Shown: positions 1-64,000 of the stretch, one piece after another | Position numbering within the stretch: the first letter of the stretch is position 1 | Layout of the letters: every line of letters begins with the position of its first letter | Source: Shigella phage Sf22 | Sequence record: MF158045 | Length of the DNA: 64,000 nucleotides | Reading direction: 5' to 3' (one strand) | Notes under the pieces: generated by a model | What the model saw: the letters and a program-made list of their open reading frames with translations, nothing else | The model's database searches: none | What the model was told of the DNA's origin: nothing | Position numbers and translations under genes: made by a program

Positions 1-503
1 TAGACCCTTTGGTTATTTCATTTAGAATGGATTCAGAAGCTTGTAACTATCGTGCAATGCAAGACTGGGTTAACTCCGTTCAAGACCCAGTAACTGGATT
101 ACGTGCTTTGCCACAAGATGTCGAGGCAGATATTCAGGTTAATCTTCATTCTCGTAATGGATTACCTCATACTGCGGTGATGTTCACTGGATGCATTCCA
201 ATATCAGTGAGCGCTCCTGATTTATCATATGATGGAGATAACCAAATAACTACATTTGATGTTACTTTTGCGTATAGAGTCATGCAGGCTGGAGCGGTTG
301 ATAGACAAGCTGCGCTTGAATGGCTTGAATCTGCTGCTATAAATGGTATTCAAAGCGTTCTCGGAAATAGTGGAGGTGTTACTGGACTATCTAATTCGCT
401 TTCACGACTTAGTAGATTAGGAGGAACTGCAGGAAGCATTTCAAACATTAATACTATGACAGGGATTGTCAATTCGCAGAGTAAAATATTAGGAGCAATA
501 TAA
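1..503 (+). CDS. 54: Baseplate/tail-tube junction protein, C-terminal part; gene starts upstream of the window
   Basis: Open frame runs from the window edge to a stop at 503; sits immediately before alt as gene 54 does in T4; Gly/Ser-rich C-terminus. Assignment by synteny only. Confidence 0.5.
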   Translation, partial: DPLVISFRMDSEACNYRAMQDWVNSVQDPVTGLRALPQDVEADIQVNLHSRNGLPHTAVMFTGCIPISVSAPDLSYDGDNQITTFDVTFAYRVMQAGAVDRQAALEWLESAAINGIQSVLGNSGGVTGLSNSLSRLSRLGGTAGSISNINTMTGIVNSQSKILGAI

Positions 504-531
504 CAATGGGGACCTTTCGGTCCCCACATTT

Positions 532-822
532 TTATTTACGGAATGAAATGAAAGCAGCAACTGAAGCAACTAAACTGTCTTCAATATAAACTTCAATTTT
601 TACCGGAGCTTCTGACTCAAATTTACCTGTTACTACACCTTGGAAAATACTTTCAGTTTGTTCTGGCTTTGAAAAATTTTCAGAAGGAAAAATTCCGAAC
701 TTTTTATCTGTTCCAAAAATTTTAATAAATTCATCGTAAACTGCTTCATTAAAAGCATTATCAGCAGGAATAACGCCTTCAACTACAAGTTCTTGACCTA
801 AAAAGCGTAAAGAAGATTTCAT
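532..822 (-). CDS. Hypothetical protein (96 aa) downstream of alt
   Basis: ORF track; start is preceded by GAGGA and the conserved promoter-leader cassette. Confidence 0.55.
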   Translation of the reverse strand: MKSSLRFLGQELVVEGVIPADNAFNEAVYDEFIKIFGTDKKFGIFPSENFSKPEQTESIFQGVVTGKFESEAPVKIEVYIEDSLVASVAAFISFRK

Positions 823-853
823 TTTGTGTTCCTCATGTTATGTCAGTAAGACT

Positions 854-883
854 ACTATAACACAACACGAGGGACTTGTAAAC
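854..883 (-). promoter_or_regulatory. Early sigma70-type promoter (-35 GTTTAC, -10 TATAGT), copy 1 of an exactly duplicated 54-bp promoter-leader cassette
   Basis: Minus-strand reading GTTTAC-N18-TATAGT then leader ending in GAGGA; identical sequence recurs at 16152-16205. Confidence 0.5.
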
Positions 884-2940
884 TACATTTTGAACTTTTT
901 AGACATTCCGTTGATGTTAACCAAAGAAGCTAAGATTTGAGAAACTTCATTTTCCTCTTCTTTTGATTCTTCTACAAGGAATTGATTAAATCCAGCCATT
1001 GGACGAACTTCACCAGTTTCCATTAAATGGTCGCCATCATATACTGATTCTTCTAATTGTTCAGAAGGAGGAACGATTGTACCTTCGATTAGATACTTGT
1101 TATAAGCAGTTTCTTTCATAAAGTACGTGCTCACTTTATTAATCTTCAGTAAAATTCCACGTGGTAGAATAACTTCAGCTTCTGATGGAAATCCTGATAA
1201 ATGACCCGGAACGATAACTTTGATTCGCTCAGCTCCTTTAATTACCATACCCACGCTAGTTTCAGCATCTTCATTAGCATATGTAGAATGACTACCCATA
1301 TGCATCAAATCTTCTGCATCAACAGAACCTTCTCCTTCGCCAGAAAATACTGCACCGGAATCATCTAGAGCCATATAGTTTTTACCATGCTCACCGAAGA
1401 TATTTGGTTTAAGTGATGTTGATACGAAGTTCTTGAAATAGAACATTTTATTTTCAATATTATGGCGTAAAGTTTTAAAGGTAACTTCTTGTCCACGATA
1501 AAGCGTAGTTCCTGGAGGAAGAACTGAACCTTTAGCGAATGCAGAATCCATTGTCTCGATGTGTTTAATAGCTCGTTCCATGTATTCTTCACGGGTAGAA
1601 TCTGGTTTACCCAAAAGGAACGAGTTCATTTCAACATATGAATCTGCACAATAATCTTCAATTACATCAGATTCAGCTTGAGTTAATCCTTTTGGAGTTA
1701 CTTCGGTGCTTGCGTATTCATATGCCTGGGCAGCAGATTCATTAATCAATTTATAAATGCCATTCATGACAAATTGAATAATAGCTGTCTTTTCATCTGG
1801 CGTAGCTTTAGAACCTTTAACTAAATCATTAATAATTTTCTTAATAACATCAAAGCTATTAGAAATATTAATGTCAGCAAGATCGCTTAAAATTTTATCA
1901 GTTTTATAATCAAAGAATTCTTTATTCTTTAAATATTCTTGAGAACCTTGATATGTTATATCGCTCTGCAACTTGATAGATGGATCACGTAAACGTGCAT
2001 GTGCTAATGCAATATGATTTCGGAAGTTTTCTAGTTCATAATCGTTAGATTTAAAACGAGAAGCACTTCTCATACCACCGATAGCTCCTTTGCTAAAGTT
2101 TGAACCAATCTGGATAACCCCGGAGTTCATTGGTCCTTCTGCTTTATATACCGGAACTTTAGATTCAAACTCTTGATATTTCTTGGCAGCGAAGCTATCA
2201 CCCTGAAGTGAAGCATCGACAGTAGAATATTGAGCTTGTGCTGCTAATCGACGACTAATTTTAGTTTTCTGAATAACAGCTTGATCAGTGCGCTTATCAT
2301 TTTCTAAAGCAATAGAAGCAGCAACAGCGACAGCTTTAGGAACAGCATTACCTGTTTTAACGTCTACATAAACATCACCAACCTTTGATTCAACTTTTGT
2401 GAATAACTCAGTTGAAATAGGAGGTACACCTGGAATGTCTTCTAAATTGGCATTTTTACGGTAAACCATAATATATGCGTACTTTTTATCATAGTCCCAG
2501 ATTTCCTTTAAAAGAACATACCGACCTGCTCCTTTAGTACGTACTAAACGGTCAGCAATAACTTGCATTTGACGAGCTGCGCCATTTGTTTTACTCTTTA
2601 GTACGCGGAATAGGCATGCGTCGATTTTATACTGCTTCATTGTTTGAAGAGCAGTATCAAAAACAGCATTAATGACGCCAATTGGATTTCCACCCAAGTT
2701 TCTAAGCTTAACCAGCGATAATTTCTCGTTGACACCTATCATTACGATATGCATCATTTTATCGCCTGGCTTAACGTTTTTATTCGTATCACCACCAGAG
2801 GTGTATGTACAAAATCTAAATCCAGGAAGCACGCTTTCTTCGCCGGCTTGAATAGCAAAAATTTGTGGTATTTTATGCTTAGGATTTAAGTTAACAACCG
2901 GCGCCGAAGCGCCGTCAAATAATTCTGTAATAAGTTCCAT
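883..2940 (-). CDS. alt: Alt-family mono-ADP-ribosyltransferase, paralog A (685 aa)
   Basis: N-terminal MELITELFD... matches recalled T4 Alt; C-terminal domain carries R / STS / E-x-E motifs (LYRGQ, FVSTS, SEAEVILPRG). Confidence 0.85.
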   Translation of the reverse strand: MELITELFDGASAPVVNLNPKHKIPQIFAIQAGEESVLPGFRFCTYTSGGDTNKNVKPGDKMMHIVMIGVNEKLSLVKLRNLGGNPIGVINAVFDTALQTMKQYKIDACLFRVLKSKTNGAARQMQVIADRLVRTKGAGRYVLLKEIWDYDKKYAYIMVYRKNANLEDIPGVPPISTELFTKVESKVGDVYVDVKTGNAVPKAVAVAASIALENDKRTDQAVIQKTKISRRLAAQAQYSTVDASLQGDSFAAKKYQEFESKVPVYKAEGPMNSGVIQIGSNFSKGAIGGMRSASRFKSNDYELENFRNHIALAHARLRDPSIKLQSDITYQGSQEYLKNKEFFDYKTDKILSDLADINISNSFDVIKKIINDLVKGSKATPDEKTAIIQFVMNGIYKLINESAAQAYEYASTEVTPKGLTQAESDVIEDYCADSYVEMNSFLLGKPDSTREEYMERAIKHIETMDSAFAKGSVLPPGTTLYRGQEVTFKTLRHNIENKMFYFKNFVSTSLKPNIFGEHGKNYMALDDSGAVFSGEGEGSVDAEDLMHMGSHSTYANEDAETSVGMVIKGAERIKVIVPGHLSGFPSEAEVILPRGILLKINKVSTYFMKETAYNKYLIEGTIVPPSEQLEESVYDGDHLMETGEVRPMAGFNQFLVEESKEEENEVSQILASLVNINGMSKKFKM

Positions 2941-2943
2941 GAT

Positions 2944-5040
2944 TTATCCTTGAACGAACTTGTAAGGCATGTTTGTAATATCTATGCAAGACGCAATAAT
3001 TCCAAGAGATGATTCTACTTTCTGTTTAACATTTGATGAAACAAATGATGCAAAGTCAACTCTGTCTTCTATTTCAATATCACCTGTCATTGCAACTACT
3101 TCGCCAGTTTCCATTAAACGGTCACCGTCATAAATTACCGATTCGGTGAGTTCTTCGGTGGTCATAACTTCAGCTTGAATGAGTTTTGTATTATTAGACG
3201 TGGTTCCGTCATTATTAGAAGCATCAGTTATTTTATTAACTTTGACCATCAATCCGCGCGGTAGAATAACTTCGGCTTCTGTTGCTATTCCGAGACTTCC
3301 TGGATATACAACATTAACTTTATGAGCTCCATCAATTGCCCATCCTATTTGAACTTTAACGTATTCAGGATTTTCTTTATACGCTCTTATTTCGTTTGGA
3401 TTAATAGTTATTCCTTCTTCATTTTTATCAACTGTTAATTCATTGCGAGCTTCTGGTTCTAAAAGACCAATACCAGCATGTGTAATTCCAAAACGTCCAA
3501 AAATGATAGGAGTTAAAGAAGTAGATACAAAATTTCTGAAATAGAACACTTTATTTTTAACTAGTGCTTCGTATATAGGAGCAGTCATACTTTGAGCACG
3601 ATAAACTGTAATGCCTTCCGGTATACGGTCACCATTTTCAAAAGCTGAATCTAAATTATTTATAGCAGATTCAATTTCTTTTTCACTCATTATATCATAT
3701 CGTTCTGGATTGTAACGACCTAAAAGAAGATTATTGATGTCTGTATATCCTGAACCACAATACTCTCTAATGCCGCGCTTTTGTGATGGAGTATATTTAG
3801 AACCATCACGGGCAATAGTAATATCAATCATTGGACCTGCACCAATTCCGGAAAAGCTATAAATCATTCGTTTGAGGAATTTAGTTTTTGCTGCATTCCA
3901 GGCATTTTTAGTTATTTCTCCCCAGACTTCATCTGGTTGCCCTTTACGAGTTTTATTATGTTTATCAAGCCAATTATCTTTATATTCTTCAAAGAATTTA
4001 TTAACAGCTGCTGCGTATTTCTCTAAACATTTTATTGAAGTAGTTGGTTCATTTTTGATTGCGTTAAAAATTACATCTTTAATTTTTTCGGAAACTTCAT
4101 CAACCTCACTTTTTGAAAAGAATTTATAGTCATAGTGAAGTTCATTCGCAGTTCCTTCGGCAATAATTTTTGCTGCCTTAGTTTTAGAAGCTAATGAATT
4201 AATTCCAAGCTTCATTTCTTCTGCTTCGGGAATTAAAGGAGCGGTAGCAGGTTTATTGAAATTAGCTGCGGTAGATTCATACTTCTGGAATAATTCACTT
4301 TCAAATCTAGAAGACTCTAACGATTGACTTTGTGCAATTGCTCTACGGGAAATTTTAACTTTAACGATTACAGCTTGGTCAGAACGTTTATCGTTTTCTT
4401 GTGCAATAGATGCTGCAATTGCCTCATTTTTAGTTACTTGAGCCCCAGTATCTTTATTGATATAAACATCACCGACCTTCGATTCAACTTTAGTAAAGAG
4501 CTCGGTACTAATTTCCGGAACTCCTGGAATGTCTTCTAGTGATACATTTTTGCGATGTATAAGAATATATGCATACTTTTTATCATAATCCCAGAGTTCC
4601 TTAAGAAGGACGTATCTGCCACCTGAACGACTACGGATAAGTCTATCAGCAATAACTTGAATTTGTCGAGCTTGACCAGCGGTTTTAGACTTAAGAATAC
4701 GGAGCATACAGGCATCAATTTTATACTGACGCATTGTTTGCATTGCAACAGTAAAAACTGAATTGATATAATTAATTGGGCTTGGACCAAGACCTTTTAA
4801 TTTAGCAATTGAACCTTTAGCAGTTAATGTAAAAGGAACAATATGCATCATTTTATCGCCCATCTTTAAATCGCGATTAGTATCACCTCCAGATGTATAG
4901 GTACATAAACGAAAGCCTGGCTGTTCAATTGCATCATCAACGTGAACTGAAAAAATTTGCGGTATTTTCTTCTTTGGATTTAAGTTTGTAATCGGAAGAG
5001 TAGTATCTTCGTCAAATAATTCTGTAATAAGTTCCATCAT
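2944..5040 (-). CDS. alt: Alt-family mono-ADP-ribosyltransferase, paralog B (698 aa)
   Basis: First ~230 aa closely similar to paralog A; central region diverged; catalytic motifs retained (VYRAQ, FVSTS, TEAEVILPRG). Which copy is the T4 alt orthologue cannot be decided without alignment. Confidence 0.85.
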   Translation of the reverse strand: MMELITELFDEDTTLPITNLNPKKKIPQIFSVHVDDAIEQPGFRLCTYTSGGDTNRDLKMGDKMMHIVPFTLTAKGSIAKLKGLGPSPINYINSVFTVAMQTMRQYKIDACMLRILKSKTAGQARQIQVIADRLIRSRSGGRYVLLKELWDYDKKYAYILIHRKNVSLEDIPGVPEISTELFTKVESKVGDVYINKDTGAQVTKNEAIAASIAQENDKRSDQAVIVKVKISRRAIAQSQSLESSRFESELFQKYESTAANFNKPATAPLIPEAEEMKLGINSLASKTKAAKIIAEGTANELHYDYKFFSKSEVDEVSEKIKDVIFNAIKNEPTTSIKCLEKYAAAVNKFFEEYKDNWLDKHNKTRKGQPDEVWGEITKNAWNAAKTKFLKRMIYSFSGIGAGPMIDITIARDGSKYTPSQKRGIREYCGSGYTDINNLLLGRYNPERYDIMSEKEIESAINNLDSAFENGDRIPEGITVYRAQSMTAPIYEALVKNKVFYFRNFVSTSLTPIIFGRFGITHAGIGLLEPEARNELTVDKNEEGITINPNEIRAYKENPEYVKVQIGWAIDGAHKVNVVYPGSLGIATEAEVILPRGLMVKVNKITDASNNDGTTSNNTKLIQAEVMTTEELTESVIYDGDRLMETGEVVAMTGDIEIEDRVDFASFVSSNVKQKVESSLGIIASCIDITNMPYKFVQG

Positions 5041-5061
5041 AGCCTCTCTAGTGTTTATTCT

Positions 5062-5069
5062 ATTTATAA
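5062..5069 (-). promoter_or_regulatory. Candidate late promoter (TATAAATA) upstream of the alt pair
   Basis: Exact TATAAATA on minus strand ~25 nt upstream of the paralog B start; Alt is a virion-packaged protein. Confidence 0.45.
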
Positions 5070-5073
5070 AATT

Positions 5074-5091
5074 AAAGGCCCGAAGGCCTTT
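5074..5091 (-). terminator. Stem-loop AAAGGCC-CGAA-GGCCTTT with adjacent T-rich tract
   Basis: Perfect 7-bp stem, 4-nt loop; same hairpin sequence recurs at 52626-52643. Confidence 0.45.
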
Positions 5092-5278
5092 AGTAATCTA
5101 GTGGTAAGAGAGTACGATATATTTCAAACTTTGGTCCTTTTTCATAGGCATCAAATGTTTCTGTAAATTTATTATAAGCGTATGCATCTACAAATTCGAG
5201 AATGACTTGTGATACAGAAGTAGAAACATCTCCACCTTCTTTTTGAGCAATGACAATTGTTTCTAAGTAAGCTTTCAT
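5090..5278 (-). CDS. Hypothetical protein (62 aa)
   Basis: ORF track; start overlaps the ligase stop. Confidence 0.5.
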   Translation of the reverse strand: MKAYLETIVIAQKEGGDVSTSVSQVILEFVDAYAYNKFTETFDAYEKGPKFEIYRTLLPLDY

Positions 5279-6738
5279 AGACCAGTTACCTCATGAAAAT
5301 CACCAAATACATCCTCGAATGTATTAGCTTTAGTTTTATCTTCACGTAAACGAATCGCAATCGGAAGAAATAATTTAACGTAATCAGTGCGGCCATCAGA
5401 TTTTAACCAACCGTTGCATTCGCACTCTAGAATTTTTCCAATATAATAATTTTGGTTTTCCATAATGCGAGTACGGTCAAGCTCATGTGATTTTACGCCG
5501 GCTTTATCTTTTAAGCCTGAACCAGCATTTACTTTAATTTTTCCACATTCTGATTCAAGAATAAATCCACCCGCTTTAGTAGGGTCTTTACGGTGAGGAT
5601 AAATTCCTACAATTTTTAAATCAACATCAATTACTTCTTTAAATTTATAAAGATTTTTTGAACGAGCATTTTCCCATAATCCATCGATATTTTTGAGAAT
5701 AATACCTTCAAGACCTTGGTCAATATACTTTTTGTAAATTACCTTAGCTTCATCTAGGTTATTTACTACCTGGTTTTCAATTAAAATTACTTTATCATAG
5801 CCTGATGTCATTTGTTCTAGTTTAGAAAAACGTACATCATACTTTAAACGAAATGCAGGAAGACCATATATTTCTACTAATGGAACATAGTCCCAGACCT
5901 GAAACTTCATGCATTGTGCTTCTTTTTCGGAAATGGTTCCCTTTAAAGATTTATTAGCGATTCCATTAGAAGCAGTACGTGATTCAGCTACTTCGGCGAA
6001 TTCTTTAGCTTTACTAATTTCAGGATAAGCATCAAAAAGAAAATCTAGGCCTTCTGGTTCCTTTTTAACTTGCTCATGGTATACCAATTCGCCATCAATT
6101 AACACACCTTCTGGATGAATCTGGCGGGCTTCAGCGGTCATTTTGATTAACTCTTCCTTGAGAAGATCTAATCCTAGATATTCATTACCAGCTCGTGATA
6201 AAAGACGAACATCATCTAATTCATCACCTCTGACTTCAGCAAAGCACCGAGCTCCATCAGCTTTTAATTGGGCAAAGGCTGGAAATTTGATATTCTTATT
6301 AATGCCTTTTTCATCATAAGAACTTGCCAGCATTTGAGGTTGTTCAGGAATTAAACCTGGCCAAACTTTGTTTGCAATAGATACTGATGCACCACATTCA
6401 AGGTCTCGCATCATCACCCGACGCAAAACTTCAACATCATCTTTTTTACCGTCAGCAATATATCCAGTTAATTCCTCAATTGCCGCATTTCCGGTCAATT
6501 TCCGAGTAGCTAACGTTAATTCAATGAAGTCAAGCATATCGGTAAGAGTCAACATTCCAAAACTCTGGGTAGCAATACCAGGTTTAGGCCATTTCTTGAT
6601 ATAATACTGTAACCCACGAGAATAAGTCAGACGATATACTCGTTTAAGCAATTCATTATCTTTATTCTTTTCAAGAATTGCTTGCTTCTGCTTAGTTGAA
6701 CCAATAGATGCTATTTCGTTCAGAATTTTAAGAATCAT
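5275..6738 (-). CDS. 30: ATP-dependent DNA ligase
   Basis: 487 aa, MILKILNEIASIGSTKQKQAILEKNKDNELLKRVYRLTY... matches recalled T4 DNA ligase throughout. Confidence 0.97.
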   Translation of the reverse strand: MILKILNEIASIGSTKQKQAILEKNKDNELLKRVYRLTYSRGLQYYIKKWPKPGIATQSFGMLTLTDMLDFIELTLATRKLTGNAAIEELTGYIADGKKDDVEVLRRVMMRDLECGASVSIANKVWPGLIPEQPQMLASSYDEKGINKNIKFPAFAQLKADGARCFAEVRGDELDDVRLLSRAGNEYLGLDLLKEELIKMTAEARQIHPEGVLIDGELVYHEQVKKEPEGLDFLFDAYPEISKAKEFAEVAESRTASNGIANKSLKGTISEKEAQCMKFQVWDYVPLVEIYGLPAFRLKYDVRFSKLEQMTSGYDKVILIENQVVNNLDEAKVIYKKYIDQGLEGIILKNIDGLWENARSKNLYKFKEVIDVDLKIVGIYPHRKDPTKAGGFILESECGKIKVNAGSGLKDKAGVKSHELDRTRIMENQNYYIGKILECECNGWLKSDGRTDYVKLFLPIAIRLREDKTKANTFEDVFGDFHEVTGL

Positions 6739-7004
6739 TGTTCATCCTTTAGAGTTTGGTTTACAGCTCTATTATAAATCAATTCATCATTAAGCTCAGT
6801 CAAAGACCTGTGGTACGTGGTTCTAACTTTATTTCCTTGCATCCAGTGCTTGACGTAAATGAAACCTTGCTCTACACATTTTTTAAAAATTCGTTCGTCT
6901 TTTTGAGCTCGAAATTCTGGATTGCATCTAAAAAATTGATTTACGTGACCGTAATCACGTGTAGTATTACCTTCATTTTCATAAATAGTGTGAACGACAA
7001 ACAT
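6735..7004 (-). CDS. Hypothetical protein (89 aa), 30.1 position
   Basis: ORF track; synteny. Confidence 0.55.
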   Translation of the reverse strand: MFVVHTIYENEGNTTRDYGHVNQFFRCNPEFRAQKDERIFKKCVEQGFIYVKHWMQGNKVRTTYHRSLTELNDELIYNRAVNQTLKDEQ

Positions 7005-7840
7005 TAGAATGCTCCTTGGAAAATATTATCACCACCAGTAGGTCTATTATACAAATACTCTATGCCACCAGGTTTAATATAGTTCCATGTCTGAAAAGGA
7101 TGCGTCTGATATGGATGATATAGATTATAAGGATTAAATCCAGGAGTTCTCCAGGTAGTGTTCCAAGGAAAAGAATCGTTTTTAATCATCTTCTCAATTA
7201 CATCTTTTATAACTTTTTCACTATCAAAACTTTCTTTATTTTCCTTCGATGGAAAAAGTTTATTCTCTACATCATTCCATGTATAAACTCGCTGCGCAGT
7301 TTTTGGAATATTGTCACGCTCCCCTCGAGCCATCCAATAAACAGGAACATTTAATAATTCACTTGCATGATCGCAGTGGTGAGCGAGATCGTCAATATAA
7401 CAAATTACGTTATATTTCTCTTTTGCCTTTTTGAACAACTCTTCTTTTGAAGAATCATGACTACACATCAGTACTTCTGAGAAGGCACCAGGAAAAAGAG
7501 CATTCAAATTAAATTGACGATTCAACAGAGCGTCAATAGAATCACCCAGTGCTGTAACAGCAACAAAATTATAATCTTCTTTTAATTTGTTAATTACACA
7601 CAGAGCATCTTTATATGGAGACAAGTAACGAATAAAATCCGAACGATTGTATTTTTCAATTAGCTTAACGCCAAGATCTTCATCACAGTTAAAGAGTTTA
7701 CCTGGAGAAATAAATTTTTCGTCCTGAATCATTTTTAAAATATGTTCTAACGGAAGATTATATTTCTGAGCAAAATAAGGAAGACCTGATTGCCAGCTTA
7801 AACATACACCATCAATATCAGTCAAAATAGTAGGCTTCAT
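7004..7840 (-). CDS. HAD-superfamily hydrolase-like protein (278 aa), 30.2 position
   Basis: N-terminal LTDIDGVCL resembles HAD motif I (DxDG[VT]). Confidence 0.6.
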   Translation of the reverse strand: MKPTILTDIDGVCLSWQSGLPYFAQKYNLPLEHILKMIQDEKFISPGKLFNCDEDLGVKLIEKYNRSDFIRYLSPYKDALCVINKLKEDYNFVAVTALGDSIDALLNRQFNLNALFPGAFSEVLMCSHDSSKEELFKKAKEKYNVICYIDDLAHHCDHASELLNVPVYWMARGERDNIPKTAQRVYTWNDVENKLFPSKENKESFDSEKVIKDVIEKMIKNDSFPWNTTWRTPGFNPYNLYHPYQTHPFQTWNYIKPGGIEYLYNRPTGGDNIFQGAF

Positions 7841-8301
7841 AGAGAGTCTCTTAGTAGGTTTAACACATCAATAAATTCAGCTTCGGTTAGTATTGTATCA
7901 TCTTTTGTTAGACCACTAGCCATGCTGTGCTTCAAAACTTTTCCTTTTGAGGCTTGTAAGGCATCACGAAAGCCCTTGTTTTGGATCGCTGCTTCAAAAT
8001 ATGCATTTGTATACAACTCTTTCCACGCTGGAGAGTATCTTGAAAATGGAACTCCAAGCCAGAAGAGGGTCCCACGGTCCTGAGCTCTAGCATAAGACCT
8101 TCCAGCTTGTTGGGCGGCAAGCCCGGATAACCCAAATACACGACGTTGTTGTTCAACATTTTTCACCTTGCATCCTTGGAGGAATCCTTCAAGACCTCCA
8201 AATTGAATACCATCCATGACGAAAGGCCATTGGGCGAAATTACTTAATGCACATGATGGCCACCTAAAATTGCTTCTAATCTCTAACTCAGACATTTTCA
8301 A
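7837..8301 (-). CDS. NADAR/YbiA-like (DUF1768) protein (154 aa), 30.3 position
   Basis: LSNFAQWPFVMDGIQFGGLEGFLQGCK resembles the NADAR signature. Confidence 0.55.
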   Translation of the reverse strand: MKMSELEIRSNFRWPSCALSNFAQWPFVMDGIQFGGLEGFLQGCKVKNVEQQRRVFGLSGLAAQQAGRSYARAQDRGTLFWLGVPFSRYSPAWKELYTNAYFEAAIQNKGFRDALQASKGKVLKHSMASGLTKDDTILTEAEFIDVLNLLRDSL

Positions 8302-8494
8302 TGCTTATAATTTCAACATCAGCCCAATGACCATAGCAAGGAAGACGAAATTCAACTGGCCAGTTAGGGTCCTTTTCTAATATAATAGACTCAACTTGTG
8401 GTTCTTCATGTTCATCAGTATATGGATTTTTATCTGTTACTTTATATGTGACCTTAATGTACTGAATTCCAAAAATCTTATTAATTATATTCAT
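8288..8494 (-). CDS. Hypothetical protein (68 aa)
   Basis: ORF track. Confidence 0.45.
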   Translation of the reverse strand: MNIINKIFGIQYIKVTYKVTDKNPYTDEHEEPQVESIILEKDPNWPVEFRLPCYGHWADVEIISIENV

Positions 8495-8688
8495 ACTAAT
8501 TCCTTTAATCCGTAAATAGGAGATAATTCATCACCCATGCGAAGGTCTTCATTTCCATCTACCCAGGAAACAATATAAGCCTCTTTTATTTGAATACCAC
8601 TCCATTTAAATGGAGGTAGAACCTTAGAAATTAATCCAGGTATACCAACTCCCTTTAATTCAACAGTTTGACCTAAAAAGAATTTCAT
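8491..8688 (-). CDS. Hypothetical protein (65 aa)
   Basis: ORF track; start overlaps upstream stop. Confidence 0.45.
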   Translation of the reverse strand: MKFFLGQTVELKGVGIPGLISKVLPPFKWSGIQIKEAYIVSWVDGNEDLRMGDELSPIYGLKELV

Positions 8689-8975
8689 TAGAACCTCATC
8701 TGAAAACCGTGCGATTTAACATTACCGCCGCCAATATCAGAAATGTTAATTTCACGCGCAATTGAAGGGTCAATGTCAATTTCACGATTGAGTTTAGTGA
8801 TAGCTAAAGTATCGCGCCCATTTACAGTACGAAACTCTAAAGGACAAACCACATCAACATAGTTTTTAATCGATTCGCTAGTAGGTTGCAAATGTGCAGG
8901 AAGGTCTTTAGGCGCCTTTGAGAAAACTACTTCGCAGAAGTTTTTACGGGTATCAAAATAAGTGGTCATAAACAT
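8688..8975 (-). CDS. Hypothetical protein (95 aa)
   Basis: ORF track; GAGG RBS. Confidence 0.5.
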   Translation of the reverse strand: MFMTTYFDTRKNFCEVVFSKAPKDLPAHLQPTSESIKNYVDVVCPLEFRTVNGRDTLAITKLNREIDIDPSIAREINISDIGGGNVKSHGFQMRF

Positions 8976-9015
8976 AATAATTCCTCAGTAAGGGGCTGAA
9001 GCCCCTCATTTTATT

Positions 9016-9381
9016 TTAAATATCAAATTCGTTAAGAACTACATCAAAGATTGCTTCCAAGTGCTCAGGTTTAGCTTTGTTACTCAGAATATGACGAATC
9101 CAAGTTTTAACCAAAAGCTTGCGATTAACGCCATTCCAGCAAGGATGAGCCCCTAAATCGCGTTGACGGAAATCATCATCCAGAGCGATTTTAAAGTTGG
9201 AACCTTCCATTGTGATTGAAACCGTGATACCGTTTTCAAATCGCATATAAACGTAATTAGGAGTCATATACTGTTCAATTTCGCATACTGAACCATTTTG
9301 ATGTTTCCAGAGGCAAATAGTATCAATAGAACCTGCAATACCATTAGAAACATATTTACGTTCAAAGTTAATGTAGTTCAT
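9016..9381 (-). CDS. Hypothetical protein (121 aa; start moved to MNYINF)
   Basis: Conserved leader TTGGAGAATAAAATG; the track start is a TTG inside the RBS. Confidence 0.5.
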   Translation of the reverse strand: MNYINFERKYVSNGIAGSIDTICLWKHQNGSVCEIEQYMTPNYVYMRFENGITVSITMEGSNFKIALDDDFRQRDLGAHPCWNGVNRKLLVKTWIRHILSNKAKPEHLEAIFDVVLNEFDI

Positions 9382-9406
9382 TTTATTCTCCAAGATGTTT
9401 AATTGC

Positions 9407-9446
9407 GGTACAGGTATATAATATCATATCCTGTACCAAAGTAAAC
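9407..9446 (-). promoter_or_regulatory. Early promoter (GTTTAC -35) with 8-bp inverted repeat GGTACAGG/CCTGTACC bracketing the -10
   Basis: GTTTAC-N17-TATTAT on minus strand; arms at about 9407-9414 and 9430-9437. Confidence 0.45.
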
Positions 9447-9448
9447 AA

Positions 9449-9781
9449 TTATTTTACTACTTTCCAGTGCTTCATGTCAAGTTTACCAACTTTTTTCATC
9501 TTCTCAATTAAGCGTTCGGCACGTTGGCGAGCTGTAACATAATACCATTCACCTAATTCATTTTGTTCAATTTTTCCAACGATTACTGTATTCAATTCAT
9601 AAATCCAACCAGTAAAGAAATTATGAACTTGAATTGTAAAGGTGAAATCTGTTCCCATACCTTCTGTTGTTTCTACTTCAATAATATCACCTTCAACTGC
9701 CATTAAGAACCACATAGTTTCATCATATTTACCATTGAAGCATTTAGTTTTAACTGCAGCGTTCAGATTAATCGTTTTCAT
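9449..9781 (-). CDS. Hypothetical protein (110 aa)
   Basis: ORF track; AGGAGAATAAAATG RBS. Confidence 0.5.
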   Translation of the reverse strand: MKTINLNAAVKTKCFNGKYDETMWFLMAVEGDIIEVETTEGMGTDFTFTIQVHNFFTGWIYELNTVIVGKIEQNELGEWYYVTARQRAERLIEKMKKVGKLDMKHWKVVK

Positions 9782-9865
9782 TTTATTCTCCTTTGTTTGT
9801 GTAAGATAATACTATCACAAAGGAGCTATACTGTAAACAACTTTATGCAATCTTTGGAAAATAAA

Positions 9866-9890
9866 AAAGGACTCCCGAAGGAGTCCTCAA
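9866..9890 (-). terminator. Rho-independent terminator (GGACTCC-CGAA-GGAGTCC + T-run)
   Basis: Perfect 7-bp stem followed by TTTTTTATTTT on minus strand; identical hairpin recurs after soc. Confidence 0.6.
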
Positions 9891-9891
9891 C

Positions 9892-10068
9892 TTATGCTTT
9901 CTGCTTACCAAAACGAGAAGCATCATCTCGAAGAACCGCACGTGCTCGGCGCATGATCTTCTCAACAGTTTGATTGATACGAGAGTTCGACCCACGCTTG
10001 TAACCAGCGCGTTTAGAATCACCAACTTTCTTTTCAACTGCTTTCTTTGCTTTAACTTGTTTTGCCAT
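9892..10068 (-). CDS. Small basic protein (58 aa; start at MAKQVKAKK)
   Basis: Lys/Arg-rich ORF with AAAGAG RBS; the track's N-terminal extension lacks an RBS. Confidence 0.5.
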   Translation of the reverse strand: MAKQVKAKKAVEKKVGDSKRAGYKRGSNSRINQTVEKIMRRARAVLRDDASRFGKQKA

Positions 10069-10356
10069 TAAAAATTCTCTTTTAAACGAAAATGCAGGAC
10101 TTATTGGCATTGCCTGCGAAAGCCCTCAAAGGGGTACTTAGGTTTTGAATATTTACCGACAGGATAACCATAAACCCGTCATCATACCACCAAGACTTAC
10201 ACAGATAACACTTTTCTGACGCATGATAGTAACATTCAAGAGGTACACCGTAAAACTGCCGGGGTCTTAAAACTATAATGATTCGCAAATCATTAATCAG
10301 ACAGTTCGACGGCTCCTCGATTTTAGCTCACACTAAGGCAGTGAATCTCCAATAAA

Positions 10357-10605
10357 TTACTTCAGTGTTACCACAAAGTGACGAACTGCTTTTCGTGCAG
10401 CAGAAGCCAGAGGCTTAGCATATTTAAGTTCATCTTTTTCCTGAAGCTCAGCAGCTAATGCAGTTTGAGCAGGATTCAGATGTTTGAAATAACGCAGGAT
10501 TTCAAGAGCTTCGGCTTCAACATCAATAGATGCGCCATAGTTTTCGTGACCATTATTCCATGCGTTTCGTTGCAGTTCAAGAGCGTGTTGTAATTGTTTA
10601 ATCAT
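10357..10605 (-). CDS. rIII: rIII lysis-inhibition accessory protein
   Basis: 82 aa, MIKQLQHALELQRNAWNNGHENYG... matches recalled T4 rIII; synteny. Confidence 0.9.
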   Translation of the reverse strand: MIKQLQHALELQRNAWNNGHENYGASIDVEAEALEILRYFKHLNPAQTALAAELQEKDELKYAKPLASAARKAVRHFVVTLK

Positions 10606-10744
10606 TTAAAAATTCTCGTTAGAGATTAAAACTCGGTAGTCACGTTCTTCTGAATTTCATCTTCTTTCGACAGATCTCTCAGTTGTAGACTACCACATAG
10701 AATTGTTCGGTTAACTTATTATTCCGACACCCAATTCATATTAT

Positions 10745-10752
10745 TATTTATA
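10745..10752 (-). promoter_or_regulatory. Candidate late promoter (TATAAATA) in the 31-rIII intergenic region
   Basis: Exact TATAAATA on minus strand ~140 nt upstream of the rIII start. Confidence 0.3.
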
Positions 10753-11088
10753 TCACTTATAAAGACACGGAATAGCTTTATAATGACAGGTAACGAATTT
10801 TTGTTTAATTTCTTTTGGCTGCTTAAGACCCAGAGCTACAAAAGGATGCGGAACATTTCGAATTTGACCAACTGGAAGAGAAGTCAAATCACCAACTTCG
10901 CAGAAACCTTCAGGAACATCAGGACCGACAGAGTGAACTACACACAGTTCAGGAACTTCACCTTGAACACGTTTACCGATGATAAGTCCTGATTCTGTAA
11001 CTTCTTCATCACCGGCTTGTGCAGGTTCAGAAACTAAAATAACATATTCACCGACAGCACGAATTGGTAGCTGTTGTACTTCAGACAT
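10753..11088 (-). CDS. 31: Co-chaperonin (GroES analogue)
   Basis: 111 aa, [22 protein letters not shown]... matches recalled T4 gp31. Confidence 0.93.
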
Positions 11089-11144
11089 CGTTTTTCCTTT
11101 TTGTTAACAGATGAATTAATAATAACAAATAATTCTTAAAGCAT

Positions 11145-11453
11145 TTATTTACCAATAAATTGGAGTAAATGCTCAACTTTCATACCATTAACAGAAATCA
11201 ATTTGTCAATAGAAAAACCTCGCCATGCACCAAGCTCAACATCAAATACTGGAATCATGTCAGTAGATTCTTTCCGAGTAGATTCAGTCAATTTACCAGT
11301 TTGCATGGTTGGCATAAAGTCTGCATCACGAGTACCTTTCATAGTACGAATAGTACCATCAGACTTTTCAAAAACTACGTTTGAAACACCCATGGACAAT
11401 TTAGTTTTCAAAATTTCACGAATTGCTACTTTCTGCTCAGTTGTCAGTTTCAT
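11145..11453 (-). CDS. Hypothetical protein (102 aa)
   Basis: ORF track; synteny (31.1 position). Confidence 0.5.
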   Translation of the reverse strand: MKLTTEQKVAIREILKTKLSMGVSNVVFEKSDGTIRTMKGTRDADFMPTMQTGKLTESTRKESTDMIPVFDVELGAWRGFSIDKLISVNGMKVEHLLQFIGK

Positions 11454-11690
11454 TTATTTACCTATTACAGTTTTAATATGAGTTGTTCCACGTTCTTTAA
11501 GGGTGGAAAGTAATTTTTGGCATTTTTCTAAATCAGATTTCCAACTATATGGTCTATCAATACTAGTCCAATCAGTTTTATAATACTGTTTCCATTTAGA
11601 GAAAAAATATTTCTTATACTCTACAGCAAATGAGATGTTCTCATTAGAATAAGAACTAATTGCTGTGAGCTTTACCAAACGAAATTTCAT
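11454..11690 (-). CDS. Hypothetical protein (78 aa)
   Basis: ORF track; synteny (31.2 position). Confidence 0.5.
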   Translation of the reverse strand: MKFRLVKLTAISSYSNENISFAVEYKKYFFSKWKQYYKTDWTSIDRPYSWKSDLEKCQKLLSTLKERGTTHIKTVIGK

Positions 11691-12271
11691 TATTCACCAC
11701 AGAATTCGTTGATATTTTCCCAGTTTAACTTATTCAAGTTTTTCTTAGGAACATTAAACACTTCAATACCTGCATTTCGCAGAATATCATCCCAACCAGG
11801 TTTATTTTTATCGTATGTTTCACAATAAACTAGCTTTTTAATACCAGATTGAGCTATCGCTTTTGCGCAATCCGGACAAGGAGAAAGTGTTACATACATA
11901 GTAGCACCTTCAATAGAAGAACCATTTCGTGCAGCAAACAAAATTGCATTTAGTTCAGCATGAATTTCATTTTTAGATGACCATTCCGAGTGAGCACTAC
12001 GATGTTCTTTCGCCAAGACAAAACGATCAGTTGAACCAAACGATACACATTCAGGCTTATGACCTTGAATGATAGTATGTTTAGGTTTATTCAACAACCA
12101 ACCTTGCTCAGCAGCATAATCACAGCAGTTCACACCACCAGCAGGTGAACCATTATATCCGGTAGAAATAATACGTCCATTCTTTTCAATTACTGCTCCT
12201 ACTTTCCAGGAGCAACATTTTGATTCTTGTGATACTAAATATGCAATTTGAAGTACTGTACTCGCTTTCAT
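11690..12271 (-). CDS. cd: dCMP deaminase
   Basis: 193 aa; cytidine/deoxycytidylate deaminase zinc motifs (HAELNA, PCPDC); matches recalled T4 Cd. Confidence 0.93.
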   Translation of the reverse strand: MKASTVLQIAYLVSQESKCCSWKVGAVIEKNGRIISTGYNGSPAGGVNCCDYAAEQGWLLNKPKHTIIQGHKPECVSFGSTDRFVLAKEHRSAHSEWSSKNEIHAELNAILFAARNGSSIEGATMYVTLSPCPDCAKAIAQSGIKKLVYCETYDKNKPGWDDILRNAGIEVFNVPKKNLNKLNWENINEFCGE

Positions 12272-12606
12272 TTCATAATCACCAGATAAGCAGATTTAGC
12301 AGTTTCAACACGATAAATTTCGTGACGAAGTTTAGTTATACTTTTAATAACAGAACTAATTATATTCTGCCCATCTTTAAAGCGGTTTTTCTTATCAATA
12401 AAAATTGCACCAGCCATCTTTTTGTGAAGCTCAACTGGATACTTCGTCACAATAATAGCATCATACACAGAAGGATGAATACTATTCACTAGAGTGTCAT
12501 TCATTAAAGTTATTCTAATGAACTGTGCTGTGTCAGAGTCAAGCGCTCTATGATCGCCAGTATCATTTTCAAGACAATTATCAATTATATCAGTTAAATT
12601 CATCAT
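12268..12606 (-). CDS. Hypothetical protein (112 aa)
   Basis: ORF track. Confidence 0.5.
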   Translation of the reverse strand: MMNLTDIIDNCLENDTGDHRALDSDTAQFIRITLMNDTLVNSIHPSVYDAIIVTKYPVELHKKMAGAIFIDKKNRFKDGQNIISSVIKSITKLRHEIYRVETAKSAYLVIMK

Positions 12607-12839
12607 AGTACGCCATACACCCTTTGTGCTTCAACTAATCCATCAAAATCCAATTTGAGATGTGTTATTTGGTCACCATCACCTGGATTCACAATTACTA
12701 ATACTGAACGAGGAGTTTCGGTAATAACACGAACCGATGTTTCAGGAAATCGTTCAGAAACCTTATTTACCAATTCCTGTGCAAATAGCTTAACTTTTTC
12801 TTGGAATTCTTTAACAGTAATTGGTTTTTCACTTAGCAT
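12603..12839 (-). CDS. Hypothetical protein (78 aa)
   Basis: ORF track. Confidence 0.5.
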   Translation of the reverse strand: MLSEKPITVKEFQEKVKLFAQELVNKVSERFPETSVRVITETPRSVLVIVNPGDGDQITHLKLDFDGLVEAQRVYGVL

Positions 12840-12901
12840 TTTGTTTTCCTCATTTGTTTTGGTAGAGCTATAATATCACAACTCTACCAAAAAGTAAACT
12901 A

Positions 12902-13177
12902 TTAAATTGCCTTGAATTCTGATGTCTGTGATTCAAAGCGAATATCGCCTTTGATGACTAGCTCAGCATCAAGACCAAATACGACAATGATATGCGCGGA
13001 ACCCGGATACAGCGTAATTGCAATAGAATCCACCTGGTCTGGAAGCAAAGTGTTCAATACATGAGTCACTTGAGCATGAATTCGAAGCTCGGCTGCATTA
13101 TCAAGCTTTTCAAACATATTATTAGCAATAATTTGGCTAAACACTACTTCTACGATTTTAGAATAAGTTGGAAACAT
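12902..13177 (-). CDS. Hypothetical protein (91 aa)
   Basis: ORF track. Confidence 0.5.
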   Translation of the reverse strand: MFPTYSKIVEVVFSQIIANNMFEKLDNAAELRIHAQVTHVLNTLLPDQVDSIAITLYPGSAHIIVVFGLDAELVIKGDIRFESQTSEFKAI

Positions 13178-13179
13178 AT

Positions 13180-13372
13180 TTACCTCACATAATTTTCTTC
13201 AAGCCAATTAATAACATCCAACGCATTATCAAAAGTTGAACCATCTACTCTGTCTTCTGTTTCATAATCAAGAACATCTAAGCCTACTCTTCCATCAACA
13301 ATAGGCCATAAACAAAATAGATATTTCTTTTCTTTTTCAATTTTATCACAAAGACGATAAATCTTTTCTATG

Positions 13373-13380
<8 letters not shown>
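13180..13380 (-). CDS. Hypothetical protein (66 aa)
   Basis: ORF track. Confidence 0.45.
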
Positions 13381-14773
<1,393 letters not shown>

Positions 14774-14777
<4 letters not shown>

Positions 14778-15010
14778 TTATTTTTCTCAACCAATGATTG
14801 AATATAATCATGCAGGTCTTTAGATGCTTTACCCCACTTATTTTGGTATTCATTTTTAAGATTAGCACGTGATTGAGCTAATAAAACATCATTAGTTGGA
14901 GGTAAAGATTCTAATCGTTGAATCTGGCGTCCATAAATCATTGCAGCCATCTCGGATTCATAAATCAATCCTTTGAGATGTTCAAATTGATGCCATGAAA
15001 TCATTTGCAT
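14774..15010 (-). CDS. Hypothetical protein (78 aa)
   Basis: ORF track. Confidence 0.5.
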
Positions 15011-15300
15011 TTATCCTCTTTTAACTCTTGGCGATAATAACATATCATAGTTTTCTGATCATGTACATATCGTTTTACATCATTAAGCCAAATACGAAAT
15101 TCCTGGGAATCTTCGAATGGCATACCGACCCAAGCTTTACCATCAATAACTTTAACTTGCCAAGATAGTTTGGCTTCGTCATATGACTTTATTTGCACAG
15201 GCCAATTAGGATGAACTGTTTCTTTCTTTACTTCTAGAGGCTTTGTAGAACAACCAACTAGAAGACCAATAGATAATATTACTGCTGATAGTTTAATCAT
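15001..15300 (-). CDS. pseT.2: Outer-membrane spanin (lipoprotein, 99 aa)
   Basis: Signal peptide with lipobox LLVGCS; directly downstream of and overlapping the inner-spanin candidate. Confidence 0.6.
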   Translation of the reverse strand: MIKLSAVILSIGLLVGCSTKPLEVKKETVHPNWPVQIKSYDEAKLSWQVKVIDGKAWVGMPFEDSQEFRIWLNDVKRYVHDQKTMICYYRQELKEDKCK

Positions 15301-15650
15301 TTAGAAAGGTCCTGGATGTCTTCTGCGAACTTGTTGAAGGAGTTGTTGATTTGTTTTTCAACCAATCCTGGCTTATGAGCCACCACATCCGCCTTCTTTG
15401 CGTCTTTGCGCAGTTTTTCATTTTCACGCTCAATAGCAGCAATCGCCTCACGATTTTTATTATTCATCGCATCAATATAATTATACTGAATTCGCAAATT
15501 ATTTAATGCTAAGGCGTTTTCATTGGCCGTTTTTGTAATTTCTACAACAGACGTTTCTAATCTTTCAATTTTATTTTTTAAAATTAAAGAAGTTCCGCCT
15601 AATGCAATTACAATTAATAGCAAACCTGCTGTCGTATTACTTAATTGCAT
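15297..15650 (-). CDS. pseT.3: Inner-membrane spanin (117 aa)
   Basis: N-terminal transmembrane helix followed by charged coiled-coil-like region; T4 spanins occupy this position. Confidence 0.6.
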   Translation of the reverse strand: MQLSNTTAGLLLIVIALGGTSLILKNKIERLETSVVEITKTANENALALNNLRIQYNYIDAMNNKNREAIAAIERENEKLRKDAKKADVVAHKPGLVEKQINNSFNKFAEDIQDLSK

Positions 15651-16147
15651 AAAGTTTTAATAACCTCTATAATATCGTCTTGAGAAAGACCGTTAATTAA
15701 AATATGATGTTCAGCTGGAGATTTAGAAATTTTAAAGCATGCCTCAACATCTTCTGCCATATCCGATGCACTACGATTTGGATTACTAATACCAAGGCGG
15801 TGTTTTCCCGTCAAAGGATTAACGATGATATAGCATTTGCAGCTATTGATATGAACATTGGGTTGAGTCTGATTAATGAACACTTCACAATCATACTTAG
15901 CGAGTTGATTTTCTAAAAAGACTTTCATCTCTTCAACCGCATCAGGAAGCATATCACGGGCTTGCTCAAGACGACGATTTCGATATTCTTTAATGGTCGT
16001 TTTCCGCTTGACTTGCTTAGCTAAATCTTTCTTAAGATCGGTGATATATCCAACTCGACGATTTCCTTTGAATACAGAAATCCCATCTGTAGTATCACCG
16101 TATGCTTCAACGACCATTTCAGTAGTAATAAGTTGTAAATCCATCAT
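15641..16147 (-). CDS. alc: Alc, inhibitor of host transcription on cytosine-containing DNA
   Basis: 168 aa, MMDLQLITTEMVVEAYGDTTDG... matches recalled T4 Alc; synteny. Confidence 0.9.
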   Translation of the reverse strand: MMDLQLITTEMVVEAYGDTTDGISVFKGNRRVGYITDLKKDLAKQVKRKTTIKEYRNRRLEQARDMLPDAVEEMKVFLENQLAKYDCEVFINQTQPNVHINSCKCYIIVNPLTGKHRLGISNPNRSASDMAEDVEACFKISKSPAEHHILINGLSQDDIIEVIKTLCN

Positions 16148-16175
16148 AAAGTCCTCATGTTATGTCAGTAAGACT

Positions 16176-16205
16176 ACTATAACACAACACGAGGGACTTG
16201 TAAAC
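16176..16205 (-). promoter_or_regulatory. Early promoter, copy 2 of the duplicated 54-bp promoter-leader cassette
   Basis: Sequence identical to 830-883; GTTTAC-N18-TATAGT, leader and GAGGA immediately upstream of the alc ATG. Confidence 0.5.
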
Positions 16206-16208
16206 AGC

Positions 16209-17796
<1,588 letters not shown>

Positions 17797-17823
17797 AATA
17801 AAATGGGCCTTGCGGCCCACTCC
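17797..17823 (-). terminator. Stem-loop GGGCC-TTGC-GGCCC between nrdB and denA
   Basis: Perfect 5-bp GC stem followed by ATTTTATT on minus strand. Confidence 0.4.
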
Positions 17824-19002
17824 TTAAAAGTATTTTTTAAAACTCATCATAACTTTATCATCAACATCATTATCAATCTGTGCAACAAGATAAGATGACA
17901 GTTCTACTTCTTGTGGCGCGGATTGAACATTATCAGAATTAAGATATTCACGAATCCAAGGATATGGATGTTTAACCGGAGCATCGGTAATTGGGCATGG
18001 AAGACCGCACTGTTTCATACGAGATACAGTTAAGTAATCAATAAAGCTCCACATGCTATTTGTATTTAATCCAGGAACATCGCCATCTTTAAATAAATGA
18101 ACTGCCCAATCTTTTTCTTGGCGGTTAACTTCCATGAAAATATCAACTGCTTCTTGTTCACACTCTTGAGCAATTTTAACCCATTGACCGCCATCAGTAC
18201 CAGATTGAAGTTGACGAATAATATATTGGGTGCCTTTAAGGTGAAGCTGTTCATCGCGTGCAATGAACTTCATAATCTTGGCATTACCTTCCATGATTTC
18301 CATGTTCTTATGGAAGTTAAAGGTACATGCGAAAGATACATAAAAACGAATAGCTTCCAATGCGTTGATTACATGCAAACAGAGGTAAAGAGATTTCATT
18401 AGCTCACGCTTCCAATATGTCTCATGCTCAATAGCATCTTCAATAACGTCTTCGTCTGCATTAATTTCTTTTTGGTATTCGATATCAGCTTTAGCGTTTT
18501 CCCAATAACGAGTTTTAATCAGAACATCATCATAATAACGTCCAATGGATTCAGCACGTTTCATAATAGCTTCATCTAATACAATTTCATCAAATACCTT
18601 CGATGGATCAGTATAAAGATTTCGCATGATATGAGTATATGAACGACTGTGAATAGTTTCACTAAAAGTCCATGTAGCAACCCATGTATCAAGACTTGGG
18701 TCTGAAATTAATGACATAAGTACAGCAGATGGCGCGCGACCCTGAATACTATCTAAAAGTGATTGATACTTCAAGTTGTTAGTAAAAATATTTTGCTGAT
18801 ACTGAGGAAGCTTATTAAACTGTGCAGCATCCATCATCAAGTTTACTTCTTCAGGACGCCAGAAAAATGATAATTGCTTTTCGGTTAAATCTTCAAAAAC
18901 TTTATGACGTTGAATATCATAACGCGCAATACCAAGACCTGAACCAAAAAACATAGGTTCTTTTAAAACATCAACTGGATTTGTATTAAAAACTGTGCTC
19001 AT
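17824..19002 (-). CDS. nrdB: Ribonucleotide reductase small subunit, uninterrupted
   Basis: 392 aa continuous ORF with di-iron ligand motifs; no intron or internal endonuclease ORF. Confidence 0.95.
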   Translation of the reverse strand: MSTVFNTNPVDVLKEPMFFGSGLGIARYDIQRHKVFEDLTEKQLSFFWRPEEVNLMMDAAQFNKLPQYQQNIFTNNLKYQSLLDSIQGRAPSAVLMSLISDPSLDTWVATWTFSETIHSRSYTHIMRNLYTDPSKVFDEIVLDEAIMKRAESIGRYYDDVLIKTRYWENAKADIEYQKEINADEDVIEDAIEHETYWKRELMKSLYLCLHVINALEAIRFYVSFACTFNFHKNMEIMEGNAKIMKFIARDEQLHLKGTQYIIRQLQSGTDGGQWVKIAQECEQEAVDIFMEVNRQEKDWAVHLFKDGDVPGLNTNSMWSFIDYLTVSRMKQCGLPCPITDAPVKHPYPWIREYLNSDNVQSAPQEVELSSYLVAQIDNDVDDKVMMSFKKYF

Positions 19003-19053
19003 AAATTTTCCGCTTAGTTAATAGTTGGTGACTCGTCCGTGAGTCAAATTATA

Positions 19054-21318
19054 TCATAATTTACAGGATGAACAATCTTCAGCTTTTGGAGTTTCTATTT
19101 CATAATCATCAGTACCAGAACCATCGCGGGTATTATGATAATAGAAATTTTTTCCGCCAAAATACCAAAAATACAAAAGGTCATCAATCATTATTGACAT
19201 TGGAACCTTGCCTTTAGGGAAGATTTGGGGGTCATAGTATGTATTCGCCGAAGCTGATTGACATACCCATTTCAGCATAATAGCTACCTGCGTAAGATAA
19301 GGTTTATTACCTTTCTTAGCTAATTTCCATGTATAGTCGTAAAGGTCTATGTTATGCTCAATATTGGGCACGACCTGATTAAAGGAGCCTTCTTTTGATT
19401 CTTTAACAGAGACTGGTCCACGTGGAGGCTCGATACCGTTTGTACTGTTAGAAACTTGGGAAGATGACTCACATGGCATAAGTGATGATAATGTGCTATT
19501 ACGGATGCCAAAGAGCTTAAGGTCTTCCCGCAGCGCCGACCAGTCACAAACGTATTTTGGAGCTGCGATTTGGTCAATCTTTTTATTGTACCAGTCGATA
19601 GGTAATTCGCCTCGAGACCAACGAGTGTCTGAATAATATTCGCAAGGTCCTTTTTCTTTGGCGAGCTTAATGGATGCTTTAATGAGTCCATACTGTAATC
19701 TCTCAAATAGTTCATGTGTTAAATCGTTAGCATCTTCATAAGAAGCAAAGTTACTTGCCAGCCAAGCTGCATAGTTAGTAACACCTACACCAAGGTTTCG
19801 ACGCTTTTTAGCTTTTTCTGCTTCAGGAACTGGATATCCTTGGTAATCCAAAAGATTATCAAGAGCACGAACTTGAACTTCTGCTAATTCATTAATTTTA
19901 TCTTGGTCTTGCCAATCGAAGTTATCCAGCACAAATGCAGATAACGTGCACAATCCAATTTCAGCATCAGGACTATTCACATCATTTGTTGGAATAGCAA
20001 TTTCACAACACAAGTTACTCTGACGAATAGGTGCCTTTTCACGAATAAACGGAGTGTAGTTATTCGTATTATCAATGAACTGCACATAAATCCTTGCTGT
20101 TCCTGAACGTTCAGTCATGAGCAATTCAAATAGTTCACGGGCTTTAATACGCTTTTTGCGAATATTAGGGTCTTTTTCTGCTGCTTCGTATAATTCACGG
20201 AAACGGTCTTGGTCTTTAAAATAAGAATAATAAAGCTCGCCACCCATTTCATGCGGACTGAACAAAGTAATGTAATCGTTCTTTCCGAATCGTTCCATCA
20301 TCAAATCATTCAGCTGAACACCATAATCCATGTGACGAATGCGGTTTTCTTCTACGCCTTTGTTATTTTTCAAAACGAGAAGATTTTCAACTTCCAAATG
20401 CCAAATAGGATAATAAGCAGTAGCAGCGCCGCCACGAATTCCACCCTGTGAGCATGATTTAACTGCAGTCTGAAAATGTTTCCAAAAAGGAATAACACCA
20501 GTATGGCGTACTTCACCCATGCCAATCTTAGAACCTTCAGCACGAATCATACCAACGTTAATACCAATTCCAGCGCGTTTAGAGATATATTCAACAATTG
20601 AAGCGGAAGCCTTATTGATAGACTTTAATGAATCACCTGCCTCAATAACAACGCATGAACTAAACTGTCGAGTCGGAGTACGACAACCAGCCATAATAGG
20701 AGTTGGCAATGAAATCTGTCGAGTAGATACCGCTTCATAAAAACGGATAACATGTTTTAATCTATCAACAGGTTCATCTTGATGCAGTGCCATTCCAATA
20801 GTCATAAATGCAAACTGTGGAGTTTCATAAATTTGACCAGTGGTTTTATCTTTAACTAAATATTTTTCTTTTAATTGCATCGCCCCGGAATAAGTAAATT
20901 CCATATCCCGCTCGTGCTTAATTTTTGATTCTAAAAATGTAATTTCTTCTGCTGAATATTTTGACAATAATTCAGGGTCATATTTACCTGCATTTACACA
21001 ATAAGAAATATGGTCAATAAATGAACGTGGTTCATACTGCCCATAAACATGCTTACGAAGAGCGAACATTAAACAGCGAGCGGCTACATATTGGTAATCA
21101 GGCTCTTCAACCGAAATAGAATTCGCAGCAGCCTTAATGACAATAGTCTGAATATCATCAGTTGTCATTCCATCACGGAGATAAGATTTAATATTTTCAT
21201 ATAATTCATAAGGATCTACTGATGTTCCCTCAGCTGCCCAAGATAAAACTTTAATAATTTTTTGTGGGTCAAAGCTCTGAGAAACACCACTACTTTTGAT
21301 AACATTAATTAATTGCAT
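19054..21318 (-). CDS. nrdA: Ribonucleotide reductase large subunit
   Basis: 754 aa; N-terminal ATP-cone region and conserved C-terminal Cys; synteny. Confidence 0.95.
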   Translation of the reverse strand: MQLINVIKSSGVSQSFDPQKIIKVLSWAAEGTSVDPYELYENIKSYLRDGMTTDDIQTIVIKAAANSISVEEPDYQYVAARCLMFALRKHVYGQYEPRSFIDHISYCVNAGKYDPELLSKYSAEEITFLESKIKHERDMEFTYSGAMQLKEKYLVKDKTTGQIYETPQFAFMTIGMALHQDEPVDRLKHVIRFYEAVSTRQISLPTPIMAGCRTPTRQFSSCVVIEAGDSLKSINKASASIVEYISKRAGIGINVGMIRAEGSKIGMGEVRHTGVIPFWKHFQTAVKSCSQGGIRGGAATAYYPIWHLEVENLLVLKNNKGVEENRIRHMDYGVQLNDLMMERFGKNDYITLFSPHEMGGELYYSYFKDQDRFRELYEAAEKDPNIRKKRIKARELFELLMTERSGTARIYVQFIDNTNNYTPFIREKAPIRQSNLCCEIAIPTNDVNSPDAEIGLCTLSAFVLDNFDWQDQDKINELAEVQVRALDNLLDYQGYPVPEAEKAKKRRNLGVGVTNYAAWLASNFASYEDANDLTHELFERLQYGLIKASIKLAKEKGPCEYYSDTRWSRGELPIDWYNKKIDQIAAPKYVCDWSALREDLKLFGIRNSTLSSLMPCESSSQVSNSTNGIEPPRGPVSVKESKEGSFNQVVPNIEHNIDLYDYTWKLAKKGNKPYLTQVAIMLKWVCQSASANTYYDPQIFPKGKVPMSIMIDDLLYFWYFGGKNFYYHNTRDGSGTDDYEIETPKAEDCSSCKL

Positions 21319-21635
21319 AAGTCCTCAACTTGAAAATCGTCTTTAAACAATCGGTTAACTATATGAGCTATTATATCACCATGACACGGCTTTGGTTTAC
21401 ATGTGCATCCTAGCCTCATTCCACGTAAAGGCTCTAAATGTGCTTTAGTTATTTCTCCGGATTTAATTCGACGTATAAAATCTTTTTTGAATAATTCAAT
21501 GGCAGCCTCCCGGCTGCCAGCATCTTTACCGACGTAATTTCCCCAAAATGTACCGCGGTGAATATTAACATCAAAGTCGGATTTATATTTATTCACTACC
21601 CGGCATAGACGGCCCACGCTGGAATAATTCGTCAT
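21309..21635 (-). CDS. Hypothetical Cys-rich protein (108 aa), nrdA.1 position
   Basis: ORF track; [13 protein letters not shown] motif; overlaps nrdA start and the upstream ORF. Confidence 0.5.
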
Positions 21636-21864
21636 ATTGTTTTTCCGTTAATACAGTAATATCATAGTAACAGTCAGAAGAAGTTTTAACTGTGGAAATT
21701 TTATTATCAAAATACTCACGAGTCATTTTATGAGTGTAGTATTTTTTACCATAAATGGTAATAGGCTGTTCTGGTCCTGGAACTTCTAACTCGCTTGGGT
21801 TAGGAAGTGTAAAAAGAACGGCACCAGAAGTATCTTTAAATCGTAAAATCATATATCCTCGCAA
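21589..21864 (-). CDS. Hypothetical protein (91 aa)
   Basis: ORF track; 47-nt out-of-frame overlap with the next ORF. Confidence 0.45.
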
Positions 21865-21872
21865 TAATAAAA

Positions 21873-22733
21873 TTACACCGCCATCTTTCCTTTAATAGGA
21901 GGGTGTGATTCATAGTTGTTAAGAACAAAATTATGCGGCTTTGCGAATTGACTCAACCAAAATACCTGCGATTCTGTGTCCCATTCATCAAATTCATCTG
22001 GAAATTTTAATTGCAATTCGCATAAATCCATAGGTTCACGACGCAAAATTTCTTTACATTGCTCTACGTGATTCATATAGATATGAGTATTACCACCAGA
22101 AAATATCAAATCTCCGGGAATAAGATTACACATCTTAGCTACAATATGCGTCAAGGCAGCGTACGAGGCAATGTTGAATGGCAAGCCCAAGAAAACATCT
22201 ACACTTCTTTGGTACCACTGCAAATCCAAATAGCCATTACGCACATTAAACTGATAGAACATATGACAAGGCGGTAATGCCATATATTTAAGTTCAGCTG
22301 GATTCCACGCAGAAACAATTTGACGCCTATCATTCGGCAGTTTTTTAATACGATCAATAACTTCTACAATTTGGTCTACACCGCCAAAATCACGCCATTG
22401 TTTTCCATAAATTGGACCAAGTTCACCGCTATGGTATCCTAAATCTTTTGCCTGATTTTCGTAATTTTCATCCCAAACTGTTTTGCCTTGGATTAATGAA
22501 TCATGCTGAATTAATCGTAAATCATTGACATTTGTGCTTCCTGACAAAAACCATATTAACTCAGCAATGCATGCATTCCAGGCGAGCTTTTTAGTTGTTA
22601 CTGCAGGAAAACCTTTGGTTAAATCCCAACGCAATTTAGTACCGAACAAAGCAATTGTTCCTGTGCCTGTTCGGTCATCGGTTTCATAACCATTTTCAAA
22701 AATGTCTTTAATTAAATCTTGGTATTGTTTCAT
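21873..22733 (-). CDS. td: Thymidylate synthase, uninterrupted
   Basis: 286 aa continuous [29 protein letters not shown]...; no intron. Confidence 0.95.
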
Positions 22734-22777
22734 TTAGTACCTTATATAAATTATAATACATTTTATGAAGCTAATAA

Positions 22778-23137
22778 TTAATACGGTTTAGCATCAAATT
22801 TTCTCTCAATTTCAGGCGTGAAATATAATTCTTTACCGCGTTTGGAAAAACGACCAATAATATGATAATTATTCTCATCAAACGTGATATTGCCGATATC
22901 CATAGCTTTCAACCAAATATCGATATTTCTGTCAAGCTTTATATCAAAATTCCAATACGGAGAACTATTACCAAAAATACTGCAAGCGGATTCAGTGAAA
23001 CAACTGCTATAAATTTTGTCTTTAGGAACTATTAATTGATAGACGCCTTTAATAAACTGAGGACCTTGCCATTTTGGTTGTTTCGCGTCTTTTTCTAATA
23101 GAATAGGGTAATAATTAAAATTCATATTTTCCGCCAC
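22778..23137 (-). CDS. Hypothetical protein (119 aa from GTG, or 115 aa from ATG at ~23125) between frd and td
   Basis: ORF track; not recalled at this position in T4, where frd and td abut. Confidence 0.5.
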   Translation of the reverse strand: MAENMNFNYYPILLEKDAKQPKWQGPQFIKGVYQLIVPKDKIYSSCFTESACSIFGNSSPYWNFDIKLDRNIDIWLKAMDIGNITFDENNYHIIGRFSKRGKELYFTPEIERKFDAKPY

Positions 23138-23145
23138 GTATTATT

Positions 23146-23972
<827 letters not shown>

Positions 23973-23983
23973 ATTATCTCCTA

Positions 23984-24316
23984 TTAAAAAGGATCAGGAA
24001 TATATCCGCTAGCTTTAATCATTTTAATTAACGTTAGCATTCCTTTATTAACCGCTAGTGAGATTTCATCAAAAACTTCATCACTAAAAAGTTCTAACAC
24101 ACCCTTCTGAACTTTTAATTTACAGCCAACAATTTCGTCATCGCCTATAGTAAATTCATTACCACCAATTCCTCCGAAAAACTTAATTACACCAGTTAAC
24201 TGTCTTCCACGAGAATATGGGTCGTGTGATAAAGTAATATGAGTCACCCCGGGTACAGTTTTAAATTGGCAGCGAATATTTACTTGTGAAATTCCAGTTA
24301 CATGAATATCAGACAT
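23984..24316 (-). CDS. Hypothetical protein (110 aa)
   Basis: ORF track. Confidence 0.5.
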   Translation of the reverse strand: MSDIHVTGISQVNIRCQFKTVPGVTHITLSHDPYSRGRQLTGVIKFFGGIGGNEFTIGDDEIVGCKLKVQKGVLELFSDEVFDEISLAVNKGMLTLIKMIKASGYIPDPF

Positions 24317-24326
24317 AATATTTTCC

Positions 24327-24569
24327 TCAAATAGACTTTTTCACAATTTTCCAATCAGCTTTAAACTGATCGACGTCAGAGTGATAAATCCAAAATCCTG
24401 CGCTTTCTCCATCCTCATAAAGAGGGCATCCATCACATTCATCTTCCCATCCCATATCACGCAAAAGACGTTCAGCTTTTTCAACAAGTTCAGAATCTTT
24501 ACCAATAATATTAAAATACCATTTACCTCTAACTTCTGAATCTTTGATACTCTGACGTTGTAATCTCAT
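24327..24569 (-). CDS. Hypothetical protein (80 aa; start moved to MRLQRQ)
   Basis: The track's N-terminal 19 aa read through a promoter (GTTTAC at ~24619-24624) and the AAGGAG RBS. Confidence 0.5.
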   Translation of the reverse strand: MRLQRQSIKDSEVRGKWYFNIIGKDSELVEKAERLLRDMGWEDECDGCPLYEDGESAGFWIYHSDVDQFKADWKIVKKSI

Positions 24570-24626
24570 TTTATTCTCCTTAGTTGATAAGGCTATAGTA
24601 TCACTACCATAGCCTGTTGTAAACAA

Positions 24627-24887
24627 TTATTTTTGAATTTTATCGAGCCACTTACCAAGCTTAATCATTTCTTTAGTAGCCTTTTCCATACTTCTGAACT
24701 TAACCAATAGAGGATAGGTATCGACACCCATAACTAAGCTGGTTACAAGACTGTGTTCACCCACAAGCCATAACGAATACGTTTGAATATCGAGCCCATA
24801 ATTTCTGTCTTTATGGACCCGTACACCCATCACTTCAAATTTCTCACTAGCTTTTTCTACCGCATCCAGGAAATCATCTTTAGTCAT
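24627..24887 (-). CDS. Hypothetical protein (86 aa; start moved to MTKDDF)
   Basis: ORF track; internal Met removes a 41-nt overlap with the upstream gene. Confidence 0.45.
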   Translation of the reverse strand: MTKDDFLDAVEKASEKFEVMGVRVHKDRNYGLDIQTYSLWLVGEHSLVTSLVMGVDTYPLLVKFRSMEKATKEMIKLGKWLDKIQK

Positions 24888-24888
24888 A

Positions 24889-25269
24889 TTAGGCCTTAAA
24901 AGTTTTTCGCAAAAGTTCAATGATTTCATCTACATTGTTTTCGTCAACAATGCAGTGAATTTTTGTTACGCCAGAAACCTTGTCTTTGACTTCATCTTTT
25001 TCAGAAGTCGGTTCTTTATACTCACGAAAACAATGAAATTCGTCTTCGCAAATTTCTAAAAGTCTATCTTTGAGGTAAAAATGCTTTCCATTTGCGCATT
25101 CAATGTGTTTTACTGCTTTATATCCATTAGCGACGGAAACTTCTTTAACTTCAAACCATCCGCCATTATCTCGAATCGCTTTAACTATTGATGAATTAGA
25201 ACGTGGGCTATAATTAATAAATGTATCAATAAGTCTTGGAACAAGTTCATACTTTTTGCCGATATACAT
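24889..25269 (-). CDS. Hypothetical protein (126 aa)
   Basis: ORF track. Confidence 0.5.
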   Translation of the reverse strand: MYIGKKYELVPRLIDTFINYSPRSNSSIVKAIRDNGGWFEVKEVSVANGYKAVKHIECANGKHFYLKDRLLEICEDEFHCFREYKEPTSEKDEVKDKVSGVTKIHCIVDENNVDEIIELLRKTFKA

Positions 25270-25313
25270 TACGTTTTCCTCATTTTAACGGGGCTGTAAT
25301 AGCCCCTTGATAA

Positions 25314-25544
25314 TTATTGTTCAATCAATCCCATGTAAAATTCTGCGTCTTCAGAATCCATGCCATCACAATATTCATTAGCCATAAAGCGGGTGAGGTC
25401 TTCAAGAGGACCTTCAATGACAATAGAAAAATTGCAATAATTGGGATCATCGTGAATACTTGTGATACTAAGTTCAGGATAACGATTACGAATAATTTCT
25501 TCGATATATTCAAAATCAACGATGTCAATATCAACTTTAGCCAT
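25314..25544 (-). CDS. Hypothetical acidic protein (76 aa; start moved to MAKVDIDIV)
   Basis: AAAGAGGAAAATAAT RBS upstream of the internal ATG; early promoter GTTTAC at ~25612. Confidence 0.5.
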
Positions 25545-25640
25545 ATTATTTTCCTCTTTAATCATCAGCAGTATTGCCGATAGTTGTATAGTACCATGGA
25601 AGAACAGGGATGTAAACAGTTTTGTGAAAAAATTTTTGAA

Positions 25641-25667
25641 ATAAAAAAGGGGACCCTAGAGGTCCCC
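25641..25667 (-). terminator. Rho-independent terminator downstream of gene 32
   Basis: GGGGACC-CTAGA-GGTCCCC stem followed by TTTTTTAT on minus strand. Confidence 0.6.
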
Positions 25668-25689
25668 AATTAATTAGTAATATAATCTA

Positions 25690-26598
25690 TTAAAGGTCAT
25701 TCAAAAGGTCATCCAGGTCCGTGTCATCAGCACTAGATGAACTGCCAGAGCTTGAGCTCATAAAATCATCTTCAGTTTTTGTATTGAAGTCATCAACATT
25801 GAATGCATCCAAATCATCAGCAACTTTATCAGCTTTCTTAGCGGCAGTTGCTGCGGCACCGCCCATCACAGCAGTTCCCATAACTTGACCGAATTTAGTG
25901 CTCAGTTCTTCAAACGATTTGAATTTATCTTTAGAAGTCATTTCAGAAAGGTCAACCATTTGTTCGAACAGTTCTTTCTGGAAAGATTCATCATCAATGT
26001 TTGGAATCGCAGATTGATTCAGGAATTTAGATTCGTCGTAGTTACTAAAACCAGAAACTTGTTTAACTTTCAGTACAAAGTTAGCACCTTCCCACGGACA
26101 AGTTACATCAACCGGAGTTTCACCCATTTCAACATCAACTGCAATCATTGCATTGATTTTATCCCAGATTTTCTTACCGAAACGGTATTTAAATACTTTA
26201 CCTTCGTTTTCTGGAGCAGCTGGGTCTTTTACTACAAGAATGTTAGCCCAGTAAGAAGTTTTACGTTTAACAAGACCGTACTCTTTATTGTCAGTGTTGT
26301 ACAGATCATTTTTACTAATGTATTGACATACTGGGCAAGAATCGTAATCACCGTGGGTAGATGAACAGTTTTCAATATACCATTTACCATTTTTCTTGAA
26401 ACCGTGATTTACAAGAATTGCGAATGGTGCTTGTTCATCATTTTTAGACGGAAGAAAACGAATTACTGCTTGACCGTTACCCGCATTATCGAGTTTCAGT
26501 TTCCACTCGCCTTTATCTTCAGAAGAAAAACCGCCTTTATTTCCAGCCAGTTTAGCCATTTGTGCAGCGAGTTCAGCAGTAGATTTACGTTTAAACAT
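25690..26598 (-). CDS. 32: Single-stranded DNA-binding protein
   Basis: 302 aa, [51 protein letters not shown]... with acidic Ser/Asp-rich C-terminus; matches recalled T4 gp32. Confidence 0.97.
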
Positions 26599-26664
26599 TT
26601 TTATTTCCTTTTTAATTTAATTAACAGTTGGTGCTATGACGATGTATGACCTCATAGCTGGTCA
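26599..26664 (-). promoter_or_regulatory. Gene 32 translational operator: AU-rich leader plus upstream pseudoknot-forming segment
   Basis: Leader on minus strand reads ...GUGCUAUGACGAUGUAUGACCUCAUAGCUGGU... followed by UUAAAUUAAAAAGGAAAUAAAAAUG, matching the recalled T4 autoregulatory site. Confidence 0.6.
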
Positions 26665-26681
26665 GTGAGATAATTATAATC

Positions 26682-26689
26682 TATTTATA
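26682..26689 (-). promoter_or_regulatory. Candidate late promoter (TATAAATA) upstream of gene 32
   Basis: Exact TATAAATA on minus strand. Confidence 0.4.
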
Positions 26690-26697
26690 ATAAGCAA

Positions 26698-27351
26698 TTA
26701 ATACTTGCAAGATTTCACAGTTTCAATAAAAACACTTTTAGCTTTCTGTGAATCAATATTTAAAATTTTTCTATAAGCCTTTAACTTTATAGAATAATTA
26801 TTCCAGACTAAATTATCAGTCTGTTCATCATGTTTATCAATTATATTTAAAAACGAATCAAGCAAGATAAACGTCTCAAACGAAATTATGTTCGATTGCA
26901 GAAGTTTAAAAATATAACTTGACTGAACCTTTGGATTATATTCAAAGATTTCTTTAAAAGCAGAAACTTCAACTTTTTTACTAAAATAATAAATGTTGCG
27001 AATATCTTCTTCAAACTTAAATTTAATTTGCTTTAAGCGTCCGATATATTCACGATAAAACACAAGTGCATCAGCGTCAGAGATGTCACCAATCCAAGCA
27101 TCTTGGTTAGCAACCAAATTGCTTATAAAGATTAAAGCAAGTTCCTTTAATTTATATTTTTCTGATAACTTCTGGAAAAAATACTTATCCCTTCGCTTTT
27201 GATAAGCGGCATCAGACACCCGCATGCACCAATTATACTTAATAACATCATACTTTCCATTCATATGCTGTTTTATCATTAAGTATAATTTATAAACTGA
27301 TTTACCATCAATGTATCTTTCACCACCAGCAGGCATGCGGAGTTTAATCAT
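26698..27351 (-). CDS. 59: Helicase loader
   Basis: 217 aa, MIKLRMPAGGERYIDGKSVYKLYLMIKQHMNGKYDV... matches recalled T4 gp59. Confidence 0.93.
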   Translation of the reverse strand: MIKLRMPAGGERYIDGKSVYKLYLMIKQHMNGKYDVIKYNWCMRVSDAAYQKRRDKYFFQKLSEKYKLKELALIFISNLVANQDAWIGDISDADALVFYREYIGRLKQIKFKFEEDIRNIYYFSKKVEVSAFKEIFEYNPKVQSSYIFKLLQSNIISFETFILLDSFLNIIDKHDEQTDNLVWNNYSIKLKAYRKILNIDSQKAKSVFIETVKSCKY

Positions 27352-27686
27352 AGCAGAAAATCTAATGTATTAGTTTTTTCACAACGAACAACAGAAGGAC
27401 GTAAAAGATTTTCGTCAATGGCTTCTGACTGAATTTTTTCAATTATACCCGAAGGAATAAATTTAGCAAATTGAGTTTCAGGAATAGAATTTTCTTCCAA
27501 GAATGCTGTCGTAGCTTCAAGATAACTCATTCCAAATTCTTCTACCATTTTTTCAATAATAAATCCATTTTCTTGACGATCGAGAAGCTTTGCTATTTCA
27601 TCCTTTTCTTTCTTGATTGAAAGTTCTTTTTCTGAAAGACCGGTCTCATCGACCGGACGAATATCATTTAGAGAAAACTGTGTCAT
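27348..27686 (-). CDS. 33: Late transcription co-activator
   Basis: Start set at MTQFSLNDIRPVDETG... (112 aa); the track start is a TTG inside the RBS. Confidence 0.9.
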   Translation of the reverse strand: MTQFSLNDIRPVDETGLSEKELSIKKEKDEIAKLLDRQENGFIIEKMVEEFGMSYLEATTAFLEENSIPETQFAKFIPSGIIEKIQSEAIDENLLRPSVVRCEKTNTLDFLL

Positions 27687-27933
27687 AAAGTTCAACTACC
27701 TCTTCAGTTTCAGCTTCAAACACATCACGGTTATCTTTATGATACAAAGCTAATAGACGATTAAACATCTTACTATCAACGCCAAGTTCATCTTTGGCAC
27801 GAATTCGAATATCTTTAATCAGTTCATTATAACCGGAAATTTTCAGTTTATGATCAGATGCTTCTTTAATAAATTTAGCCAAGTCTTCGCCATGGATAGC
27901 TTCATCAAATTCAACCATTTCTTTTTTAGCCAT
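27664..27933 (-). CDS. dsbA: Double-stranded DNA-binding protein
   Basis: 89 aa, MAKKEMVEFDEAIHGEDLAKFIKEASDHKLKISGYNELIKDIRIRAKDELG...; synteny. Confidence 0.9.
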   Translation of the reverse strand: MAKKEMVEFDEAIHGEDLAKFIKEASDHKLKISGYNELIKDIRIRAKDELGVDSKMFNRLLALYHKDNRDVFEAETEEVVELYDTVFSK

Positions 27934-27941
27934 TATTCACC

Positions 27942-28859
27942 TCAAAATTCATTAATGCTATTAGTTAATTTAGAAAGACCCGCTTTTACAAAATATGAAT
28001 AAATTTTGCCACGCGGTGGTAATTTATATGAATTATAGTAATTCACAATGTTTGAAGCAATATTATCAGGAATATAATCAAAATCAATTAGAACTAAATT
28101 TTCTTTATAACGATTATATTCAGATTCTGTGAGAAGCACCTTAGCTTGCTCACGGTCATTAGCAATAGCTTCAACGATTGAAGTTTTCATTGAAGGAGTT
28201 CGTTCACCTTCAACTTTGGTAAACCAAAAGTCAGATCGTACTTTAACTGAAGCAACGTTATCCTTTTTGTCTCCTTTAAGGATTTTAGTCATGCAATCAA
28301 TTTCAGCAGAACCGCTTTTAATTTTAACCCATTTCTTATGCATCGGTGACCATTGCTTAACATTTGGGTATTTGTGAAGCTGTGTAAAGTCACCATCCGA
28401 CGAAATGATTAAAATCTTATGTCCTTCTAAAGAGAACTTTTTAACAAGAACAGCAATGTGGTCATCTGCTTCATACTTATCAATATCCATAACAATGTAT
28501 GGCATATAAGCTTTCAATTCATCTATAACTTTGTGGCTGGATTCAAAATAACCTTCCCAGTCCCAAGTCGATTCTTCTCGTGCTTTTCCACGGTTTTTCT
28601 TATAATAATACGCGAAATCACGACGCCAGTATCCAGATTTCGCGTTATCAATACACAGTACAATTTTAGTGTATCCAAGCGTTTTTGCTTTTTTGACATT
28701 AAACTTAATTGAGTTCAATATCAAATGACGAACCATTGATAAATTAATTTTTTCTTTATCTGGGAAGTTTACTAAAGCAGTTGAAAGCGCAATTTGACTA
28801 AAGTCAATAAAGCAAATTCCTTCTTTGTAATCTTCATCCAACATCATTTCTAAATCCAT
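27942..28859 (-). CDS. rnh: RNase H (5'-3' exonuclease / flap endonuclease)
   Basis: Start set at MDLEMMLDEDYKEG... (305 aa) with GAGG RBS; matches recalled T4 RNase H. Confidence 0.95.
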   Translation of the reverse strand: MDLEMMLDEDYKEGICFIDFSQIALSTALVNFPDKEKINLSMVRHLILNSIKFNVKKAKTLGYTKIVLCIDNAKSGYWRRDFAYYYKKNRGKAREESTWDWEGYFESSHKVIDELKAYMPYIVMDIDKYEADDHIAVLVKKFSLEGHKILIISSDGDFTQLHKYPNVKQWSPMHKKWVKIKSGSAEIDCMTKILKGDKKDNVASVKVRSDFWFTKVEGERTPSMKTSIVEAIANDREQAKVLLTESEYNRYKENLVLIDFDYIPDNIASNIVNYYNSYKLPPRGKIYSYFVKAGLSKLTNSINEF

Positions 28860-28911
28860 ATGAACCTCGTTCAATTAGTGAGATTTCTATTATATACCAT
28901 CCAAATCTTAA

Positions 28912-28919
28912 AGTAAACA
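28912..28919 (+). promoter_or_regulatory. Late promoter (TATAAATA) for the 34-35 transcription unit
   Basis: Exact TATAAATA ~45 nt upstream of the gene 34 ATG. Confidence 0.6.
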
Positions 28920-28963
28920 AGTATAAATACTTATTATTGAAAACACAATAGGAGCCCGGGAGA

Positions 28964-31900
28964 ATGGCCGAGATTAAAAGAAAGTTCAGAGCAGAAGACG
29001 GTCTGGACGCAGGTGGTGATAAAATAATCAACGTAGCTTTAGCTGATCGTGCCGTAGGAACTGACGGTGTTAACGTTGATTACTTAATTCAAGAAAACAC
29101 AGTTCAACAATACGATCCAACTCGTGGATATTTAAAAGATTTTGTAATCATTTATGATAACCGCTTTTGGGCTGCTATAAATGATATTCCAAAACCGGCA
29201 GGAGCTTTTAATAGCGGACGCTGGAGAGCATTACGTACCGATGCTAACTGGATTACGGTTTCATCTGGTTCATATCAATTAAAATCTGGTGAAGCTATTT
29301 CGGTTAACACCGCAGCGGGTAATGACATTACATTTACTTTGCCATCTTCTCCAATTGATGGTGATACTATCGTTCTCCAAGATATTGGAGGAAAACCTGG
29401 AGTTAACCAAGTTTTAATTGTAGCTCCAGTGCAAAGTATTGTAAACTTCAGAGGTCAACAAGTACGTTCAGTACTAATGACTCATCCAAAATCGCAGATA
29501 GTTTTAATTTTTAGTAATCGTCTGTGGCAAATGTATGTTGCCGATTATAGTAGAGAAGCTGTCGTTGTAACACCAGCAAGTCTCTATCAGGCGCAATCTA
29601 ATGATTTTATCGTACGTAGATTTACTTCTGCTGCACCAATTAATGTTAAACTTCCAAGATTTGCTAATCATGGCGATATTATTAATTTCGTTGATTTAGA
29701 TAAACTGAATCCACTTTATCATACAATTGTTACTACATACGATGAAACGACTTCAGTACAAGAAGTTGGAACTCATTCCATTGAAGGCCGTACATCAATT
29801 GACGGTTTCTTGATGTTTGATGATAATGAGAAATTGTGGAGATTGTTTGACGGGGATAGTAAAGCACGTTTACGCATTATAACGACTAATTCTAATATTC
29901 GTCCAAACGAAGAAGTCATGGTATTTGGTGCGAATAACGGAACAACTCAAACAATTGAGCTTCAGCTTCCAACTAATATTTCTGTTGGTGATACTGTTAA
30001 AATTTCCATGAATTACATGAGAAAAGGACAAACAGTTAAAATCAAAGCTGCCGGTGAAGATAAAATTGCTTCTTCAGTTCAATTGCTGCAATTCCCAAAA
30101 CGCTCAGAATATCCGCCTGAAGCTGAGTGGGTTACAGTTCAAGAATTAGTTTTTAATGGCGAAACCAATTATGTTCCAGTTTTACAGCTTGCTTATATCG
30201 AAGATTCCGATGGAAAATATTGGGTTGTACAGCAAAACGTTCCAACTGTAGAAAGAGTAGACTCTTTAAATAATTCTACTAGAGCAAGATTAGGCGTAAT
30301 TGCTTTAGCTACACAAGCTCAAGCTAATGTCGATTTAGAAAATTCTCCACAAAAAGAATTAGCAATTACTCCAGAAACGTTAGCTAATCGTACTGCTACT
30401 GAAACTCGCAGAGGTATTGCAAGAATAGCAACTACTGCTCAAGTGAATCAGAACACCACATTCTCTTTTGCTGATGATATTATCATCACTCCTAAAAAGC
30501 TGAATGAAAGAACTGCTACAGAAACTCGCAGAGGTGTCGCAGAAATTGCTACACAACAGGAAACTAATACAGGTACTGATGATACTACAATCATCACTCC
30601 TAAAAAGCTTCAAGCTCGTCAAGGTTCTGAATCATTATCTGGTATTGTAACTTTTGTATCTACTGCAGGAGCTACTCCAGCTTCTAGTCGTGAATTAAAT
30701 GGTACGAATGTTTATAATAAAAACACTAATAATTTAGTTGTTTCACCTAAAGCTTTGGATCAGTATAAAGCTACTCCAACACAGCAAGGTGCAGTAATTT
30801 TAGCAGTTGAAAGTGAAGTAATTGCTGGACAAAGTCAGGAAGGATGGGCAAATGCTGTTGTAACGCCAGAAACGTTACATAAAAAGACATCAACTGATGG
30901 AAGAATTGGTTTAATTGAAATTGCTACGCAAAGTGAAGTTAATACAGGAACTGATTATACTCGTGCAGTCACTCCTAAAACTTTAAATGACCGTAGAGCA
31001 ACTGAAAGTTTAAGTGGTATAGCTGAAATTGCTACACAAGTTGAATTCGACGCAGGCGTCGACGATACTCGTATCTCTACACCATTAAAAATTAAAACTA
31101 GATTTAATAGTACTGATCGTACTTCTGTTGTTGCTCTATCTGGATTAGTTGAATCAGGAACTCTCTGGGACCATTATACCCTTAATATTCTTGAAGCAAA
31201 TGAGACGCAACGTGGTACACTTCGTGTAGCTACACAAGTTGAAGCTGCTGCAGGAACATTAGATAATGTTTTAATAACTCCTAAAAAGCTTTTAGGTACT
31301 AAATCTACCGAATCGCAAGAAGGTGTTATTAAAGTTGCAACTCAGTCTGAAACTGTGACTGGAACGTCAGCGAACACTGCTGTATCTCCAAAAAATTTAA
31401 AATGGATTGTGCAGAGTGAACCTACTTGGGCAGCTACTACTGCAATAAGAGGTTTTGTTAAAACTTCATCTGGTTCAATTACATTCGTTGGTAATGATAC
31501 AGTCGGTTCTACCCAAGATTTAGAACTGTATGAGAAAAATAGCTATGCGGTATCACCATATGAATTAAACCGTGTATTAGCAAATTATTTGCCATTAAAA
31601 GCAAAAGCTGCTGATACAAATTTATTGGATGGTCTAGATTCATCTCAGTTCATTCGTAGGGATATCGCACAGACGGTTAATGGTTCACTAACCTTAACCC
31701 AACAAACGAATCTGAGTGCCCCTCTTGTATCATCTAGTACTGCTACGTTTGGTGGATCAGTTTCGGCAAATAGTACATTAACTATTTCTAATACTGGAAC
31801 GGCAACTCGTCTGATTTTTGAGAAAGGACCTCAAACTGGAACTAACCCAGCACAGACGATGACTATTAGAGTTTGGGGAAATCAGTTTGGTGGCGGATCA

Positions 31901-32833
31901 GATACAACACGTTCTACTGTATTTGAAGTTGGTGATGAAACGTCTAATCATTTTTATTCTCAACGTAATAAAGATGGGAATATAGCGTTTAGCATTAATG
32001 GTACTGTAATGCCAATAAACATTAATGCTTCCGGTTTGATGAATGTTAATGGCGTTGCAACATTTGGTCGTTCAGTCACAGCCAATGGTGAATTCATTAG
32101 CAAGTCTGCAAATGCTTTCAGAGCAATTAGCGGTGATTACGGATTCTTTATTCGTAATGATGCTGCTAATACCTATTTTATGCTTACTGCATCCGGTGAT
32201 CAGACCGGTGGATTTAATGGATTACGTCCTTTGGCTATTAATAATGCATCTGGCCAAGTAACGATTGGTGAAGGCTTAATCATTGCCAAAGGTGCTACTA
32301 TAAATTCAGGTGGTTTAACTGTTAACTCGAGAATTCGTTCTCAGGGTACTAAAGCATCTGATTTATATACCCGTGCGCCAACATCTGATACTGTAGGATT
32401 CTGGTCAATCGATATTAACGATTCAGCCACTTATAACCAGTTCCCAGGTTATTTTAAAATGGTTGAAAAAACTAATGAAGTGACTGGGCTTCCATACTTA
32501 GAACGTGGCGAAGAAGTTAAATCTCCTGGTACACTGACTCAGTTTGGTAACACACTTGATTCGCTTTACCAAGATTGGATTACTTATCCAACGACGCCAG
32601 AAGCGCGTACCACTCGCTGGACACGTACATGGCAGAAAACCAAAAACTCTTGGTCAAGTTTTGTTCAGGTATTTGATGGAGGTAACCCTCCTCAACCATC
32701 TGATATCGGTGCTTTACCATCTGATAATGCTACAATGGGGAATCTTACTATTCGTGATTTCTTACGAATTGGTAATGTTCGCATTATTCCTGACCCAGTG
32801 AATAAAACGGTTAAATTTGAATGGGTTGAATAA
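28964..32833 (+). CDS. 34: Long tail fibre proximal subunit
   Basis: 1289 aa, the T4 gp34 length; repeated ~40-aa modules (TPKKL...RRG..EIATQ) typical of tail-fibre shafts; synteny. Confidence 0.95.
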   Translation: MAEIKRKFRAEDGLDAGGDKIINVALADRAVGTDGVNVDYLIQENTVQQYDPTRGYLKDFVIIYDNRFWAAINDIPKPAGAFNSGRWRALRTDANWITVSSGSYQLKSGEAISVNTAAGNDITFTLPSSPIDGDTIVLQDIGGKPGVNQVLIVAPVQSIVNFRGQQVRSVLMTHPKSQIVLIFSNRLWQMYVADYSREAVVVTPASLYQAQSNDFIVRRFTSAAPINVKLPRFANHGDIINFVDLDKLNPLYHTIVTTYDETTSVQEVGTHSIEGRTSIDGFLMFDDNEKLWRLFDGDSKARLRIITTNSNIRPNEEVMVFGANNGTTQTIELQLPTNISVGDTVKISMNYMRKGQTVKIKAAGEDKIASSVQLLQFPKRSEYPPEAEWVTVQELVFNGETNYVPVLQLAYIEDSDGKYWVVQQNVPTVERVDSLNNSTRARLGVIALATQAQANVDLENSPQKELAITPETLANRTATETRRGIARIATTAQVNQNTTFSFADDIIITPKKLNERTATETRRGVAEIATQQETNTGTDDTTIITPKKLQARQGSESLSGIVTFVSTAGATPASSRELNGTNVYNKNTNNLVVSPKALDQYKATPTQQGAVILAVESEVIAGQSQEGWANAVVTPETLHKKTSTDGRIGLIEIATQSEVNTGTDYTRAVTPKTLNDRRATESLSGIAEIATQVEFDAGVDDTRISTPLKIKTRFNSTDRTSVVALSGLVESGTLWDHYTLNILEANETQRGTLRVATQVEAAAGTLDNVLITPKKLLGTKSTESQEGVIKVATQSETVTGTSANTAVSPKNLKWIVQSEPTWAATTAIRGFVKTSSGSITFVGNDTVGSTQDLELYEKNSYAVSPYELNRVLANYLPLKAKAADTNLLDGLDSSQFIRRDIAQTVNGSLTLTQQTNLSAPLVSSSTATFGGSVSANSTLTISNTGTATRLIFEKGPQTGTNPAQTMTIRVWGNQFGGGSDTTRSTVFEVGDETSNHFYSQRNKDGNIAFSINGTVMPININASGLMNVNGVATFGRSVTANGEFISKSANAFRAISGDYGFFIRNDAANTYFMLTASGDQTGGFNGLRPLAINNASGQVTIGEGLIIAKGATINSGGLTVNSRIRSQGTKASDLYTRAPTSDTVGFWSIDINDSATYNQFPGYFKMVEKTNEVTGLPYLERGEEVKSPGTLTQFGNTLDSLYQDWITYPTTPEARTTRWTRTWQKTKNSWSSFVQVFDGGNPPQPSDIGALPSDNATMGNLTIRDFLRIGNVRIIPDPVNKTVKFEWVE

Positions 32834-32841
32834 GAGGTATT

Positions 32842-33957
32842 ATGGAAAAATTTATGGCAGAGTTTGGACAAGGATATGTCCAAACGCCATTTTTATCGGA
32901 AAGTAATTCAGTAAGATACAAAATAAGTATAGCGGGTTCTTGCCCGCTTTCTACAGCAGGACCATACGTTAAATTTCAGGATAATCCTGTAGGAAGTCAA
33001 ACATTTAGCGCAGGTCTTCATTTAAGAGTTTTTGACCCTTCCACCGGAGCATTAGTTGATAGTAAGTCATATGCTTTTTCGACTTCAAATGATACTACAT
33101 CAGCTGCTTTTGTTAGCTTCATGAATTCTTTGACAAATAATAGAATTGTTGCTATATTAACTAGTGGAAAGGTTAATTTTCCTCCTGAAGTAGTATCTTG
33201 GTTAAGAACCGCCGGAACGTCTGCTTTTCCATCTGATTCTATATTGTCAAGATTCGACGTATCATATGCTGCTTTTTACACTTCTTCTAAACGAGCTATT
33301 GCATTAGAACATGTTAAACTAAGTAATAGAAAAAGCACAGATGATTATCAAACTATTTTAGATGTAGTATTTGACAGTTTAGAAGATGTCGGAGCTACCG
33401 GGTTTCCAAGAAGAACGTATGAAAGCGTTGAGCAATTCATGTCAGCGGTTGGTGGAACTAATAACGAAATTGCGCGTCTACCAACTTCAGCTGCTATAAG
33501 TAAATTATCTGATTATAATTTAATTCCTGGAGATGTTCTTTATCTTAAAGCACAACTATATGCTGATGCTGATTTACTTGCTCTTGGAACTACGAATATA
33601 TCCATTCGATTTTATAATGCATCAAATGGATATATTTCCTCAACACAGGCTGAATTTACCGGGCAAGCTGGGTCATGGGAATTAAAGGAAGATTATGTAG
33701 TTGTTCCAGAAAACGCAGTAGGATTTACGATATACGCGCAGAGAACTGCTAAAGCTGGTCAAGGCGGAATGAGAAATTTAAGCTTTTCTGAAGTATCAAG
33801 AAACGGCGGTATTTCAAAACCTGCTGAATTTGGCGTCAATGGTATTCGTGTTAATTATATCTGTGAATCTGCTTCACCTCCGGATATAATGGTACTTCCT
33901 ACGCAAGCATCGTCTAAAACTGGTAAAGTGTTTGGACAAGAATTTAGAGAAGTATAA
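32842..33957 (+). CDS. 35: Long tail fibre hinge/knee connector
   Basis: 371 aa; position between 34 and 36. Confidence 0.9.
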   Translation: MEKFMAEFGQGYVQTPFLSESNSVRYKISIAGSCPLSTAGPYVKFQDNPVGSQTFSAGLHLRVFDPSTGALVDSKSYAFSTSNDTTSAAFVSFMNSLTNNRIVAILTSGKVNFPPEVVSWLRTAGTSAFPSDSILSRFDVSYAAFYTSSKRAIALEHVKLSNRKSTDDYQTILDVVFDSLEDVGATGFPRRTYESVEQFMSAVGGTNNEIARLPTSAAISKLSDYNLIPGDVLYLKAQLYADADLLALGTTNISIRFYNASNGYISSTQAEFTGQAGSWELKEDYVVVPENAVGFTIYAQRTAKAGQGGMRNLSFSEVSRNGGISKPAEFGVNGIRVNYICESASPPDIMVLPTQASSKTGKVFGQEFREV

Positions 33958-33960
33958 ATT

Positions 33961-33986
33961 GAGGGAGCCTTCGGGTTCCCTTTTTC
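33961..33986 (+). terminator. Rho-independent terminator after gene 35
   Basis: GGGAGCC-TTCG-GGTTCCC stem followed by TTTTTC. Confidence 0.55.
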
Positions 33987-33988
33987 TA

Positions 33989-33996
33989 TATAAATA
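33989..33996 (+). promoter_or_regulatory. Late promoter (TATAAATA) for gene 36
   Basis: Exact TATAAATA ~25 nt upstream of the gene 36 ATG. Confidence 0.6.
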
Positions 33997-34019
33997 CTAT
34001 TAAAATAAAGGGGCATACA

Positions 34020-34679
34020 ATGGCTGATTTAAAAGTAGGTTCAACAACTGGAGGCTCTGTCATTTGGCATCAAGGAAATTTTCCATTGAATCCAGCCGGT
34101 GACGATGTACTCTATAAATCATTTAAAATATATTCAGAATATAATAAACCACAAGCTGCTGATAACGATTTCGTTTCTAAAGCTAATGGTGGTACTTATT
34201 TAAATAAAGTAATTTTTAATAAAGGAATGACTGTTCCTGGCGCAGGGTCAGGTGACAATGGTATTTTTGCTGGTCCTGGTGATAATGCCACGTATGATAC
34301 TACAAATATGGATATTGTTTCGTGGTATGGTATTGGTTTTAAATCATCACAAGGATCAGCAGCCAGAACTGTGGTAATTAATACACGTAATGGCGATATT
34401 AGTACAAAAGGCGTTGTGTCGGCAACTGGTCAAGTAAGAAGTGATGCGGCTGCTCCTATAGCAGCGAATGACCTTACTAGAAAGGACTATGTTGATGGAG
34501 CAATAAATACTGTTACGGCAAATGCAAACTCTAGAGTGTTGCGTTCTGGCGACACTATGACAGGTAATTTAACGGCGCCAAACTTTTTCTCACAGAATCC
34601 AGCATCTCAACCTTCACATGTTCCACGATTTGACCAAATCGTGATTAAGGATTCTGTTCAAGATTTCGGCTATTATTAA
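34020..34679 (+). CDS. 36: Long tail fibre distal connector
   Basis: 219 aa; synteny. Confidence 0.9.
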   Translation: MADLKVGSTTGGSVIWHQGNFPLNPAGDDVLYKSFKIYSEYNKPQAADNDFVSKANGGTYLNKVIFNKGMTVPGAGSGDNGIFAGPGDNATYDTTNMDIVSWYGIGFKSSQGSAARTVVINTRNGDISTKGVVSATGQVRSDAAAPIAANDLTRKDYVDGAINTVTANANSRVLRSGDTMTGNLTAPNFFSQNPASQPSHVPRFDQIVIKDSVQDFGYY

Positions 34680-34687
34680 GAGGACTT

Positions 34688-37600
34688 ATGGCTACTTTAA
34701 AACAAATACAATTTAAAAGAAGCAAAACCGCAGGAGCACGTCCTGCTGCTTCAGTATTAGCCGAAGGTGAATTGGCTATAAACTTAAAAGATAGAACAAT
34801 TTTTACTAAAGATGATTCAGGAAATATCATTGATCTAGGTATTGCTAAAGGCGGTCAAATTGATGGAAATGTAACTATTGATGGAACTTTACGCGTCAAT
34901 GGACCAATAAACAACTTTGGAAATTTTTCTACAAGTGGTACTATTACGGCAAGTAATATTGTTTCTGCTACAGTATTCAGATCAACATCCGGTTCATTTT
35001 ATACAAGAGCAATAAATGATACTGCAAATGCCCATCTTTGGTTTGAAAATACGAATGGATCGGAGAGAGGGGTTTTATATTCAAAACCACAGTCTGAAAA
35101 TGAAGGCGTAATTACAATGCGCGTTCGCCAAGGAACCGCAGCAGGGGCTCAAAATTCAGAATTTCATTTCATTTCTACTGATGGCGGTATCTTCCAGGCA
35201 CGCAAATTAACTGCTTTAACTTCTATTAGTACACCAACTATTAGTGTTAATTTAATTAATCATGATTCTAAAGCCTTTGGACAATACGATTCACAATCAT
35301 TAGTTCAGTATGTTTATCCTGGAACCGGTGAAACAAATGGTGTAAACTATCTTCGTAAAGTTCGAGCTAAATCAGGTGGAACTATTTACCATGAAATTTG
35401 TACAGCTCAGACTGGGCTAGCTGATGAAGTTTCTTGGTGGACTGGTAATATACCGTTATTTAAACTATACGGTATTCGTAACGACGGTAGAATGATTATT
35501 CGCAATAGCTTGGCCATTGGTACTGTGACGGAAGGGTTTCCGTCAAGCGATTATGGAAATACTGGGGTAATGGGAGATAGGTATTTAGCTCTTGGCGATA
35601 ATGCTTCTGGACTTAAATGGGTTCGTACTGGCGTTATTGACTTAATGGCTAACGGTATTTCTGCGGCGTCTATTATTAATAATGGTATTAACAGTACTAA
35701 AAAATTAATGGTTGGTTATAGTCGAGATTCTGGTTCTACTTGGGATTTCCCAAATAACAACCAAGCAATGTTTACTGCGCGTACCGATGTTGATGGTAAT
35801 AATAACGGTGATGGTCAAACTCATATCGGTTATAGCAGTAATTCTAAAATGTATCACTATTTCCGTGGTACAGGTCGTATGTCCGTTAGTATGGGCGATG
35901 GACTTCTTGTTGAGCCTGGCATTTTAGATATTAAAACTGGTTCAAATTCATTAAATTTGCGTGCTGATGGTACTGTTGCATCTACTCAAGAAGTTAAGCT
36001 TAATAATGGGTTATTCTTTAATAGTAGTTCTTCTAACGCCGGTCTTAAATTTGGCGCTTCTTCTTCTATAAATGGAACTAAGACAATACAATGGAACGCA
36101 GGCACCCGCCCGGGTCAGAACAAAAGCTATGTGACCATGAAAGCATGGGGCAATGCATTTGAGGATAATACTAATAAAAACAGAGAAACTGTATTTGAAT
36201 TAGGCGATGGACAGGGTTGGCATTTTTATTCACAGCGCGTTGCTCCTGCAGCAGGTTCTACTGCCGGTTCTGTTGAATTTGCGATGGCCGGTAGTTTATT
36301 AACTTCTGGTTCTATTACAACAAGATCTTCCCTGAATGCTGATAATGGATTGTCTGTAAATGGACAAGCTAAATTTGGTGGAACGGCTGATGTATTAAGA
36401 ATTTGGAATGCTGAATACGGTGCTATTTTCCGTCGCTCAGAAAGTAATCTTTATATTATACCGACTCCTAAAGATGCTGGAGAATCGGGCGGTATAAGTA
36501 ATCTTAGACCATTGATAATAGAACTGAACACTGGCACAGTTAAAATGTCGCATGATGTTCATTTAGGAGATTCTGGATCTGGTACAGGACTTTTACAAGT
36601 AAGTAATAGTCTTAAAACTATTAAAATGATATGTCCAGTAACTATTAATGAACGCAATGCAGCGCTTACCCTGGATTCTCCTTCATCTTCTTCTGCTAAT
36701 TATTTACAGGGTTCTAAAGCTGGAACTAGATCATGGTACGTTGGTCTTGGCGGCGCTGGAAATGATTTATCTCTTTATAGCCAATCTTATGGACATGGTC
36801 TTGTTATAAGTGATAATTTCACGTCAATCACTAAGCCTCTTAAAGTCGGCAATGCCCAATTAGGAACTGACGGTAATATTACCAATGGTTCAGGAAACTT
36901 TGTCAACTTAAATACCACGTTAAATCGTAAAGTTAATTCTGGATTTATTACTTATGGAGCAACCTCTGGATGGTATAAGTTTGCAACAGTAACAATGCCA
37001 CAATCCACTTCGACGGTCTTCTTTAAAATAGTTGGAGGTTCTGGATTTAATAGCGGATTATTCACACAATGTAATATTGCTGAAATTGTTTTACGTACTA
37101 GTAATGAAAGACCTTCTGACTTAAATGCTGTATTATACACAAGAACAACTGGAATGTATAGCGCAGCATTTAGAAATATTGCAGTTAACAATGTCTCTGG
37201 AAATACATATGACATTTATGTTTATGCTGGAACATATTGTAATCAACTAGTTTGTGAATGGTCATGTACCGAAAATGCTACTGTTAGCGTTATTGGTATT
37301 AACTCATCTACCCAATCACCTGTGGATGCTCTTCCAGATACAGCAGTTGATGGGCAAGTTGCTAATGTTCTTAATAACTTGGTTGATCGTGGTAAAGTTA
37401 AGCGTTATGAAGCCGATTCTGAAATAGCTATTAATAGCCAAACCGGTATTCGTATCAGAAGCAATGCCGATAAAACTGGTTCTGTGGCTACAATGTTACG
37501 AAATGACGGTGGCAGTTTTTATATTCTGTTTACAGATAAAAATGCCACTGATGGCGCAGCAACTGTTAATGGTGATTGGAATAGTAAACGTCCTTTCGCA

Positions 37601-38377
37601 ATTAACTTAACAACCGGCGAAGTGATGATGAATAACGGCATAGCTGTTCGCAGCGCTGCTTTATTCTATAATAGCATAAACGTCAAAGATAATGGTTCTA
37701 TTAACTTTGATAAGTCCGGCGCTAACCCGAGAAACATGCGTATATTCCATGCAGGTGATGGCACTCGTGGTAATCGCATTGAAATTGCTGATGAAACAAA
37801 CTATATTGCTTACTTCCAAAAATTACCTGGTGGTCAAAATCAGGTTTCATTCAATAGTGCTACACTTTCTGGATTAACACAGTGTAATCAATTTGGTGTT
37901 AACACAACAAACGCACTTGGTGGAAACAGTATAACATTTGGTGATACTGATACTGGTATTAAGCAAAATGGCGATGGATTATTAGACATATATGCGAACA
38001 ACGTGCAAGTGTTCCGTTTCCAAAATGGTGATTTGTACTCATATAAAAATATAAATGCTCCAAACGTTTATATTCGTTCTGATATTCGTTTAAAATCTAA
38101 CTTCAAACCTATCGAAAATGCACTTGATAAAGTTGAAAAACTCAATGGTGTCATTTATGATAAAGCTGAATACATCGGTGGAGAGGCAATTGAAACTGAA
38201 GCGGGTATTGTAGCTCAAACGTTACAAGACGTTTTACCAGAAGCCGTCCGTGAAACAGAAGACAGCAAGGGTAATAAAATACTCACTGTTTCTTCTCAAG
38301 CCCAGATTGCTCTTCTGGTTGAAGCTGTGAAAACGCTTTCTTCTCGTGTAAAAGAACTTGAATCTAAACTTATGTAA
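34688..38377 (+). CDS. 37: Long tail fibre distal subunit with C-terminal intramolecular-chaperone-like domain
   Basis: 1229 aa; shares a WGN.F....TVFE.GD...HFYSQR motif with gp34; last ~105 aa (...YIRSDIRLKSNFKPIENALDKVEKLNGVIYDKAEY...) resemble a self-cleaving chaperone module. Confidence 0.9.
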   Translation: MATLKQIQFKRSKTAGARPAASVLAEGELAINLKDRTIFTKDDSGNIIDLGIAKGGQIDGNVTIDGTLRVNGPINNFGNFSTSGTITASNIVSATVFRSTSGSFYTRAINDTANAHLWFENTNGSERGVLYSKPQSENEGVITMRVRQGTAAGAQNSEFHFISTDGGIFQARKLTALTSISTPTISVNLINHDSKAFGQYDSQSLVQYVYPGTGETNGVNYLRKVRAKSGGTIYHEICTAQTGLADEVSWWTGNIPLFKLYGIRNDGRMIIRNSLAIGTVTEGFPSSDYGNTGVMGDRYLALGDNASGLKWVRTGVIDLMANGISAASIINNGINSTKKLMVGYSRDSGSTWDFPNNNQAMFTARTDVDGNNNGDGQTHIGYSSNSKMYHYFRGTGRMSVSMGDGLLVEPGILDIKTGSNSLNLRADGTVASTQEVKLNNGLFFNSSSSNAGLKFGASSSINGTKTIQWNAGTRPGQNKSYVTMKAWGNAFEDNTNKNRETVFELGDGQGWHFYSQRVAPAAGSTAGSVEFAMAGSLLTSGSITTRSSLNADNGLSVNGQAKFGGTADVLRIWNAEYGAIFRRSESNLYIIPTPKDAGESGGISNLRPLIIELNTGTVKMSHDVHLGDSGSGTGLLQVSNSLKTIKMICPVTINERNAALTLDSPSSSSANYLQGSKAGTRSWYVGLGGAGNDLSLYSQSYGHGLVISDNFTSITKPLKVGNAQLGTDGNITNGSGNFVNLNTTLNRKVNSGFITYGATSGWYKFATVTMPQSTSTVFFKIVGGSGFNSGLFTQCNIAEIVLRTSNERPSDLNAVLYTRTTGMYSAAFRNIAVNNVSGNTYDIYVYAGTYCNQLVCEWSCTENATVSVIGINSSTQSPVDALPDTAVDGQVANVLNNLVDRGKVKRYEADSEIAINSQTGIRIRSNADKTGSVATMLRNDGGSFYILFTDKNATDGAATVNGDWNSKRPFAINLTTGEVMMNNGIAVRSAALFYNSINVKDNGSINFDKSGANPRNMRIFHAGDGTRGNRIEIADETNYIAYFQKLPGGQNQVSFNSATLSGLTQCNQFGVNTTNALGGNSITFGDTDTGIKQNGDGLLDIYANNVQVFRFQNGDLYSYKNINAPNVYIRSDIRLKSNFKPIENALDKVEKLNGVIYDKAEYIGGEAIETEAGIVAQTLQDVLPEAVRETEDSKGNKILTVSSQAQIALLVEAVKTLSSRVKELESKLM

Positions 38378-38379
38378 AA

Positions 38380-38400
38380 GAGGGCTTCGGCCCTCTAAGG
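38380..38400 (+). terminator. Stem-loop AGAGGGC-TTCG-GCCCTCT after gene 37
   Basis: Perfect 7-bp stem; weak T-tract, so may be a stability element rather than a strong terminator. Confidence 0.4.
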
Positions 38401-38407
38401 ATTTTTA

Positions 38408-39202
38408 ATGGCAATTGTAGGTGTTCCTGGCTGGATTGGTGAATCTGCCGTGAATGAAACTGGACAGCGTTGGATGGATGCTGCGATGAGAGCAGTTCGT
38501 GTTTCAGTTCCTGGTTGGATGAGCTCAATGGCTGGGCAATCTAAAGAAGTATATTATAGCATTGGTGCTAGCAATTCTTACAATAAAGACACACTAATAA
38601 ATTATCTCAAATCTCAAGGTAGTACTCCTGTTGTTGTTACTATTACTGGTAACCTAGTTTCTTCATCTGCAAGGCAACCTTGCTTAGATTTTCCTAGCTC
38701 ATTAACTAATGCTTATGTAACGCTTATTATAAATGGCGGTGTAACAGTATATGGTCGCGGAGGACGCGGCGCGCAAGCGGGAAACCAGGCGGGTGAAGCT
38801 GGTGGTACTGCAATTAACAATGGTATAGGTACTCGTCTACGAATCACTAACAATGGAGCAATCGCTGGCGGTGGTGGTGGTGGCGGCGCCCAATCAACTG
38901 ATAATGGATGGGGAGGTAAATATGTTTCTGGCGGCGGCGGCGGACGTCCTTTCGGAGCTGGTGGTAATAATGGAGCAAAAGCTCCGGGTGCATCAGCATC
39001 TTTAACATCTCCAGGCGCAGGTGGAAAAATGTATTCCGGCGTTGGATACTACGGTGGTGACGGTGGTAATGTTGGTGAACGAGGTAAGGATGCGGTTAGA
39101 TTGAACGGCTATTCGAACTCACCTGGCGCAGCAGGTAAAGCTGTTACTGGTAACGCACCAACATGGACTAAGGTTGGTACAATATATGGTTCAAGAGTAT
39201 AA
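38408..39202 (+). CDS. 38: Receptor-recognising adhesin (T2-type gp38) with glycine-rich motifs
   Basis: 264 aa; several poly-Gly blocks (GGGGGGG, GGGGG) separating variable segments; position after 37. Confidence 0.85.
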   Translation: MAIVGVPGWIGESAVNETGQRWMDAAMRAVRVSVPGWMSSMAGQSKEVYYSIGASNSYNKDTLINYLKSQGSTPVVVTITGNLVSSSARQPCLDFPSSLTNAYVTLIINGGVTVYGRGGRGAQAGNQAGEAGGTAINNGIGTRLRITNNGAIAGGGGGGGAQSTDNGWGGKYVSGGGGGRPFGAGGNNGAKAPGASASLTSPGAGGKMYSGVGYYGGDGGNVGERGKDAVRLNGYSNSPGAAGKAVTGNAPTWTKVGTIYGSRV

Positions 39203-39234
39203 TTTTTGAATAAATATCCTTAAAAGGAGGGTCT

Positions 39235-39891
39235 ATGGCAGCACCTAGAATATCATTTTCGCCCTCTGATATTCTATTTGGTGTTCTAGATCGCTTGTTC
39301 AAAGATAACGCTACCGGGAAAGTTCTTGCTTCCCGGGTAGCTGTCGTAATTCTTTTATTTATGATGGCGATTGTTTGGTATAGGGGAGATAGTTTCTTTG
39401 AGTACTATAAGCAATCAAAGTATGAAACATACAGTGAAATTATTGAAAAGGAAAGAAATGCACGCTTTGAATCTGTCGCCCTGGAACAACTCCAGATAGT
39501 TCATATATCATCTGAGGCAGACTTTAGTGCGGTGTATTCTTTCCGCCCTAAAAACTTAAACTATTTTGTTGATATTATAGCATACGAAGGAAGATTACCT
39601 TCAACAATAACTGAAAAATCACTTGGAGGATATCCTGTTGATAAAACTATGGATGAATATACAGTTCATTTAAATGGACGTCATTATTATTCTGACTCAA
39701 AATTTGCTTTTTTACCAACTAAAAAGCCTACTCCCGAAATAAACTACATGTACAGTTGTCCATATTTTAATTTGGATAATATCTATGCTGGAACGATAAC
39801 AATGTACTGGTATAGAAATGATCATATAAGTAATGACCGCCTTGAATCAATATGTGCCCAGGCGGCCAGAATATTAGGAAGGGCTAAATAA
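39235..39891 (+). CDS. t: Holin
   Basis: 218 aa, MAAPRISFSPSDILFGVLDRLFKDNATGKVLASRVAVVILLFMMAIVWYRGDSF... matches recalled T4 holin T. Confidence 0.95.
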   Translation: MAAPRISFSPSDILFGVLDRLFKDNATGKVLASRVAVVILLFMMAIVWYRGDSFFEYYKQSKYETYSEIIEKERNARFESVALEQLQIVHISSEADFSAVYSFRPKNLNYFVDIIAYEGRLPSTITEKSLGGYPVDKTMDEYTVHLNGRHYYSDSKFAFLPTKKPTPEINYMYSCPYFNLDNIYAGTITMYWYRNDHISNDRLESICAQAARILGRAK

Positions 39892-40164
39892 TTATTTGTT
39901 CGTATACATCTCTAGATATCGATATACACCCTCAAAACCCTCGTTGAATTCGTCGATGAGGGTTTTCTTATCTTCTTGAGTTAATTCAGAAACAATTTTA
40001 CGGAATGAATTCTGATTTAATTTTCTACCTTCATGCGTTACTCCAATCTCATTCAGAAATGCAATAAAATTAGCACGATTCTCAACAATATCTTCTCTGG
40101 AAAATTTAATCAAAATAGACGCAACAGTAATAATTTCACGAACTGTATCAATGTTTTTATTCAT
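39892..40164 (-). CDS. asiA: Anti-sigma70 factor
   Basis: 90 aa, MNKNIDTVREIITVASILIKFSREDIVENRANFIAFLNEIGVTHEGRKLNQNSF... matches recalled T4 AsiA. Confidence 0.93.
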   Translation of the reverse strand: MNKNIDTVREIITVASILIKFSREDIVENRANFIAFLNEIGVTHEGRKLNQNSFRKIVSELTQEDKKTLIDEFNEGFEGVYRYLEMYTNK

Positions 40165-40325
40165 TAACTATACCACTCAATTAGTTGACTTTGTTATAAT
40201 ATCATCAGACGCTTGATTTGTAAACTGGTCTGTGTTATTTTCTTCAAAAATTTTTTCTACGAATTCTTTGAACGACTCACGTTCCTGAGCTACATTATGC
40301 TCAATTACCATTTCAAGATTATGAC

Positions 40326-40604
40326 TCATTCGAAATAATCTTCAATTTCGTAATCATGGACATAAATCATTATAGTTTTTAATACATCATCGATACTTTT
40401 TCCTGGAGCTGGAATTACGTAAAAATATCCTGCTTTTGAGAGGTCTTTATAAGTTCCAATCAAGAAATCATTATTCTCGAGATGTAGTTCTTCAACTAAT
40501 TCATTGACAATTGAGTGGTATAAATTTGGTAGAAACTTATATAGCTTTTCTAGAATATCAATTTTGATTGTATATTGAACCACGGATTGAGAATCAATAA
40601 TCAT
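40326..40604 (-). CDS. arn: Anti-restriction protein (inhibitor of McrBC)
   Basis: 92 aa acidic protein at the T4 arn position. Confidence 0.8.
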   Translation of the reverse strand: MIIDSQSVVQYTIKIDILEKLYKFLPNLYHSIVNELVEELHLENNDFLIGTYKDLSKAGYFYVIPAPGKSIDDVLKTIMIYVHDYEIEDYFE

Positions 40605-40687
40605 AGACCTTCCCCTTATGTTTCTGTTTGCGATTAGATTCTTTAAACGCTTTCTTCTTATCCTTATGAACAGAAGCTTTATTAAAA

Positions 40688-40906
40688 TTATGTTTTGCGA
40701 CTAAATTGTTCATAGTGCTGAATTACCTCTCTTAAACATTTGCGTGTGAATGAAAACTTTTTAGCTACACCACATTCAAATATATGTTCTCTTAAATCAC
40801 GTGTATCGGTATATCCCATCTCAACAATAAAATGCCGTATTAAATTTTTATCTTTATCATTGAGAGAATTAAAATAGTCAGATTTTGAATTAATTTCCCT
40901 GGCCAA
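40688..40906 (-). CDS. Hypothetical protein (72 aa)
   Basis: ORF track. Confidence 0.45.
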   Translation of the reverse strand: MAREINSKSDYFNSLNDKDKNLIRHFIVEMGYTDTRDLREHIFECGVAKKFSFTRKCLREVIQHYEQFSRKT

Positions 40907-41186
40907 ATTGAATCACCTTCAGTTGACGTTTTAATTCTTTTATCATTTCTTCGTTCATCGCAATATAAAGATCGCGTAAAGCAGGTTTTAGCATTCCATT
41001 TATTGGAGAACTAAATGGACATACATAATCTTTTCCTACGAGCTTTTTGGTGAATTCCATATTACAGAACTTAAATCCCGGTTCATTGGCATAAATTCCC
41101 CAATTAGTTGACATCATTTTATTGGCATATTCCAATGCCTGGATTTGATTCATAATTCCATCAATTTGAAACTTTTTAATATTCAT
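40890..41186 (-). CDS. Hypothetical protein (98 aa)
   Basis: ORF track. Confidence 0.5.
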   Translation of the reverse strand: MNIKKFQIDGIMNQIQALEYANKMMSTNWGIYANEPGFKFCNMEFTKKLVGKDYVCPFSSPINGMLKPALRDLYIAMNEEMIKELKRQLKVIQFGQGN

Positions 41187-41647
41187 TAGTAAAGGTCCTC
41201 AGAGTAAAGTTCTTTTTCACTACCACCGCGTTCAATACGTACTTGTCCGGCGTAAGTTGCAATAATCATTGCTTCTTCACGTGTCCAATAATTACTATAT
41301 TGGTCAATAAACCCTTGGTCATCATCACAAACTTGCTGAGTAACTAATTGAGGTTTAACTACATCTAAAACTTCTGCCATATCTTTAGAATAATGACGAG
41401 CACCTGGAATAATAAGAGTTCGTCCATCTTTTAATTTAAAACGGTTGGCTGCGCAAACAATTCGTCGTTGATATTTTTGATTTTCGTCCCAATATGCAGA
41501 CTGCCAACAGATTTCAGGAACTTCTTTCAGAATATCTTCTTCTGTGCATTTATAACCATGCGCTTTAAATTTTTCAACAAGACTTTCTGGAGTCTCACGA
41601 GATAAAGGAACATTCAACATTTTTAAACGATTAATAAATGGGTTCAT
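41186..41647 (-). CDS. Hypothetical protein (153 aa)
   Basis: ORF track. Confidence 0.5.
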
Positions 41648-41973
41648 TTAAACCATCCTTTAATACGCTGCCACAAAGTTTTCTGTTGAGCTTTGTTAAC
41701 ACCAATTGAGCGAATAACTGGTTGAGATTCCTGGAATTCTTTATAATCAGCAAGGTAAATTTCATAAGCCGCTTGAACAAAAGTACTGATCGCTGCCATA
41801 AAGTTCTTGCGAATTCCCATAGAGGCTTCAGAACCGCCACGGATGATTAAATATTTACCAGTCTTAATCTTTACGATACTTCCAAGATAAGCTCCATGGT
41901 ACCAGATATCCCAACCCTCTTGAGTAGGTTCTGCACAACGACGAAGTTCATTGATAATTTCTAACTTGTTCAT
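41644..41973 (-). CDS. Hypothetical protein (109 aa)
   Basis: ORF track. Confidence 0.5.
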
Positions 41974-41983
41974 TATTTATTCC

Positions 41984-42619
41984 TCACAGTTCAGATGCTA
42001 CAGTGATTACAGCTTCAATGTTTTCTGCTGAACGTTTAATGTCAAGATACACATTACCGTTTTTAGCGATTTTACATGACATTCCGATATCAGTAAATTT
42101 CTGAATATGATGTTCCATCATTTTGTATCCAAAAATTCGCATATTTCCATTATTGTTAATTTCAAAATTACGAATTCCGTGAGTGCGTTTTTCTAAAATA
42201 GCGAGATAGTTACTGCGATAAGTTTCAACCTTTTTAAGAACAAATCCATTTTCATCTAAAAGTTTTAACATGAAGTCTTTATCTTCTTCCATATCAGAAG
42301 TAATCTCACGAGATTTACGAGTTGCTCGTTTTTTCAGCAGTTCCGGAGCATTTTCCTGTGCGTATAAAGTTGCTGCGTTTGAAATAATATCCTGAGCTTC
42401 ACCAGTAATGATTAATCCATCACCAGATTTCTCTACCAGGCCCTTTTTAATCAATACACCAATATTACTATTAACTACTGCGTTACCTAAATCTGGATGC
42501 ACCTCACGAACTTCTGCAGCTGTAATGAAATCTTTCTTAGCAATAGTAATTAAAATCGCAGCAGTTTTTTCATTCAGAACATCGTTAGAAGCTTTGATGA
42601 TGTAAGTTACTTTAGACAT
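41984..42619 (-). CDS. motA: Middle-transcription activator
   Basis: 211 aa, MSKVTYIIKASNDVLNEKTAAILITIAKKDFITAAEVREVHPDLGNAVVNS... matches recalled T4 MotA. Confidence 0.93.
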   Translation of the reverse strand: MSKVTYIIKASNDVLNEKTAAILITIAKKDFITAAEVREVHPDLGNAVVNSNIGVLIKKGLVEKSGDGLIITGEAQDIISNAATLYAQENAPELLKKRATRKSREITSDMEEDKDFMLKLLDENGFVLKKVETYRSNYLAILEKRTHGIRNFEINNNGNMRIFGYKMMEHHIQKFTDIGMSCKIAKNGNVYLDIKRSAENIEAVITVASEL

Positions 42620-42656
42620 TTTCTAATCTCCGTAATTCTGTATCAGTAGTTGATAG

Positions 42657-42689
42657 TTGTATAGTACCACAGTATGCTTTGGTTGTAAA
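42657..42689 (-). promoter_or_regulatory. Early promoter for motA (GTTTAC -35, TG-extended TACTAT -10, AT-rich UP element)
   Basis: Minus strand AAAATTTTTTTCACAAAACGGTTTAC-N18-TACTATAC then leader CAACTACTGATACAG...GGAG...ATG. Confidence 0.5.
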
Positions 42690-42700
42690 CCGTTTTGTGA

Positions 42701-42730
42701 AAAAAATTTAAAATAAAAAGGGAGAGCCGA
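42701..42730 (-). terminator. Rho-independent terminator (GGGAGAGCC-GA-GGCTCTCCC + T-run)
   Basis: Perfect 9-bp stem followed by TTTTTATTTT on minus strand. Confidence 0.6.
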
Positions 42731-42745
42731 GGCTCTCCCTAAAAA

Positions 42746-42895
42746 TTACTGCATGACTGTGATAACTGTCATGATAACACGTTGAATTCCGAACGCAAGA
42801 AGACCTCCTGCTACGGCTGGAACAACGCCTAAACCCGCCAGTAAAATGCTACCAGATACTAATGCCGCGCTTGTAATACCTATGAATGGACTCAT
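42746..42895 (-). CDS. Small hydrophobic protein (49 aa) between 52 and motA
   Basis: MSPFIGITSAALVSGSILLAGLGVVPAVAGGLLAFGIQRVIMTVITVMQ; below the ORF-track size cut-off; start overlaps the gene 52 stop. Confidence 0.5.
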   Translation of the reverse strand: MSPFIGITSAALVSGSILLAGLGVVPAVAGGLLAFGIQRVIMTVITVMQ

Positions 42896-44220
42896 TTGAT
42901 TTCCTCTAAATCTTTGGTGTATTCTGTAACTACATCAGTAGTTTTCCAATATTCGTTTTCTTCTTTTTTAGCTTTAGCTTCTTCTGCAAGTTTCTTTGCT
43001 TCGTCGGAAGTCATATGAAAAATATTCATTCCGACTAGTTTATCAACATAAGAAGAATACATCTCAATTTTAGAAAGTTCTTCAGTCAGTTCTTTACGAG
43101 TTTTACCCTGTACAACAATTTCACCTGAAATTACTTTCTTAATGAAATGTGCCTTGGCAAAGGCTAAACGAAATGCTGATTCAGTTTCTTTAATTTTGTT
43201 ATCAATTCGTTTTTGGACATAAGTTTTACGAACTTCAACAAAGTCTTTAATTAAATCAACTACGTTATCGTAAACTTGTAGCTTTCCTTTCTCATTAATG
43301 ACTGTAATATTTTGGGAACGACGCTCAATCAACCCGAAGTCTTTCATAATTTTTGCATGGCGTTCTTCTTCGTTATCGCTCAAAGAATATTCTTTACGGA
43401 ATTTAACTTTGAATCCAAACCCGTGCTCACCGCAAGCATCATCCCATGTAATGAAGCCTTTATCTTCAAGCGGGTCTAAGATTTTACTCACATAAGTTTC
43501 ACGATCATACTTATACGGAATCTCGGTGATATGCATTTGAGTTCGTGAAGTAAACTTATATGTTCCACGAATTTCATATTGCCCATCAATTTCAACGACT
43601 TCACCACGAAATTCTGGGAATTCTACCTTCGGTTTAGTTACTTTCTTTCCTTGAAGAGCTTGCAGTACAGCTTTCTTAACAGAAGAAACACTATGAGGAA
43701 GAATGTAAGTTGCATAACCAGTTGCAATACCGGAAACACCATTAAGAAGAACAGTAGGAATAATAGGCAAATAGAAAGCAGGCGGAATGTGTTCTTTATC
43801 TTGATGTACCGGAGCATATTCAGTATCTTTATATACGTTATAGAAATTTTTACTTACACGAGCAAAAATATAACGACTTGCCGCTGCCTTTTGGACAGTA
43901 CGAGAACCAAAGTTTCCTTGACCATCTAACAGAGGAAAGTTATTATTCCAAGTATTAGCCATCAAAGCACCTGCATCTTGTGCAGAGTTTTCGCCATGGT
44001 GATATCCAAGGTCCGCTACACCGCCTGCAATAGAAGCGAGTTTGTGAAACTTATCTTTATTTCCTCGTGCCAAATCAAGAGCTCGAGCAATAACAAATCG
44101 TTGAACTGGCTTAAATCCGTCAATCATATTTGGGATAGCACGATTTTCAACCGTGTACATAGCATAAGCCAGTGCTTCATTATCAATGATACTTTTTAAA
44201 TCGCGATTATTCAGTTGCAT
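42892..44220 (-). CDS. 52: DNA topoisomerase II medium subunit
   Basis: 442 aa, MQLNNRDLKSIIDNEALAYAMYTVENRAIP... with GyrA/ParC-like motif; matches recalled T4 gp52. Confidence 0.95.
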   Translation of the reverse strand: MQLNNRDLKSIIDNEALAYAMYTVENRAIPNMIDGFKPVQRFVIARALDLARGNKDKFHKLASIAGGVADLGYHHGENSAQDAGALMANTWNNNFPLLDGQGNFGSRTVQKAAASRYIFARVSKNFYNVYKDTEYAPVHQDKEHIPPAFYLPIIPTVLLNGVSGIATGYATYILPHSVSSVKKAVLQALQGKKVTKPKVEFPEFRGEVVEIDGQYEIRGTYKFTSRTQMHITEIPYKYDRETYVSKILDPLEDKGFITWDDACGEHGFGFKVKFRKEYSLSDNEEERHAKIMKDFGLIERRSQNITVINEKGKLQVYDNVVDLIKDFVEVRKTYVQKRIDNKIKETESAFRLAFAKAHFIKKVISGEIVVQGKTRKELTEELSKIEMYSSYVDKLVGMNIFHMTSDEAKKLAEEAKAKKEENEYWKTTDVVTEYTKDLEEIK

Positions 44221-44224
44221 AAAT

Positions 44225-44365
44225 TTACCATACTAGTGAATGTAGTGCCATAATAACATCAGAAATGAAAAGCACGACTTGAATTAATCCGAACATTACT
44301 CCATAATATAGTGCTACCAATAAAGTAGCAAGGGCTAATGAATAGCCCAAGATTTTCTTAATCAT
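44225..44365 (-). CDS. Small hydrophobic protein (46 aa)
   Basis: MIKKILGYSLALATLLVALYYGVMFGLIQVVLFISDVIMALHSLVW; hand-translated, not in ORF track. Confidence 0.4.
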   Translation of the reverse strand: MIKKILGYSLALATLLVALYYGVMFGLIQVVLFISDVIMALHSLVW

Positions 44366-44516
44366 TAGTAGATAACAACACAAATGTTAAATATGCACAC
44401 ATACCCTGGGCTAAAGCTTGTGAAAACACACTGCTAGCATCGATACAGATAGTTAAAACACATGCTACTATCCAACAAATAAATGAAATAACTCCTAATA
44501 ATTTTGCGATATTCAT
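44358..44516 (-). CDS. Small membrane protein (52 aa; start moved to MNIAKLLG)
   Basis: GAGGAG RBS upstream of the internal ATG; paralogous to the next ORF. Confidence 0.5.
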   Translation of the reverse strand: MNIAKLLGVISFICWIVACVLTICIDASSVFSQALAQGMCAYLTFVLLSTND

Positions 44517-44526
44517 AATATTCTCC

Positions 44527-44682
44527 TCAACTATTTTTAGAACCAATGTACGCGAATAATGATAAAATCGCTAATACACCCTGAGCTGATGCTTGCAAAA
44601 ATACTGAAGTTTCTCCAGTTATTACTGTTCCGATGCATAAAAAGAACCAACAGAAAAAGGCTATACCGTGAACAAATTTCAT
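44527..44682 (-). CDS. Small membrane protein (51 aa), ac-like by position and size
   Basis: MKFVHGIAFFCWFFLCIGTVITGETSVFLQASAQGVLAILSLFAYIGSKNS; shares an S[VS]F.QA.AQG motif with the preceding ORF. Confidence 0.5.
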   Translation of the reverse strand: MKFVHGIAFFCWFFLCIGTVITGETSVFLQASAQGVLAILSLFAYIGSKNS

Positions 44683-44689
44683 ATTTTCC

Positions 44690-44770
44690 TCACTGGCGTC
44701 CGAAGACGCCTTTGGTTTTAAGATTGTTACGATAAAACTGCATCACATGTTCGTTATGGAAATTACTCAT
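44690..44770 (-). CDS. stp: Stp peptide (26 aa), activator of the host PrrC anticodon nuclease
   Basis: Hand-translated [26 protein letters not shown] matches recalled T4 Stp; lies between ndd and the ac-like ORF. Confidence 0.8.
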
Positions 44771-45213
44771 TAATATGCCTGCAAAACAAATTTAAAGTTA
44801 TCAGCCAACATACGGTTCATTTCTTCAAGTGTTTGATACTCAGAATGATGATTACGAGTAAACGCTAAAGCTAACTGACCTTTTCCAAATCCCGTCGTCA
44901 GAGGTTTCATCTTAGAAGCAGGCAGATAAAACACCGTGTATACCATATTATTATTTGCAATAGTACGCGCAAGTTGAGACCGTCGTTGACGAATATGACT
45001 TAAAACCGCGCTGAATCCTTGCTTAGAACGCTGATTACCTACATAAAATCGTGCAGATACACATGAACCATCGAATTCACTTACTAAAAAGTAAAATCCA
45101 GGTTTAGACAAAATGTCTTTGTGTGGAGTTCCCAAAAACCACTCACCGCCCTTGATTGTACCAATAACAGTAGCGCCTGCGTTGTTCAGATCAGTAACAG
45201 CCATATATTTCAT
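44770..45213 (-). CDS. ndd: Nucleoid disruption protein
   Basis: Start set at [45 protein letters not shown]...; matches recalled T4 Ndd. Confidence 0.9.
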
Positions 45214-45273
45214 TTTAATTTCCTCTAAATTATTTTCTACTCCAAGGCCGCATGAATACATACGGCCGATAAA

Positions 45274-45489
45274 TTAATCGTCGCAGTCGACGCTCAATTC
45301 CCAAAACTCTTCTACAGTATAAGTTTCAGTATCATTTTCAATACAGAAACGTTCATTACTGTTATTTGCTAAAGTAGCGTTAACTGTCGGTTTCTCGCTA
45401 GTGCTCTTAAGAGGTGAAATACGAATTAACTGATCACCGTTATCTAAACAAAAAATTTCACCAACTTTTACATCTTTAAAACTTTTCAT
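45274..45489 (-). CDS. Hypothetical protein (71 aa)
   Basis: ORF track. Confidence 0.5.
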   Translation of the reverse strand: MKSFKDVKVGEIFCLDNGDQLIRISPLKSTSEKPTVNATLANNSNERFCIENDTETYTVEEFWELSVDCDD

Positions 45490-45604
45490 AATTCACCTCA
45501 AGGAGTATAAAATCCAAATGCAGTTGTTGACCATCCCATCCAATATGGGAAATTTGCACCAATGTAAAACATAAGAATATAAAACCAACCGCTCAACAAA
45601 TTCA

Positions 45605-45823
45605 TCATTTTACACCATTCCAAATTGTTTCAACTACGGATTTTAAACCATTTTGATGAATATCCATTCCGACTACCGCCATCAAATAGATTCCAACTAC
45701 AACTGAACCTAAGGCAAAAATCAGCATGAAAATGAATAAAGCCGGAAAAATATTATCGAAAAACCATTCAATAAATGTAAAAGCACTACGTTTACGCTTC
45801 ATATTTTCCTCACATAAATCCAA
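45605..45823 (-). CDS. Hypothetical membrane protein (72 aa)
   Basis: ORF track; two predicted hydrophobic helices. Confidence 0.5.
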   Translation of the reverse strand: MDLCEENMKRKRSAFTFIEWFFDNIFPALFIFMLIFALGSVVVGIYLMAVVGMDIHQNGLKSVVETIWNGVK

Positions 45824-45923
45824 AGTAAACGTTTAATACATCAATCATTAAAACGATTGGGAATATACTCAAAACTATTAGTATTATAACTACATTCCAT
45901 ATAGCTTTAATAATCTTTTTCAT
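45810..45923 (-). CDS. Small membrane protein (37 aa; start moved to MKKIIKAIW)
   Basis: The 82-aa track ORF reads through a promoter; the internal ATG has a GGAGG RBS. Confidence 0.45.
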   Translation of the reverse strand: MKKIIKAIWNVVIILIVLSIFPIVLMIDVLNVYFGFM

Positions 45924-46166
45924 TTTCTGTTCCTCCGTAGTTGATAGGGTAATAGTACCACGGAAGAACAGTCTTGTAAACAACTTTTTTAAAAATATTC
46001 GTAATAAATGTGAATACCAACTACTACCGCTGAAACCTGTGCAACCCACCACGCGCAAGCAATAAGTACAGAATTCAAAATTTTCATAATAACCTCATTA
46101 CAAAAGTAAATGTTAAACAAATTACTGGAATACTAATTAACCAAACAAAACACCACCATAATGAAC

Positions 46167-46430
46167 TCATAGCTCAATCTCAGCGATTTTCATTTCATTA
46201 CTATTAATAGCCTCTTTAAGACTATCTGAAAGAATTACATTCCAGTGGTCATTCATATGACCATTAACTAAGCGTGTAATTTCTTCAGGAGTTGAAAAAT
46301 AAGGCTGATCAGACTCCCAATGCGATAATCCTAAGCGAGTATAAATCATGCCTTCATCATCGCTCGAATATTCAACTGACACAAACTCATCAGTTATTTT
46401 ATGTTTAGCGTAATAAAATTTAAATTTCAT
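46167..46430 (-). CDS. Hypothetical protein (87 aa; start moved to MKFKFYY)
   Basis: Conserved leader TTGGAGAATAAAATG. Confidence 0.5.
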   Translation of the reverse strand: MKFKFYYAKHKITDEFVSVEYSSDDEGMIYTRLGLSHWESDQPYFSTPEEITRLVNGHMNDHWNVILSDSLKEAINSNEMKIAEIEL

Positions 46431-46464
46431 TTTATTCTCCAAATCCGTATCAGTAGTTGATAGT

Positions 46465-46497
46465 TGTATAGTACCACGGTCCTTGTGGTATGTAAAC
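46465..46497 (-). promoter_or_regulatory. Early promoter (GTTTAC -35, TG-extended TACTAT -10) with conserved leader
   Basis: Near-identical module to the motA promoter at 42657-42689. Confidence 0.5.
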
Positions 46498-46512
46498 TGT
46501 TTTGTGAAATTT

Positions 46513-47070
46513 TTAAATGGAAAGATACCATCCGCTGTAGTTGCTTTTTCTTACAACTTTACGAAGGTCTTCTCTGTCACCGATGAACTTCGGAGTGTAC
46601 TGGATGACACCTGGATGAATTTCTTTAGTGTTGAATATAATTATACAGTCAGCGACTTGATGATTTAGAATGGGCCCTAGATTTATTCCAGAACCATATG
46701 GATACTCTCCGCTGCATCCTGTTGTTACCGAAATCCAACGCGAGTCAGTTTGATGTGTCTTAACTTCTACGCGAAGCCCGCAGTATTTTGGATGCGCCAA
46801 TACATCCCATGCATATGTGTACGGATCATCGACATCTTCTTGGCCTTTATTGACATATCCGCTTAGCCAATCTGCCACAAAAAACTCTGCGTACACAGCG
46901 ATACGGCATCTTTCGATAACTTCTGCCTTATCCTGATTTGGATTTTGTTTTAAAGAGTATCTTGCTGTATCAGCAATTTTGACCTTCATTTCACTAGTCA
47001 AGTCACTGTTCGATAGGGTAAATGTCGGAATCTGAAATAGTCTCCGTAAACCCGGATTCGTTTTCTGCAT
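46513..47070 (-). CDS. denB: Endonuclease IV
   Basis: 185 aa, MQKTNPGLRRLFQIPTFTLSNSDLTSEMKVKIADTARYSLKQNPNQDKAEVIERC... matches recalled T4 DenB. Confidence 0.9.
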   Translation of the reverse strand: MQKTNPGLRRLFQIPTFTLSNSDLTSEMKVKIADTARYSLKQNPNQDKAEVIERCRIAVYAEFFVADWLSGYVNKGQEDVDDPYTYAWDVLAHPKYCGLRVEVKTHQTDSRWISVTTGCSGEYPYGSGINLGPILNHQVADCIIIFNTKEIHPGVIQYTPKFIGDREDLRKVVRKSNYSGWYLSI

Positions 47071-47113
47071 TAAACTTTCCTTTATGTCGGAATCATAATT
47101 TCTCTTAAAACAA

Positions 47114-47129
47114 AAGGGCCGAAGCCCTT
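47114..47129 (-). terminator. Stem-loop AAGGGC-CGAA-GCCCTT, copy 1
   Basis: Perfect 6-bp stem with T-rich flank; identical copy at 47346-47361. Confidence 0.45.
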
Positions 47130-47132
47130 ATT

Positions 47133-47327
47133 TTATTTGAATTGTGCGATTCTTTTCTCTAGACACTCAGCATAAGATTTCATTGAGATGAACTGTGAAA
47201 GCAGCAGTTCTTGCTCAACTGCACTAACCGTTAGAAACTTTGTGCTTTCTAAAAATTTGCTCAGTGCATTAATTTTGAGCATTAATTGATCGTATTCTTC
47301 TTTTACTCGTGCTTGATAACCTAACAT
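47133..47327 (-). CDS. Hypothetical protein (64 aa)
   Basis: ORF track; bracketed by two identical hairpins. Confidence 0.5.
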   Translation of the reverse strand: MLGYQARVKEEYDQLMLKINALSKFLESTKFLTVSAVEQELLLSQFISMKSYAECLEKRIAQFK

Positions 47328-47345
47328 AATTTTCCTTAATATGAT

Positions 47346-47361
47346 AAGGGCCGAAGCCCTT
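47346..47361 (-). terminator. Stem-loop AAGGGC-CGAA-GCCCTT, copy 2
   Basis: Identical to the hairpin at 47114-47129. Confidence 0.45.
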
Positions 47362-48298
47362 ATTTAAATTGTTCAGTAACGTCTTCAACTACTTCGTATT
47401 GGCAGGTACGCATTTTAGCATCGTTGTAATCAATCGGAATTGATACTACATCACGCGGATGTACTTTAACTTTTACAACTCGGCTGGTTGAACTGCCAAA
47501 GTGACGAATATAAGATTTAGAACACACATGCAGACCACGAGAACAAGTTTGTGTATCATCGTCATTTACACGAGTACGTGGCATTTTAACTACTTTACCA
47601 GGACTGTTATCAAAGGTATTTGAGTGACAGTCAAAGTAATTGCTACGAACTACTTTCCAAGCATAGAAGTAACCATCTTCTGTAATTTCAATATCGTTTG
47701 CTACCAAGAAATCAAAGAGTCGAGATACCGCTTTCTGGCTTGGGTTTTCCAGCAGATTTTCCAAGAACGGAAAATAAAATTCAAAGTTTTCGCCTTTTTC
47801 CATCGAGTCAAGAATACGATCAACCAAACCAGACCGCAATTCGATATTTTGATAGAACAAGCTTCCACCTTCAATTCGAACATCGCCGGAAATATATTTT
47901 TCAACAGCGCGACGAACATTAATTTTTTGTGCCGCTTCTTCCAACTTATCTGCTACGAGCAGATTAAGAATTTCCTGGAAGTTTGAATGAGTATTAGGAG
48001 TTGCGTTATAAGTTACGCCATCAACAGTAATTGAAATGAATTTTTTAGATGCATTCCAAATAATGTCAGATTTAGCAACTGGAGCAATAACTGCATCGCT
48101 ATTAACTTTAACTGTAATATCACCGCTAATAGTAACTTTAGGGTGTTTAGCTTCTTCAGCATTTTTCAAAACACGACGGATTGTGTCAACCGATACATCC
48201 TTCCAATAAGCTAATTCCTGCTGAGTGTAATTACCACTTGAATACAGTTTAACAATTTCAGCTTGTTCGTTTTTGGTCAGGCATTTAATATTGTACAT
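47360..48298 (-). CDS. rIIB: rIIB protein
   Basis: 312 aa, MYNIKCLTKNEQAEIVKLYSSGNYTQQELA...; immediately downstream of rIIA. Confidence 0.95.
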   Translation of the reverse strand: MYNIKCLTKNEQAEIVKLYSSGNYTQQELAYWKDVSVDTIRRVLKNAEEAKHPKVTISGDITVKVNSDAVIAPVAKSDIIWNASKKFISITVDGVTYNATPNTHSNFQEILNLLVADKLEEAAQKINVRRAVEKYISGDVRIEGGSLFYQNIELRSGLVDRILDSMEKGENFEFYFPFLENLLENPSQKAVSRLFDFLVANDIEITEDGYFYAWKVVRSNYFDCHSNTFDNSPGKVVKMPRTRVNDDDTQTCSRGLHVCSKSYIRHFGSSTSRVVKVKVHPRDVVSIPIDYNDAKMRTCQYEVVEDVTEQFK

Positions 48299-48309
48299 AA
48301 TTTTCCTTA

Positions 48310-50487
48310 TTAGGCCGCAAGGGCCTTCATAGTTTTGGCGATTTGGGAAACTTCATCATCACTTAAAGAGTTGCGATATCCGATGAAGTCGGAAACAATA
48401 CGGAATTTCTTGGTAAACTCAGCAACCATTTTATCACTATTTTTTGAAGCATTACGTGATAATTCATCAAAAAGATTAGTTACCGTCCAGATGTCATGAC
48501 CGATGGTATCTTTTCCACCATTAAAATATACACCACGCAATGAACTAACTATATTAGCGAGTCGTGTATATTCTTCAGAAACTTCATCTGTACTGAAGTA
48601 CTTCATCATAAAATCTAGTTCAGGATACTTGATAATTTTATCAATATATCGTTGAGCTGAACTTGAATAACCTACGTACTTATCATAATCTACATCATCA
48701 AAAGCATCTACATATAAATCACGCAAAGCTTCAAAAATACATTGGCACTGACCGAGTTCTTTTACCTTTTTCTGTAAAAGCGGACGAATAACATAAAATT
48801 CATTAATGCCAATAAGATTAGCCATACGAATCAAAATATTCATAGATGGATGACAAAGAGATGTAGTACCATCCATAGAGAAAATATCAGAACGATGCAT
48901 ATACGCTACATACCCAGTAATTTCATCTGCTTCTGATGTGAGCGTAAATAATTCCTCTTTTTCCCAGCGCCCGTCTTTAATTTCAAACTTAAATGCTGTA
49001 GCAGCTTTAGGACGAGGAGCTTTACTTTTAACTATCTTTGGAATATAGCTTTTAACTAAAGCTTCAATTTCTGACAAATAATGAATGTTAACTTCATCAC
49101 TTTCAAACATCGCCATAATATCAGGAAGCAAATCAATCTGCGATTCTACTTCTGGATTAATAAACAGAAGGCGTTCGTTGTGATGAATATTCAAAGTGTT
49201 ATTAAATTCACTATCATCTAGCGCATGTGCTAATCCACGGACAATATTAACACGATTTTTAATATTATCAATAACGATATTAATTTTTGTTGTATTAATA
49301 CCAAACAGACGATAACTTGACGCAACGGCTGATGTTTCATGACTTTGCTTAATGCGTTTCAGTCGAGGGTCAAGATTTACTTCATACACAACTCCTGCAT
49401 TGCATAACTTACTGTCAGGTTCAAACATGCTCTGCATCTTTTTATATGACAGATTTTTAGTCGTGAATTTGACTGAATTACTAATCATATAATCTCGAGC
49501 AGAATACCCCATCTTCATTAATTCGCGATATGCGTGACGAGGAGATGTAGATTCTTTAAATCGTTTTACATCTTCATTAAATGCTTTCTCACTGAGTTCT
49601 TTAACTCGTTCAATGATATTTTTACGAGTGCGATCATCTAGTGAAAGAGCCTCGCGAGATGGAGCAATATCAAGTGAACCCATTGGAAACTTAATGTAAT
49701 TCACTTCATTGCGAATGCTTAGCCAGTTACGGTCTCTAATAACACCATCGATAGGATAAACAATACCGCCATAGATAGCATATAATCCACCACGATCAGG
49801 CCAGTATCTTTCTGGATTTACACCATAATAATCATCAAAATCAGGAAAATAATCAATTTCGCGGTCAAGACCATTAATGATAGCCAAATCTTTGAACGGT
49901 CGCATGATATAAGAAACTTCATAAGCAAAGTTTCTAAAGTCTTTTTCTTCAACTGGAACTACGATTTCAATACCAGTTTTATCATCTGGACCCATTTCTT
50001 TTACGAATGTAGGTTTAATCTGTGGGCCATCACCATCCATGTAAGCTACATAACCACGAATTTCACCTTTATGATACGAAGTAATACTAAACGTATCAGT
50101 ATAACTAAACGGAGATTTAGAACCTAAACCAAATCCGCCAATAAAGTCATTAGATTCAGCCTTAGATGAACTGAAGTATGAATTATACAGCCCAGGAGAA
50201 TTATCATCACCCTGAATATCAAAATCACTCATACCCGGACCAAAATCTCGACAAACAAATCGTGGATCTAATCGTCCTGGAACTTGAATGATAAATTTTT
50301 CAGGATTTCCATTAAGTGCATGAGCATCAATCATGTTAGTAATCAATTCACGGACTACTGCGCGAATCTTGTTTGTATACAAATCAGATGACAGAATTTT
50401 AAATACTTTAGGATTTGCTGCGATGCTAAATGCTTTTGATTTAGAACCATTGCCAAGAATTGTTTCTTTTTCAGTGGTGATAATCAT
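48310..50487 (-). CDS. rIIA: rIIA protein
   Basis: 725 aa; N-terminal GHKL-type ATPase-like region. Confidence 0.95.
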
Positions 50488-50497
50488 AATTTCCTCA

Positions 50498-50701
50498 TTA
50501 ATTCATATTACGTTTAATAACTTCAGCAACTTCTAGTAGTTCATCTTTAGTTGCGGTGTCGGATTGAATTTTATCTCTAATATCTTTAAAGCGGTTTTTA
50601 AATTCTTCGGCTTCTCCCATATCGAAAAAGCGTTGAATGATTCTATATTCTCGATGAACTGCTTTATCAAAAAGTTCTAAATTTACTCTATATGATTTCA
50701 T
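50498..50701 (-). CDS. Hypothetical protein (67 aa), rIIA.1 position
   Basis: ORF track. Confidence 0.55.
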
Positions 50702-50755
50702 TTCAATATCCTCATTTGCCCAATTAATTATACCACATCCTTGTGGTAAAGTAAA

Positions 50756-52576
50756 CTACTGGCTCATCCATTCTTTACGAAGGTCAGCATTATCTCCCAT
50801 GAGCATTTCAAAAAGCTCTTTCCAATTCTCAGGAAGTTTAACAACATCATATACTGGATTTTGAATCATCTCACGATATTCAGATTTTTCCAAAGAGCCA
50901 AGTCCCTTAATATAACGGATGCTATGTTTAGGTAGAGCATCTTTGGCACTCTCATATTCAGCGACTGTATAAAACCATTCTTGTTTTTTACCGACCTGAG
51001 CGATGATTACAGGAGTTTTGACAAAGCGAATTCGTCCTTGCTCAAACAATTCTGGCCAATTACTAAAAAATCCGAGCAGAGAAGGATAAATGCTTCCTAA
51101 ACCATCATGGTCAGCATCAGTCATAATAGCAATATTATGATAATTCAAGTTTTCAGCTTTTTCACCGAGAACTAGACCAGTGATTGCGCAAATATCAAAT
51201 AATTCTTTGTTTTTAAGCATATCTGCATAAGACATACCCCAACTGTTGAGAACTTTACCACGCAATGGATAACCACCGTGAAGTTCTTTATCACGAACAT
51301 CAATAAGATATCCGATAGCCGAATCACCCTCAGTCAAGAAAAGAGTAGTATCAGCATCTTTACCGCAAAGATTCGCTTTGATATGTTTATGAACTTTAGC
51401 TTTAGAAGCCTTTTTAGCTGCTTTAGTTTCAGCTGCTTTTTCTGCTGCCAATTTACGGGCCAAGGCAGCTTCAATAATCGGCATTAAAATTGCTTCATTA
51501 TTTAGAATAGCGCGTGAAATCTTTTTAGCATCAAGCTGAATATGACTACGAATTTCGCCAAATGGAGAAGTCAAACGCTCTTTAGTTTGAGAATCAAATC
51601 GCATGTTTTTCATATCACGGACAAACATAACGATAGTCAAACATTCTTTGACACGTGCTTTAGTTACATCAATTTTGAACTTACGTTTGATTTGTGGAAT
51701 AAGGTCTTCACAAATATCATCCATAACACAGTCAATGTGATGGCCACCATTCTTAGTGTGAATGTTATTCACATAAGTTAATTGGCGAAATCCATCCGGT
51801 GAACGACCAACCGCAATAGAACAATTTTCTTGTTCTTGAACAATAGCATGTTCATCATACTGTCGTGCATATTTCTTAAAATTGCCCTGAACCTTTTTAC
51901 CATTAAAGGTAAATTGAATATCAGGATAAACTACTGCAAGTGTCTGGAGACGATCCAGTGTAATGTCAAGATAAACTTGGGACAGCTCATTAGTTTCAAA
52001 TGACATAAAATCTGGAATGAAAGTAACACGAGTTCCTTTCCATTTTCCAGGAATAGTTTCCCAGGATTTATTTTCCATGCCATTTGAACAACGAACTACA
52101 ATATTATTTTGACCATCGCCAGTTTCACCGACAAACATCACAGAAAAAATGTTAGTTAAACTAGAACCAACACCATTCATACCACCGGTGACACGTTCTT
52201 TATCATCACCAAAGTTACCACCCGCTTTTGGAATAGTCCAAGCAGCAACTGGACCAGGAATTTCTTCACCGGTAGGTGTTTTAACCATCGCTTGTGGAAT
52301 ACCACGACCGTTATCTTCAACTGTTACTTGATTGTTTTTGATAGTAACATTAATTTTATTTGCGAATTTAAACTTAGTACGAATACCTTCATCTACTGAG
52401 TTATCGATAATTTCATCAATAAGCTTAACAAGACCAGGTACATACTGAACACTTTCCCATTTACCAAACAGAAAGCGCTCATGCATTTCATTAGCAGAAG
52501 AGCCAATATACATGCCGCTACGCTTTTTGATATGTTCAATATCGCTCAGAATTTTAATTTCATTCTTAATCATCAC
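50756..52576 (-). CDS. 39: DNA topoisomerase II large (ATPase) subunit, single uninterrupted ORF
   Basis: 606 aa GyrB-like protein; continuous, so it covers the regions that T4 splits into genes 39 and 60. Confidence 0.93.
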   Translation of the reverse strand: MMIKNEIKILSDIEHIKKRSGMYIGSSANEMHERFLFGKWESVQYVPGLVKLIDEIIDNSVDEGIRTKFKFANKINVTIKNNQVTVEDNGRGIPQAMVKTPTGEEIPGPVAAWTIPKAGGNFGDDKERVTGGMNGVGSSLTNIFSVMFVGETGDGQNNIVVRCSNGMENKSWETIPGKWKGTRVTFIPDFMSFETNELSQVYLDITLDRLQTLAVVYPDIQFTFNGKKVQGNFKKYARQYDEHAIVQEQENCSIAVGRSPDGFRQLTYVNNIHTKNGGHHIDCVMDDICEDLIPQIKRKFKIDVTKARVKECLTIVMFVRDMKNMRFDSQTKERLTSPFGEIRSHIQLDAKKISRAILNNEAILMPIIEAALARKLAAEKAAETKAAKKASKAKVHKHIKANLCGKDADTTLFLTEGDSAIGYLIDVRDKELHGGYPLRGKVLNSWGMSYADMLKNKELFDICAITGLVLGEKAENLNYHNIAIMTDADHDGLGSIYPSLLGFFSNWPELFEQGRIRFVKTPVIIAQVGKKQEWFYTVAEYESAKDALPKHSIRYIKGLGSLEKSEYREMIQNPVYDVVKLPENWKELFEMLMGDNADLRKEWMSQ

Positions 52577-52625
52577 TTATCCTCGTTTGGTTTCGGGAAT
52601 ATTATACTCCGGTAATCATAAAGCT

Positions 52626-52643
52626 AAAGGCCCGAAGGCCTTT
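52626..52643 (-). terminator. Stem-loop AAAGGCC-CGAA-GGCCTTT
   Basis: Same hairpin as 5074-5091; lies between the lipoprotein ORF stop and the gene 39 start. Confidence 0.4.
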
Positions 52644-52912
52644 TATTTAAAACGAATAGTTGAATCCTTAAAGAACAGCCCAGAACATACTGTTCCTTCT
52701 ACTTTCTGCCCAGTAGGTCCAACAGCACGAAATCCAGTATGTTGGAAATCATTTTCAGAGCAACCAAACCAATTATATCCAGTGATTTCAATATTAGTAA
52801 AACCGCTTGATGACAAAATTTTGGTTGCATTATCAGCATCAGTACATCCTGCTAAAGACACTGCTAATACTAATGCTGCGATAGAACGATTAATATATTT
52901 CATAATTTTCAC
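52643..52912 (-). CDS. Predicted lipoprotein (89 aa)
   Basis: Signal peptide with lipobox LAGC. Confidence 0.55.
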   Translation of the reverse strand: MKIMKYINRSIAALVLAVSLAGCTDADNATKILSSSGFTNIEITGYNWFGCSENDFQHTGFRAVGPTGQKVEGTVCSGLFFKDSTIRFK

Positions 52913-53280
52913 TTAAATTTAATGGCTTGAAGAAGACTAATAATTCTCAAGCGACTTCTTTCATCTTTAACTGTAAAAGAAAGAGGGTCACCAGATTTCA
53001 TAGTAATAGTACATTCAAAATCAAAATCTTCGGAAACTTCTTTGAAGAAGTCAAATTCTTCATCATAAATTAGAACATTACTCTGACAACTATGAAGAAT
53101 TTTTCCATCATTTCCGGATGCTGTACTAATCATTGTAACATTATGACCTTTCATATCTTCAACGATAAATTCGCTTGTAGATATTACAGCATTAATAGAA
53201 CCATTCCTATAAATAGCAGACATTAGATATTTCTTTTCTTCGCCTTTGCGAATACGATACTTCTTACCGATTTTAAACAT
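52909..53280 (-). CDS. Hypothetical protein (123 aa)
   Basis: ORF track. Confidence 0.5.
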   Translation of the reverse strand: MFKIGKKYRIRKGEEKKYLMSAIYRNGSINAVISTSEFIVEDMKGHNVTMISTASGNDGKILHSCQSNVLIYDEEFDFFKEVSEDFDFECTITMKSGDPLSFTVKDERSRLRIISLLQAIKFK

Positions 53281-53282
53281 AA

Positions 53283-53459
53283 TTATCCTTTAAGTAAGTC
53301 GTAAAATCCACCATTCACATGCTTAGGAGCAGAAGGCCGACGAATAGACAGACGATGACATTTAGGGCAAACATCATTTTCTCGTTCAGAAATCTTTTTA
53401 ATTTTTTCATATTCATGCCCGCAATCTTCGGATTGGCATTTATAATCATACATTGGCAT
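53283..53459 (-). CDS. Small zinc-ribbon protein (58 aa), FmdB-like
   Basis: Hand-translated MPMYDYKCQSEDCGHEYEKIKKISERENDVCPKCHRLSIRRPSAPKHVNGGFYDLLKG; two CxxC pairs; below the ORF-track cut-off. Confidence 0.5.
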   Translation of the reverse strand: MPMYDYKCQSEDCGHEYEKIKKISERENDVCPKCHRLSIRRPSAPKHVNGGFYDLLKG

Positions 53460-53461
53460 AA

Positions 53462-53887
53462 TTATTCCTTAAAGTGAGCTTTCAACATCTGATACAAGGA
53501 CCATGCCTGTTCATTATTTTCAATAGTAACTTTCATGACTGGGAATTCTGTGAAATCTTCTATTTGTTCTTGCTCTTTCTCTTCCTGCTCTTGCTCTTCA
53601 ACTGCCTGATATGGATTTTCCACTTCATCAAAGAACTCGGCTTCGTTAGTAGAGAGCCAGATAAAGTTTTCGTCAAGGATATCACCATGTGTTGCATATC
53701 CAATTGTGCCAGTAAATGACATAATTTTAGTAGGACGACCAAGATGGTCAACATCTAAAATTTTAAAAGGATGCATACCTAAACGTCGTGCATAAATTCC
53801 ATTATCAGTATGGTCTTTAATAAAAGCTTCTTGAGCTTGTTTATTTTTAAATTGATACCATTTATTAACTTCAAATTTAATAGCCAT
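53462..53887 (-). CDS. Hypothetical acidic protein (141 aa)
   Basis: ORF track; Glu/Gln-rich central linker. Confidence 0.5.
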
Positions 53888-54102
53888 TAATAAATTTCCT
53901 TCCAGTAAGTTGTGCCATCTTCAGTAATTTCACGAAATACACCGTAAATTGGTTGTTTATCACCAACCTTTTCATACACATAAACCGAAGTCAAGTGAGT
54001 AAACTTAACGGTATGTTCCTTTTGAACCACTACCAAATCTGGATCAAATAATACATCTTCAAATTCGTCATTAGTGCAATTCTGAACAATTTTACGTTTC
54101 AT
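53887..54102 (-). CDS. Hypothetical protein (71 aa)
   Basis: ORF track. Confidence 0.45.
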
Positions 54103-54208
54103 TACAATTTCCTCATTAATTAAACATTGGAGCGATACGTTTCAGAAGAGTAGCAGCACCTTTAGCGAATTTTACATCATGAAAAACAGTTTCTTCTTCT
54201 GTAACAAC

Positions 54209-54385
54209 TCAAACTTTAATATTTTCACAATCCCAATTTTTACGAACAATCTTCAAAAGCTGCAGTAAATCTTTACATTCAGCAATATCGATAACACATC
54301 CACGAGAATCTTCCATTATCGCACGATAACCGTAAGCCATACCATAATCATTAAAAGATTGCTCGATGATAATTAAGTTTTCCAT
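54209..54385 (-). CDS. Hypothetical protein (58 aa; start moved to MENLIIIEQ)
   Basis: Conserved leader TTGGAGAATAAAATG. Confidence 0.45.
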   Translation of the reverse strand: MENLIIIEQSFNDYGMAYGYRAIMEDSRGCVIDIAECKDLLQLLKIVRKNWDCENIKV

Positions 54386-54409
54386 TTTATTCTCCAAGTT
54401 GTTTTCTGT

Positions 54410-54450
54410 ATCAGTAGTTGATATTGATATAGTACCATAATCAACTACTG
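54410..54450 (-). promoter_or_regulatory. 13-bp perfect inverted repeat (ATCAGTAGTTGAT / ATCAACTACTGAT) bracketing a TACTAT -10-like element
   Basis: Arms separated by 17 nt; overlaps the conserved early-promoter/leader module. Confidence 0.4.
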
Positions 54451-54482
54451 ATGTATATAGTTTTATGAAAAAATTTTAAACT

Positions 54483-54974
54483 TTATGCATAGCGAGCTTT
54501 GCTGTAGTGTTTAATCCAACTTTCAGGAATGACTTTGTATGTTCCTAAAAATACCGCGTTGTATAACTTAACGCCATCTTCTACCCATTGATCAGTAATG
54601 TATGCACACATAGCGCGAGTACGGTTAACAACACCTTCCTCACCTTCAGTAAATTCAAACTCATAAGGAGCAACGAACTTGATAGCTTGACCGAGTTTCC
54701 ACTTAAAGTCTACACCTACATGCGAAGTATCAATCGTTTCAATTCCTTTAGCGGGAACAGCTTTCAAAAACGCAGGCTCAAGAAATTTCCATCGAACATA
54801 ACCAAACTGAGGTTTAGACATTCCATCTTTAGGAATGATACGCACTTTTACTTCAGAATCTTCATCTTTAACACCATGTTTAAGCTGAATGCTTACGACT
54901 TCAACCAATTTTCCTGCTGCCTTAGAACGGGATTTATCAGATACACGAGCAATTTCACCGATATTAATATTCAT
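54483..54974 (-). CDS. MotB-like protein (163 aa), by position and size
   Basis: ORF track; C-terminal region paralogous to the next ORF. Confidence 0.5.
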   Translation of the reverse strand: MNINIGEIARVSDKSRSKAAGKLVEVVSIQLKHGVKDEDSEVKVRIIPKDGMSKPQFGYVRWKFLEPAFLKAVPAKGIETIDTSHVGVDFKWKLGQAIKFVAPYEFEFTEGEEGVVNRTRAMCAYITDQWVEDGVKLYNAVFLGTYKVIPESWIKHYSKARYA

Positions 54975-55047
54975 AATTATCTCTCACTTGTTAAAAAGAT
55001 TTTATACTCCACGGGACCATTATACTCTGGTCCCAAGAGTTTGTAAA

Positions 55048-55485
55048 CTAGCTTACACGAACATTAATCACTGCGCTGCGAGGAACTACAGAGTACTCTC
55101 CAGCATGAACTACGTTCAGAAGTTCAACACCATCTTCAATCCACTGATCAGTCACCCATCCACCCACAGGATTCGCGAATGGACGACGAATATAAACTGC
55201 CTTACACAGCAGATCAGTTGGATCTTCAGGTTTTTCAATTTCTGTCAATAGACTAAAATCTTTTTCATAAATAATAAGCGGTGATACCATTCCATAATAG
55301 TTTCTAATTTCAATATACATCATACCGATAAGAATTCCGCTATTAACACTAATAACAGTAAAAGGATATCCGCCAGTTAAACCAAGAAGTTCACAAAACT
55401 TATTATGAGCTGTATTAGACAGTACCGAAAAATTCTTAATTTCATCAAATTTTTTCAATTGATAAACAGCATTATTTTTAATCAT
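55048..55485 (-). CDS. Hypothetical protein (145 aa), paralog of the C-terminal domain of the preceding ORF
   Basis: Shared segment ...TDQW[IV]EDGV.L.N.V..G.Y.V.P.S... Confidence 0.5.
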   Translation of the reverse strand: MIKNNAVYQLKKFDEIKNFSVLSNTAHNKFCELLGLTGGYPFTVISVNSGILIGMMYIEIRNYYGMVSPLIIYEKDFSLLTEIEKPEDPTDLLCKAVYIRRPFANPVGGWVTDQWIEDGVELLNVVHAGEYSVVPRSAVINVRVS

Positions 55486-55495
55486 AATTTTCTCT

Positions 55496-56038
55496 TTAAT
55501 CTAAGGTAATAAAGCCTTTTAATTCGGCATGGGATTTACGGAACATTACTTGGTGCCCGCCAATGATAACTTGATCATCTGGAACTTCGTATACAGCGAG
55601 ATAAAATCCTTTAGAAGATAATTCTTCACGCTCTTCTCGTGTGAACCATCTCATCATATCATATTCGCTAGCGAAAGCAAAATGATAAAGAGCTATAAAC
55701 CATCCTGGAATATAGTGATCTACGCCTACATATTCTTCTTTCTCAAAATTAGTATTAATTGCTATATTAGCATTTTTAACTAATAATTTGTCTTCGTGTG
55801 GAAGAGGAATTCTTTTATTATCATTACTATGATGCATAAAATTAGGTCTGTCATAACCTACGTGTAATAACCACTCTTCGCTCCATGAATCTATTATACT
55901 CCTGTATGGCGTTATTTGAACACAAAGATCTCGACGTATTGTTATAGCATCTTCATAATTAAGAATACTAAACGATGATTCAACACGATAAATTTTCATT
56001 TTATTATCCTCAGTAGCTATGGTGTTATAATACCACAA
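55496..56038 (-). CDS. Hypothetical protein (180 aa)
   Basis: ORF track. Confidence 0.5.
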   Translation of the reverse strand: MWYYNTIATEDNKMKIYRVESSFSILNYEDAITIRRDLCVQITPYRSIIDSWSEEWLLHVGYDRPNFMHHSNDNKRIPLPHEDKLLVKNANIAINTNFEKEEYVGVDHYIPGWFIALYHFAFASEYDMMRWFTREEREELSSKGFYLAVYEVPDDQVIIGGHQVMFRKSHAELKGFITLD

Positions 56039-56062
56039 CTAACCGAGGAAGTAAACAACTTT

Positions 56063-56746
56063 TTATCGTTTAGTTGGAAGAGATAGAGGATCGCATTCTT
56101 CCTCTGACGGAGCATCTTCAAGACCCATAGCATATCGCAAAGCATACTTCATCATCAGGATGTCTTTCGCACAGTCATGAATAGAATCATGTGCAACGAA
56201 TCCATCTAAAGTTCCTTTTGGAAGAGGACACGTGGTCATATCACGAACAAGCAGAAGTGCTTCAATTCTGGTACGAATATCACGCTGATTCCAGAATTTA
56301 CATGGTTCTAACTTAAATGTATCAAGCTCATTCTCGGAAACGCCATTAAGACGTTGAATATCGCGAATGAGATCGACTAAAATTGGAAAATCAAACGACA
56401 TTCCACGGCACCAGCCTTGAGATTTCCAAGGATCGATATTATGTGCATTGATGTAATCGTTGAATTTTGCAATACCATCAATGGTGCTTACATCTTCATC
56501 GGATGGTGCAATATTTTTTCGAGCTTCAGGAGACTGATTTTTCCACCATTCGATAGTGCTTTTAGTAAAAAGACGATGTCCTTTTTGGCTTTTTAAATCA
56601 AATTTGATTTTAATGCCACGTGAAACTAGTTCATCGAATGATTCAACTACTTCTGGGTTAGGGTCAAAAGCAATTACAGCCAAATCAATAACAGCTGCTT
56701 TTTCACCGCTTCCCATTGTTTCAAAATCTATAATAAAATCAAACAT
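56063..56746 (-). CDS. dexA: Exonuclease A (DnaQ-like 3'-5' exonuclease)
   Basis: 227 aa, MFDFIIDFETMGSGEKAAVIDLAVIAF... with DEDD-type motif; matches recalled T4 DexA. Confidence 0.9.
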   Translation of the reverse strand: MFDFIIDFETMGSGEKAAVIDLAVIAFDPNPEVVESFDELVSRGIKIKFDLKSQKGHRLFTKSTIEWWKNQSPEARKNIAPSDEDVSTIDGIAKFNDYINAHNIDPWKSQGWCRGMSFDFPILVDLIRDIQRLNGVSENELDTFKLEPCKFWNQRDIRTRIEALLLVRDMTTCPLPKGTLDGFVAHDSIHDCAKDILMMKYALRYAMGLEDAPSEEECDPLSLPTKR

Positions 56747-57003
56747 TAAATTTTCCTCGCTAAATCACGAATTTGGCCTACAGTATAGTCTTGAATATAA
56801 ACTTTATTAATAGGCTCATCAATAAATTTTGCCATAGATTCAATATCTTTTTGTATCTCTTCAAGACTGTATACTATCTTTAAAGCTTTTTCGCGAATAG
56901 TAACATTATCAGGTCCTGAATTTTCTTGAATGACAGCTTTAACATTTGCCATAAGAGATTTAAACTGGTACCAACTTAATTCAATCATTAATAATCGCCT
57001 CAT
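56746..57003 (-). CDS. Hypothetical protein (85 aa)
   Basis: ORF track; similar in size and charge pattern to the next ORF. Confidence 0.5.
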   Translation of the reverse strand: MRRLLMIELSWYQFKSLMANVKAVIQENSGPDNVTIREKALKIVYSLEEIQKDIESMAKFIDEPINKVYIQDYTVGQIRDLARKI

Positions 57004-57241
57004 AAAGATAGCTAATTTCGCCTAAAACGTAATCATTGATTGTAACAGTTTTCACTTCACCACAAAAGAATTCTAACGCAATTAAATCTCGTTCAATTTC
57101 TTCTAATTGAAGCATCAACTTACTAGATTCAATTTTTACAGTTTCACGATTTTTACCATGAGCAATTTCATAAATTTCGCTAACTTTATCCTGAAGAAGA
57201 TAAAACTGATCTTTAGTTATTTCCACGAATAGCTTCCTCAA
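56981..57241 (-). CDS. Hypothetical protein (86 aa)
   Basis: ORF track. Confidence 0.5.
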   Translation of the reverse strand: MRKLFVEITKDQFYLLQDKVSEIYEIAHGKNRETVKIESSKLMLQLEEIERDLIALEFFCGEVKTVTINDYVLGEISYLYEAIIND

Positions 57242-57473
57242 ATTTAATTAGTAATTTACAGACACTTTCATCTAGTGTAATTACCGTATCTGTATTACTG
57301 TGATATGATTGTTTTTCAATTCGTTTAATTGCTAATATAGTATCACTTATAAGATAAAGCTTATGAAGGAGCTCAGCTCCTGTTACCATAACATTAAGAT
57401 TATCTTGCTTATTAGTATGCTTCCTTATACCATCTATTAGACGATTTAAATATTTTGAATTGATGTTAATCAT
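57213..57473 (-). CDS. Hypothetical protein (86 aa)
   Basis: ORF track. Confidence 0.45.
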   Translation of the reverse strand: MININSKYLNRLIDGIRKHTNKQDNLNVMVTGAELLHKLYLISDTILAIKRIEKQSYHSNTDTVITLDESVCKLLIKFEEAIRGNN

Positions 57474-57479
57474 ATATCC

Positions 57480-58799
57480 TCACACATAAAACACATCATA
57501 ACGACCACGAGTGACACCTACATAAAGAAGTTGCTGAGCTAATTCAGCATCTGCATAATGAATACAAGGCGTATAAATGAAAGCACGGTCTACAGACATA
57601 CCCTGAGCTTTATGGAATGTTGATGCAGGAAGTGCTTTCACTTTACTGAACTGTGATTTAGCATCCCAAAAATCACTCCATGGAGCTTTTCCGCCTTTGT
57701 TCCAATTTTTATAAGTTTCTGCCGTTTTACCTAAAAATAGGTTAAACTTATATAGCTCTTCATCAGATGAAATTATTTTAATCTTTTCACGATAATATTC
57801 ATCATCGCCGTAAGTTTCTACTGTTAAATCCCAATGACGAATTAAGTATTCTCCAGGAACACCACGAGCTTTAACAAACGTTGATGTATACTCTGCTTCT
57901 ATAATACGAACTAATTGTCCATTATTAAAAATAATTTCTGATACAGGCTTTCCATCAATTTTATATGTTTTAATTAATGGTTCCTGCATTACAATAATTT
58001 CACCGACAATAAAATCTTTATCAGTTTCAAAAATCTTTTTACGAATAATGCTATTTAACTTGTCAACAGATTTATTCGTAAATGCCATTACGCGATTTTC
58101 AAACAAATCATCTAGAGATTTGACGATTGAAAAATAATTTACCATAAAATCGCGTAAAGCGGTATCACCAGTAAATCCACGTACTCCATGCCCGTCAACA
58201 ACTTTATCATAAATCCACTTACCGTTGCGAACATCAGTAGCTACATCAATAATAGGAGCATTACTGCGTTTAACTTCAGTGAGTTCACACTGATAAAAAT
58301 CTTTATGTGTAAAGAATGGACTGATATAAGCAGTGTTTTCTCCTGGGTCAACAGGTCTAATTTGCTTATTATCGCCTATTCCAATTATAGTACACCACGG
58401 TGGGATAGTTGAAAGCAAAATTTTGAAGAGCTTTCTATCATACATTGACACTTCGTCGCAGATTAATACCCTGCATTTAGCTAAATCTGGTACTTCTTTT
58501 TGTTCAAAAAGAACGTTTTCTTCATACGTAACTGGGTTAATTTTAAGAATACTGTGAATAGTACTCGCTTCTTTCCCCGACAGTTTTGAAAGAATCTTTT
58601 TAGCTGCATGAGTAGGAGCTGCTAAAATAATACCAGTTTCACCCGTAGATATTAAAGCTTCAATGATGAATTTTGTAAGAGTAGTCTTACCAGTACCAGC
58701 AGGTCCATTAATAGTTACATGATGTTTCTTTTCTTTAATAGCCCTCATAACGATGTTAAAGGCATTTTTTTGGCCTTCTGTCAAATCATCAAATGTCAT
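57480..58799 (-). CDS. dda: Dda DNA helicase (SF1B)
   Basis: 439 aa; Walker A GPAGTGKTT; matches recalled T4 Dda. Confidence 0.95.
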   Translation of the reverse strand: MTFDDLTEGQKNAFNIVMRAIKEKKHHVTINGPAGTGKTTLTKFIIEALISTGETGIILAAPTHAAKKILSKLSGKEASTIHSILKINPVTYEENVLFEQKEVPDLAKCRVLICDEVSMYDRKLFKILLSTIPPWCTIIGIGDNKQIRPVDPGENTAYISPFFTHKDFYQCELTEVKRSNAPIIDVATDVRNGKWIYDKVVDGHGVRGFTGDTALRDFMVNYFSIVKSLDDLFENRVMAFTNKSVDKLNSIIRKKIFETDKDFIVGEIIVMQEPLIKTYKIDGKPVSEIIFNNGQLVRIIEAEYTSTFVKARGVPGEYLIRHWDLTVETYGDDEYYREKIKIISSDEELYKFNLFLGKTAETYKNWNKGGKAPWSDFWDAKSQFSKVKALPASTFHKAQGMSVDRAFIYTPCIHYADAELAQQLLYVGVTRGRYDVFYV

Positions 58800-59107
58800 C
58801 GGAAAGTCCCTGCAATTGGAATACTAACAATACGCCCAGTATCTAGAATTCGTTGATATAATCTTTGTGTATCTACATCAGGCTTAACATGTTTAACTTC
58901 TATTTTATTAAACCAAAACTTGCGTGGAGTCTCAACTAATCTTGGAATTCCTTTACCTAAAGCTAATCGATACTGCTCTTTAAGAGTAGTAAATACTTTA
59001 TCAGCAATATTCCATTCAAAAAATACAGCAGGACGATGTTCATCAAGCGGAACTGGCGCCGTAAATCCGTCTTTGTCTCGGTAAACTATCGCATATACAT
59101 AAACCAT
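58796..59107 (-). CDS. Hypothetical protein (103 aa), dda.1 position
   Basis: ORF track. Confidence 0.5.
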   Translation of the reverse strand: MVYVYAIVYRDKDGFTAPVPLDEHRPAVFFEWNIADKVFTTLKEQYRLALGKGIPRLVETPRKFWFNKIEVKHVKPDVDTQRLYQRILDTGRIVSIPIAGTFR

Positions 59108-59108
59108 A

Positions 59109-59855
59109 TTATCCTCGGATAAGTTTAAAAATTGAACAATTCAGCGGATATCCTCTTTTCAGTTTAAGTTTATCAATAAAAGACAAGTTTTGATACCGCT
59201 CTACACCTTGAATAATTTTATCACACATATCATATTGCATTTCTGCTTCTGACAACTTTTTCACAGTTTTCCAATCCGAGCCTTTAAGAAGAACGTTCAG
59301 TTTAACAACTTCAGCGCCTTCTGCTATGCGAGAACCATCAATACGAGCTTTAAGTGCTATAATTCTTAGCTTAATGTCAGAGGTCTGTTTTGATTTAGAA
59401 AGCTGAGAAATGTGTTCAATTCGGTTTTCACGTTTTTTCTGTATAGCTTTAATTTGATTATAAGTCTTTTTGATTTTAGCCCATTTCTTTTCATCTAAAT
59501 TTAGTTTATGAACTTTTTTCGCAGATGAACGACCAATTCGCAAAGCAAATAAATCACGCTTTTCAATCAACTCTTCTAAAGTATAATCAGAACGAAATGT
59601 ATTATACTTTTTCTTTACTGCAATAACATTCCCTTTAATGTATCCAACGTTATTATCAAAACGTTCTAATGATAATTTCTCTCCTTCAATACGATTATCA
59701 AAAGGTTCTCCCGAGTAAGCGCAAACTTTCTGATCTAAAATGTTCTTAATGTAATTGAAGTCTAAGTTAAAATCTTTAGAACGTCTTTTTGCAGATGCCT
59801 GAGTATGCTCTAAACGACGTTTAATTTTACGAATTTGATTATTAGACAGTTTCAT
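59109..59855 (-). CDS. Basic protein (248 aa), possibly Srd-like
   Basis: Lys/Arg-rich; lies between dda.1 and modA where T4 has srd; assignment by position and size only. Confidence 0.4.
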   Translation of the reverse strand: MKLSNNQIRKIKRRLEHTQASAKRRSKDFNLDFNYIKNILDQKVCAYSGEPFDNRIEGEKLSLERFDNNVGYIKGNVIAVKKKYNTFRSDYTLEELIEKRDLFALRIGRSSAKKVHKLNLDEKKWAKIKKTYNQIKAIQKKRENRIEHISQLSKSKQTSDIKLRIIALKARIDGSRIAEGAEVVKLNVLLKGSDWKTVKKLSEAEMQYDMCDKIIQGVERYQNLSFIDKLKLKRGYPLNCSIFKLIRG

Positions 59856-59977
59856 ATTTTTCTCACATCTTACGGACGATTGACTACTATACTATAACAT
59901 TTTTACTTTAACTTGTAAACAACTTTATGTAAAAATGCTTTAAAAATTTCATGGTATAATGAATCTAAGTCCTTCCA

Positions 59978-60580
59978 TTATAGATTAAATCCTTCAAAAT
60001 CAAGAGTATAGATAGTGTATGTTGAATACTTTTTGTACTCATATCTATCTGCAATTTTAAATACACTTCCAGCTGGTATCATTACTTCTTGTTCATCTGA
60101 AACTAATTCCATATTACGATAACGATGGCTATCCGGAAACTTAAAGTTTGGATTGTATTCTTTACAGCGTAGAGCTTTTATAGCATACTCCTGGAAATTG
60201 AATACCATAGGAGCTTTGAATTCAAAAATAACTTGTGTGTTATACTCTAAACCGGAAGCAAAATGTAGAGCTATATTTTTATCATATGAAGCTGATACTA
60301 CTTTATCAAATGTAATAATATCAATTCCTTGATTTAATATTTGTTTAGTCTCAACTGGAACACCTCTCCAAAGAGGTTTATCGTTTGGAACCAAACGAGA
60401 TTTGATTATTTCATTTAACCAAGTATGGTCATCTGGCTTATTAGTAATACAATGAATTAAAAGTTCAATTTCAGATAAATTAAACCCTTCAGAAAGTAAT
60501 TCTTCACGAATAGAAGCACGCACCGATGCATCCATTGATTTTATTTTAAAATCTTTTAGTTGCATTACTGAGTATTTCAT
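59978..60580 (-). CDS. modA: ADP-ribosyltransferase ModA
   Basis: 200 aa, MKYSVMQLKDFKIKSMDASVRASIREELLSEGF...; Arg / S-x-S / Q-E-V motifs. Confidence 0.85.
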   Translation of the reverse strand: MKYSVMQLKDFKIKSMDASVRASIREELLSEGFNLSEIELLIHCITNKPDDHTWLNEIIKSRLVPNDKPLWRGVPVETKQILNQGIDIITFDKVVSASYDKNIALHFASGLEYNTQVIFEFKAPMVFNFQEYAIKALRCKEYNPNFKFPDSHRYRNMELVSDEQEVMIPAGSVFKIADRYEYKKYSTYTIYTLDFEGFNL

Positions 60581-61200
60581 TCAACTACCTCAATATCATA
60601 AACTTTAAATGTTCCAAATGAATCGTGTAATTTTTCTTTTGAAATAGAAGTTATTTTATACTTTCCAATTGGAATCATCCATTCTTGTTCATGTACAATC
60701 ATCATTAAGTTATCAGTACGCTCTGAATCTAATCCATCAGTATCTTCATACGTGTACTTAAACTCAGTATTAGGAGAAGAAAGTATAATATCGCTGATAT
60801 GGTCAGAGTAATTAAAAGCTTTATCAGTTTTTAAACGAAGTATTGTTTCAGTGAAATATTCAGCATAAGAAAAAGAACACGCTGTATGCAAACTAGTAGT
60901 AAATGAATCTACCCTGTTCGTTGAAAACACTTCTCCAACTTGTAAATCTTTAATAAGTTCTTTTGTCGATTTTGATATACCACGATATAACTGATAAGGC
61001 GATTTAGTTAAATGCTTTTTAATGATTTTATTCAATTGCCGATGAAGAGCTTCATTCTTTTTAGCTTCCATACATTGCCAAAGAACAGACTGCTCAAAAT
61101 CAGTAAATTTTTCACAGACCTTTTTATACATATCATATTGAAAATCAACGCTTTCAGCTTTTATAGATAACTGTTCAACATCTGCAAGATTAATAATCAT
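60577..61200 (-). CDS. modB: ADP-ribosyltransferase ModB
   Basis: 207 aa, MIINLADVEQLSIKAESVDFQYDMYKKVCEKFTDF...; overlaps the modA start. Confidence 0.85.
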   Translation of the reverse strand: MIINLADVEQLSIKAESVDFQYDMYKKVCEKFTDFEQSVLWQCMEAKKNEALHRQLNKIIKKHLTKSPYQLYRGISKSTKELIKDLQVGEVFSTNRVDSFTTSLHTACSFSYAEYFTETILRLKTDKAFNYSDHISDIILSSPNTEFKYTYEDTDGLDSERTDNLMMIVHEQEWMIPIGKYKITSISKEKLHDSFGTFKVYDIEVVE

Positions 61201-61267
61201 GATAGCCTCCGTATACTTCAGAAGCTATCATATCATCGTTAGAAAGGAAAGTAAACAACTTTTTGAA

Positions 61268-61450
61268 TTATTTTGCCCAGGGAGCCCAGGGCGGAGGGTC
61301 AAGATGGTATGAAGCTAGTTCTTCTAGAAGAGCATCTGGGGCTTCAATTCCATAATTCTGTAATACTATACGGTACTCTTTCTTATAATCACTAGAATCA
61401 TTCTGGATATTCGTAGAATGATTATCTTCTAACATCTCAAATAAATCCAT
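61268..61450 (-). CDS. Hypothetical acidic protein (60 aa)
   Basis: ORF track. Confidence 0.45.
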   Translation of the reverse strand: MDLFEMLEDNHSTNIQNDSSDYKKEYRIVLQNYGIEAPDALLEELASYHLDPPPWAPWAK

Positions 61451-61458
61451 ATTAATTC

Positions 61459-61929
61459 CTAGCGATAAAAACCAAAGTGACGATTAGCTTCAACAATCTT
61501 TCTTTCTTCTTCAGACATTCTCCAGCGTAGTCCAACATCAAAATGAGCCCAGACCATCTTAACAAATGCGTTTATATCTTTAATATCTTCAATAATGAAT
61601 GTTTTACTTTTAGAAGGTTGACTCGCTAATTTAACTTTATCGTCTTCAAACATGTCAAAAAGACCATATTCATGAGCTCTTTTATAGCCTTTAATAGTTA
61701 AAGCTTCAGAAGAAGAAAATGGTGAATCTGTATTCTGCAAAATATCTTCAGTATGCTTTATAATTAGAATAACATTTTCTGGATATTTTCTTTCTTTTAT
61801 ATCTTTAATTAAAATATCCGGATTTTCTGCTAAAGGAATAATTAACGAGCATTTTTTATCAAGTGTATTTACTGATTTACCTTCTTTAGACATAAATTCT
61901 ATTGAATATAATTTTGCTACTTCAATCAT
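61459..61929 (-). CDS. Hypothetical protein (156 aa)
   Basis: ORF track. Confidence 0.5.
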
Positions 61930-62082
61930 GTGATTTCCTTTTGCCTACTAATGGACCGTCAGGAATTTTGTTTTCCTGAATGTATTTCTCATTTTCTTCC
62001 ATCATTTTACTACCGATTTTAAGAAGCAAATCTAAGGCTTCATTTGCTTTAGCTTTAGCCTCTTCTAACGTCATGTTCTTGT

Positions 62083-62286
62083 TCATGATTTATCCCCATA
62101 GATATCTCTCATCAATTTAAGTGCTGAGCGTTCTAATTTCTTTTCTTTCTCAGCACTAATCATTGATTTCATCCATTCTTCCGATTCGTTCTGCATTTCT
62201 TTATTTGCCTGTTCAACCCAACCATCGTCAATATACATTGAGTTTGGTCTACTGAACCATTCAAGCATCTTCTTCAGAACTTTCAT
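62083..62286 (-). CDS. Hypothetical protein (67 aa)
   Basis: ORF track. Confidence 0.45.
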
Positions 62287-62746
62287 TTGTTTTACCTAAA
62301 ACAATAGTAGGAGCATCGTCAAATTCATGAATTTTTAGCAATTTTGGATTTAAATTATTCCATACATAATAAATAAAGTATGATAAAGCATCTTCACTCG
62401 CAATTATAAATTTATTTCCTTCATTTATTTTCCAGTCATATACTGAATCGTACGAATAAAAAGATAAAGGATTACCATTATATTGTTCTGCGCTAACATT
62501 AATGTATTCGGATTTAGTAAATGCTTCAATTGCTCTAAACGGACTATTTGGCACAGTTTCAATAATTCCGATCTTTTTAAGTTTTATTTCAACATCTTCT
62601 GGAACTGGCATTGAAACGAAATTTTCTACGAGATACATAGGGTTACAATAACCCTTATCAATCACTACGGCTACAGTAATTGGAACATCTTTAGCAAACG
62701 ACATGCTATTACTGCTAATATACATTTCAAACAAAATCGCTTCCAT
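62261..62746 (-). CDS. Hypothetical protein (161 aa)
   Basis: ORF track. Confidence 0.5.
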
Positions 62747-62754
62747 AATTTTCC

Positions 62755-63249
62755 TCAGTCACAAGATGTAGATGAACAACCAGAATCACAAGAACTTCCA
62801 CATGAATCACCAGTCCAAGAACTAACAGCCGTGACTGTTATAATAGGAGCGGTATCGATATAGCTTTCTGAACGTCTTGAATCTAAATGTTCTTTTAACT
62901 TTTTAGAATTCAATGGAAGCGCACCTGCACCAACATTACCAGCTTTTTCTGGTTGACGAATAATTTCTTCCATCGTATCGTCGCTCGCATAAACATTAGT
63001 ATCATATGAATCAGAACTAGACTGTGTATTAGATGATGTAGTAGGTACTGACCAGCGCCAAGGATTTTTATAATATTCTTGGGCTTCTTCATAAGTCATA
63101 GTAACTGCTTCTACTGTTCCATCTCCCATATAAACATATTCAACTACAGTTAAAGGAAGATAGTCATTTGAAATAGGAACTACACCTTCTCCCGGAGTTG
63201 TAGAGAAAAAATCTGTAAAGAAATTTTTAAACCAATTAAAGATAAACAT
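62755..63249 (-). CDS. Hypothetical protein (164 aa) with Cys/Ser-rich C-terminal tail
   Basis: C-terminus ...[22 protein letters not shown]. Confidence 0.5.
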
Positions 63250-63455
63250 TACAAAAAGCCTCTTTTGAATTCGACCTGCTTCTCACCATAATCATATCGA
63301 ATCTCTGCGTTAAATTCAACAGAACCATCTGCGTACATCATAAATGAATGCACAACAACTTCTGTAGACCATGGTTGCAATTCATATTTCTTCATTACAT
63401 GCCGTGAAATGATAATATCTAAATCTTCATTTGGTTTAATCCAACGATTTAACAT
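63249..63455 (-). CDS. Hypothetical protein (68 aa)
   Basis: ORF track. Confidence 0.45.
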   Translation of the reverse strand: MLNRWIKPNEDLDIIISRHVMKKYELQPWSTEVVVHSFMMYADGSVEFNAEIRYDYGEKQVEFKRGFL

Positions 63456-63520
63456 AGTGCTCTCCTCTATAAGATAATTCTATTATACCATACTCATTTT
63501 GATATGTAAACCATTTAAAT

Positions 63521-63544
63521 GAAAAAGGACTCCCGAAGGAGTCC
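63521..63544 (-). terminator. Rho-independent terminator after soc (GGACTCC-CGAA-GGAGTCC + T-run)
   Basis: Identical hairpin to 9866-9890. Confidence 0.6.
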
Positions 63545-63553
63545 TTAAATTAT

Positions 63554-63811
63554 TTAACCACCTACACCTGGTGTAGGTGTAACAGTCCAAAGACCTTCAT
63601 TAGCAGTGATCCATTCAGTACGCTGATTTTCTTCATATACTGTAGAATATGCTGCTTTTTCAGAAGGGAATGTCTGATAATGAGCACCAGAAATTTTGTG
63701 AACATCAGAATAAAGAGGGAAAGCTACAGAAATTTCTTTACCCTGAATTGTACCACCATCAACTGCTTGGTCAAATGTTTTGATATTAACATAACCGCGA
63801 GTACTAGCCAT
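63554..63811 (-). CDS. soc: Small outer capsid protein
   Basis: 85 aa, MASTRGYVNIKTF...EISVAFPLYSDVHKISGAHYQTFPSEKAAYSTVYEENQRTEW... matches recalled T4 Soc with a variant C-terminus. Confidence 0.9.
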   Translation of the reverse strand: MASTRGYVNIKTFDQAVDGGTIQGKEISVAFPLYSDVHKISGAHYQTFPSEKAAYSTVYEENQRTEWITANEGLWTVTPTPGVGG

Positions 63812-63833
63812 GTAATTCTCCTTTTATTTAAAT

Positions 63834-64000
63834 TACATGATTATTTATAATAAATTCTCGCGGAACGTTAAAATACCCGATTTTAGTTAATATAACAACA
63901 TCACCGTTAATAATTACCGGAGAATAATCTTCTGGAGCATTAAATTTCCAATGGGCTCTAATATTATATCCATCAGAACCAAATGCTCGAGTAGCCGGTC
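63834..64000 (-). CDS. 3' end of an unidentified minus-strand gene that starts beyond the window
   Basis: Open frame from the window edge to a stop at ~63834 (...GYFNVPREFIINNHVI*). Confidence 0.4.
63843..63850 (-). promoter_or_regulatory. Late promoter (TATAAATA) for soc
   Basis: Exact TATAAATA on minus strand ~30 nt upstream of the soc ATG, inside the 3' end of the upstream ORF. Confidence 0.55.

Follow-up and report, generated by a model that had tools for sequence, protein, structure and literature searches.

An early promoter at alc and alt.-3 of a T4-like phage lies within a predicted hairpin that may confine translation to promoter-initiated RNA

Why does a T4-like phage (Tequatrovirus) carry the same 54 nucleotides, letter for letter, ahead of two genes that lie 15 kb apart? 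The question is raised by a 64,000-nt stretch of Shigella phage Sf22 (record MF158045), here called the window, which is 96.5-98.4% identical over 20 kb to the best 30 of many Escherichia, Shigella and Yersinia phages. The 54-mer TCCTCATGTTATGTCAGTAAGACTACTATAACACAACACGAGGGACTTGTAAAC has two exact plus-strand matches there, at 830-883 and 16152-16205, with zero mismatches, as the original prediction had stated, and a repeat finder independently yields it as family D10 with a spacing of 15,322. Scanning the 64,000-nt window for a third place gave none at three or fewer mismatches (chance expectation 0). The bases adjoining 830-883 and 16152-16205 diverge at once on both sides, so the identity is exactly 54 nt. 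All of the genes concerned are on the minus strand, on which the cassette reads GTTTACAAGTCCCTCGTGTTGTGTTATAGTAGTCTTACTGACATAACATGAGGA and each copy, lying behind a stop codon, takes up nearly all of an intergenic gap of ~61 nt. The other early promoters of the window have a mutual identity of just 62-78% (family D2), which makes a 54/54 match an outlier, and in a scan of the window for GTTTAC-type promoters the alc/alt.-3 pair was the sole identical module at two genes.

The first copy (the alt.-3 copy, 830-883) comprises an early promoter, a leader and a Shine-Dalgarno (SD) sequence, and lies between the stop codon of an Alt paralog (TAG, 885-883) and the ATG of alt.-3 at 822. Its first base is the G of that TAG, and it ends 7 nt ahead of the ATG. 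The -35 hexamer TTTACA is at 877-882 (GTTTAC at 878-883, its G being the last base of the upstream TAG), the -10 hexamer TATAGT is at 854-859, and the predicted +1 is near 847, at A37 of the cassette. The gene served by this copy is a 96-aa homologue of alt.-3 (532-822; phrog_1739, 1.3e-44), with T4 alt.-3 in the same position. On its 3' side there is a terminator-like hairpin at 506-527 with a 9-bp stem and 6 GC pairs, listed on both strands, which is the probable end of the alt.-3 transcription unit. Upstream are the paralog, a full-length, alt.-2-like protein of 685 aa (883-2940; phrog_802, 4.9e-256), and alt (2944-5040). The late-promoter motif TATAAATA is found a short way upstream of alt (5061-5068, minus strand). 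In the SA20RB record this motif carries a late-promoter annotation, and the one here is a likely source of late read-through RNA reaching the first copy. The two tandem full-length Alt ADP-ribosyltransferase paralogs are ~71-80% identical in stretches (families D1, D3, D5, D9 and D14); in T4, the second is reduced to the remnants alt.-1 and alt.-2.

The second copy (the alc copy, 16152-16205) starts 3 nt past the stop codon (TAA, 16211-16209) of rnlA, which encodes RNA ligase 1 / tail-fibre attachment (16209-17369; phrog_562, 4.9e-157), and it precedes alc, the inhibitor of host transcription (15641-16147; phrog_1253, 1.7e-82). It ends 4 nt before the first alc ATG and 7 nt before the second. 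The second ATG (16144) is the start annotated in T4 and gives an SD-to-ATG distance of 7 nt, as in alt.-3. The promoter consensus scan placed TTTACA at 16199-16204 and TATAGT at 16176-16181, with a predicted +1 near 16169. The minus-strand equivalents of the two predicted +1 positions in T4 (NC_000866) are ~123,057 for 847 and ~136,300 for 16169.

Both copies have TTTACA-N17-TATAGT (equivalently GTTTAC-N18-TATAGT) with TG before the -10, scoring 10/12 in the consensus scan, and at both the -35, a spacer of 17±1, a TAnnnT -10 and the TG of a T4-type sigma-70 early promoter are present. A promoter-leader module of this form, with a leader ending in GAGGA, had been proposed ahead of alt.-3 and alc and is seen at both. 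The T4 early-promoter consensus (a GTTTAC -35 and an extended -10) is given in the SA20RB annotation, which attributes it to Miller et al. 2003. The cassette resembles T4 early promoters in its GTTTAC, its 17-18 nt spacing, its TG-extended TAnnnT and its place directly ahead of T4-early genes. It differs in the 100% identity of this pair over 54 nt, and in the pairing of spacer with SD, which is absent from most of the window's other early promoters. The sequence upstream of the -35 is AAAAAGTTCAAAATGTA in the alt.-3 copy and CCCAGAAGGATACTAAGCT, which is not A-rich, in the alc copy, both within coding sequence. Time-course omics of T4 class alc and alt.-3 as early RNA and early protein (PMC9697503 supplement), alt as late in RNA and protein, and rnlA as early RNA and late protein (PMC9697503). 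These classes agree with an early promoter at each cassette, and with expression of Alc that does not merely track rnlA.

The original prediction took identity to run through a spacer and a leader, a reading that is incomplete, as the two are the arms of an 18-bp RNA hairpin enclosing the Shine-Dalgarno sequence. Folded as sense RNA, the cassette gives this hairpin, interrupted by a single 2-nt bulge, at -22 kcal/mol (z = -5.39), a stability reached by 0/200 shuffles. The loop is formed by cassette positions 32-35, just upstream of the predicted +1, and the apex is the -10/+1 region. In the first copy, the 5' arm (853-872, cassette positions 12-31) is the promoter spacer and -10, the -10 hexamer lying at the bulge and apical stem, and the 3' arm (831-848, positions 36-53) is the leader, including the GAGG of the SD GAGGA (830-834). 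In the second copy, the arms are at 16175-16194 and 16153-16170, the latter including the GAGG of the SD at 16152-16156, and the stem continues outward to 16149, AAGTCC pairing with GGACTT. These six extra pairs beyond the repeat bring the alc copy to -27.3 kcal/mol in an 81-nt context (z = -4.21). The GAGG is wholly paired in the predicted fold, with a P(SD paired) of 0.8-1.0. Leaders folded alone from the predicted +1 are essentially unstructured, at -2.7 kcal/mol for the first copy (z = -0.05) and -4.1 kcal/mol for the second (z likewise ~0). Since the 5' arm is the promoter spacer and -10, transcripts begun at the cassette's own promoter lack it. Three stem pairs are G.U, possible on the sense RNA only, which points to RNA, not DNA, as the level of action. 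When only the spacers were shuffled, SD pairing was still found in 8/300 trials for the alc copy and 81/300 for the alt.-3 copy; this control has little discriminating power, since a pyrimidine-rich spacer will often still pair with GAGG once shuffled. Rfam 15 covariance models gave no match at either copy (E <= 1, span 500-16600).

We consider it probable that a T4-type sigma-70 early promoter is nested in an SD-sequestering hairpin, that translation is confined to early RNA initiated at that promoter, and that the module was copied from alc to alt.-3. RNA starting near A37 would contain the 3' arm alone; with no 5' arm its ribosome site would be open, and alc or alt.-3 would be translated immediately upon infection. 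Read-through RNA from upstream would contain both arms, with the ribosome site locked in an 18-22-bp helix, and the downstream gene would then be translated poorly or not at all from such messages. Candidate read-through RNAs are late alt/Alt-paralog transcripts and long nrd-denA-rnlA transcripts, whose existence and amount are presumed here. The terminator scan found no terminator-like sites between the upstream genes and the cassettes at either copy. If the gate works in this way, the gene's own immediate-early promoter would keep control of alc even under heavy read-through from the upstream genes.

Hairpins with an internal promoter that sequester a ribosome-binding site have been described in T4 for e, soc, 49, I-TevI/II/III and segB, and for mobE of Aeh1, the internal promoter being late in all of them (PMC3014915, PMC2988022). 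As in those hairpins, the helix here encloses the SD on long transcripts, and RNA from the internal promoter is without the 5' arm and predicted to be translatable. Unlike them, the internal promoter here is an early sigma-70 promoter, with no TATAAATA in the cassette. Whereas the e/soc/49 gates delay translation to late times, this one would confine it to immediate-early, promoter-proximal RNA. The cassette thus appears, on its modelled structure, to be an early-promoter member of the T4 promoter-in-hairpin class already known. Neither alc nor alt.-3 is among the hairpin examples given in the two reviews (PMC3014915, PMC2988022), and we found no published description of a hairpin at either gene, although an earlier one is possible.

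A strong stem that begins right after stop codons could also be mainly a 3'-end element of the upstream genes, such as a terminator, an attenuator or a 3'-stabiliser, that overlaps the next promoter. Terminator-promoter overlaps are common in T4 early regions, and in the SA20RB record (OL960581.1, L028 1214-1263) the hairpin of the alt.-3 copy is labelled a rho-independent terminator by WebGeSTer, along with other overlaps of terminators and early promoters. However, no U-tract follows the stem, which continues into GAGGAACACAAAAUG or GAGGACUUUAUG, and in other genera the bases there are A-rich; nor would a pure 3'-end element need its 3' arm to be the downstream SD in 10 genera. We therefore regard this explanation as unlikely. 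An intrinsic terminator in particular was rejected, as the tails ACACAAAAUG and CUUUAUGAUG contain no U-run and neither copy is in the list of terminator-like sites, and the label in OL960581.1 is probably a mis-annotation.

Another use for such a stem would be translational coupling: on read-through RNA the SD would become accessible only as a ribosome completes the upstream ORF next to the stem. From the upstream stop codon it is 0-3 nt to the -35 and 8-14 nt to the first paired base, and every genus examined has this close spacing, with gaps of 58-64 nt. The pairing partners of GAGG, however, start 11-14 nt past the stop codon, a distance that, judging from ribosome footprints, is at or past the limit of what a terminating ribosome covers. 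The late RnlA protein and early Alc protein of T4 also argue against tight coupling, and we doubt that coupling is what the hairpin mediates. Within the sequestration model, a ribosome terminating 0-3 nt upstream could still partly open the base of the stem, so that translation would be coupled rather than blocked. Involvement of RegB was rejected in this phage, in which GAGGA contains no GGAG; several other genera have GGAGA as the SD, and there RegB could take part.

Is the hairpin kept where the sequence is not? Homologues of alc were found in 1,135 phage records, and the rnlA-alc gap was compared from eleven other genera. The gap is usually 58-64 nt and always opens with GTTTAC directly behind the rnlA stop; Roskildevirus Cronus, with 72 nt, and Gaprivervirus VR25, with an extra ORF, are exceptions. 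That extra ORF (stretch L010, 75-180) has its own SD enclosed in a hairpin (GGTTCCATCA...TGATGAGGACC), with a terminator-like stem upstream. Spacers complementary to the SD-containing leader precede alc, with differing sequences, in Karam-, Gelderland-, Jiaoda-, Moon-, Roskilde-, Braga-, Dhaka-, Kanagawa- and Winklervirus, so that, Tequatrovirus included, 10/12 genera have the design. Examples of 5' and 3' arms from alc leaders of other genera are TCTCCATTTGGTT with AACCAAATGGAGA, TCCTCATCAG with CTGATGAGGA, and AACCTCTCATTTT with AAAATGAGAGGTT.

Plain MAFFT alignment of the alc leaders across genera left the 3' arms out of register, and so an alignment-free permutation test was used instead, in which the duplex energy of every genus's spacer with every genus's leader was calculated for the 12 genera. 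The own leader was the best partner of the spacer in 10/12 genera (counting a tie between Karam- and Moonvirus). The own-pair energies sum to -214 kcal/mol, compared with a permuted mean of -134 (sd 13), and 0/100,000 permutations reached this value. The ensemble P(SD paired to spacer) at alc is 0.75-1.0 in ten genera and 0 in Mosigvirus and Gualtarvirus. Across genera, the structure appears to have been kept by compensatory change; within the genus this signal is weak. A scan of IMG/VR with Alc returned only 6 loci, all Tequatrovirus, and was of no use for the comparison.

Mosigvirus has no hairpin at alc and Gualtarvirus has a different one, so the alc hairpin is dispensable in some lineages. 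The Mosigvirus alc leader (L013, L017) still matches the Tequatrovirus 5' arm at -20.6 kcal/mol, its own spacer being of the alt.-3 type, and the two Mosigvirus promoters have GTTTACAAACAC and TATCAACAACAYGAGGA in common. Its hairpin seems to have been lost, possibly by conversion in the opposite direction.

Covariation between genera also bears on whether the inverted repeat acts at the level of DNA, as an operator or cruciform that regulates the promoter, with the RNA fold incidental. In favour of this, the palindrome is centred on the -10/+1 region. Yet the three G.U pairs, together with the variants C15U, C42U and G16A, keep pairing in the sense RNA only and are mismatches in DNA or antisense RNA, and arms that differ wholly between genera while retaining complementarity are ill-suited to a sequence-specific protein site. 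A DNA-level role is very improbable.

The direction of copying can be read from the other locus. Homologues of alt.-3 occur in 835 records. In Karam-, Gelderland-, Jiaoda-, Mosig-, Dhaka-, Kanagawa- and Kagamiyamavirus, the alt/alt.-3 gap is 57-63 nt with an early promoter straight after the stop codon, but this is an ordinary promoter unlike the cassette, typically GTTTACAACACCACA(A/T)GGATGTGGTACTAT, and its SD pairs to the spacer with P ~0 in six of these genera and 0.42 in Dhakavirus. With the design at alc in 10/12 genera and not at alt.-3 of the seven others, it is ancestral at alc, and the alc cassette appears to have overwritten the alt.-3 promoter in the Tequatrovirus ancestor. That the alt.-3 copy came from a copy event, as originally proposed, agrees with the unrelated promoters at alt.-3 in the seven other genera. 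The ends of the 54-nt identity coincide with motifs of the ancestral alt.-3 promoter, seen in Dhakavirus as ...ATGTAGTTTACAA... and ...ACATGAGGA..., and identity that ends at motifs already common to both sites is the pattern that homology-primed gene conversion would leave. Ectopic gene conversion, with GTTTACA(A) and (A)ACATGAGGA as primers, is the probable route by which the ordinary alt.-3 promoter was replaced, a mechanism we infer from these boundaries. The gene that received the cassette, alt.-3, is non-essential. C-terminal extension mutants of alt.-3 escape the CmdTAC defence system (PMC11618068).

A mini-hairpin of 5-6 bp, CCAC(A)-NGGA-(T)GTGG, occurs inside the -35/-10 spacer at 50756 and 46497 of the window (minus strand) and in the alt.-3 promoters of several genera, the differences from genus to genus being compensatory.

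How old is the duplication? The original prediction saw recent copy-and-paste in the exact identity, and the distribution of the cassette does not bear this out. The cassette occupies 995 places in 498 phage records, among them T4, which amounts to two in nearly every record, and in the seven genomes in which both copies were compared (one copy per locus in each) they are 0-6 nt apart. The copies do not differ in the window phage or in PP01, differ by 1 nt in T4, and are 4-6 nt apart in T6, GBLB0003, P8 and SA20RB. In T4, the alc copy is exact and the alt.-3 copy differs by G40A alone, a change from a U.G to a U-A pair. Exact identity in the window is a lineage state rather than a sign of fresh duplication.

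The variants in the seven genomes also indicate how the copies have evolved since. PP01 has G29A+G32A at both loci and P8 has the same two at alt.-3 only; T27C and G16A are also found at both loci. The same variants at both loci in different genomes suggest occasional exchange, not strict homogenisation. Concerted evolution by ectopic gene conversion offers a parallel, both in the linked variants at both loci of PP01 and in identity that ends at shared consensus motifs, but homogenisation here is incomplete, with the 4-6 differences in T6, GBLB0003, P8 and SA20RB, in a sample of 7 genomes. The copies may have been kept similar by purifying selection with occasional further conversion. Most stem changes are compatible with pairing, namely G16A, C15U, C42U, G40A and the double compensatory change C15U + G50A (in the alt.-3 copy of GBLB0003). 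Four others, G16U, U19A, G40U and G29A, each disrupt a pair, and G29A also makes a perfect TATAAT. Within Tequatrovirus, co-variation was not significant, with 97.7% of cells paired and 73/500 shuffles reaching the observed score in a small sample with little variation.

Two direct repeats are formally a substrate for deleting or amplifying the 15 kb between them, and to that extent the original prediction stands. Queries were built for the deletion junction (alt.-3 side, cassette, rnlA side) and for the duplication junction (alc side, cassette, Alt-paralog side) with 150-nt flanks. None of the 498 records covers at least 80% of either query; all stop at 58%. The interval carries gene 30 (DNA ligase) and gene 31, among others. 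Both genes are essential in T4, so a deletion between the copies would be inviable, and the risk of rearrangement from the repeat is theoretical. A recent neutral duplication, important only as such a substrate, would account for the exact 54/54 identity and the direct orientation. It is scarcely credible, however, given 995 places in 498 records, copies up to 6 nt apart, 0/498 records with a recombinant junction, and the presence of genes 30 and 31 in the interval.

Sequestration of the SD by a promoter spacer may extend beyond this pair. Scanning the window for GTTTAC-type promoters found at least three further early promoters, unrelated in sequence, whose spacer pairs with the downstream SD. 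On the minus strand, their -35 elements are at 56056, 45981 and 9838, with duplex energies of -23.1, -18.0 and -13.8 kcal/mol and downstream ORFs starting near 55999, 45923 and 9781, respectively. At four others (-35 at 12899, 24624, 9446 and 55048, minus strand), a hairpin over the spacer and first transcribed bases leaves the SD uncovered, and many promoters have neither feature. The design is, on sequence evidence, recurrent among the early promoters of the window, though not universal. More tentatively, and with somewhat less confidence than we place in the gate at alc and alt.-3, the cassette can be seen as a conserved, portable T4-like module that licenses translation from its own early promoter only, was kept at alc in at least 10 genera, was transplanted as a 54-nt unit onto alt.-3 and continues to be exchanged; the promoters at 56056, 45981 and 9838 may belong to it. 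If true, the logic of the lysozyme, soc and I-TevI hairpins would be widened from late to early promoters, with a natural example of a whole promoter, leader and ribosome-binding-site module moved onto another gene. The practical value would be modest, consisting of better annotation and a compact natural part for promoter-specific translation.

Other repeats and structures were observed in the window. Near-identical terminator-like hairpins, AAAGGCCCGAAGGCCTTT and GGACTCCCGAAGGAGTCC, occur at 5061-5091, 52613-52643, 9859-9895 and 63517-63553 (families D11 and D19). The region 9853-9936 (minus strand), which overlaps the terminator hairpin beside the promoter at 9838, has a weak match (31.4 bits, E = 0.006) to the Rfam model of the Rhizobiales sRNA Atu_C8, whose gathering score is 50; the match is most likely due to chance. 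Within a long plus-strand ORF region, 30365-31290 contains internal direct repeats of ~33-68 nt spaced at multiples of 108-120 nt (families D4, D6 and D8), and their position suggests that they are in a tail-fibre gene.

Follow-up and report, generated by a model that had tools for sequence, protein, structure and literature searches.

Background

The Alt protein of bacteriophage T4 (gpAlt, 682 aa) is an NAD+:arginine mono-ADP-ribosyltransferase that is packaged in the head and injected. It is present as a head protein in about 40 copies and is cleaved at ITE-6 and LTE-619 (PMC5694885, PMC9026906), both cleavages having been mapped by mass spectrometry (PMC5694885). The enzyme modifies Arg265 of the RNA polymerase alpha subunit and is promiscuous (PMC2988021), and the alt gene is non-essential in T4 (PMC9026906). 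The T4 ModA and ModB proteins belong to the same R-S-E clade as Alt (PMC5512222). Unlike the Alt proteins, these are early proteins of about 200 aa that are not packaged and have neither the N domain, the helical middle nor the processing motifs.

Duplications of alt were listed for T4, RB49 and 44RR in a 2006 paper (PMC1524935). Tandem arrays are found in several genera, with three copies in Dhakavirus QL01 and two in JS98, two in Biquartavirus 44RR, and one copy plus an ART-only ORF in Krischvirus RB49; in these genera as well the arrays adjoin gene 54. More distantly, the bacterial ART toxins C3, iota-Ia, CdtA, VIP2, Vis and Certhrax (PF03496; arginine- or asparagine-specific) resemble Alt in catalytic fold and carry the R / S-T-S / E-x-E motifs, although they are 14–25% identical to it and lack both the Alt N domain and the C-terminal propeptide. 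These toxins are delivered via toxin translocons, whereas Alt is delivered via the phage head.

Organization of the alt locus

The window analysed here is a stretch of 64,000 nt from Shigella phage Sf22 (MF158045), and all features described are on the minus strand. The two neighbouring ORFs reported in the initial annotation, of 698 aa (2944..5040) and 685 aa (883..2940), are present and lie 3 nt apart. The first is alt, a T2/T6-type allele and the orthologue of T4 alt, which ends in TAA (2944..2946). Its length of 698 aa is counted from the first ATG; the real start is probably the second ATG, at 5037, giving 697 aa, because the RB32 protein is annotated as 697 aa and T4 Alt begins MELITE. 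The second ORF is a full-length second Alt paralogue ending in TAG (883..885), for which the RB32 gene name, alt.-2, is used here. The pair is flanked by gene 54 and alt.-3 on one side and by alt.1 and DNA ligase (gene 30) on the other, as is alt in T4.

Identity of the locus is 97–99% with that of T2, T6 and RB32 and with hundreds of further Tequatrovirus records, in which both genes bear the annotation "Alt-like RNA polymerase ADP-ribosyltransferase"; for T2, T6 and RB32 the arrangement is annotated in RefSeq. About 400 phage records carry alt.-2 at full length and at least 90% amino acid identity, and the protein from the window differs in nothing notable from that of RB32, T2, T6 and some 400 Tequatrovirus records (98–99.7% protein identity, equal position and length). 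The tandem of alt and alt.-2, at first presented as unusual, is a common and already annotated state in Tequatrovirus, and represents the two-gene alt operon that is both ordinary and ancestral among the T-even phages. While the two-gene arrangement was known, the selection on the genes, their gp21 sites, the promoter-like site that they share, the age of the duplication and the nature of the T4 deletion are added here.

The window also contains intact modA (200 aa; 59978..60580) and modB (207 aa; 60577..61200) genes, 97.5% and 98% identical to those of T4, which together with alt and alt.-2 make up the four ADP-ribosyltransferases previously counted in this DNA. Neither modA nor modB was recovered by tblastn with either Alt copy at E <10.

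Transcription and translation signals

A T4-late-promoter-like sequence, TATAAATA, is located at 5061..5068; it precedes the start codon of alt (5037) by 24 nt and comes directly after the alt.1 terminator. It is the sole late-promoter-like site upstream of the gene pair and is kept in T4 and fPS-65, with CATAAATA as the Dhakavirus version. Since the motif shows no enrichment in the window as a whole (9 found versus 9.7 expected), its assignment as a late promoter rests on position and conservation. The terminator is an intrinsic-terminator-like hairpin (5073..5092) that ends the ligase/alt.1 transcription unit, and a terminator is annotated at the same place in fPS-65.

No promoter or terminator was found at the junction of alt and alt.-2 (2941..2951). 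An AAGGA sequence (2947..2951) overlies the last alt codons and is followed by the alt stop codon, 3 nt and the alt.-2 ATG at 2940; AAGGA is the predicted ribosome-binding site for alt.-2. A spacing of 0–3 nt is also seen between the tandem copies of fPS-65 and between the head-to-tail copies of Dhakavirus QL01 and JS98. An early-type sigma-70 promoter-like site (TTTACA-17-TATAGT with TG; 854..882) is present after alt.-2 only, not before it. This site is directly past the alt.-2 stop, matches a predicted early promoter annotated in fPS-65, and would serve alt.-3 (532..822).

Domain structure and catalytic residues

Alt and Alt.-2 are clear paralogues (41% identical from end to end, BLASTP E = 8e-162) and have a four-part layout in common. 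A short propeptide with an alpha/beta N domain is followed by a middle region that is all-helical and then by an R-S-E mono-ART domain, and the C-terminal tail is demarcated in both proteins by an L-x-E protease motif, located in a linker of low model confidence. The N-terminal alpha/beta domain of Alt, including the propeptide MELITE, is formed by residues 1–239 (4321..5037; AF2 pLDDT about 77–93) and that of Alt.-2 by residues 1–238 (2227..2940). The central all-helical region spans approximately residues 240–419 in Alt (3781..4320), as helices in the AF2 model, and 239–419 in Alt.-2 (1684..2226), as delimited from the structure model and identity tables. This region of Alt is hypervariable in the family, with a column identity of about 0.10–0.13. 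The ART domain spans approximately residues 420–626 in both proteins (3160..3780 in alt, 1063..1683 in alt.-2). The ART beta-sandwich fold is present in both predicted structures and is modelled with confidence in Alt.-2, in which an acidic loop at 518–539 has low model confidence.

Both proteins cover PHROG 802 (phrog_802) end to end, with E values of 5e-256 and 2e-272, and both exceed the Pfam gathering score of 23.4 bits for PF03496 (ADPrib_exo_Tox), at 71.9 bits for Alt.-2 and 128.3 bits for Alt. The assignment of the N domain is taken from the precomputed PF26846 and PF03496 domains of relatives 89–99% identical to Alt.-2, PF26846 being missing from the Pfam copy used. When 1.84 billion representatives were searched for the whole family, the Alt N domain turned up in only 69 instances, always N-terminal. 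An ART domain is present in 58 of the 60 proteins scanned that have it (57 family representatives, both window proteins and T4 Alt).

The R / STS / E-x-E set that had been noticed in both ORFs is borne out by alignment, by the translated codons and by conservation in the family, and neither copy lacks a catalytic residue. In Alt these are R480 (3598..3600), S505-T506-S507 (3517..3525) and E587-A-E589 (3271..3279), in the 697-aa numbering. The corresponding residues of Alt.-2 are R482 (1495..1497), S507-T508-S509 (1414..1422) and E587-A-E589 (1174..1182). The catalytic columns are kept in 58–59 of the 60 family representatives, and are invariant or nearly so in a 68-sequence alignment. An E-x-E motif, rather than Q-x-E, is the signature of arginine-specific ARTs.

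Predicted gp21 processing sites

The gp21 prohead-protease motifs of T4 Alt are retained at both ends of Alt and of Alt.-2 as predicted cleavage sites. The N-terminal site of Alt, I-T-E6 (5020..5028), matches ITE-6 of T4 Alt, and its C-terminal site, L-T-E632 (3142..3150, within 2947..3150), aligns with LTE-619; cleavage there would release a 65-residue propeptide (2947..3141). Translation of the alt.-2 codons likewise gives I-T-E6 (2923..2931) and a predicted C-terminal site L-E-E631 (1048..1056, within 886..1056), which is followed by a candidate 54-residue propeptide (886..1047). E6 is kept in 66 of 68 family members, with L or I at position 4 in 62, and the C-terminal Glu in 67, with L or I at P3 in 61. 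In the structure models pLDDT is below 50 around the C-terminal sites (632–635 in Alt, 627–636 in Alt.-2). Both gp21 sites are in low-confidence segments of the models and are presumably exposed.

That the packaging of Alt.-2 is argued from sequence motifs, and its co-transcription with a late gene by deduction, leaves room for Alt.-2 to be a late intracellular enzyme, acting in the producing cell or in head assembly and not carried to the next host. This is improbable given that Alt.-2 has the N-terminal propeptide and both L/I-x-E sites of the packaged T4 Alt, together with an N domain that is rare, accompanied by ART in nearly all of the proteins scanned, and about 67% identical to that of its packaged paralogue.

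Divergence of the two copies and age of the duplication

The N-terminal 230 or so residues of the two proteins had been described as near-identical. This is not the case, as the approximately 238 aa are about 67% identical (55–75% per 40-residue block), the only identical run is the first nine residues, MELITELFD, and synonymous divergence has reached saturation (dS about 1.5). The middle regions are diverged as initially reported, being unrelated (4–24% identity, no recognisable similarity), but divergence is not confined to them, extending to the ART domain (31–47%) and the C-terminal tail (about 40%). The overall identity of 41% in the pairwise alignment shows that these are not copies near-identical throughout. 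The loop between S-T-S and E-x-E is also unrelated. Four residues before the first catalytic Glu there is an aromatic residue, F or Y, in Alt.-2-type proteins, and I, P or H in Alt-type proteins. In the ARTT-loop model of the C3 and iota toxins the residue at this position touches the substrate.

In quartet bootstraps the N domains group by genome (1000 of 1000), while the middle, ART and tail each cluster with their own type irrespective of genus (998–1000 of 1000). QL01 copy 3 and JS98 copy 2 share the Alt.-2 type (middle 44–45%, ART 57–59%, tail 61–66% identity), and QL01 has a third Alt type that is missing in Tequatrovirus. The N domains from other genera are 42–47% identical to those of the window and cluster with the paralogues of their own genome. 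As the effector halves (middle, ART and tail) sort by type across genera and the N domains by genome, the duplication is older than the split of Tequatrovirus and Dhakavirus; it is ancient, rather than a recent copy that diverged later. The effector halves are old lineages that were separate before this split, and the N domains are lineage-specific.

Exchange is also evident within alt. The window protein is 70% identical to T4 Alt overall, with the processing sites and catalytic set in common, and about 99% identical in residues 1–246 and the C-terminal 60 or so. Codons 241–628, encoding the helical middle and ART, are a different cassette from that of T4 (43–79% nucleotide and 15–80% amino acid identity), with flanks that are mostly at least 97% identical. 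The ART part of this cassette is 84–93% identical in nucleotide sequence to QL01 copy 1. The helical middle has been exchanged as part of the cassette between T2-type and T4-type alleles, the helical domains of which are 15–28% identical.

Both alt and alt.-2 are under strong purifying selection, each having a dN/dS of about 0.02 in comparisons with RB32 and fPS-65 (dS 0.09–0.16). A redundant Alt.-2, packaged and active but modifying nothing that Alt does not modify already (Arg265 of RNA polymerase alpha and the bystander proteins) and so adding dose or robustness, would agree with the architecture, catalytic set and processing motifs common to the two proteins, with the known promiscuity of T4 Alt (PMC2988021), and with the ability of T4 and KAW1E185 to manage on one gene. 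Pure dosage duplicates, however, would be expected to be homogenised or lost, not maintained as two types. The effector halves have been kept distinct since before the genus split, each copy is constrained to the degree seen here, and the middles, active-site loops and much of the ART sequence differ. Redundancy is therefore considered unlikely.

Proposed function of Alt.-2

The reading that we favour, though with some reserve, is an ancestral two-gene operon of which both products are injected, Alt acting on RNA polymerase alpha and Alt.-2 on different or partly overlapping targets. Two injected effectors with different targets, as the initial annotation had it, are plausible from the sequences. 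Injection of both is favoured indirectly by the two gp21 motifs kept in Alt.-2, by its position 3 nt behind alt with a single late-promoter-like site ahead of the pair, and by the purifying selection on it. Both genes would be read late from the single TATAAATA promoter as a bicistronic message. Alt and Alt.-2 would then enter the prohead core, gp21 cleavage after E6 and E631/E632 would reduce them to about 69–70 kDa, and the trimmed proteins would ride in the head and be injected with the DNA. Once inside, both would draw on host NAD+ for the mono-ADP-ribosylation of arginines. As in T4, Alt would modify Arg265 of RNA polymerase alpha together with further proteins of the host, whereas the targets of Alt.-2 would be different or would overlap with these only in part. 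A different set is proposed because neither the helical domain nor the active-site loops of Alt.-2 are related to their counterparts in Alt, and the aromatic residue ahead of its first catalytic Glu points the same way. A change of helical domain does not by itself imply a change of targets, however, as the T4-type and T2-type alleles of alt differ there and are presumed to do the same job.

A more specific version is tentative. Here Alt.-2 would be a second virion-borne, injected arginine ART with host targets of its own; in place of RNA polymerase alpha these might be, for example, proteins of translation, of the stress response or of anti-phage defence. The alt locus would then be a modular arsenal of injected effectors, in which a lineage-specific N-terminal module for head incorporation is joined to old effector cassettes. 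These cassettes would come in two or three types, be interchangeable, pass from genus to genus and recombine among themselves. The literature searched contained nothing on Alt.-2 being made, packaged, cleaved, injected or active, and a search of papers found no virion proteome reporting it. As T4, IME537 and KAW1E185 are viable although they lack alt.-2 as a separate gene, and T4 alt is itself non-essential, the function is dispensable at least on laboratory hosts.

Loss of alt.-2 in phage T4

In T4 the alt.-2 gene has been destroyed by an internal deletion and a frameshift, whereas that of the window is complete. The T4 ORFs alt.-1 and alt.-2, of 61 and 67 codons, are homologous to the window alt.-2 over its initial ~355 nt and its final ~20 nt (94% and 99% nucleotide identity). 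A RefSeq note already traces them to an ancient duplication of the beginning of alt. They are the remnant of alt.-2 after a 1,699 bp deletion and one further 1 nt frameshift. The segment absent from T4 (894..2601) is between direct repeats of 9 nt, CTAAAGAGT (2593..2601) and CTAAAAAGT (894..902), that match at 8 of 9 positions.

This loss in T4-lineage phages, and a Pfam score for Alt.-2 below that of Alt, could be taken to mean that alt.-2 encodes a pseudo-enzyme or is a gene on its way to being lost elsewhere. Such a reading is disfavoured and is the least probable of those considered, since the frame is intact in the approximately 400 records, the low dN/dS applies to this copy as well, every catalytic residue is retained, and the ART fold is confidently predicted. 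If the proposed function is correct, this 1.7 kb deletion in the model phage T4 would explain why Alt.-2 has been overlooked, although the gene is retained in T2, T6 and most of the genus. The deletion junction in the sewage isolate IME537 is the same as that of T4.

The alt locus and its annotation

The window is a segment of a Tequatrovirus (T-even) genome. Bases 500–5300 match 542 phage records by megablast, with at least 80% of the stretch covered in 336 of these, and are 97–99% identical to T2, T6, RB32, RB27 and many field isolates. Just after gene 54, which is on the plus strand, lie alt.-3 (532..822), a 685 aa ORF (alt.-2, 883..2940), a 698 aa ORF (alt, 2944..5040), alt.1 (5090..5278) and the DNA ligase gene 30 (5275..6738), all on the minus strand. 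The records of RB32 and, in RefSeq, of T2 and T6 name the two long ORFs alt.-2 and alt, each described as an "Alt-like RNA polymerase ADP-ribosyltransferase". Since these records annotate the same pair, both genes are real and the coordinates assigned to them in the initial annotation are exact. The true start of the 698 aa ORF is most likely the second ATG at 5037, as in the RB32 annotation and in T4 Alt, giving a protein of 697 aa.

The two-gene alt arrangement is ordinary for the genus and, as far as annotation goes, already known, from the T4 RefSeq note and from Nolan et al. 2006 (PMC1524935), who list alt paralogues for T4, RB49 and 44RR. The window also has intact copies of the early ADP-ribosyltransferase (ART) genes modA (59978..60580) and modB (60577..61200), with 97.5% and 98% identity to their T4 counterparts, so the initial count of four ARTs in the window is right.

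Comparison of Alt and Alt.-2

The two proteins are 41% identical from end to end (E = 8e-162), with identity differing greatly by region. Residues 1–238 are about 67% identical (55–75% per 40-residue block), residues ~245–425 only 4–24%, the ART domain 31–47% and the C-terminal tail about 40%. The pairwise comparison by region therefore bears out a diverged tandem pair that is not near-identical throughout. The N-terminus, described initially as near-identical, was overstated, having synonymous sites that are saturated (dS about 1.5). Recent gene conversion is rejected on this saturation as the source of the N-domain likeness. The only trace of conversion between the paralogues is at their 5' ends, where the first 28 nt of both genes (ATGGAACTTATTACAGAATTATTTGACG; 2913..2940 and 5010..5037, minus strand) are identical, against a pS of about 0.65 elsewhere in the N domains. 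This suggests an RNA-level constraint near the start, or else conversion over a very short tract.

Both proteins pass the 23.4 bit cut-off of PF03496 (ADPrib_exo_Tox), alt.-2 with 71.9 bits and alt with 128.3 bits. As had been proposed, each copy keeps the catalytic residues, verified at the codon level: R482, S507–S509 (Ser-Thr-Ser) and E587/E589 (Glu-Ala-Glu) in alt.-2, and R480, S505–S507 (Ser-Thr-Ser) and E587/E589 (Glu-Ala-Glu) in alt. In a set of 60 family representatives, clustered at 50% identity, these columns are conserved in 58–59. No match was found in NCBIfam. Searching the PDB by sequence returned no entry for any Alt, and only weak matches to CdtA and iota toxin, from alt only.

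AlphaFold2 models of usable quality, resting on alignments of 66–68 sequences, were obtained for alt.-2 (pLDDT 79.2, pTM 0.70) and alt (pLDDT 82.9, pTM 0.72). They share a common plan. The first 4–9 residues are disordered. An alpha/beta N domain then extends to about residue 240 and is followed by an all-helical region (~245–470), the ART beta core (~478–625), a low-confidence linker around residue 630 and the C-terminal tail. The loop from Ser-Thr-Ser to E-x-E within the ART core is also of low confidence.

Constraint on alt.-2 and its loss from T4

When compared with RB32 and Yersinia phage fPS-65, alt and alt.-2 each have a dS of 0.09–0.16 and a dN of 0.002–0.003, a dN/dS of about 0.02 that holds in every domain. 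Within the genus alt.-2 is nearly monomorphic, being found by tblastn at 90% or more protein identity in 400 phage records, with the next matches below 60%. That alt.-2 is a decaying copy is essentially excluded by these selection data.

T2 and T6 keep alt.-2, as do about three quarters of the sequenced relatives. T4 is the exception, having lost this second, equally well conserved Alt-type enzyme. The T4 RefSeq note traces the small T4 ORFs alt.-1 and alt.-2 back to an old duplication affecting the first part of alt. These ORFs align at 94% to the opening ~355 nt of alt.-2 of the window, and the T4 remnant also aligns to the last ~20 nt and the downstream DNA at 99%. Absent from T4 are 1,699 bp between direct repeats matching at 8 of 9 positions, CTAAAGAGT (2593..2601) and CTAAAAAGT (894..902), and an additional 1 nt deletion in the remnant shifts the frame. 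The deletion junction is identical in the sewage isolate IME537 and is therefore a feature of the lineage, rather than a laboratory artefact. A strongly conserved second Alt is missing from the sole phage in which Alt was studied.

Motifs bearing on processing and packaging

T4 Alt is a prohead-core protein, present at about 40 copies per head, and is cut by the prohead protease gp21 after ITE-6 and LTE-619, the latter site being established by mass spectrometry in 2017, to give a product of 68.2 kDa (PMC5694885, PMC9026906). The calculated mass of T4 Alt residues 7–619 is 68.2 kDa, reproducing the published value. Corresponding motifs mark predicted gp21 sites at ITE-6 and LTE-632 in alt and at ITE-6 and LEE-631 in alt.-2, with predicted mature masses of 70.1 kDa and 69.2 kDa. 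The Glu residues of the two sites are kept in 66 and 67 of 68 family members, and Leu or Ile is present at P3 in 62 and 61 of the 68. Both predicted sites fall in low-confidence segments of the models. In alt and alt.-2, the phage has a pair of R-S-E ART genes, intact and under constraint, that share the architecture and the processing motifs of Alt.

Expression signals

A terminator-like hairpin (5073..5092, minus strand) is present 3' of alt.1. Directly after it, 24 nt before the alt start, is the late-promoter-like sequence TATAAATA (5061..5068, minus strand). With 9 copies against an expected 9.7, the octamer shows no enrichment in the window. It was rejected as a statistical argument for a late promoter, for which its position and conservation alone carry weight. 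The copy at 5061..5068 is conserved in T4 and fPS-65, and Dhakavirus has CATAAATA. At the junction of the two genes, the TAA stop of alt is separated by 3 bases from the start of alt.-2, which has AAGGA 6 nt upstream, and there is no promoter or terminator between them. An early-type promoter is found only after the alt.-2 stop, serving alt.-3. The simplest reading of this arrangement is that alt and alt.-2 would be expressed as one late bicistronic message.

A second TATAAATA is located within alt (3657..3664, minus strand), about 720 nt upstream of the alt.-2 start. Given the number of such sites expected, it probably occurs by chance, but a separate late transcript of alt.-2 could in principle start from it.

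Modular history of the alt array

Among T4-like phages, tandem arrays of alt are common. Phage fPS-65 has an alt of T4 type and an intact alt.-2, Dhakavirus JS98 and 44RR (Biquartavirus) have two copies each, Dhakavirus QL01 has three, and RB49 (Krischvirus) has one alt and an ART-only ORF. The QL01 genes (5001..11261 of that genome; 694, 681 and 707 aa) follow one another at a spacing of 3 nt. Between copies 2 and 3, the N domains share 89% protein identity despite a pS of 0.66. The RB49 ORF (5040..5864 of that genome; 274 aa) is directly 3' of alt and has no N domain, helical middle or C-terminal tail; lacking these parts, its product presumably does not share the packaging route of Alt.

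The N domains group by genome, those of the window pair being 68% identical to each other and reaching 42–47% identity with any of the Dhakavirus copies. The middle, the ART domain and the tail instead group across genera, according to type. In these regions, alt.-2 is 44–45%, 57–59% and 61–66% identical, respectively, to QL01 copy 3 and JS98 copy 2, and the corresponding parts of alt group with copy 1. When the columns of three quartets were resampled 1000 times, the N domain placed paralogues together in 1000/1000 bootstraps and the other regions placed types together in 998–1000/1000. Because of this grouping across genera, the effector halves (middle, ART and tail) are taken to have diverged before the split of Tequatrovirus and Dhakavirus, and independent duplication in each genus is unlikely for them. 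For the N domain alone, independent duplication, lineage-specific co-evolution and domain replacement are possible. Its grouping may reflect either old replacement or homogenisation within each lineage or co-evolution with a lineage-specific partner, which are not separable because dS is saturated.

An exhaustive profile-free search found the Alt N domain in only 69 proteins among 1.84 billion representatives. Sixty proteins were scanned, namely 57 of these matches, T4 Alt and the pair from the window; in 58 of them PF03496 was the sole further domain. The N domain as a general delivery module for varied effectors, in the style of polymorphic toxins, is therefore rejected.

The locus is mosaic over more recent time too. 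At the DNA level, alt of the window is mostly at least 97% identical to T4 alt over codons 1–240 and 97–99% identical over codons 659–698, with an internal cassette (codons 241–628; 3160..4320) at 43–79%. On this comparison, the T2 type and the T4 type of alt are two alleles of the cassette. The T2 type is present at 80% or more in about 320 records, and the T4 type in roughly 200. Within the T2-type cassette, the ART part (codons 420–629) is 84–93% identical in nucleotides to QL01 copy 1, with flanks at 40–76%, which implies exchange between genera. Escherichia phage vB_EcoM_KAW1E185 has a single chimeric gene (3004..5061 of that genome; 685 aa), joining codons 1 to ~599 of T2-type alt to codons ~578–685 of alt.-2, and has no separate second alt gene. 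It apparently arose by unequal crossover of tandem copies near the E-x-E motif. The locus has a modular evolutionary history. This and the conserved second Alt make up the remaining interest of the observation, which is modest.

Proposed role of Alt.-2

Alt is a textbook case of a host-reprogramming protein injected by a phage, and knowledge of it comes nearly all from T4. From a probable single late operon, Alt and Alt.-2 would both be built into the prohead core, trimmed at two ends and injected with the DNA, and both would ADP-ribosylate host arginines. The rival explanation of a late, non-injected role for Alt.-2 is to be set beside its gp21 motifs, which are predicted from sequence.

The substrate choice of Alt.-2 probably differs from that of Alt, because the two types are kept separate across genera, their helical domains are unrelated and their active-site loops differ. 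Four positions before the first catalytic Glu, the alt.-2 type has an aromatic residue (F in Tequatrovirus, Y in Dhakavirus) and the alt type has I, P or H. In the ARTT-loop model of the C3 and iota toxins, this position helps to choose the substrate. These differences bear also on a further rival, redundancy of Alt.-2 with Alt. Apart from the N-terminal identity, the initial observation is correct, and its interpretation as two injected effectors with distinct targets is a reasonable hypothesis.

Should Alt.-2 be injected and act on targets of its own, one part of the T-even takeover of the host in the first minute would still await description, and some of the differences in host range or in sensitivity to defence systems that set T2/T6 apart from T4 might trace to it. 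In practice, the value lies in a clean experiment, rather than in a new kind of system. A literature search for the Alt.-2 protein, virion proteomics of both copies and paralogue function, with most subscription journals outside its scope, found only a mention in the 2006 comparative genomics paper (PMC1524935).

Neighbouring genes

No tRNA or tmRNA genes were found by ARAGORN across the window (1..64000). Between the converging gene 54 and alt.-3 there is a bidirectional terminator-like hairpin (506..527; 9 pairs, 6 of them G-C), which is annotated likewise in fPS-65. The 96 aa product of alt.-3, a gene preceded by its own early-type promoter, matches DUF5498 (PF17602, 215 bits); T4 escapes the CmdTAC defence through mutations that lengthen the C-terminus of Alt.-3 (PMC11618068). 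The 62 aa product of alt.1 has a full-length Pfam match to PF24647, 'Phage blade protein' (101.9 bits).

What the first reader, a model, noticed from the sequence alone, without database searches (positions are those of the whole stretch)
7004..8301. HAD-like hydrolase and NADAR-like protein side by side downstream of ligase
The 278-aa ORF has a HAD motif I (DIDGV) and the 154-aa ORF has a NADAR-like signature (LSNF...PF..DG..F...E..FQ..K). NADAR enzymes are known to remove ADP-ribose from guanine bases in DNA. Adjacent to DNA ligase, this looks like a DNA-repair or counter-defence module.
Basis: partly seen in the sequence, partly recalled or inferred. Interest (0 to 1): 0.45.

Follow-up and report, generated by a model that had tools for sequence, protein, structure and literature searches.

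The report
T4 adfN NADAR plus neighbouring phosphatase
These are genes 30.3 and 30.2 of a close relative of phage T4: 30.3 is AdfN, an already characterised enzyme that strips ADP-ribose off phage DNA to defeat the bacterial DarTG1 defence, and 30.2 is an uncharacterised nucleotidase-like phosphatase that published genetic data show is not needed for that job.

Summary
The window is a Tequatrovirus segment, and 7004-8301 (minus strand) holds T4 genes 30.2 and 30.3.

**gp30.3** is 150/152 identical to T4 AdfN, a NADAR-superfamily DNA ADP-ribosylglycohydrolase shown experimentally (Toxins 2024; Nat Commun 2025; HIDEN-SEQ 2025) to remove guanine-linked ADP-ribose and to be necessary for resistance to DarTG1. 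The window copy is full length and keeps E36, K43 and H123. Its model matches only the three solved NADARs. Its true start is the ATG at 8295 (152 aa), not the TTG at 8301.

**gp30.2** has all four HAD motifs and a confident capped-HAD model. Four independent lines place it nearest the 5'(3')-deoxyribonucleotidase (NT5C) family. Its substrate is unknown.

**The 'module' reading is not supported.**
- In published T4 transposon data, 30.2 insertions are neutral under DarTG1 (log2FC -0.12) while 30.3 insertions vanish (-7.25).
- Across T4-like phages, gp30.2 stays beside the DNA ligase (68/77 loci), whereas the NADAR is within 10 kb in only 37/77.
- Both genes lie upstream of the ligase, not downstream.

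Verdict: correct annotation of a known system. Interest is low. What remains open is gp30.2's substrate.

The parts
7837..8295 (-). Gene 30.3 = adfN. It encodes a 152-aa NADAR-superfamily DNA ADP-ribosylglycohydrolase (anti-DarTG1).
   Evidence: 150/152 identical to T4 gp30.3. Pfam PF08010 E=3e-70. AF2 model pLDDT 93.8. Foldseek finds only NADAR structures: 2b3w, 8bau, 8bat. Function shown for T4 AdfN in PMC11825919, PMC11125620 and the HIDEN-SEQ preprint.
8296..8301 (-). Two extra codons (TTG AAA) that give the mechanical 154-aa ORF. Probably not translated as part of AdfN.
   Evidence: T4 annotates the ATG start and 152 aa. The published catalytic numbering E36/K43 fits the ATG start.
8167..8190 (-). 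AdfN catalytic motif EGFLQGCK, containing E36 and K43.
   Evidence: E36 is invariant and K43 nearly invariant in 50 homologs. E36A and K43A abolish T4 AdfN function. Coordinates.
7927..7929 (-). AdfN H123, the histidine that replaces the Glu/Asp of other NADARs and marks the phage gp30.3 clade.
   Evidence: Invariant in alignment A2. Described as the distinguishing residue in PMC11125620.
7840..7884 (-). AdfN C-terminal helix (aa 138-152). It is intact here; its loss by frameshift inactivates the RB69 copy.
   Evidence: Model helix 138-151. RB69 30.3 is 137 aa. The paper links the truncation to DarTG1 sensitivity.
7004..7840 (-). Gene 30.2, encoding a 278-aa protein: a capped HAD phosphatase core plus a variable tail.
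   Evidence: 270/278 identical to T4 gp30.2. phrog_420 E=2e-91, function unknown. No Pfam or NCBIfam family at threshold.
7256..7840 (-). gp30.2 HAD core with C1 helical cap (aa 1-195), NT5C-like.
7805..7819 (-). HAD motif I, DIDGV (nucleophile D8 and acid/base D10).
   Evidence: D8, D10 and G11 are invariant in 46 homologs. D8 and D10 remain invariant in remote relatives.
7388..7564 (-). HAD motifs II (T96), III (K132) and IV (D150, D151), plus invariant R108 and N111.
   Evidence: Conservation. Coordinates.
7007..7255 (-). gp30.2 C-terminal tail (aa 196-278). It has one helix, then a disordered aromatic/Pro/Gly/Asn-rich stretch ending in the conserved motif GIEYLYNRPT (within aa 258-268, about 7037-7069; the 7040-7069 stretch checked reads GGIEYLYNRP).
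   Evidence: pLDDT <50 from residue 229. The tail is absent or different in many homologs. The motif is present in 15/58 tailed homologs.
7837..7840 (-). ATGA overlap: the stop codon of 30.3 overlaps the start codon of 30.2 (translational coupling).
   Evidence: Read directly from the sequence.
8288..8295 (-). ATGTCTGA overlap between the start of 30.3 and the stop of 30.4.
   Evidence: Read directly from the sequence.
5275..6738 (-). Gene 30, ATP-dependent DNA ligase (context). It is the conserved downstream neighbour of 30.2.
   Evidence: Pfam PF01068. 483/487 identical to T4. Adjacent to gp30.2 homologs in 68/77 viral loci.

Best explanation
Two adjacent, tightly packed genes of a T4-type phage that have separate functions.

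(1) Gene 30.3 is adfN. Its 152-aa product has the NADAR (YbiA) fold. During infection it hydrolyses the N-glycosidic bond between ADP-ribose and guanine bases that the host DarT1 toxin (DarTG1 defence) puts on phage DNA, which restores replication. Residues E36, K43 and H123 form the active site, and the C-terminal helix is required. This mechanism is shown experimentally for the T4 protein. It is inferred for the window copy from 98.7% identity and intact residues.

(2) Gene 30.2 encodes a Mg2+-dependent phosphomonoesterase of the HAD superfamily. D8 would be the nucleophile and D10 the acid/base, with T96, K132 and D150/D151 completing the site. It carries a four-helix C1 cap and is closest to 5'(3')-deoxyribonucleotidases (NT5C). 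The cap and the conserved aromatic W16 point to a small nucleotide-like substrate rather than DNA ends. This is inferred; the substrate is unknown.

gp30.2 is a widely conserved accessory gene of T4-like phages that stays next to the ligase gene. It is dispensable on E. coli K-12 and is not part of the anti-DarTG1 mechanism.
For: AdfN:
- Identity to T4 is 150/152, with E36, K43 and H123 present.
- These residues are invariant or nearly invariant in 50 homologs.
- The model has pLDDT 93.8. The only confident PDB matches are YbiA 2b3w (E=1e-4), Phytophthora NADAR 8bau and Geobacter NADAR 8bat.
- A family profile hits YbiA at E=0.006 over the catalytic motif.
- Literature: necessary for DarTG1 resistance in T2/T4 and sufficient to rescue RB69, with E36A and K43A inactive; in-vitro de-ADP-ribosylation of guanosine-ADPr; transposon insertions lost under DarTG1, log2FC -7.25.

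gp30.2:
- HAD motifs are invariant.
- The core of the model has pLDDT >90 with a helical cap at residues 16-86.
- Foldseek top hit is cdN 2jao, E=2.2e-8, and the cdN/mdN entries have the lowest rmsd.
- The family profile hits cdN at E=0.013 and aligns W16 with the Phe that follows motif I.
- 15/45 remote relatives hit Pfam NT5C.

Separate functions:
- In HIDEN-SEQ, 30.2 has insertions at 72/72 TA sites, log2FC -0.12 under DarTG1 and -0.10 in M9 medium. The DarTG1 screen had only two significant genes, 30.3 and 30.4.
- The ligase is adjacent to gp30.2 in 68/77 loci, whereas a NADAR is within 10 kb in 37/77.
- A gp30.2 homolog is within 10 kb in only 23 of the 80 IMG/VR NADAR-seeded loci.
Against: - No biochemical data exist for gp30.2. 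The single sequence misses every Pfam HAD model at threshold (best is HAD_PNKP, E=0.14), so the NT5C assignment rests on profiles, bridging relatives and predicted structure.
- The ATGA overlap and the near-identical host-genus distribution of the two genes fit co-expression.
- The Nat Commun paper infers an unidentified T-even factor that potentiates AdfN, so a redundant helper role for gp30.2 is not strictly excluded.
- The HIDEN-SEQ data come from a preprint, from one competition condition, in T4 rather than in this phage.
Confidence: 0.8

Rival explanations
1. gp30.2 works together with AdfN, for example as the unidentified 'potentiating factor' that AdfN needs in vivo, or by dephosphorylating an ADP-ribose-derived product. 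With the ligase, it would form one DNA-repair or counter-defence unit.
For: - The ATGA stop/start overlap of 30.3 and 30.2.
- Both genes are present in about 1450-1500 phage records with matching genus counts.
- They are adjacent in T-even, Acinetobacter, Morganella and Proteus phages.
- AdfN(T4) fails in uninfected cells and in T5/Bas25 but works in RB69, which has an intact 30.2. The authors postulate another phage factor.
Against: - T4 insertions in 30.2 (71 TA sites) are not depleted under DarTG1: log2FC -0.12, adjusted p = 1. Insertions in 30.3 drop by -7.25, and only 30.3 and 30.4 are significant.
- In many T4-like genomes the NADAR lies more than 10 kb from gp30.2, which stays by the ligase.
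- NADAR homologs occur without any nearby gp30.2 in Rhizobium and Vibrio phages and in most metagenomic loci.
- No HAD-NADAR fusions were found among the long family members.
Confidence: 0.06
2. gp30.2 is a ligase-associated polynucleotide 3'-phosphatase. Like the PNKP phosphatase domain, it would convert 3'-phosphate DNA ends to 3'-OH so that gp30 ligase can seal nicks.
For: - gp30.2 is immediately next to the ligase in 68/77 loci, and stays within about 700 bp even where the gene order is inverted.
- Weak sequence hits to HAD_PNKP (E=0.14) and to the polynucleotide-kinase family phrog_415 (E=0.002).
Against: - The Pnkp match covers only 126-129 core residues, whereas NT5C-like and other capped HADs align 160-180 residues including the cap.
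- A C1 cap normally encloses small substrates (established HAD-superfamily knowledge, Burroughs et al. 2006, cited from memory).
- Remote relatives hit Pfam NT5C 15 times and HAD_PNKP once.
- T4-type phages already encode PseT.
- Remote homologs sit in contexts without a ligase.
- Synteny in T4-like genomes may simply be inherited.
Confidence: 0.12
3. gp30.2 is a catalytically dead HAD-fold protein with a structural or regulatory role carried by its C-terminal tail.
For: The tail carries a conserved short motif suggestive of partner binding. No phenotype was seen in any tested condition.
Against: All catalytic residues (D8, D10, T96, K132, D150/D151) are invariant or nearly invariant across 46 homologs. 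D8, D10 and K132 are invariant even in remote relatives. Many homologs lack the tail altogether.
Confidence: 0.02

Closest known systems
T4 AdfN (gp30.3), anti-DarT factor NADAR (Nat Commun 2025, PMC11825919)
   Same: 150/152 residues identical, same length, same catalytic E36/K43/H123, same C-terminal helix, and the same genomic position between 30.4 and 30.2.
   Different: Two conservative substitutions (V53I and M124I relative to T4). Nothing functional is expected to differ.
DarG1-type (BC4488 family) NADAR antitoxins and E. coli YbiA
   Same: Same fold, same N-terminal SNF...E..(F)Q..K catalytic motif, and the same guanine-ADP-ribose hydrolase chemistry.
   Different: - The phage clade has His where DarG1 has Asp and YbiA has Glu.
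- It lacks the DarG1 N-terminal extension.
- It is an orphan, with no linked DarT.
- It does not rescue DarT1 toxicity in uninfected cells.
- It is modelled by a separate Pfam family, PF08010, rather than PF08719.
5'(3')-deoxyribonucleotidases cdN/mdN and bacterial NT5C-like proteins (Pfam PF06941; PDB 2jao, 2i7d, 1mh9, 3bwv)
   Same: HAD core plus four-helix C1 cap, the motif I context D-x-D-G-V-x-x-x-aromatic, similar motif spacing, and best structural and profile matches. Remote gp30.2 relatives hit PF06941.
   Different: - Only 14-20% identity.
- gp30.2 itself is below the Pfam threshold.
- It has an 80-residue disordered tail.
- Trp replaces Phe after motif I.
- R108 and N111 are invariant in the gp30.2 family.
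- Substrate untested.
T4 PseT (Pnkp) 3'-phosphatase domain
   Different: Pnkp matches only the core (126-129 residues) and acts on polynucleotide ends. gp30.2 carries a C1 cap. T4 already has PseT elsewhere in the genome.

Membership tests
NADAR superfamily (gp30.3) | [quoted passage not shown] | tested here: met
   AF2 model pLDDT 93.8. The Foldseek top three hits are the only NADAR structures (2b3w prob 1.00, 8bau 0.99, 8bat 0.99). The next hit has prob 0.02.
NADAR superfamily (gp30.3) | Catalytic Glu and Lys in the N-terminal E..(F)Q..K motif, preceded by SNF. | tested here: met
   LSNF at aa 17-20 and EGFLQGCK at aa 36-43. E36 is invariant and K43 is conserved in at least 90% of 50 homologs. 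The motif aligns to the YbiA motif.
NADAR superfamily (gp30.3) | Direct match to the Pfam NADAR model PF08719. | tested here: not met
   The window protein hits only PF08010 Phage_30_3. One distant homolog (P0184) carries both PF08010 and PF08719 hits. The relationship is therefore at superfamily level, through profile and fold.
Phage gp30.3/AdfN clade | Histidine in the last strand in place of Glu/Asp, and an intact C-terminal helix. | tested here: met
   H123 is invariant. The protein is full length at 152 aa with a helix at 138-151. Compare the RB69 truncation to 137 aa.
Phage gp30.3/AdfN clade | Guanine-ADP-ribose DNA glycohydrolase activity and anti-DarTG1 function. | not testable with these tools
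   Shown for the 98.7%-identical T4 protein. Inferred for the window copy.
HAD superfamily (gp30.2) | Four catalytic motifs: DxDG(T/V), S/T, K, DD. | tested here: met
   D8, D10 and G11 are invariant, T96 is conserved in at least 90%, K132 is invariant, and D150/D151 are conserved in at least 90%. D8, D10 and K132 are invariant in remote relatives.
HAD superfamily (gp30.2) | Rossmann-like HAD core fold. | tested here: met
HAD superfamily (gp30.2) | Curated HMM match above threshold. | tested here: not met
   Best Pfam hit is HAD_PNKP at 12.7 bits against a cutoff of 27.6. No NCBIfam hit. Relatives hit NT5C, HAD_2 and Hydrolase.
NT5C 5'(3')-deoxyribonucleotidase family (gp30.2) | C1 four-helix cap and the motif I context DxDGVxxx(F/W); closest similarity to cdN/mdN. 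| tested here: inconclusive
NT5C 5'(3')-deoxyribonucleotidase family (gp30.2) | Dephosphorylation of 5'- or 3'-deoxyribonucleoside monophosphates. | not testable with these tools
   No biochemical data were found in the literature searches.
PNKP-type polynucleotide 3'-phosphatase (gp30.2) | HAD core with an open active site able to accept DNA or RNA 3' ends. | tested here: not met
   The model has a roughly 70-residue helical cap. T4 Pnkp aligns over only 126-129 core residues.

The most novel reading that the evidence does not exclude
gp30.2 represents a large, unnamed, ligase-linked clade of NT5C-like phosphatases: about 1400 clusters at 50% identity and no Pfam or NCBIfam family. It is conserved across T4-like phages, and its substrate could be something other than an ordinary dNMP. 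One possibility is a counter-defence or pool-sanitising enzyme that acts on a nucleotide-derived immune signal or a non-canonical nucleotide. Another is a redundant helper of AdfN. The evidence also leaves open that the tiny upstream gene 30.4, the only other DarTG1 hit in T4, is the missing AdfN potentiator.
Probability: 0.12. Interest if true: 0.55.

Novelty: already known. Interest (0 to 1): 0.18.

Why it matters
The NADAR part matters as an example of a lytic phage carrying an orphan antitoxin-like enzyme that repairs ADP-ribosylated DNA, but this was published in 2024-2025, so the window adds nothing new. The useful outputs here are:
1. A corrected start codon for 30.3.
2. A firmer assignment of the still 'hypothetical' T4 gene 30.2 to the NT5C-like branch of HAD phosphatases.
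3. Evidence that its conserved partner is the ligase gene rather than adfN.
4. Evidence that it is not the unidentified factor AdfN needs in vivo, which narrows the search for that factor.

Tried and rejected
- Single-sequence searches of both proteins against PDB sequences gave nothing significant. NCBIfam gave nothing.
- Literature searches for 'gp30.2' (0 papers), a four-term search combining 30.2, 30.3, bacteriophage T4 and HAD (noise only), and deoxyribonucleotidase plus phage plus anti-defense (nothing relevant) found no function for gp30.2. Petrov 2010 does not mention 30.2 or 30.3.
- I took up the hypothesis that gp30.2 is the AdfN 'potentiating factor' postulated in PMC11825919. I rejected it on the HIDEN-SEQ DarTG1 table and on the lack of conserved linkage.
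- I looked for domain fusions (HAD-NADAR, HAD-ligase) among the long family members and found no informative partner domains.
- Rfam found no RNA element at 5000-11000. The promoter-like site count was no higher than in shuffled sequence (22 vs 19.4).
- The gp30.4 co-occurrence test was uninformative, because homologs are detectable only in close T-even relatives.
- I did not test T5, Bas25 or E. coli for gp30.2 homologs, because the genetic data made this unnecessary.
Full report
**Where the window comes from.** The flagged interval lies in a run of minus-strand ORFs whose neighbours are recognisable T4 genes: an Alt-type ADP-ribosyltransferase, the 487-aa ATP-dependent DNA ligase, DUF3045 (30.1), gp31, rIII and dCMP deaminase. 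Megablast of 6500-8800 finds 697 phage records, nearly all Tequatrovirus and relatives, with a best identity of 97.9%. Against the T4 reference, ligase is 483/487 identical, gp30.1 88/89, gp30.2 270/278 and gp30.3 150/152. The finding therefore concerns T4 genes 30.2 and 30.3.

**Checking the observation.**
- Both ORFs are present as described.
- The 278-aa ORF carries DIDGV at residues 8-12.
- The other ORF carries LSNF...PF..DG...EGFLQGCK.
- The mechanical ORF list starts 30.3 at a TTG (8301, 154 aa). T4 annotates the ATG two codons downstream (8295, 152 aa), and the published catalytic numbering (E36, K43) fits only the ATG start.
- The genes are packed with overlaps: ATGTCTGA between 30.4 and 30.3, ATGA between 30.3 and 30.2, and TAATG between 30.2 and 30.1.
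- They lie in one apparent unit between a strong sigma-70-like site at 9480-9451 and a terminator-like hairpin at 5092-5073. The promoter scan is not enriched over shuffles.

**gp30.3 is AdfN, a NADAR.**
- Pfam places the protein in its own family, PF08010 Phage_30_3 (E=3e-70), not in PF08719 NADAR. I therefore tested the superfamily link independently.
- A profile of 50 diverse homologs hits E. coli YbiA (PDB 2b3w) at E=0.006 across the catalytic motif.
- The AlphaFold model (pLDDT 93.8) matches only three PDB entries with high probability: YbiA, the Phytophthora NADAR-ADP-ribose complex, and the Geobacter lovleyi DarT-associated NADAR.
- E36 and H123 are invariant in the family and K43 is nearly invariant. 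All three are present in the window copy, which is full length.

The function is already established by experiment.
- T4 gp30.3 removes ADP-ribose from guanosine-ADP-ribosylated DNA in vitro, but not from thymidine-ADPr.
- It was named AdfN after phage crosses mapped DarTG1 resistance to it.
- Deleting it sensitises T2 and T4 to DarTG1, and ectopic expression rescues RB69. E36A and K43A are inactive.
- RB69 is naturally sensitive because a frameshift removes the last 15 residues. I confirmed the 137-aa RB69 ORF.
- A transposon screen independently found 30.3 insertions lost under DarTG1.

**gp30.2 is an NT5C-like HAD phosphatase.**
- The single sequence is below every curated HMM threshold: HAD_PNKP E=0.14, nothing in NCBIfam, and PHROG 420 'unknown function'.
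- In 46 homologs, D8, D10, G11 and K132 are invariant, and T96 and D150/D151 nearly so. These are the four HAD motifs. D8, D10, R108 and K132 stay invariant in relatives at 22-45% identity.
- The model is confident for residues 1-195 (pLDDT >90) and shows a helical insertion between motifs I and II, which is a C1 cap.

Four independent lines point to the 5'(3')-deoxyribonucleotidase branch:
1. The family profile hits mouse cdN at E=0.013 and aligns W16 with the Phe that follows motif I.
3. The Foldseek top hit is cdN 2jao (E=2.2e-8), and the cdN/mdN entries have the lowest rmsd.
4. An exhaustive profile search finds 1444 cluster representatives, and 15 of 45 sampled remote ones hit Pfam NT5C, best 1.5e-9.

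Other capped HADs score nearly as well, so family membership is probable, not proven. The substrate is unknown. The last 80 or so residues are a variable, largely disordered tail rich in aromatic, Pro, Gly and Asn residues. The tail is missing in many homologs. A near-C-terminal motif G-[IVL]-E-Y-x(3-4)-[QR]-P-T recurs in 15 of 58 tailed homologs.

**Are the two genes a module?** This was the part of the interpretation most worth testing. The published AdfN paper reports that AdfN(T4) works fully only during T-even infection, even with unmodified T4 DNA, and postulates an unidentified potentiating phage factor. gp30.2 looked like a candidate: it is translationally coupled to adfN, present in RB69, and found in about as many phage records (1438 vs 1509, with matching genus counts). 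Two tests go against it.

1. Comparative genomics.
   - Among the 80 IMG/VR loci seeded on gp30.3-type NADARs, a gp30.2 homolog lies within 10 kb in only 23. All of these are in T-even-like, Acinetobacter, Morganella/Proteus or RB43-like phages.
   - Among 77 loci seeded on gp30.2, the ligase is adjacent on the same strand in 68 and within 1.5 kb in 72. A NADAR is within 10 kb in 37 and adjacent in 27.
   - In divergent contigs with inverted order, the HAD gene is still about 700 bp from the ligase.
   - In cyanophage-like contexts without a ligase, it sits near clamp-loader genes.
   - NADARs in Rhizobium and Vibrio phages have no adjacent gp30.2.
2. Genetics. The HIDEN-SEQ supplementary tables for T4 show the following.
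   - 30.2 has insertions at 72/72 TA sites, so it is non-essential.
   - In the Control-vs-DarTG1 sheet (header confirmed), 30.2 has log2FC -0.12 and adjusted p = 1, whereas 30.3 has -7.25 and adjusted p = 0.
   - Only two genes are significant, 30.3 and 30.4.
   - 30.2 is also neutral in M9 versus LB medium.

gp30.2 is therefore not required for AdfN function in T4. Its conserved partner, whether by function or by descent, is the ligase gene.

**What gp30.2 most likely does.**
- The capped architecture, the conserved aromatic residue after motif I and the NT5C affinity favour a Mg2+-dependent phosphatase acting on a nucleotide-like small molecule.
- A PNKP-like DNA 3'-phosphatase serving the ligase is the main rival. 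The neighbourhood and weak PNKP hits support it. It is disfavoured by the cap, by the core-only alignment to T4 Pnkp, and by the presence of PseT in these phages.
- A dead-enzyme scaffold is unlikely, given the invariant catalytic residues.

**Novelty and score.** The NADAR half is a textbook-level rediscovery of AdfN. The HAD half is a reasonable annotation of a still-hypothetical T4 gene, already labelled 'HAD' in a few phage records. Nothing here is categorically new. The residual open questions are the substrate of the gp30.2 clade, the role of its tail motif, and whether the modest DarTG1 signal on 30.4 is polar or real. These justify a small but non-zero interest.

Noticed in passing
window 8288-8494 (-), gene 30.4: In the published T4 DarTG1 transposon screen, 30.4 is the only significant gene besides adfN (log2FC -1.79, adjusted p = 0.014). 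Its stop codon overlaps the adfN start (ATGTCTGA). This may be a polar effect on adfN, or 30.4 may be the unidentified factor that potentiates AdfN. Homologs are detectable only in close T-even relatives, and there they always overlap the NADAR start.
   Followed up: partly
window 7932-8159 (-), ORF 30.3': The 75-aa out-of-frame ORF that T4 annotates inside 30.3 is present here too. Of the 16 nucleotide differences from T4 in 30.3, 14 are synonymous in the 30.3 frame. Within the 30.3' frame, 10 of 11 are non-synonymous (87% vs 98.7% protein identity). So 30.3' shows no sign of constraint as a protein.
   Followed up: partly
window 7007-7255 (-), gp30.2 residues 196-278: This is a disordered C-terminal tail. 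About 70% of its last 56 residues are F/W/Y/P/G/N/T. It ends in a conserved short motif, G-[IVL]-E-Y-x(3-4)-[QR]-P-T, 6-10 residues from the C-terminus. The motif is kept in homologs down to 47% identity although the linker varies. It may be a partner-binding peptide; the function is unknown.
   Followed up: partly
gp30.3 homologs P0104-P0118, P0121, P0149, P0194: Many T4-like phages carry truncated gp30.3 fragments (83-126 aa) or gp30.3 fused to neighbouring small-gene families (PF06919, PF11097, PF06019). This suggests recurrent decay or rearrangement of adfN, as in RB69.
   Followed up: no
loci L017-L083 and L098-L118; H103: The gp30.3-type NADAR sits at different genomic positions in different Straboviridae lineages: next to 30.2 and ligase in some, about 60 kb away in others. 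One Tequatrovirus-sized phage, vB_EcoM_G37-3, has a NADAR only 37% identical at the T4-like position. This suggests repeated acquisition or allelic replacement.
   Followed up: partly
window 2944-5040 (-), alt: An ADP-ribosyltransferase (Alt, PF03496) lies about 2.8 kb downstream of the ADP-ribosylglycohydrolase AdfN, in the same orientation. T4 alt insertions are neutral under DarTG1 (log2FC -0.01), so no functional link is evident.
   Followed up: partly
PMC11125620, Methods: The in-vitro paper describes its T4 gp30.3 construct as 'residues 1-208', although the T4 gene encodes 152 residues. The construct may include tags or come from another phage. Worth checking before relying on that assay.
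   Followed up: no
L164 7258-7524: A divergent T4-like metagenomic contig that carries a ligase-linked gp30.2 homolog also encodes a Tad2-like (PF11195, anti-Thoeris) protein about 4.5 kb away.
   Followed up: no

Follow-up and report, generated by a model that had tools for sequence, protein, structure and literature searches.

The locus studied here raises the question of what occupies the 288 bases between the genes rIII and 30.9 of a T2-like phage and on which level, DNA, RNA or protein, this stretch might act. Few viruses have been studied as much as phages T2 and T4. Searches of the literature by gene name, topic and sequence string returned no description of the rIII-30.9 spacer, and in the T2 records it is either left unannotated or covered by short hypothetical ORFs which disagree between records. 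The window analyzed, i.e., the whole stretch of 64,000 nt, belongs to a T2-like Tequatrovirus: a 901-nt stretch around the spacer is 99% identical to phage T2 and shows 80-99% identity to 793 phage records.

The gap between rIII and 30.9

All elements of the local row lie on the minus strand, in the order gene 31 (10753-11088), rIII (10357-10605), 30.9 (9892-10068) and a terminator (9888-9867). The first-pass annotation had described positions 10069-10356 as a non-coding gap between rIII and a small basic ORF. This interval coincides exactly with the intergenic region, its 288 bases running from the rIII stop (10357) to the ATG of 30.9 (10068-10066). It is the largest gap of the local gene row, as is its counterpart in T4, which measures 244 nt next to neighboring gaps of 41-147 nt. 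The upstream gene codes for 82 amino acids (identified from the ORF list, 99-100% identity with rIII of T2 and T4); rIII is an accessory lysis-inhibition factor and binds the ribosomal protein S1. The downstream gene, likewise taken from the ORF list, encodes a very basic protein of 58 amino acids which belongs to PHROG 1427, a family labelled as of unknown function, and which has no match in Pfam, NCBIfam or PDB and hence gives no functional clue.

According to published work, rIII has early, middle and late promoters (PMC9409239). In the window a pattern scan located a T4-type late promoter motif, TATAAATA, upstream of rIII (10745-10752, minus strand); with one mismatch allowed, this is the sole minus-strand match between 9800 and 10800, and the island itself contains no late promoter. 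A MotA-type promoter was not found in the island either. The terminator scan yielded no minus-strand terminator inside the island and returned two terminator-like sites on this strand, one at 9930-9914 inside the 3′ end of 30.9 and the other behind the gene at 9888-9867. The latter is an intrinsic terminator, GAGGACUCC-UUCG-GGAGUCCUU with a U-run, and is annotated as such in SV76 and ATK47. The exact gap between genes of the same strand, the lack of an internal minus-strand terminator and the strong terminator after 30.9 all count in favor of an intercistronic leader. Transcription would enter from the promoters upstream of rIII and stop at the terminator after 30.9, in which case the island would be 3′ UTR of rIII and leader of 30.9 alike. 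We favor the reading that it is a structured non-coding part of the rIII-30.9 mRNA which probably controls the translation of 30.9 or the stability of the RNA, and we put the probability of this reading at roughly one half.

The island contains a 68-aa ORF (10082-10288, minus strand, TTG start) which had been judged not credible on first inspection. We come to the same view: it lacks a ribosome-binding site, has no match in Pfam and a non-significant one in PHROG (E = 0.27), and is confined to T2-like spacers. Two smaller ORFs of the island, scanned against PHROGs only, gave no match. The 47 distinct spacers (see below) share no conserved reading frame; even near-identical phages disagree in the frame, strand and length of their longest ORF, which in T4 is a 49-aa antisense ORF. 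The indels in the spacers are not multiples of three. A conserved coding frame had been named beforehand as the outcome that would count against a non-coding region, and none emerged in the alignments.

The composition of the island had been described as less AT-rich than that of its flanks, which is not the case: its GC content of 0.396 is below that of rIII (0.410) and of 30.9 (0.435). It is above the mean of the window (0.356). Known RNA genes were not recognized. ARAGORN predicted no tRNA or tmRNA between 9000 and 11500 or in 13 related loci, and the search with covariance models that had been suggested at the outset (Rfam 15) gave no match inside the island up to an E-value of 10, none in the whole window at the gathering score and likewise none in the related spacers.

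Hairpin modules and the pseudoknot-like motif P

For comparison we used the corresponding loci from annotated phages, IMG/VR contigs and metagenomes, altogether 67 loci whose spacers, 47 of them distinct, measure 119-422 nt. Each of the 67 loci shows the order rIII-spacer-30.9. Folding of the region and comparison with other T-even genomes had both been proposed in the first-pass annotation. Taken as a single sequence the island is unremarkable, with folding z-scores of -1.21 (minus strand) and -1.49 (plus strand). Such a sequence would by itself not prove a structure, and the evidence for one lies in the comparison with other phages. Read 5′ to 3′ on the minus strand, the window carries the modules Q, A, B, P, H and L, each folding independently, followed by a small hairpin with the Shine-Dalgarno sequence of 30.9.

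Module Q (10327-10345, minus strand) is a small hairpin, UUCAC/GUGAG, with a conserved 9-nt loop, UGCCUUAGU. Its stem occurs across genera in the versions CAC/GUG, CGC/GCG, UGC/GCA and AGC/GCU, and its covariation of 0.472 is reached by 0 of 500 shuffles (0.197±0.053), slid controls giving at most 0.133. Module A (10236-10320, minus strand) is a long irregular hairpin of four stacked helices, namely UCGAGG/CCUCUUGA, GCCGU/ACGGU, AACUGUC/GGCAGUU and the apical UAAUGAUU-UGCG-AAUCAUUA, predicted by folding and by RNAalifold and backed by compensatory changes. With a minimum free energy of -25.9 kcal/mol (z = -2.68) it is the sole module that stands out by energy. Compensatory changes occur at five pairs, and 97-100% of its cells are paired. 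GCCGU/ACGGU turns into GCCAU/AUGGU via a G·U intermediate, and AACUGUC/GGCAGUU is replaced in a compensatory manner by AAUUGUC/GACAAUU. Within the coordinates of A lies also the 8-bp hairpin TAATGATT/AATCATTA of the first-pass annotation (10276-10295); the stem is there as described, but the loop measures four nucleotides (CGCA) and not five. In PP01 and in Gelderlandvirus the base of A is kept and its apical part is absent.

Module B (10185-10231, minus strand) is a hairpin with an outer stem UACUAUCA/UGGUGGUA and an inner stem CAGA/UCUG, the latter changing to CAGC/GCUG in Mizar-type phages with 99-100% of the cells paired. Its fold is strand specific (-9.1 kcal/mol on the minus strand vs. 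-3.0 kcal/mol on the plus strand). Module H (10120-10137, minus strand) is a hairpin GUACCC-loop-GGGCUU with conserved flanks; a CCCT-CAA-AGGG hairpin noticed earlier is indeed present at 10123-10133. Most spacers contain H, at a position that varies and that in some genera immediately follows the rIII stop, and since its stem hardly varies covariation says little about it. Module L (10094-10117, minus strand) is the hairpin GCAGG/CCUGC with a conserved 14-nt loop, CAAUGCCAAUAAGU, and had been correctly recognized as GCAGG-N14-CCTGC. In Gelderlandvirus its stem has changed to AACUGG/CCAGUU and the loop is kept.

In an alignment of 18 close relatives RNAalifold independently recovered hairpin A and the first helix of P (H1, see below). 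A model of 12 helices, applied to the same alignment, has 95.9% of its cells paired, and eight pairs are changed on both sides compared with 2.2±1.1 in shuffled alignments (0 of 500 reach it) and 0-3 in slid controls; the model was built from the window sequence, the shuffle controls are not probabilities, and as the aligned sequences are related such tests overstate the significance. These compensatory base changes support the predicted helices. G·U pairs occupy 131 cells and A·C combinations 22. Because of this excess of G·U, and because B folds on the minus strand, we assign the structure to the gene-sense strand, in line with the structured RNA proposed from the sequence at first inspection.

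The same pairs speak to an element acting as DNA, for example an origin of replication, an inverted repeat bound by protein or a site of recombination. In the record of ATK47 a 10-nt 'ori type 2 repeat' is annotated immediately ahead of 30.9, and a TTATCC in P resembles part of a DnaA box. However, the many G·U pairs become mismatches on the other strand and would be meaningless in duplex DNA, arrays of direct repeats are lacking in the island, and we know of no mapped T4 origin that lies at the rIII-30.9 spacer. We regard a DNA-level element as extremely improbable.

The core of the region is motif P (10137-10186, minus strand; defined by comparison and by a covariance model), which consists of a conserved UAUGAUG, helix H1 (GACGGG/CCUGUC), a likewise conserved linker GUAAAUAUUCAAAA and a putative helix H2 (GGUU/AACC plus UUUA/UAAG). 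H2 would make P an H-type pseudoknot. P occurs in 47 of the 47 distinct spacers, always between rIII and 30.9, and is the sole module common to all. Its covariance model has one match in the window, at 10128-10187 with 72 bits; the runner-up scores 14 bits. The patterns of P and of H are each unique in the 64-kb window, and the island gives one match per phage record. A pattern scan of metagenomes listed 80 loci of 112 matches, most of those listed being chance matches; among those listed the model accepted at least 11 P loci, and 11 of 11 lie between rIII and 30.9. Applied to 31 distinct sequences of many genera, the model of P with its two helices has 81.3% of its cells paired vs. 69.8±1.5% in shuffles, and its covariation is 0.342 vs. 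0.149±0.018, a value reached by 0 of 500 shuffles, with slid controls of at most 0.172.

The two helices differ in their support. H1 is paired in 94.8% of the cells and three of its five pairs covary, the combinations AU16/UA14/GC1 and CG22/GC6/UA3 being found at two of them. H2 is paired in 69.8% of the cells and is weak in Tequatrovirus including the window, where it reaches -3.0 kcal/mol. When one strand of a helix was combined with the partner strand from another lineage, the energy went from -4.55 to -2.49 kcal/mol for H1 and from -5.41 to -3.28 kcal/mol for H2. By these comparisons H1 is a robust helix, and H2 a weaker and moderately supported one.

The AUGAUG in P could also be read as the start of a leader peptide or another small protein. 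At its 5′ edge P has retained AUGAUG or AUGUUG in most sequences, and several genera read M-(M/L)-T-(R/W)-L-V-x-I-x-S-L-N-I-Q-N-Y. But the AUG is missing in three lineages (L033, L035 and L047), and where codons vary, they do so at the second position and jointly with the base that pairs with it in H1. A micro-ORF starting here was tried and rejected, as its length ranges from 5 to 34 codons and a 1-nt indel shifts its frame within Tequatrovirus. Together with the 68-aa ORF, for which the shifting frames and the lack of a family match were given above, this makes a peptide product very improbable.

Gain, loss and permutation of modules among related phages

The modules appear, vanish or move as whole units. 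Within Tequatrovirus alone the spacer ranges from 119 nt in OES_C-3, where only P, H and L are left, over 163 nt in Mizar (B-P-H-L), 194 nt in PP01 (the apical part of A missing) and 244 nt in T4 (without B) to 288 nt in T2 and in this window, which have all modules, and 396 nt in ESh34, where a 146-nt element X stands in place of B. B is gained or lost as a unit, and X takes its place in other strains as well. With its deletions and replacements, this natural series within one genus (119-396 nt) already shows which modules are dispensable. Other genera display permuted orders, e.g., P-Q-X-H, X-P-H or H-X-P.

In spite of this mosaic structure the aligned parts are well conserved between genera. 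Compared with Mosigvirus and Dhakavirus the aligned spacer is 87-94% identical, rIII 82-88% on the DNA level and the third codon positions of rIII 60-72%. For Gelderlandvirus the respective values are 88.8%, 69.5% and 50%. Possibly this high identity across genera is partly due to recent exchange between phages and not to selection alone. Among the members of Tequatrovirus themselves, the conservation of the spacer falls slightly below that of rIII, which fits an exchange of modules in a mosaic fashion. A degenerate remnant, which had also been considered at first, is not what we see: constraint acts on the region, and P, its core motif, was retained in every spacer and in the 11 metagenomic loci. 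Judged from these alignments the island is neither junk nor a hidden gene, and we reject both the remnant and the coding reading. The conservation above that of neighboring coding DNA, the compensatory changes and the excess of G·U over A·C rather bear out a structured RNA on the minus, gene-sense strand.

Ordinary regulatory DNA would have to account for the same data. The spacer could hold a promoter of 30.9 with a stem-loop resembling the PeSL elements, or else what decay has left of such cassettes or of an inserted mobile gene. PeSLs (Arbiol 2010; Comeau 2014) are likewise intergenic stem-loops close to a ribosome-binding site and start codon, in variable regions with indels and module swapping, and the indel mosaicism seen here resembles PeSL recombination products (PMC4122927). 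The Shine-Dalgarno sequence and start at the 3′ end, a feature of PeSLs, are found here too (AAGAG and the ATG at 10068), as they are in any gene leader. Unlike the island modules, which are single-copy and not repeated through the genome, PeSLs are multi-copy and have a good σ70 early promoter after the stem-loop (PMC4122927). Inside the island there is no σ70 site of 9/12 or better, and the number of sites is no higher than in shuffled sequence. Three minus-strand matches resemble σ70 promoters, each with 8/12 and below the threshold of the scan: TTTACG-17-TACTAT with TGn (10254-10226), TTATCT-16-TATGAT with TGn (10208-10181) and CTGATT-17-TATAGT. The candidates are not conserved in T4, where the best one has lost its -10 by deletion. 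In P the conserved UAUGAU does look like a -10 hexamer, but no -35 lies at a constant distance from it. A -35-like GTTTAC, reported in the first pass, has no exact copy on either strand of the island; GTTTTAC (minus strand, 10256-10250) and ATTTAC (plus strand) come closest. Moreover, the compensatory changes and G·U pairs indicate selection on RNA pairing, which is not expected for a promoter or a decaying remnant, and the conservation exceeds that of the adjacent coding DNA. We consider the reading as regulatory DNA improbable.

Element X directs attention to another possibility. It is predicted to be a self-closed multi-helix RNA of 146 nt with 20 covarying pairs and is present in over 400 phage genomes. 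Its copies in Klebsiella and E. coli phages are 94% identical, despite the divergence of rIII, which in the loci carrying X is only about 64-76% identical on the DNA level to rIII of the window. The modules might therefore be separate non-coding RNAs, processed from the rIII-30.9 transcript or started at a weak internal promoter, which act in trans, the spacer being a landing site for RNA cassettes. They could form a ribonucleoprotein with the very basic gp30.9 or serve as decoys or regulators during host takeover. Gain, loss and permutation of whole units, with six spacer lengths in one genus, agree with this, as does the position of P, which is not fixed relative to the start of 30.9. P also co-occurs with a long 30.9; where a lineage lacks P, its 30.9 is truncated or absent. 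An RNA of this type might have been overlooked, T4 having been without a functionally characterized riboswitch or trans-acting small RNA according to a review of 2010 (PMC3014915). On the other hand, no promoter or terminator bounds any module, no target complementarity was identified, and no module resembles rnaC, rnaD or any Rfam family. On balance we take separate trans-acting RNAs to be a tentative possibility, and rather an unlikely one. Doubtful in our view is the further proposal that the slot is a cassette site of exchanged, independently folding non-coding RNAs with P and X as undescribed trans-acting RNA families; if true, the T-even model phages would have their first RNAs of this kind. 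In any case P and X are at least two candidate RNA families that are absent from Rfam.

A possible leader of 30.9 and its known counterparts

If the island is the structured leader of 30.9, as we favor, its last hairpin would hide the Shine-Dalgarno sequence of the gene. In minimum-energy folds the sequence AAGAG is held in a small predicted hairpin, AUUUUC/GAGAAU (10074-10093, minus strand), for which close relatives have 98.6% of the cells paired; the analogous hairpin of other genera is UUCUCC...GGAAGA. Across genera the Shine-Dalgarno window is unpaired with a mean probability of 0.23-0.55, a figure that comes without a background control. The hairpin might sequester the ribosome-binding site. 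In T2/T4-type phages the loop of L could cover the start region of 30.9 in addition: it is complementary to it with -8.1 to -8.4 kcal/mol and ranks in the top 0-2% of all 14-mers of the spacer. This pairing is not consistently present in genera other than Tequatrovirus, and we therefore keep it as a local hypothesis only. P and the other hairpins may offer a platform for binding or form a barrier that stabilizes the RNA. The outcome would be post-transcriptional control of 30.9.

Against a leader counts that the modules are permuted and that the distance between P and the start of 30.9, about 65 nt in the window, varies from about 65 to 300 nt across genera, which is unusual for a fixed geometry. 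Gene 30.9 is kept at all loci carrying P. Among distant T4-like lineages without P, two join rIII to a homologue of 30.9 of 44 amino acids with a gap of 8-9 nt, and two RB49-sized genomes have neither 30.9 nor P. The short gap in the former implies that 30.9 can be expressed without such a leader. P is accordingly tied to the long form of 30.9 and yet dispensable for the expression of a 30.9-like gene. It is on account of the module permutation, the variable distance of P and these spacer-free lineages that we give some weight to a processed RNA or a partner RNA of gp30.9.

The closest working analogue of a structured 30.9 leader is the leader of gene 32 in T4, T2 and RB69, which is also a T-even mRNA leader with a pseudoknot. 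The gene 32 pseudoknot lies 67 nt upstream of the start codon and is perhaps the sole viral pseudoknot that autoregulates translation (PMC3014915). P is located at a similar distance in the window, and both are conserved in T-even relatives and absent from RB49-like phages. In other respects the two regions differ. The spacer has no sequence similarity to the gene 32 leader; where the latter continues as an unstructured A+U-rich tract with UUAAA repeats up to the ribosome-binding site, the hairpins H and L are found here; and the second helix of P has moderate support and P a variable distance to the start between genera. The gene 32 protein autoregulates its synthesis via its own leader, and by analogy binding of gp30.9 to the spacer is a candidate idea. 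The spacer, a structured RNA element which is new but belongs to a known general type, constitutes a second, unannotated structured RNA region in T-even genomes, with a core motif found only between rIII and 30.9. As such it offers a direct experimental handle on two poorly understood genes, rIII and 30.9.

A Shine-Dalgarno sequence within a hairpin is also known from the T4 genes e, soc, 49 and I-TevI, the hairpin of 30.9 being a predicted and short one. In these genes a late promoter within the hairpin gives rise to a shorter, translatable RNA, whereas the island contains no such motif. The T4 RNAs rnaC and rnaD (species 1 and 2) are further non-coding RNAs lacking an assigned function; however, they sit in the tRNA cluster and are matured like tRNAs, and their sequences show no similarity to any module of the spacers. 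The two GGAG motifs of the island do not fit the consensus of strong RegB sites, GGAGRAYARAA (PMC3014915), and the first of them reads GGUG in Mosigvirus. Finally, P can be compared with aptamers of the preQ1-I and SAM-II type. In contrast to these it has no Rfam match even at an E-value of 10 and no ligand-related gene context, and the likeness is one of shape only: P is similar in size and layout, with a 6-bp stem, a loop that pairs downstream, an A-rich linker and a tail ending in ...CAAAACCUAAG.

Element X in the spacers of other phages

In other strains the spacer between rIII and 30.9 carries an alternative RNA-like insert of about 146 nt, which we call element X and which is absent from the window. 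It is represented by positions 737-882 of the Shigella phage ESh34 locus (L005) and is also found in L012, L018 and other loci. Element X occupies this spacer in 403 phage records, which comprise Klebsiella, Escherichia, Enterobacter, Shigella, Yersinia, Citrobacter and Serratia phages; with 404 places in all, there is essentially a single copy in each record. In some Tequatrovirus and Mosigvirus strains element X occupies the position which in the window is taken by hairpin B of the spacer. An RNAalifold analysis predicted a structure of 42 pairs closed by a terminal helix, and compensatory double changes are seen in 20 of these pairs. A search of Rfam gave no match for element X. Element X thus has the appearance of a family of structured RNAs that has not yet been described.

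Other arrangements between rIII and 30.9

Among more distant T4-like genomes there are some with neither the spacer nor the pseudoknot-like motif P; in these only 8-9 nt separate rIII from a 30.9 homologue which is shorter (44 aa) and devoid of the N-terminal lysine-rich part (short-gap or 30.9-less loci: L118 and L120, 1725-1735; L115 and L121). From the RB49-sized genomes both 30.9 and P are absent.

Two IMG/VR contigs, 3300045988_074297 and 2974717474_000001 (L127, 1289-1636, and L128), have a T4-type spacer with the first bases of 30.9 joined directly to the last ~28 codons of rIII, resulting in a chimeric ORF of 42 aa. Either the junction arose by rearrangement or duplication, or it is an artefact of the assembly.

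In the record of phage ATK47 (KT184309.1, 41135-41144; L004 1211-1220) a 10-nt "ori type 2 repeat" is annotated directly upstream of 30.9. No repeat array is visible at this site.

Terminator and promoter signals around 30.9

The Rfam scan of the whole window (1-64000) gave no family at the gathering score. A weak minus-strand match to Atu_C8, an sRNA of the Rhizobiales, at 9853-9936 reached 31.4 bits versus a gathering score of 50; it spans the 3′ end of 30.9 together with the 30.9 terminator and is most likely driven by the terminator hairpin. Directly downstream of this terminator and ahead of the next gene, 30.8 (9449-9781), there is a sigma-70-like promoter on the minus strand (9809-9837; TTTACA-17-TAGTAT with TG). 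The order of terminator and then promoter after 30.9 resembles the promoter/stem-loop (PeSL) cassettes of T4-like phages, whereas the rIII-30.9 island itself does not have such an arrangement.

The terminator scan also flagged a terminator-like site on the antisense (plus) strand at 10122-10135, where hairpin H of the spacer is read as its complement and is followed by ACTTAGGTTT. Because no plus-strand gene is close by, this site is probably incidental.
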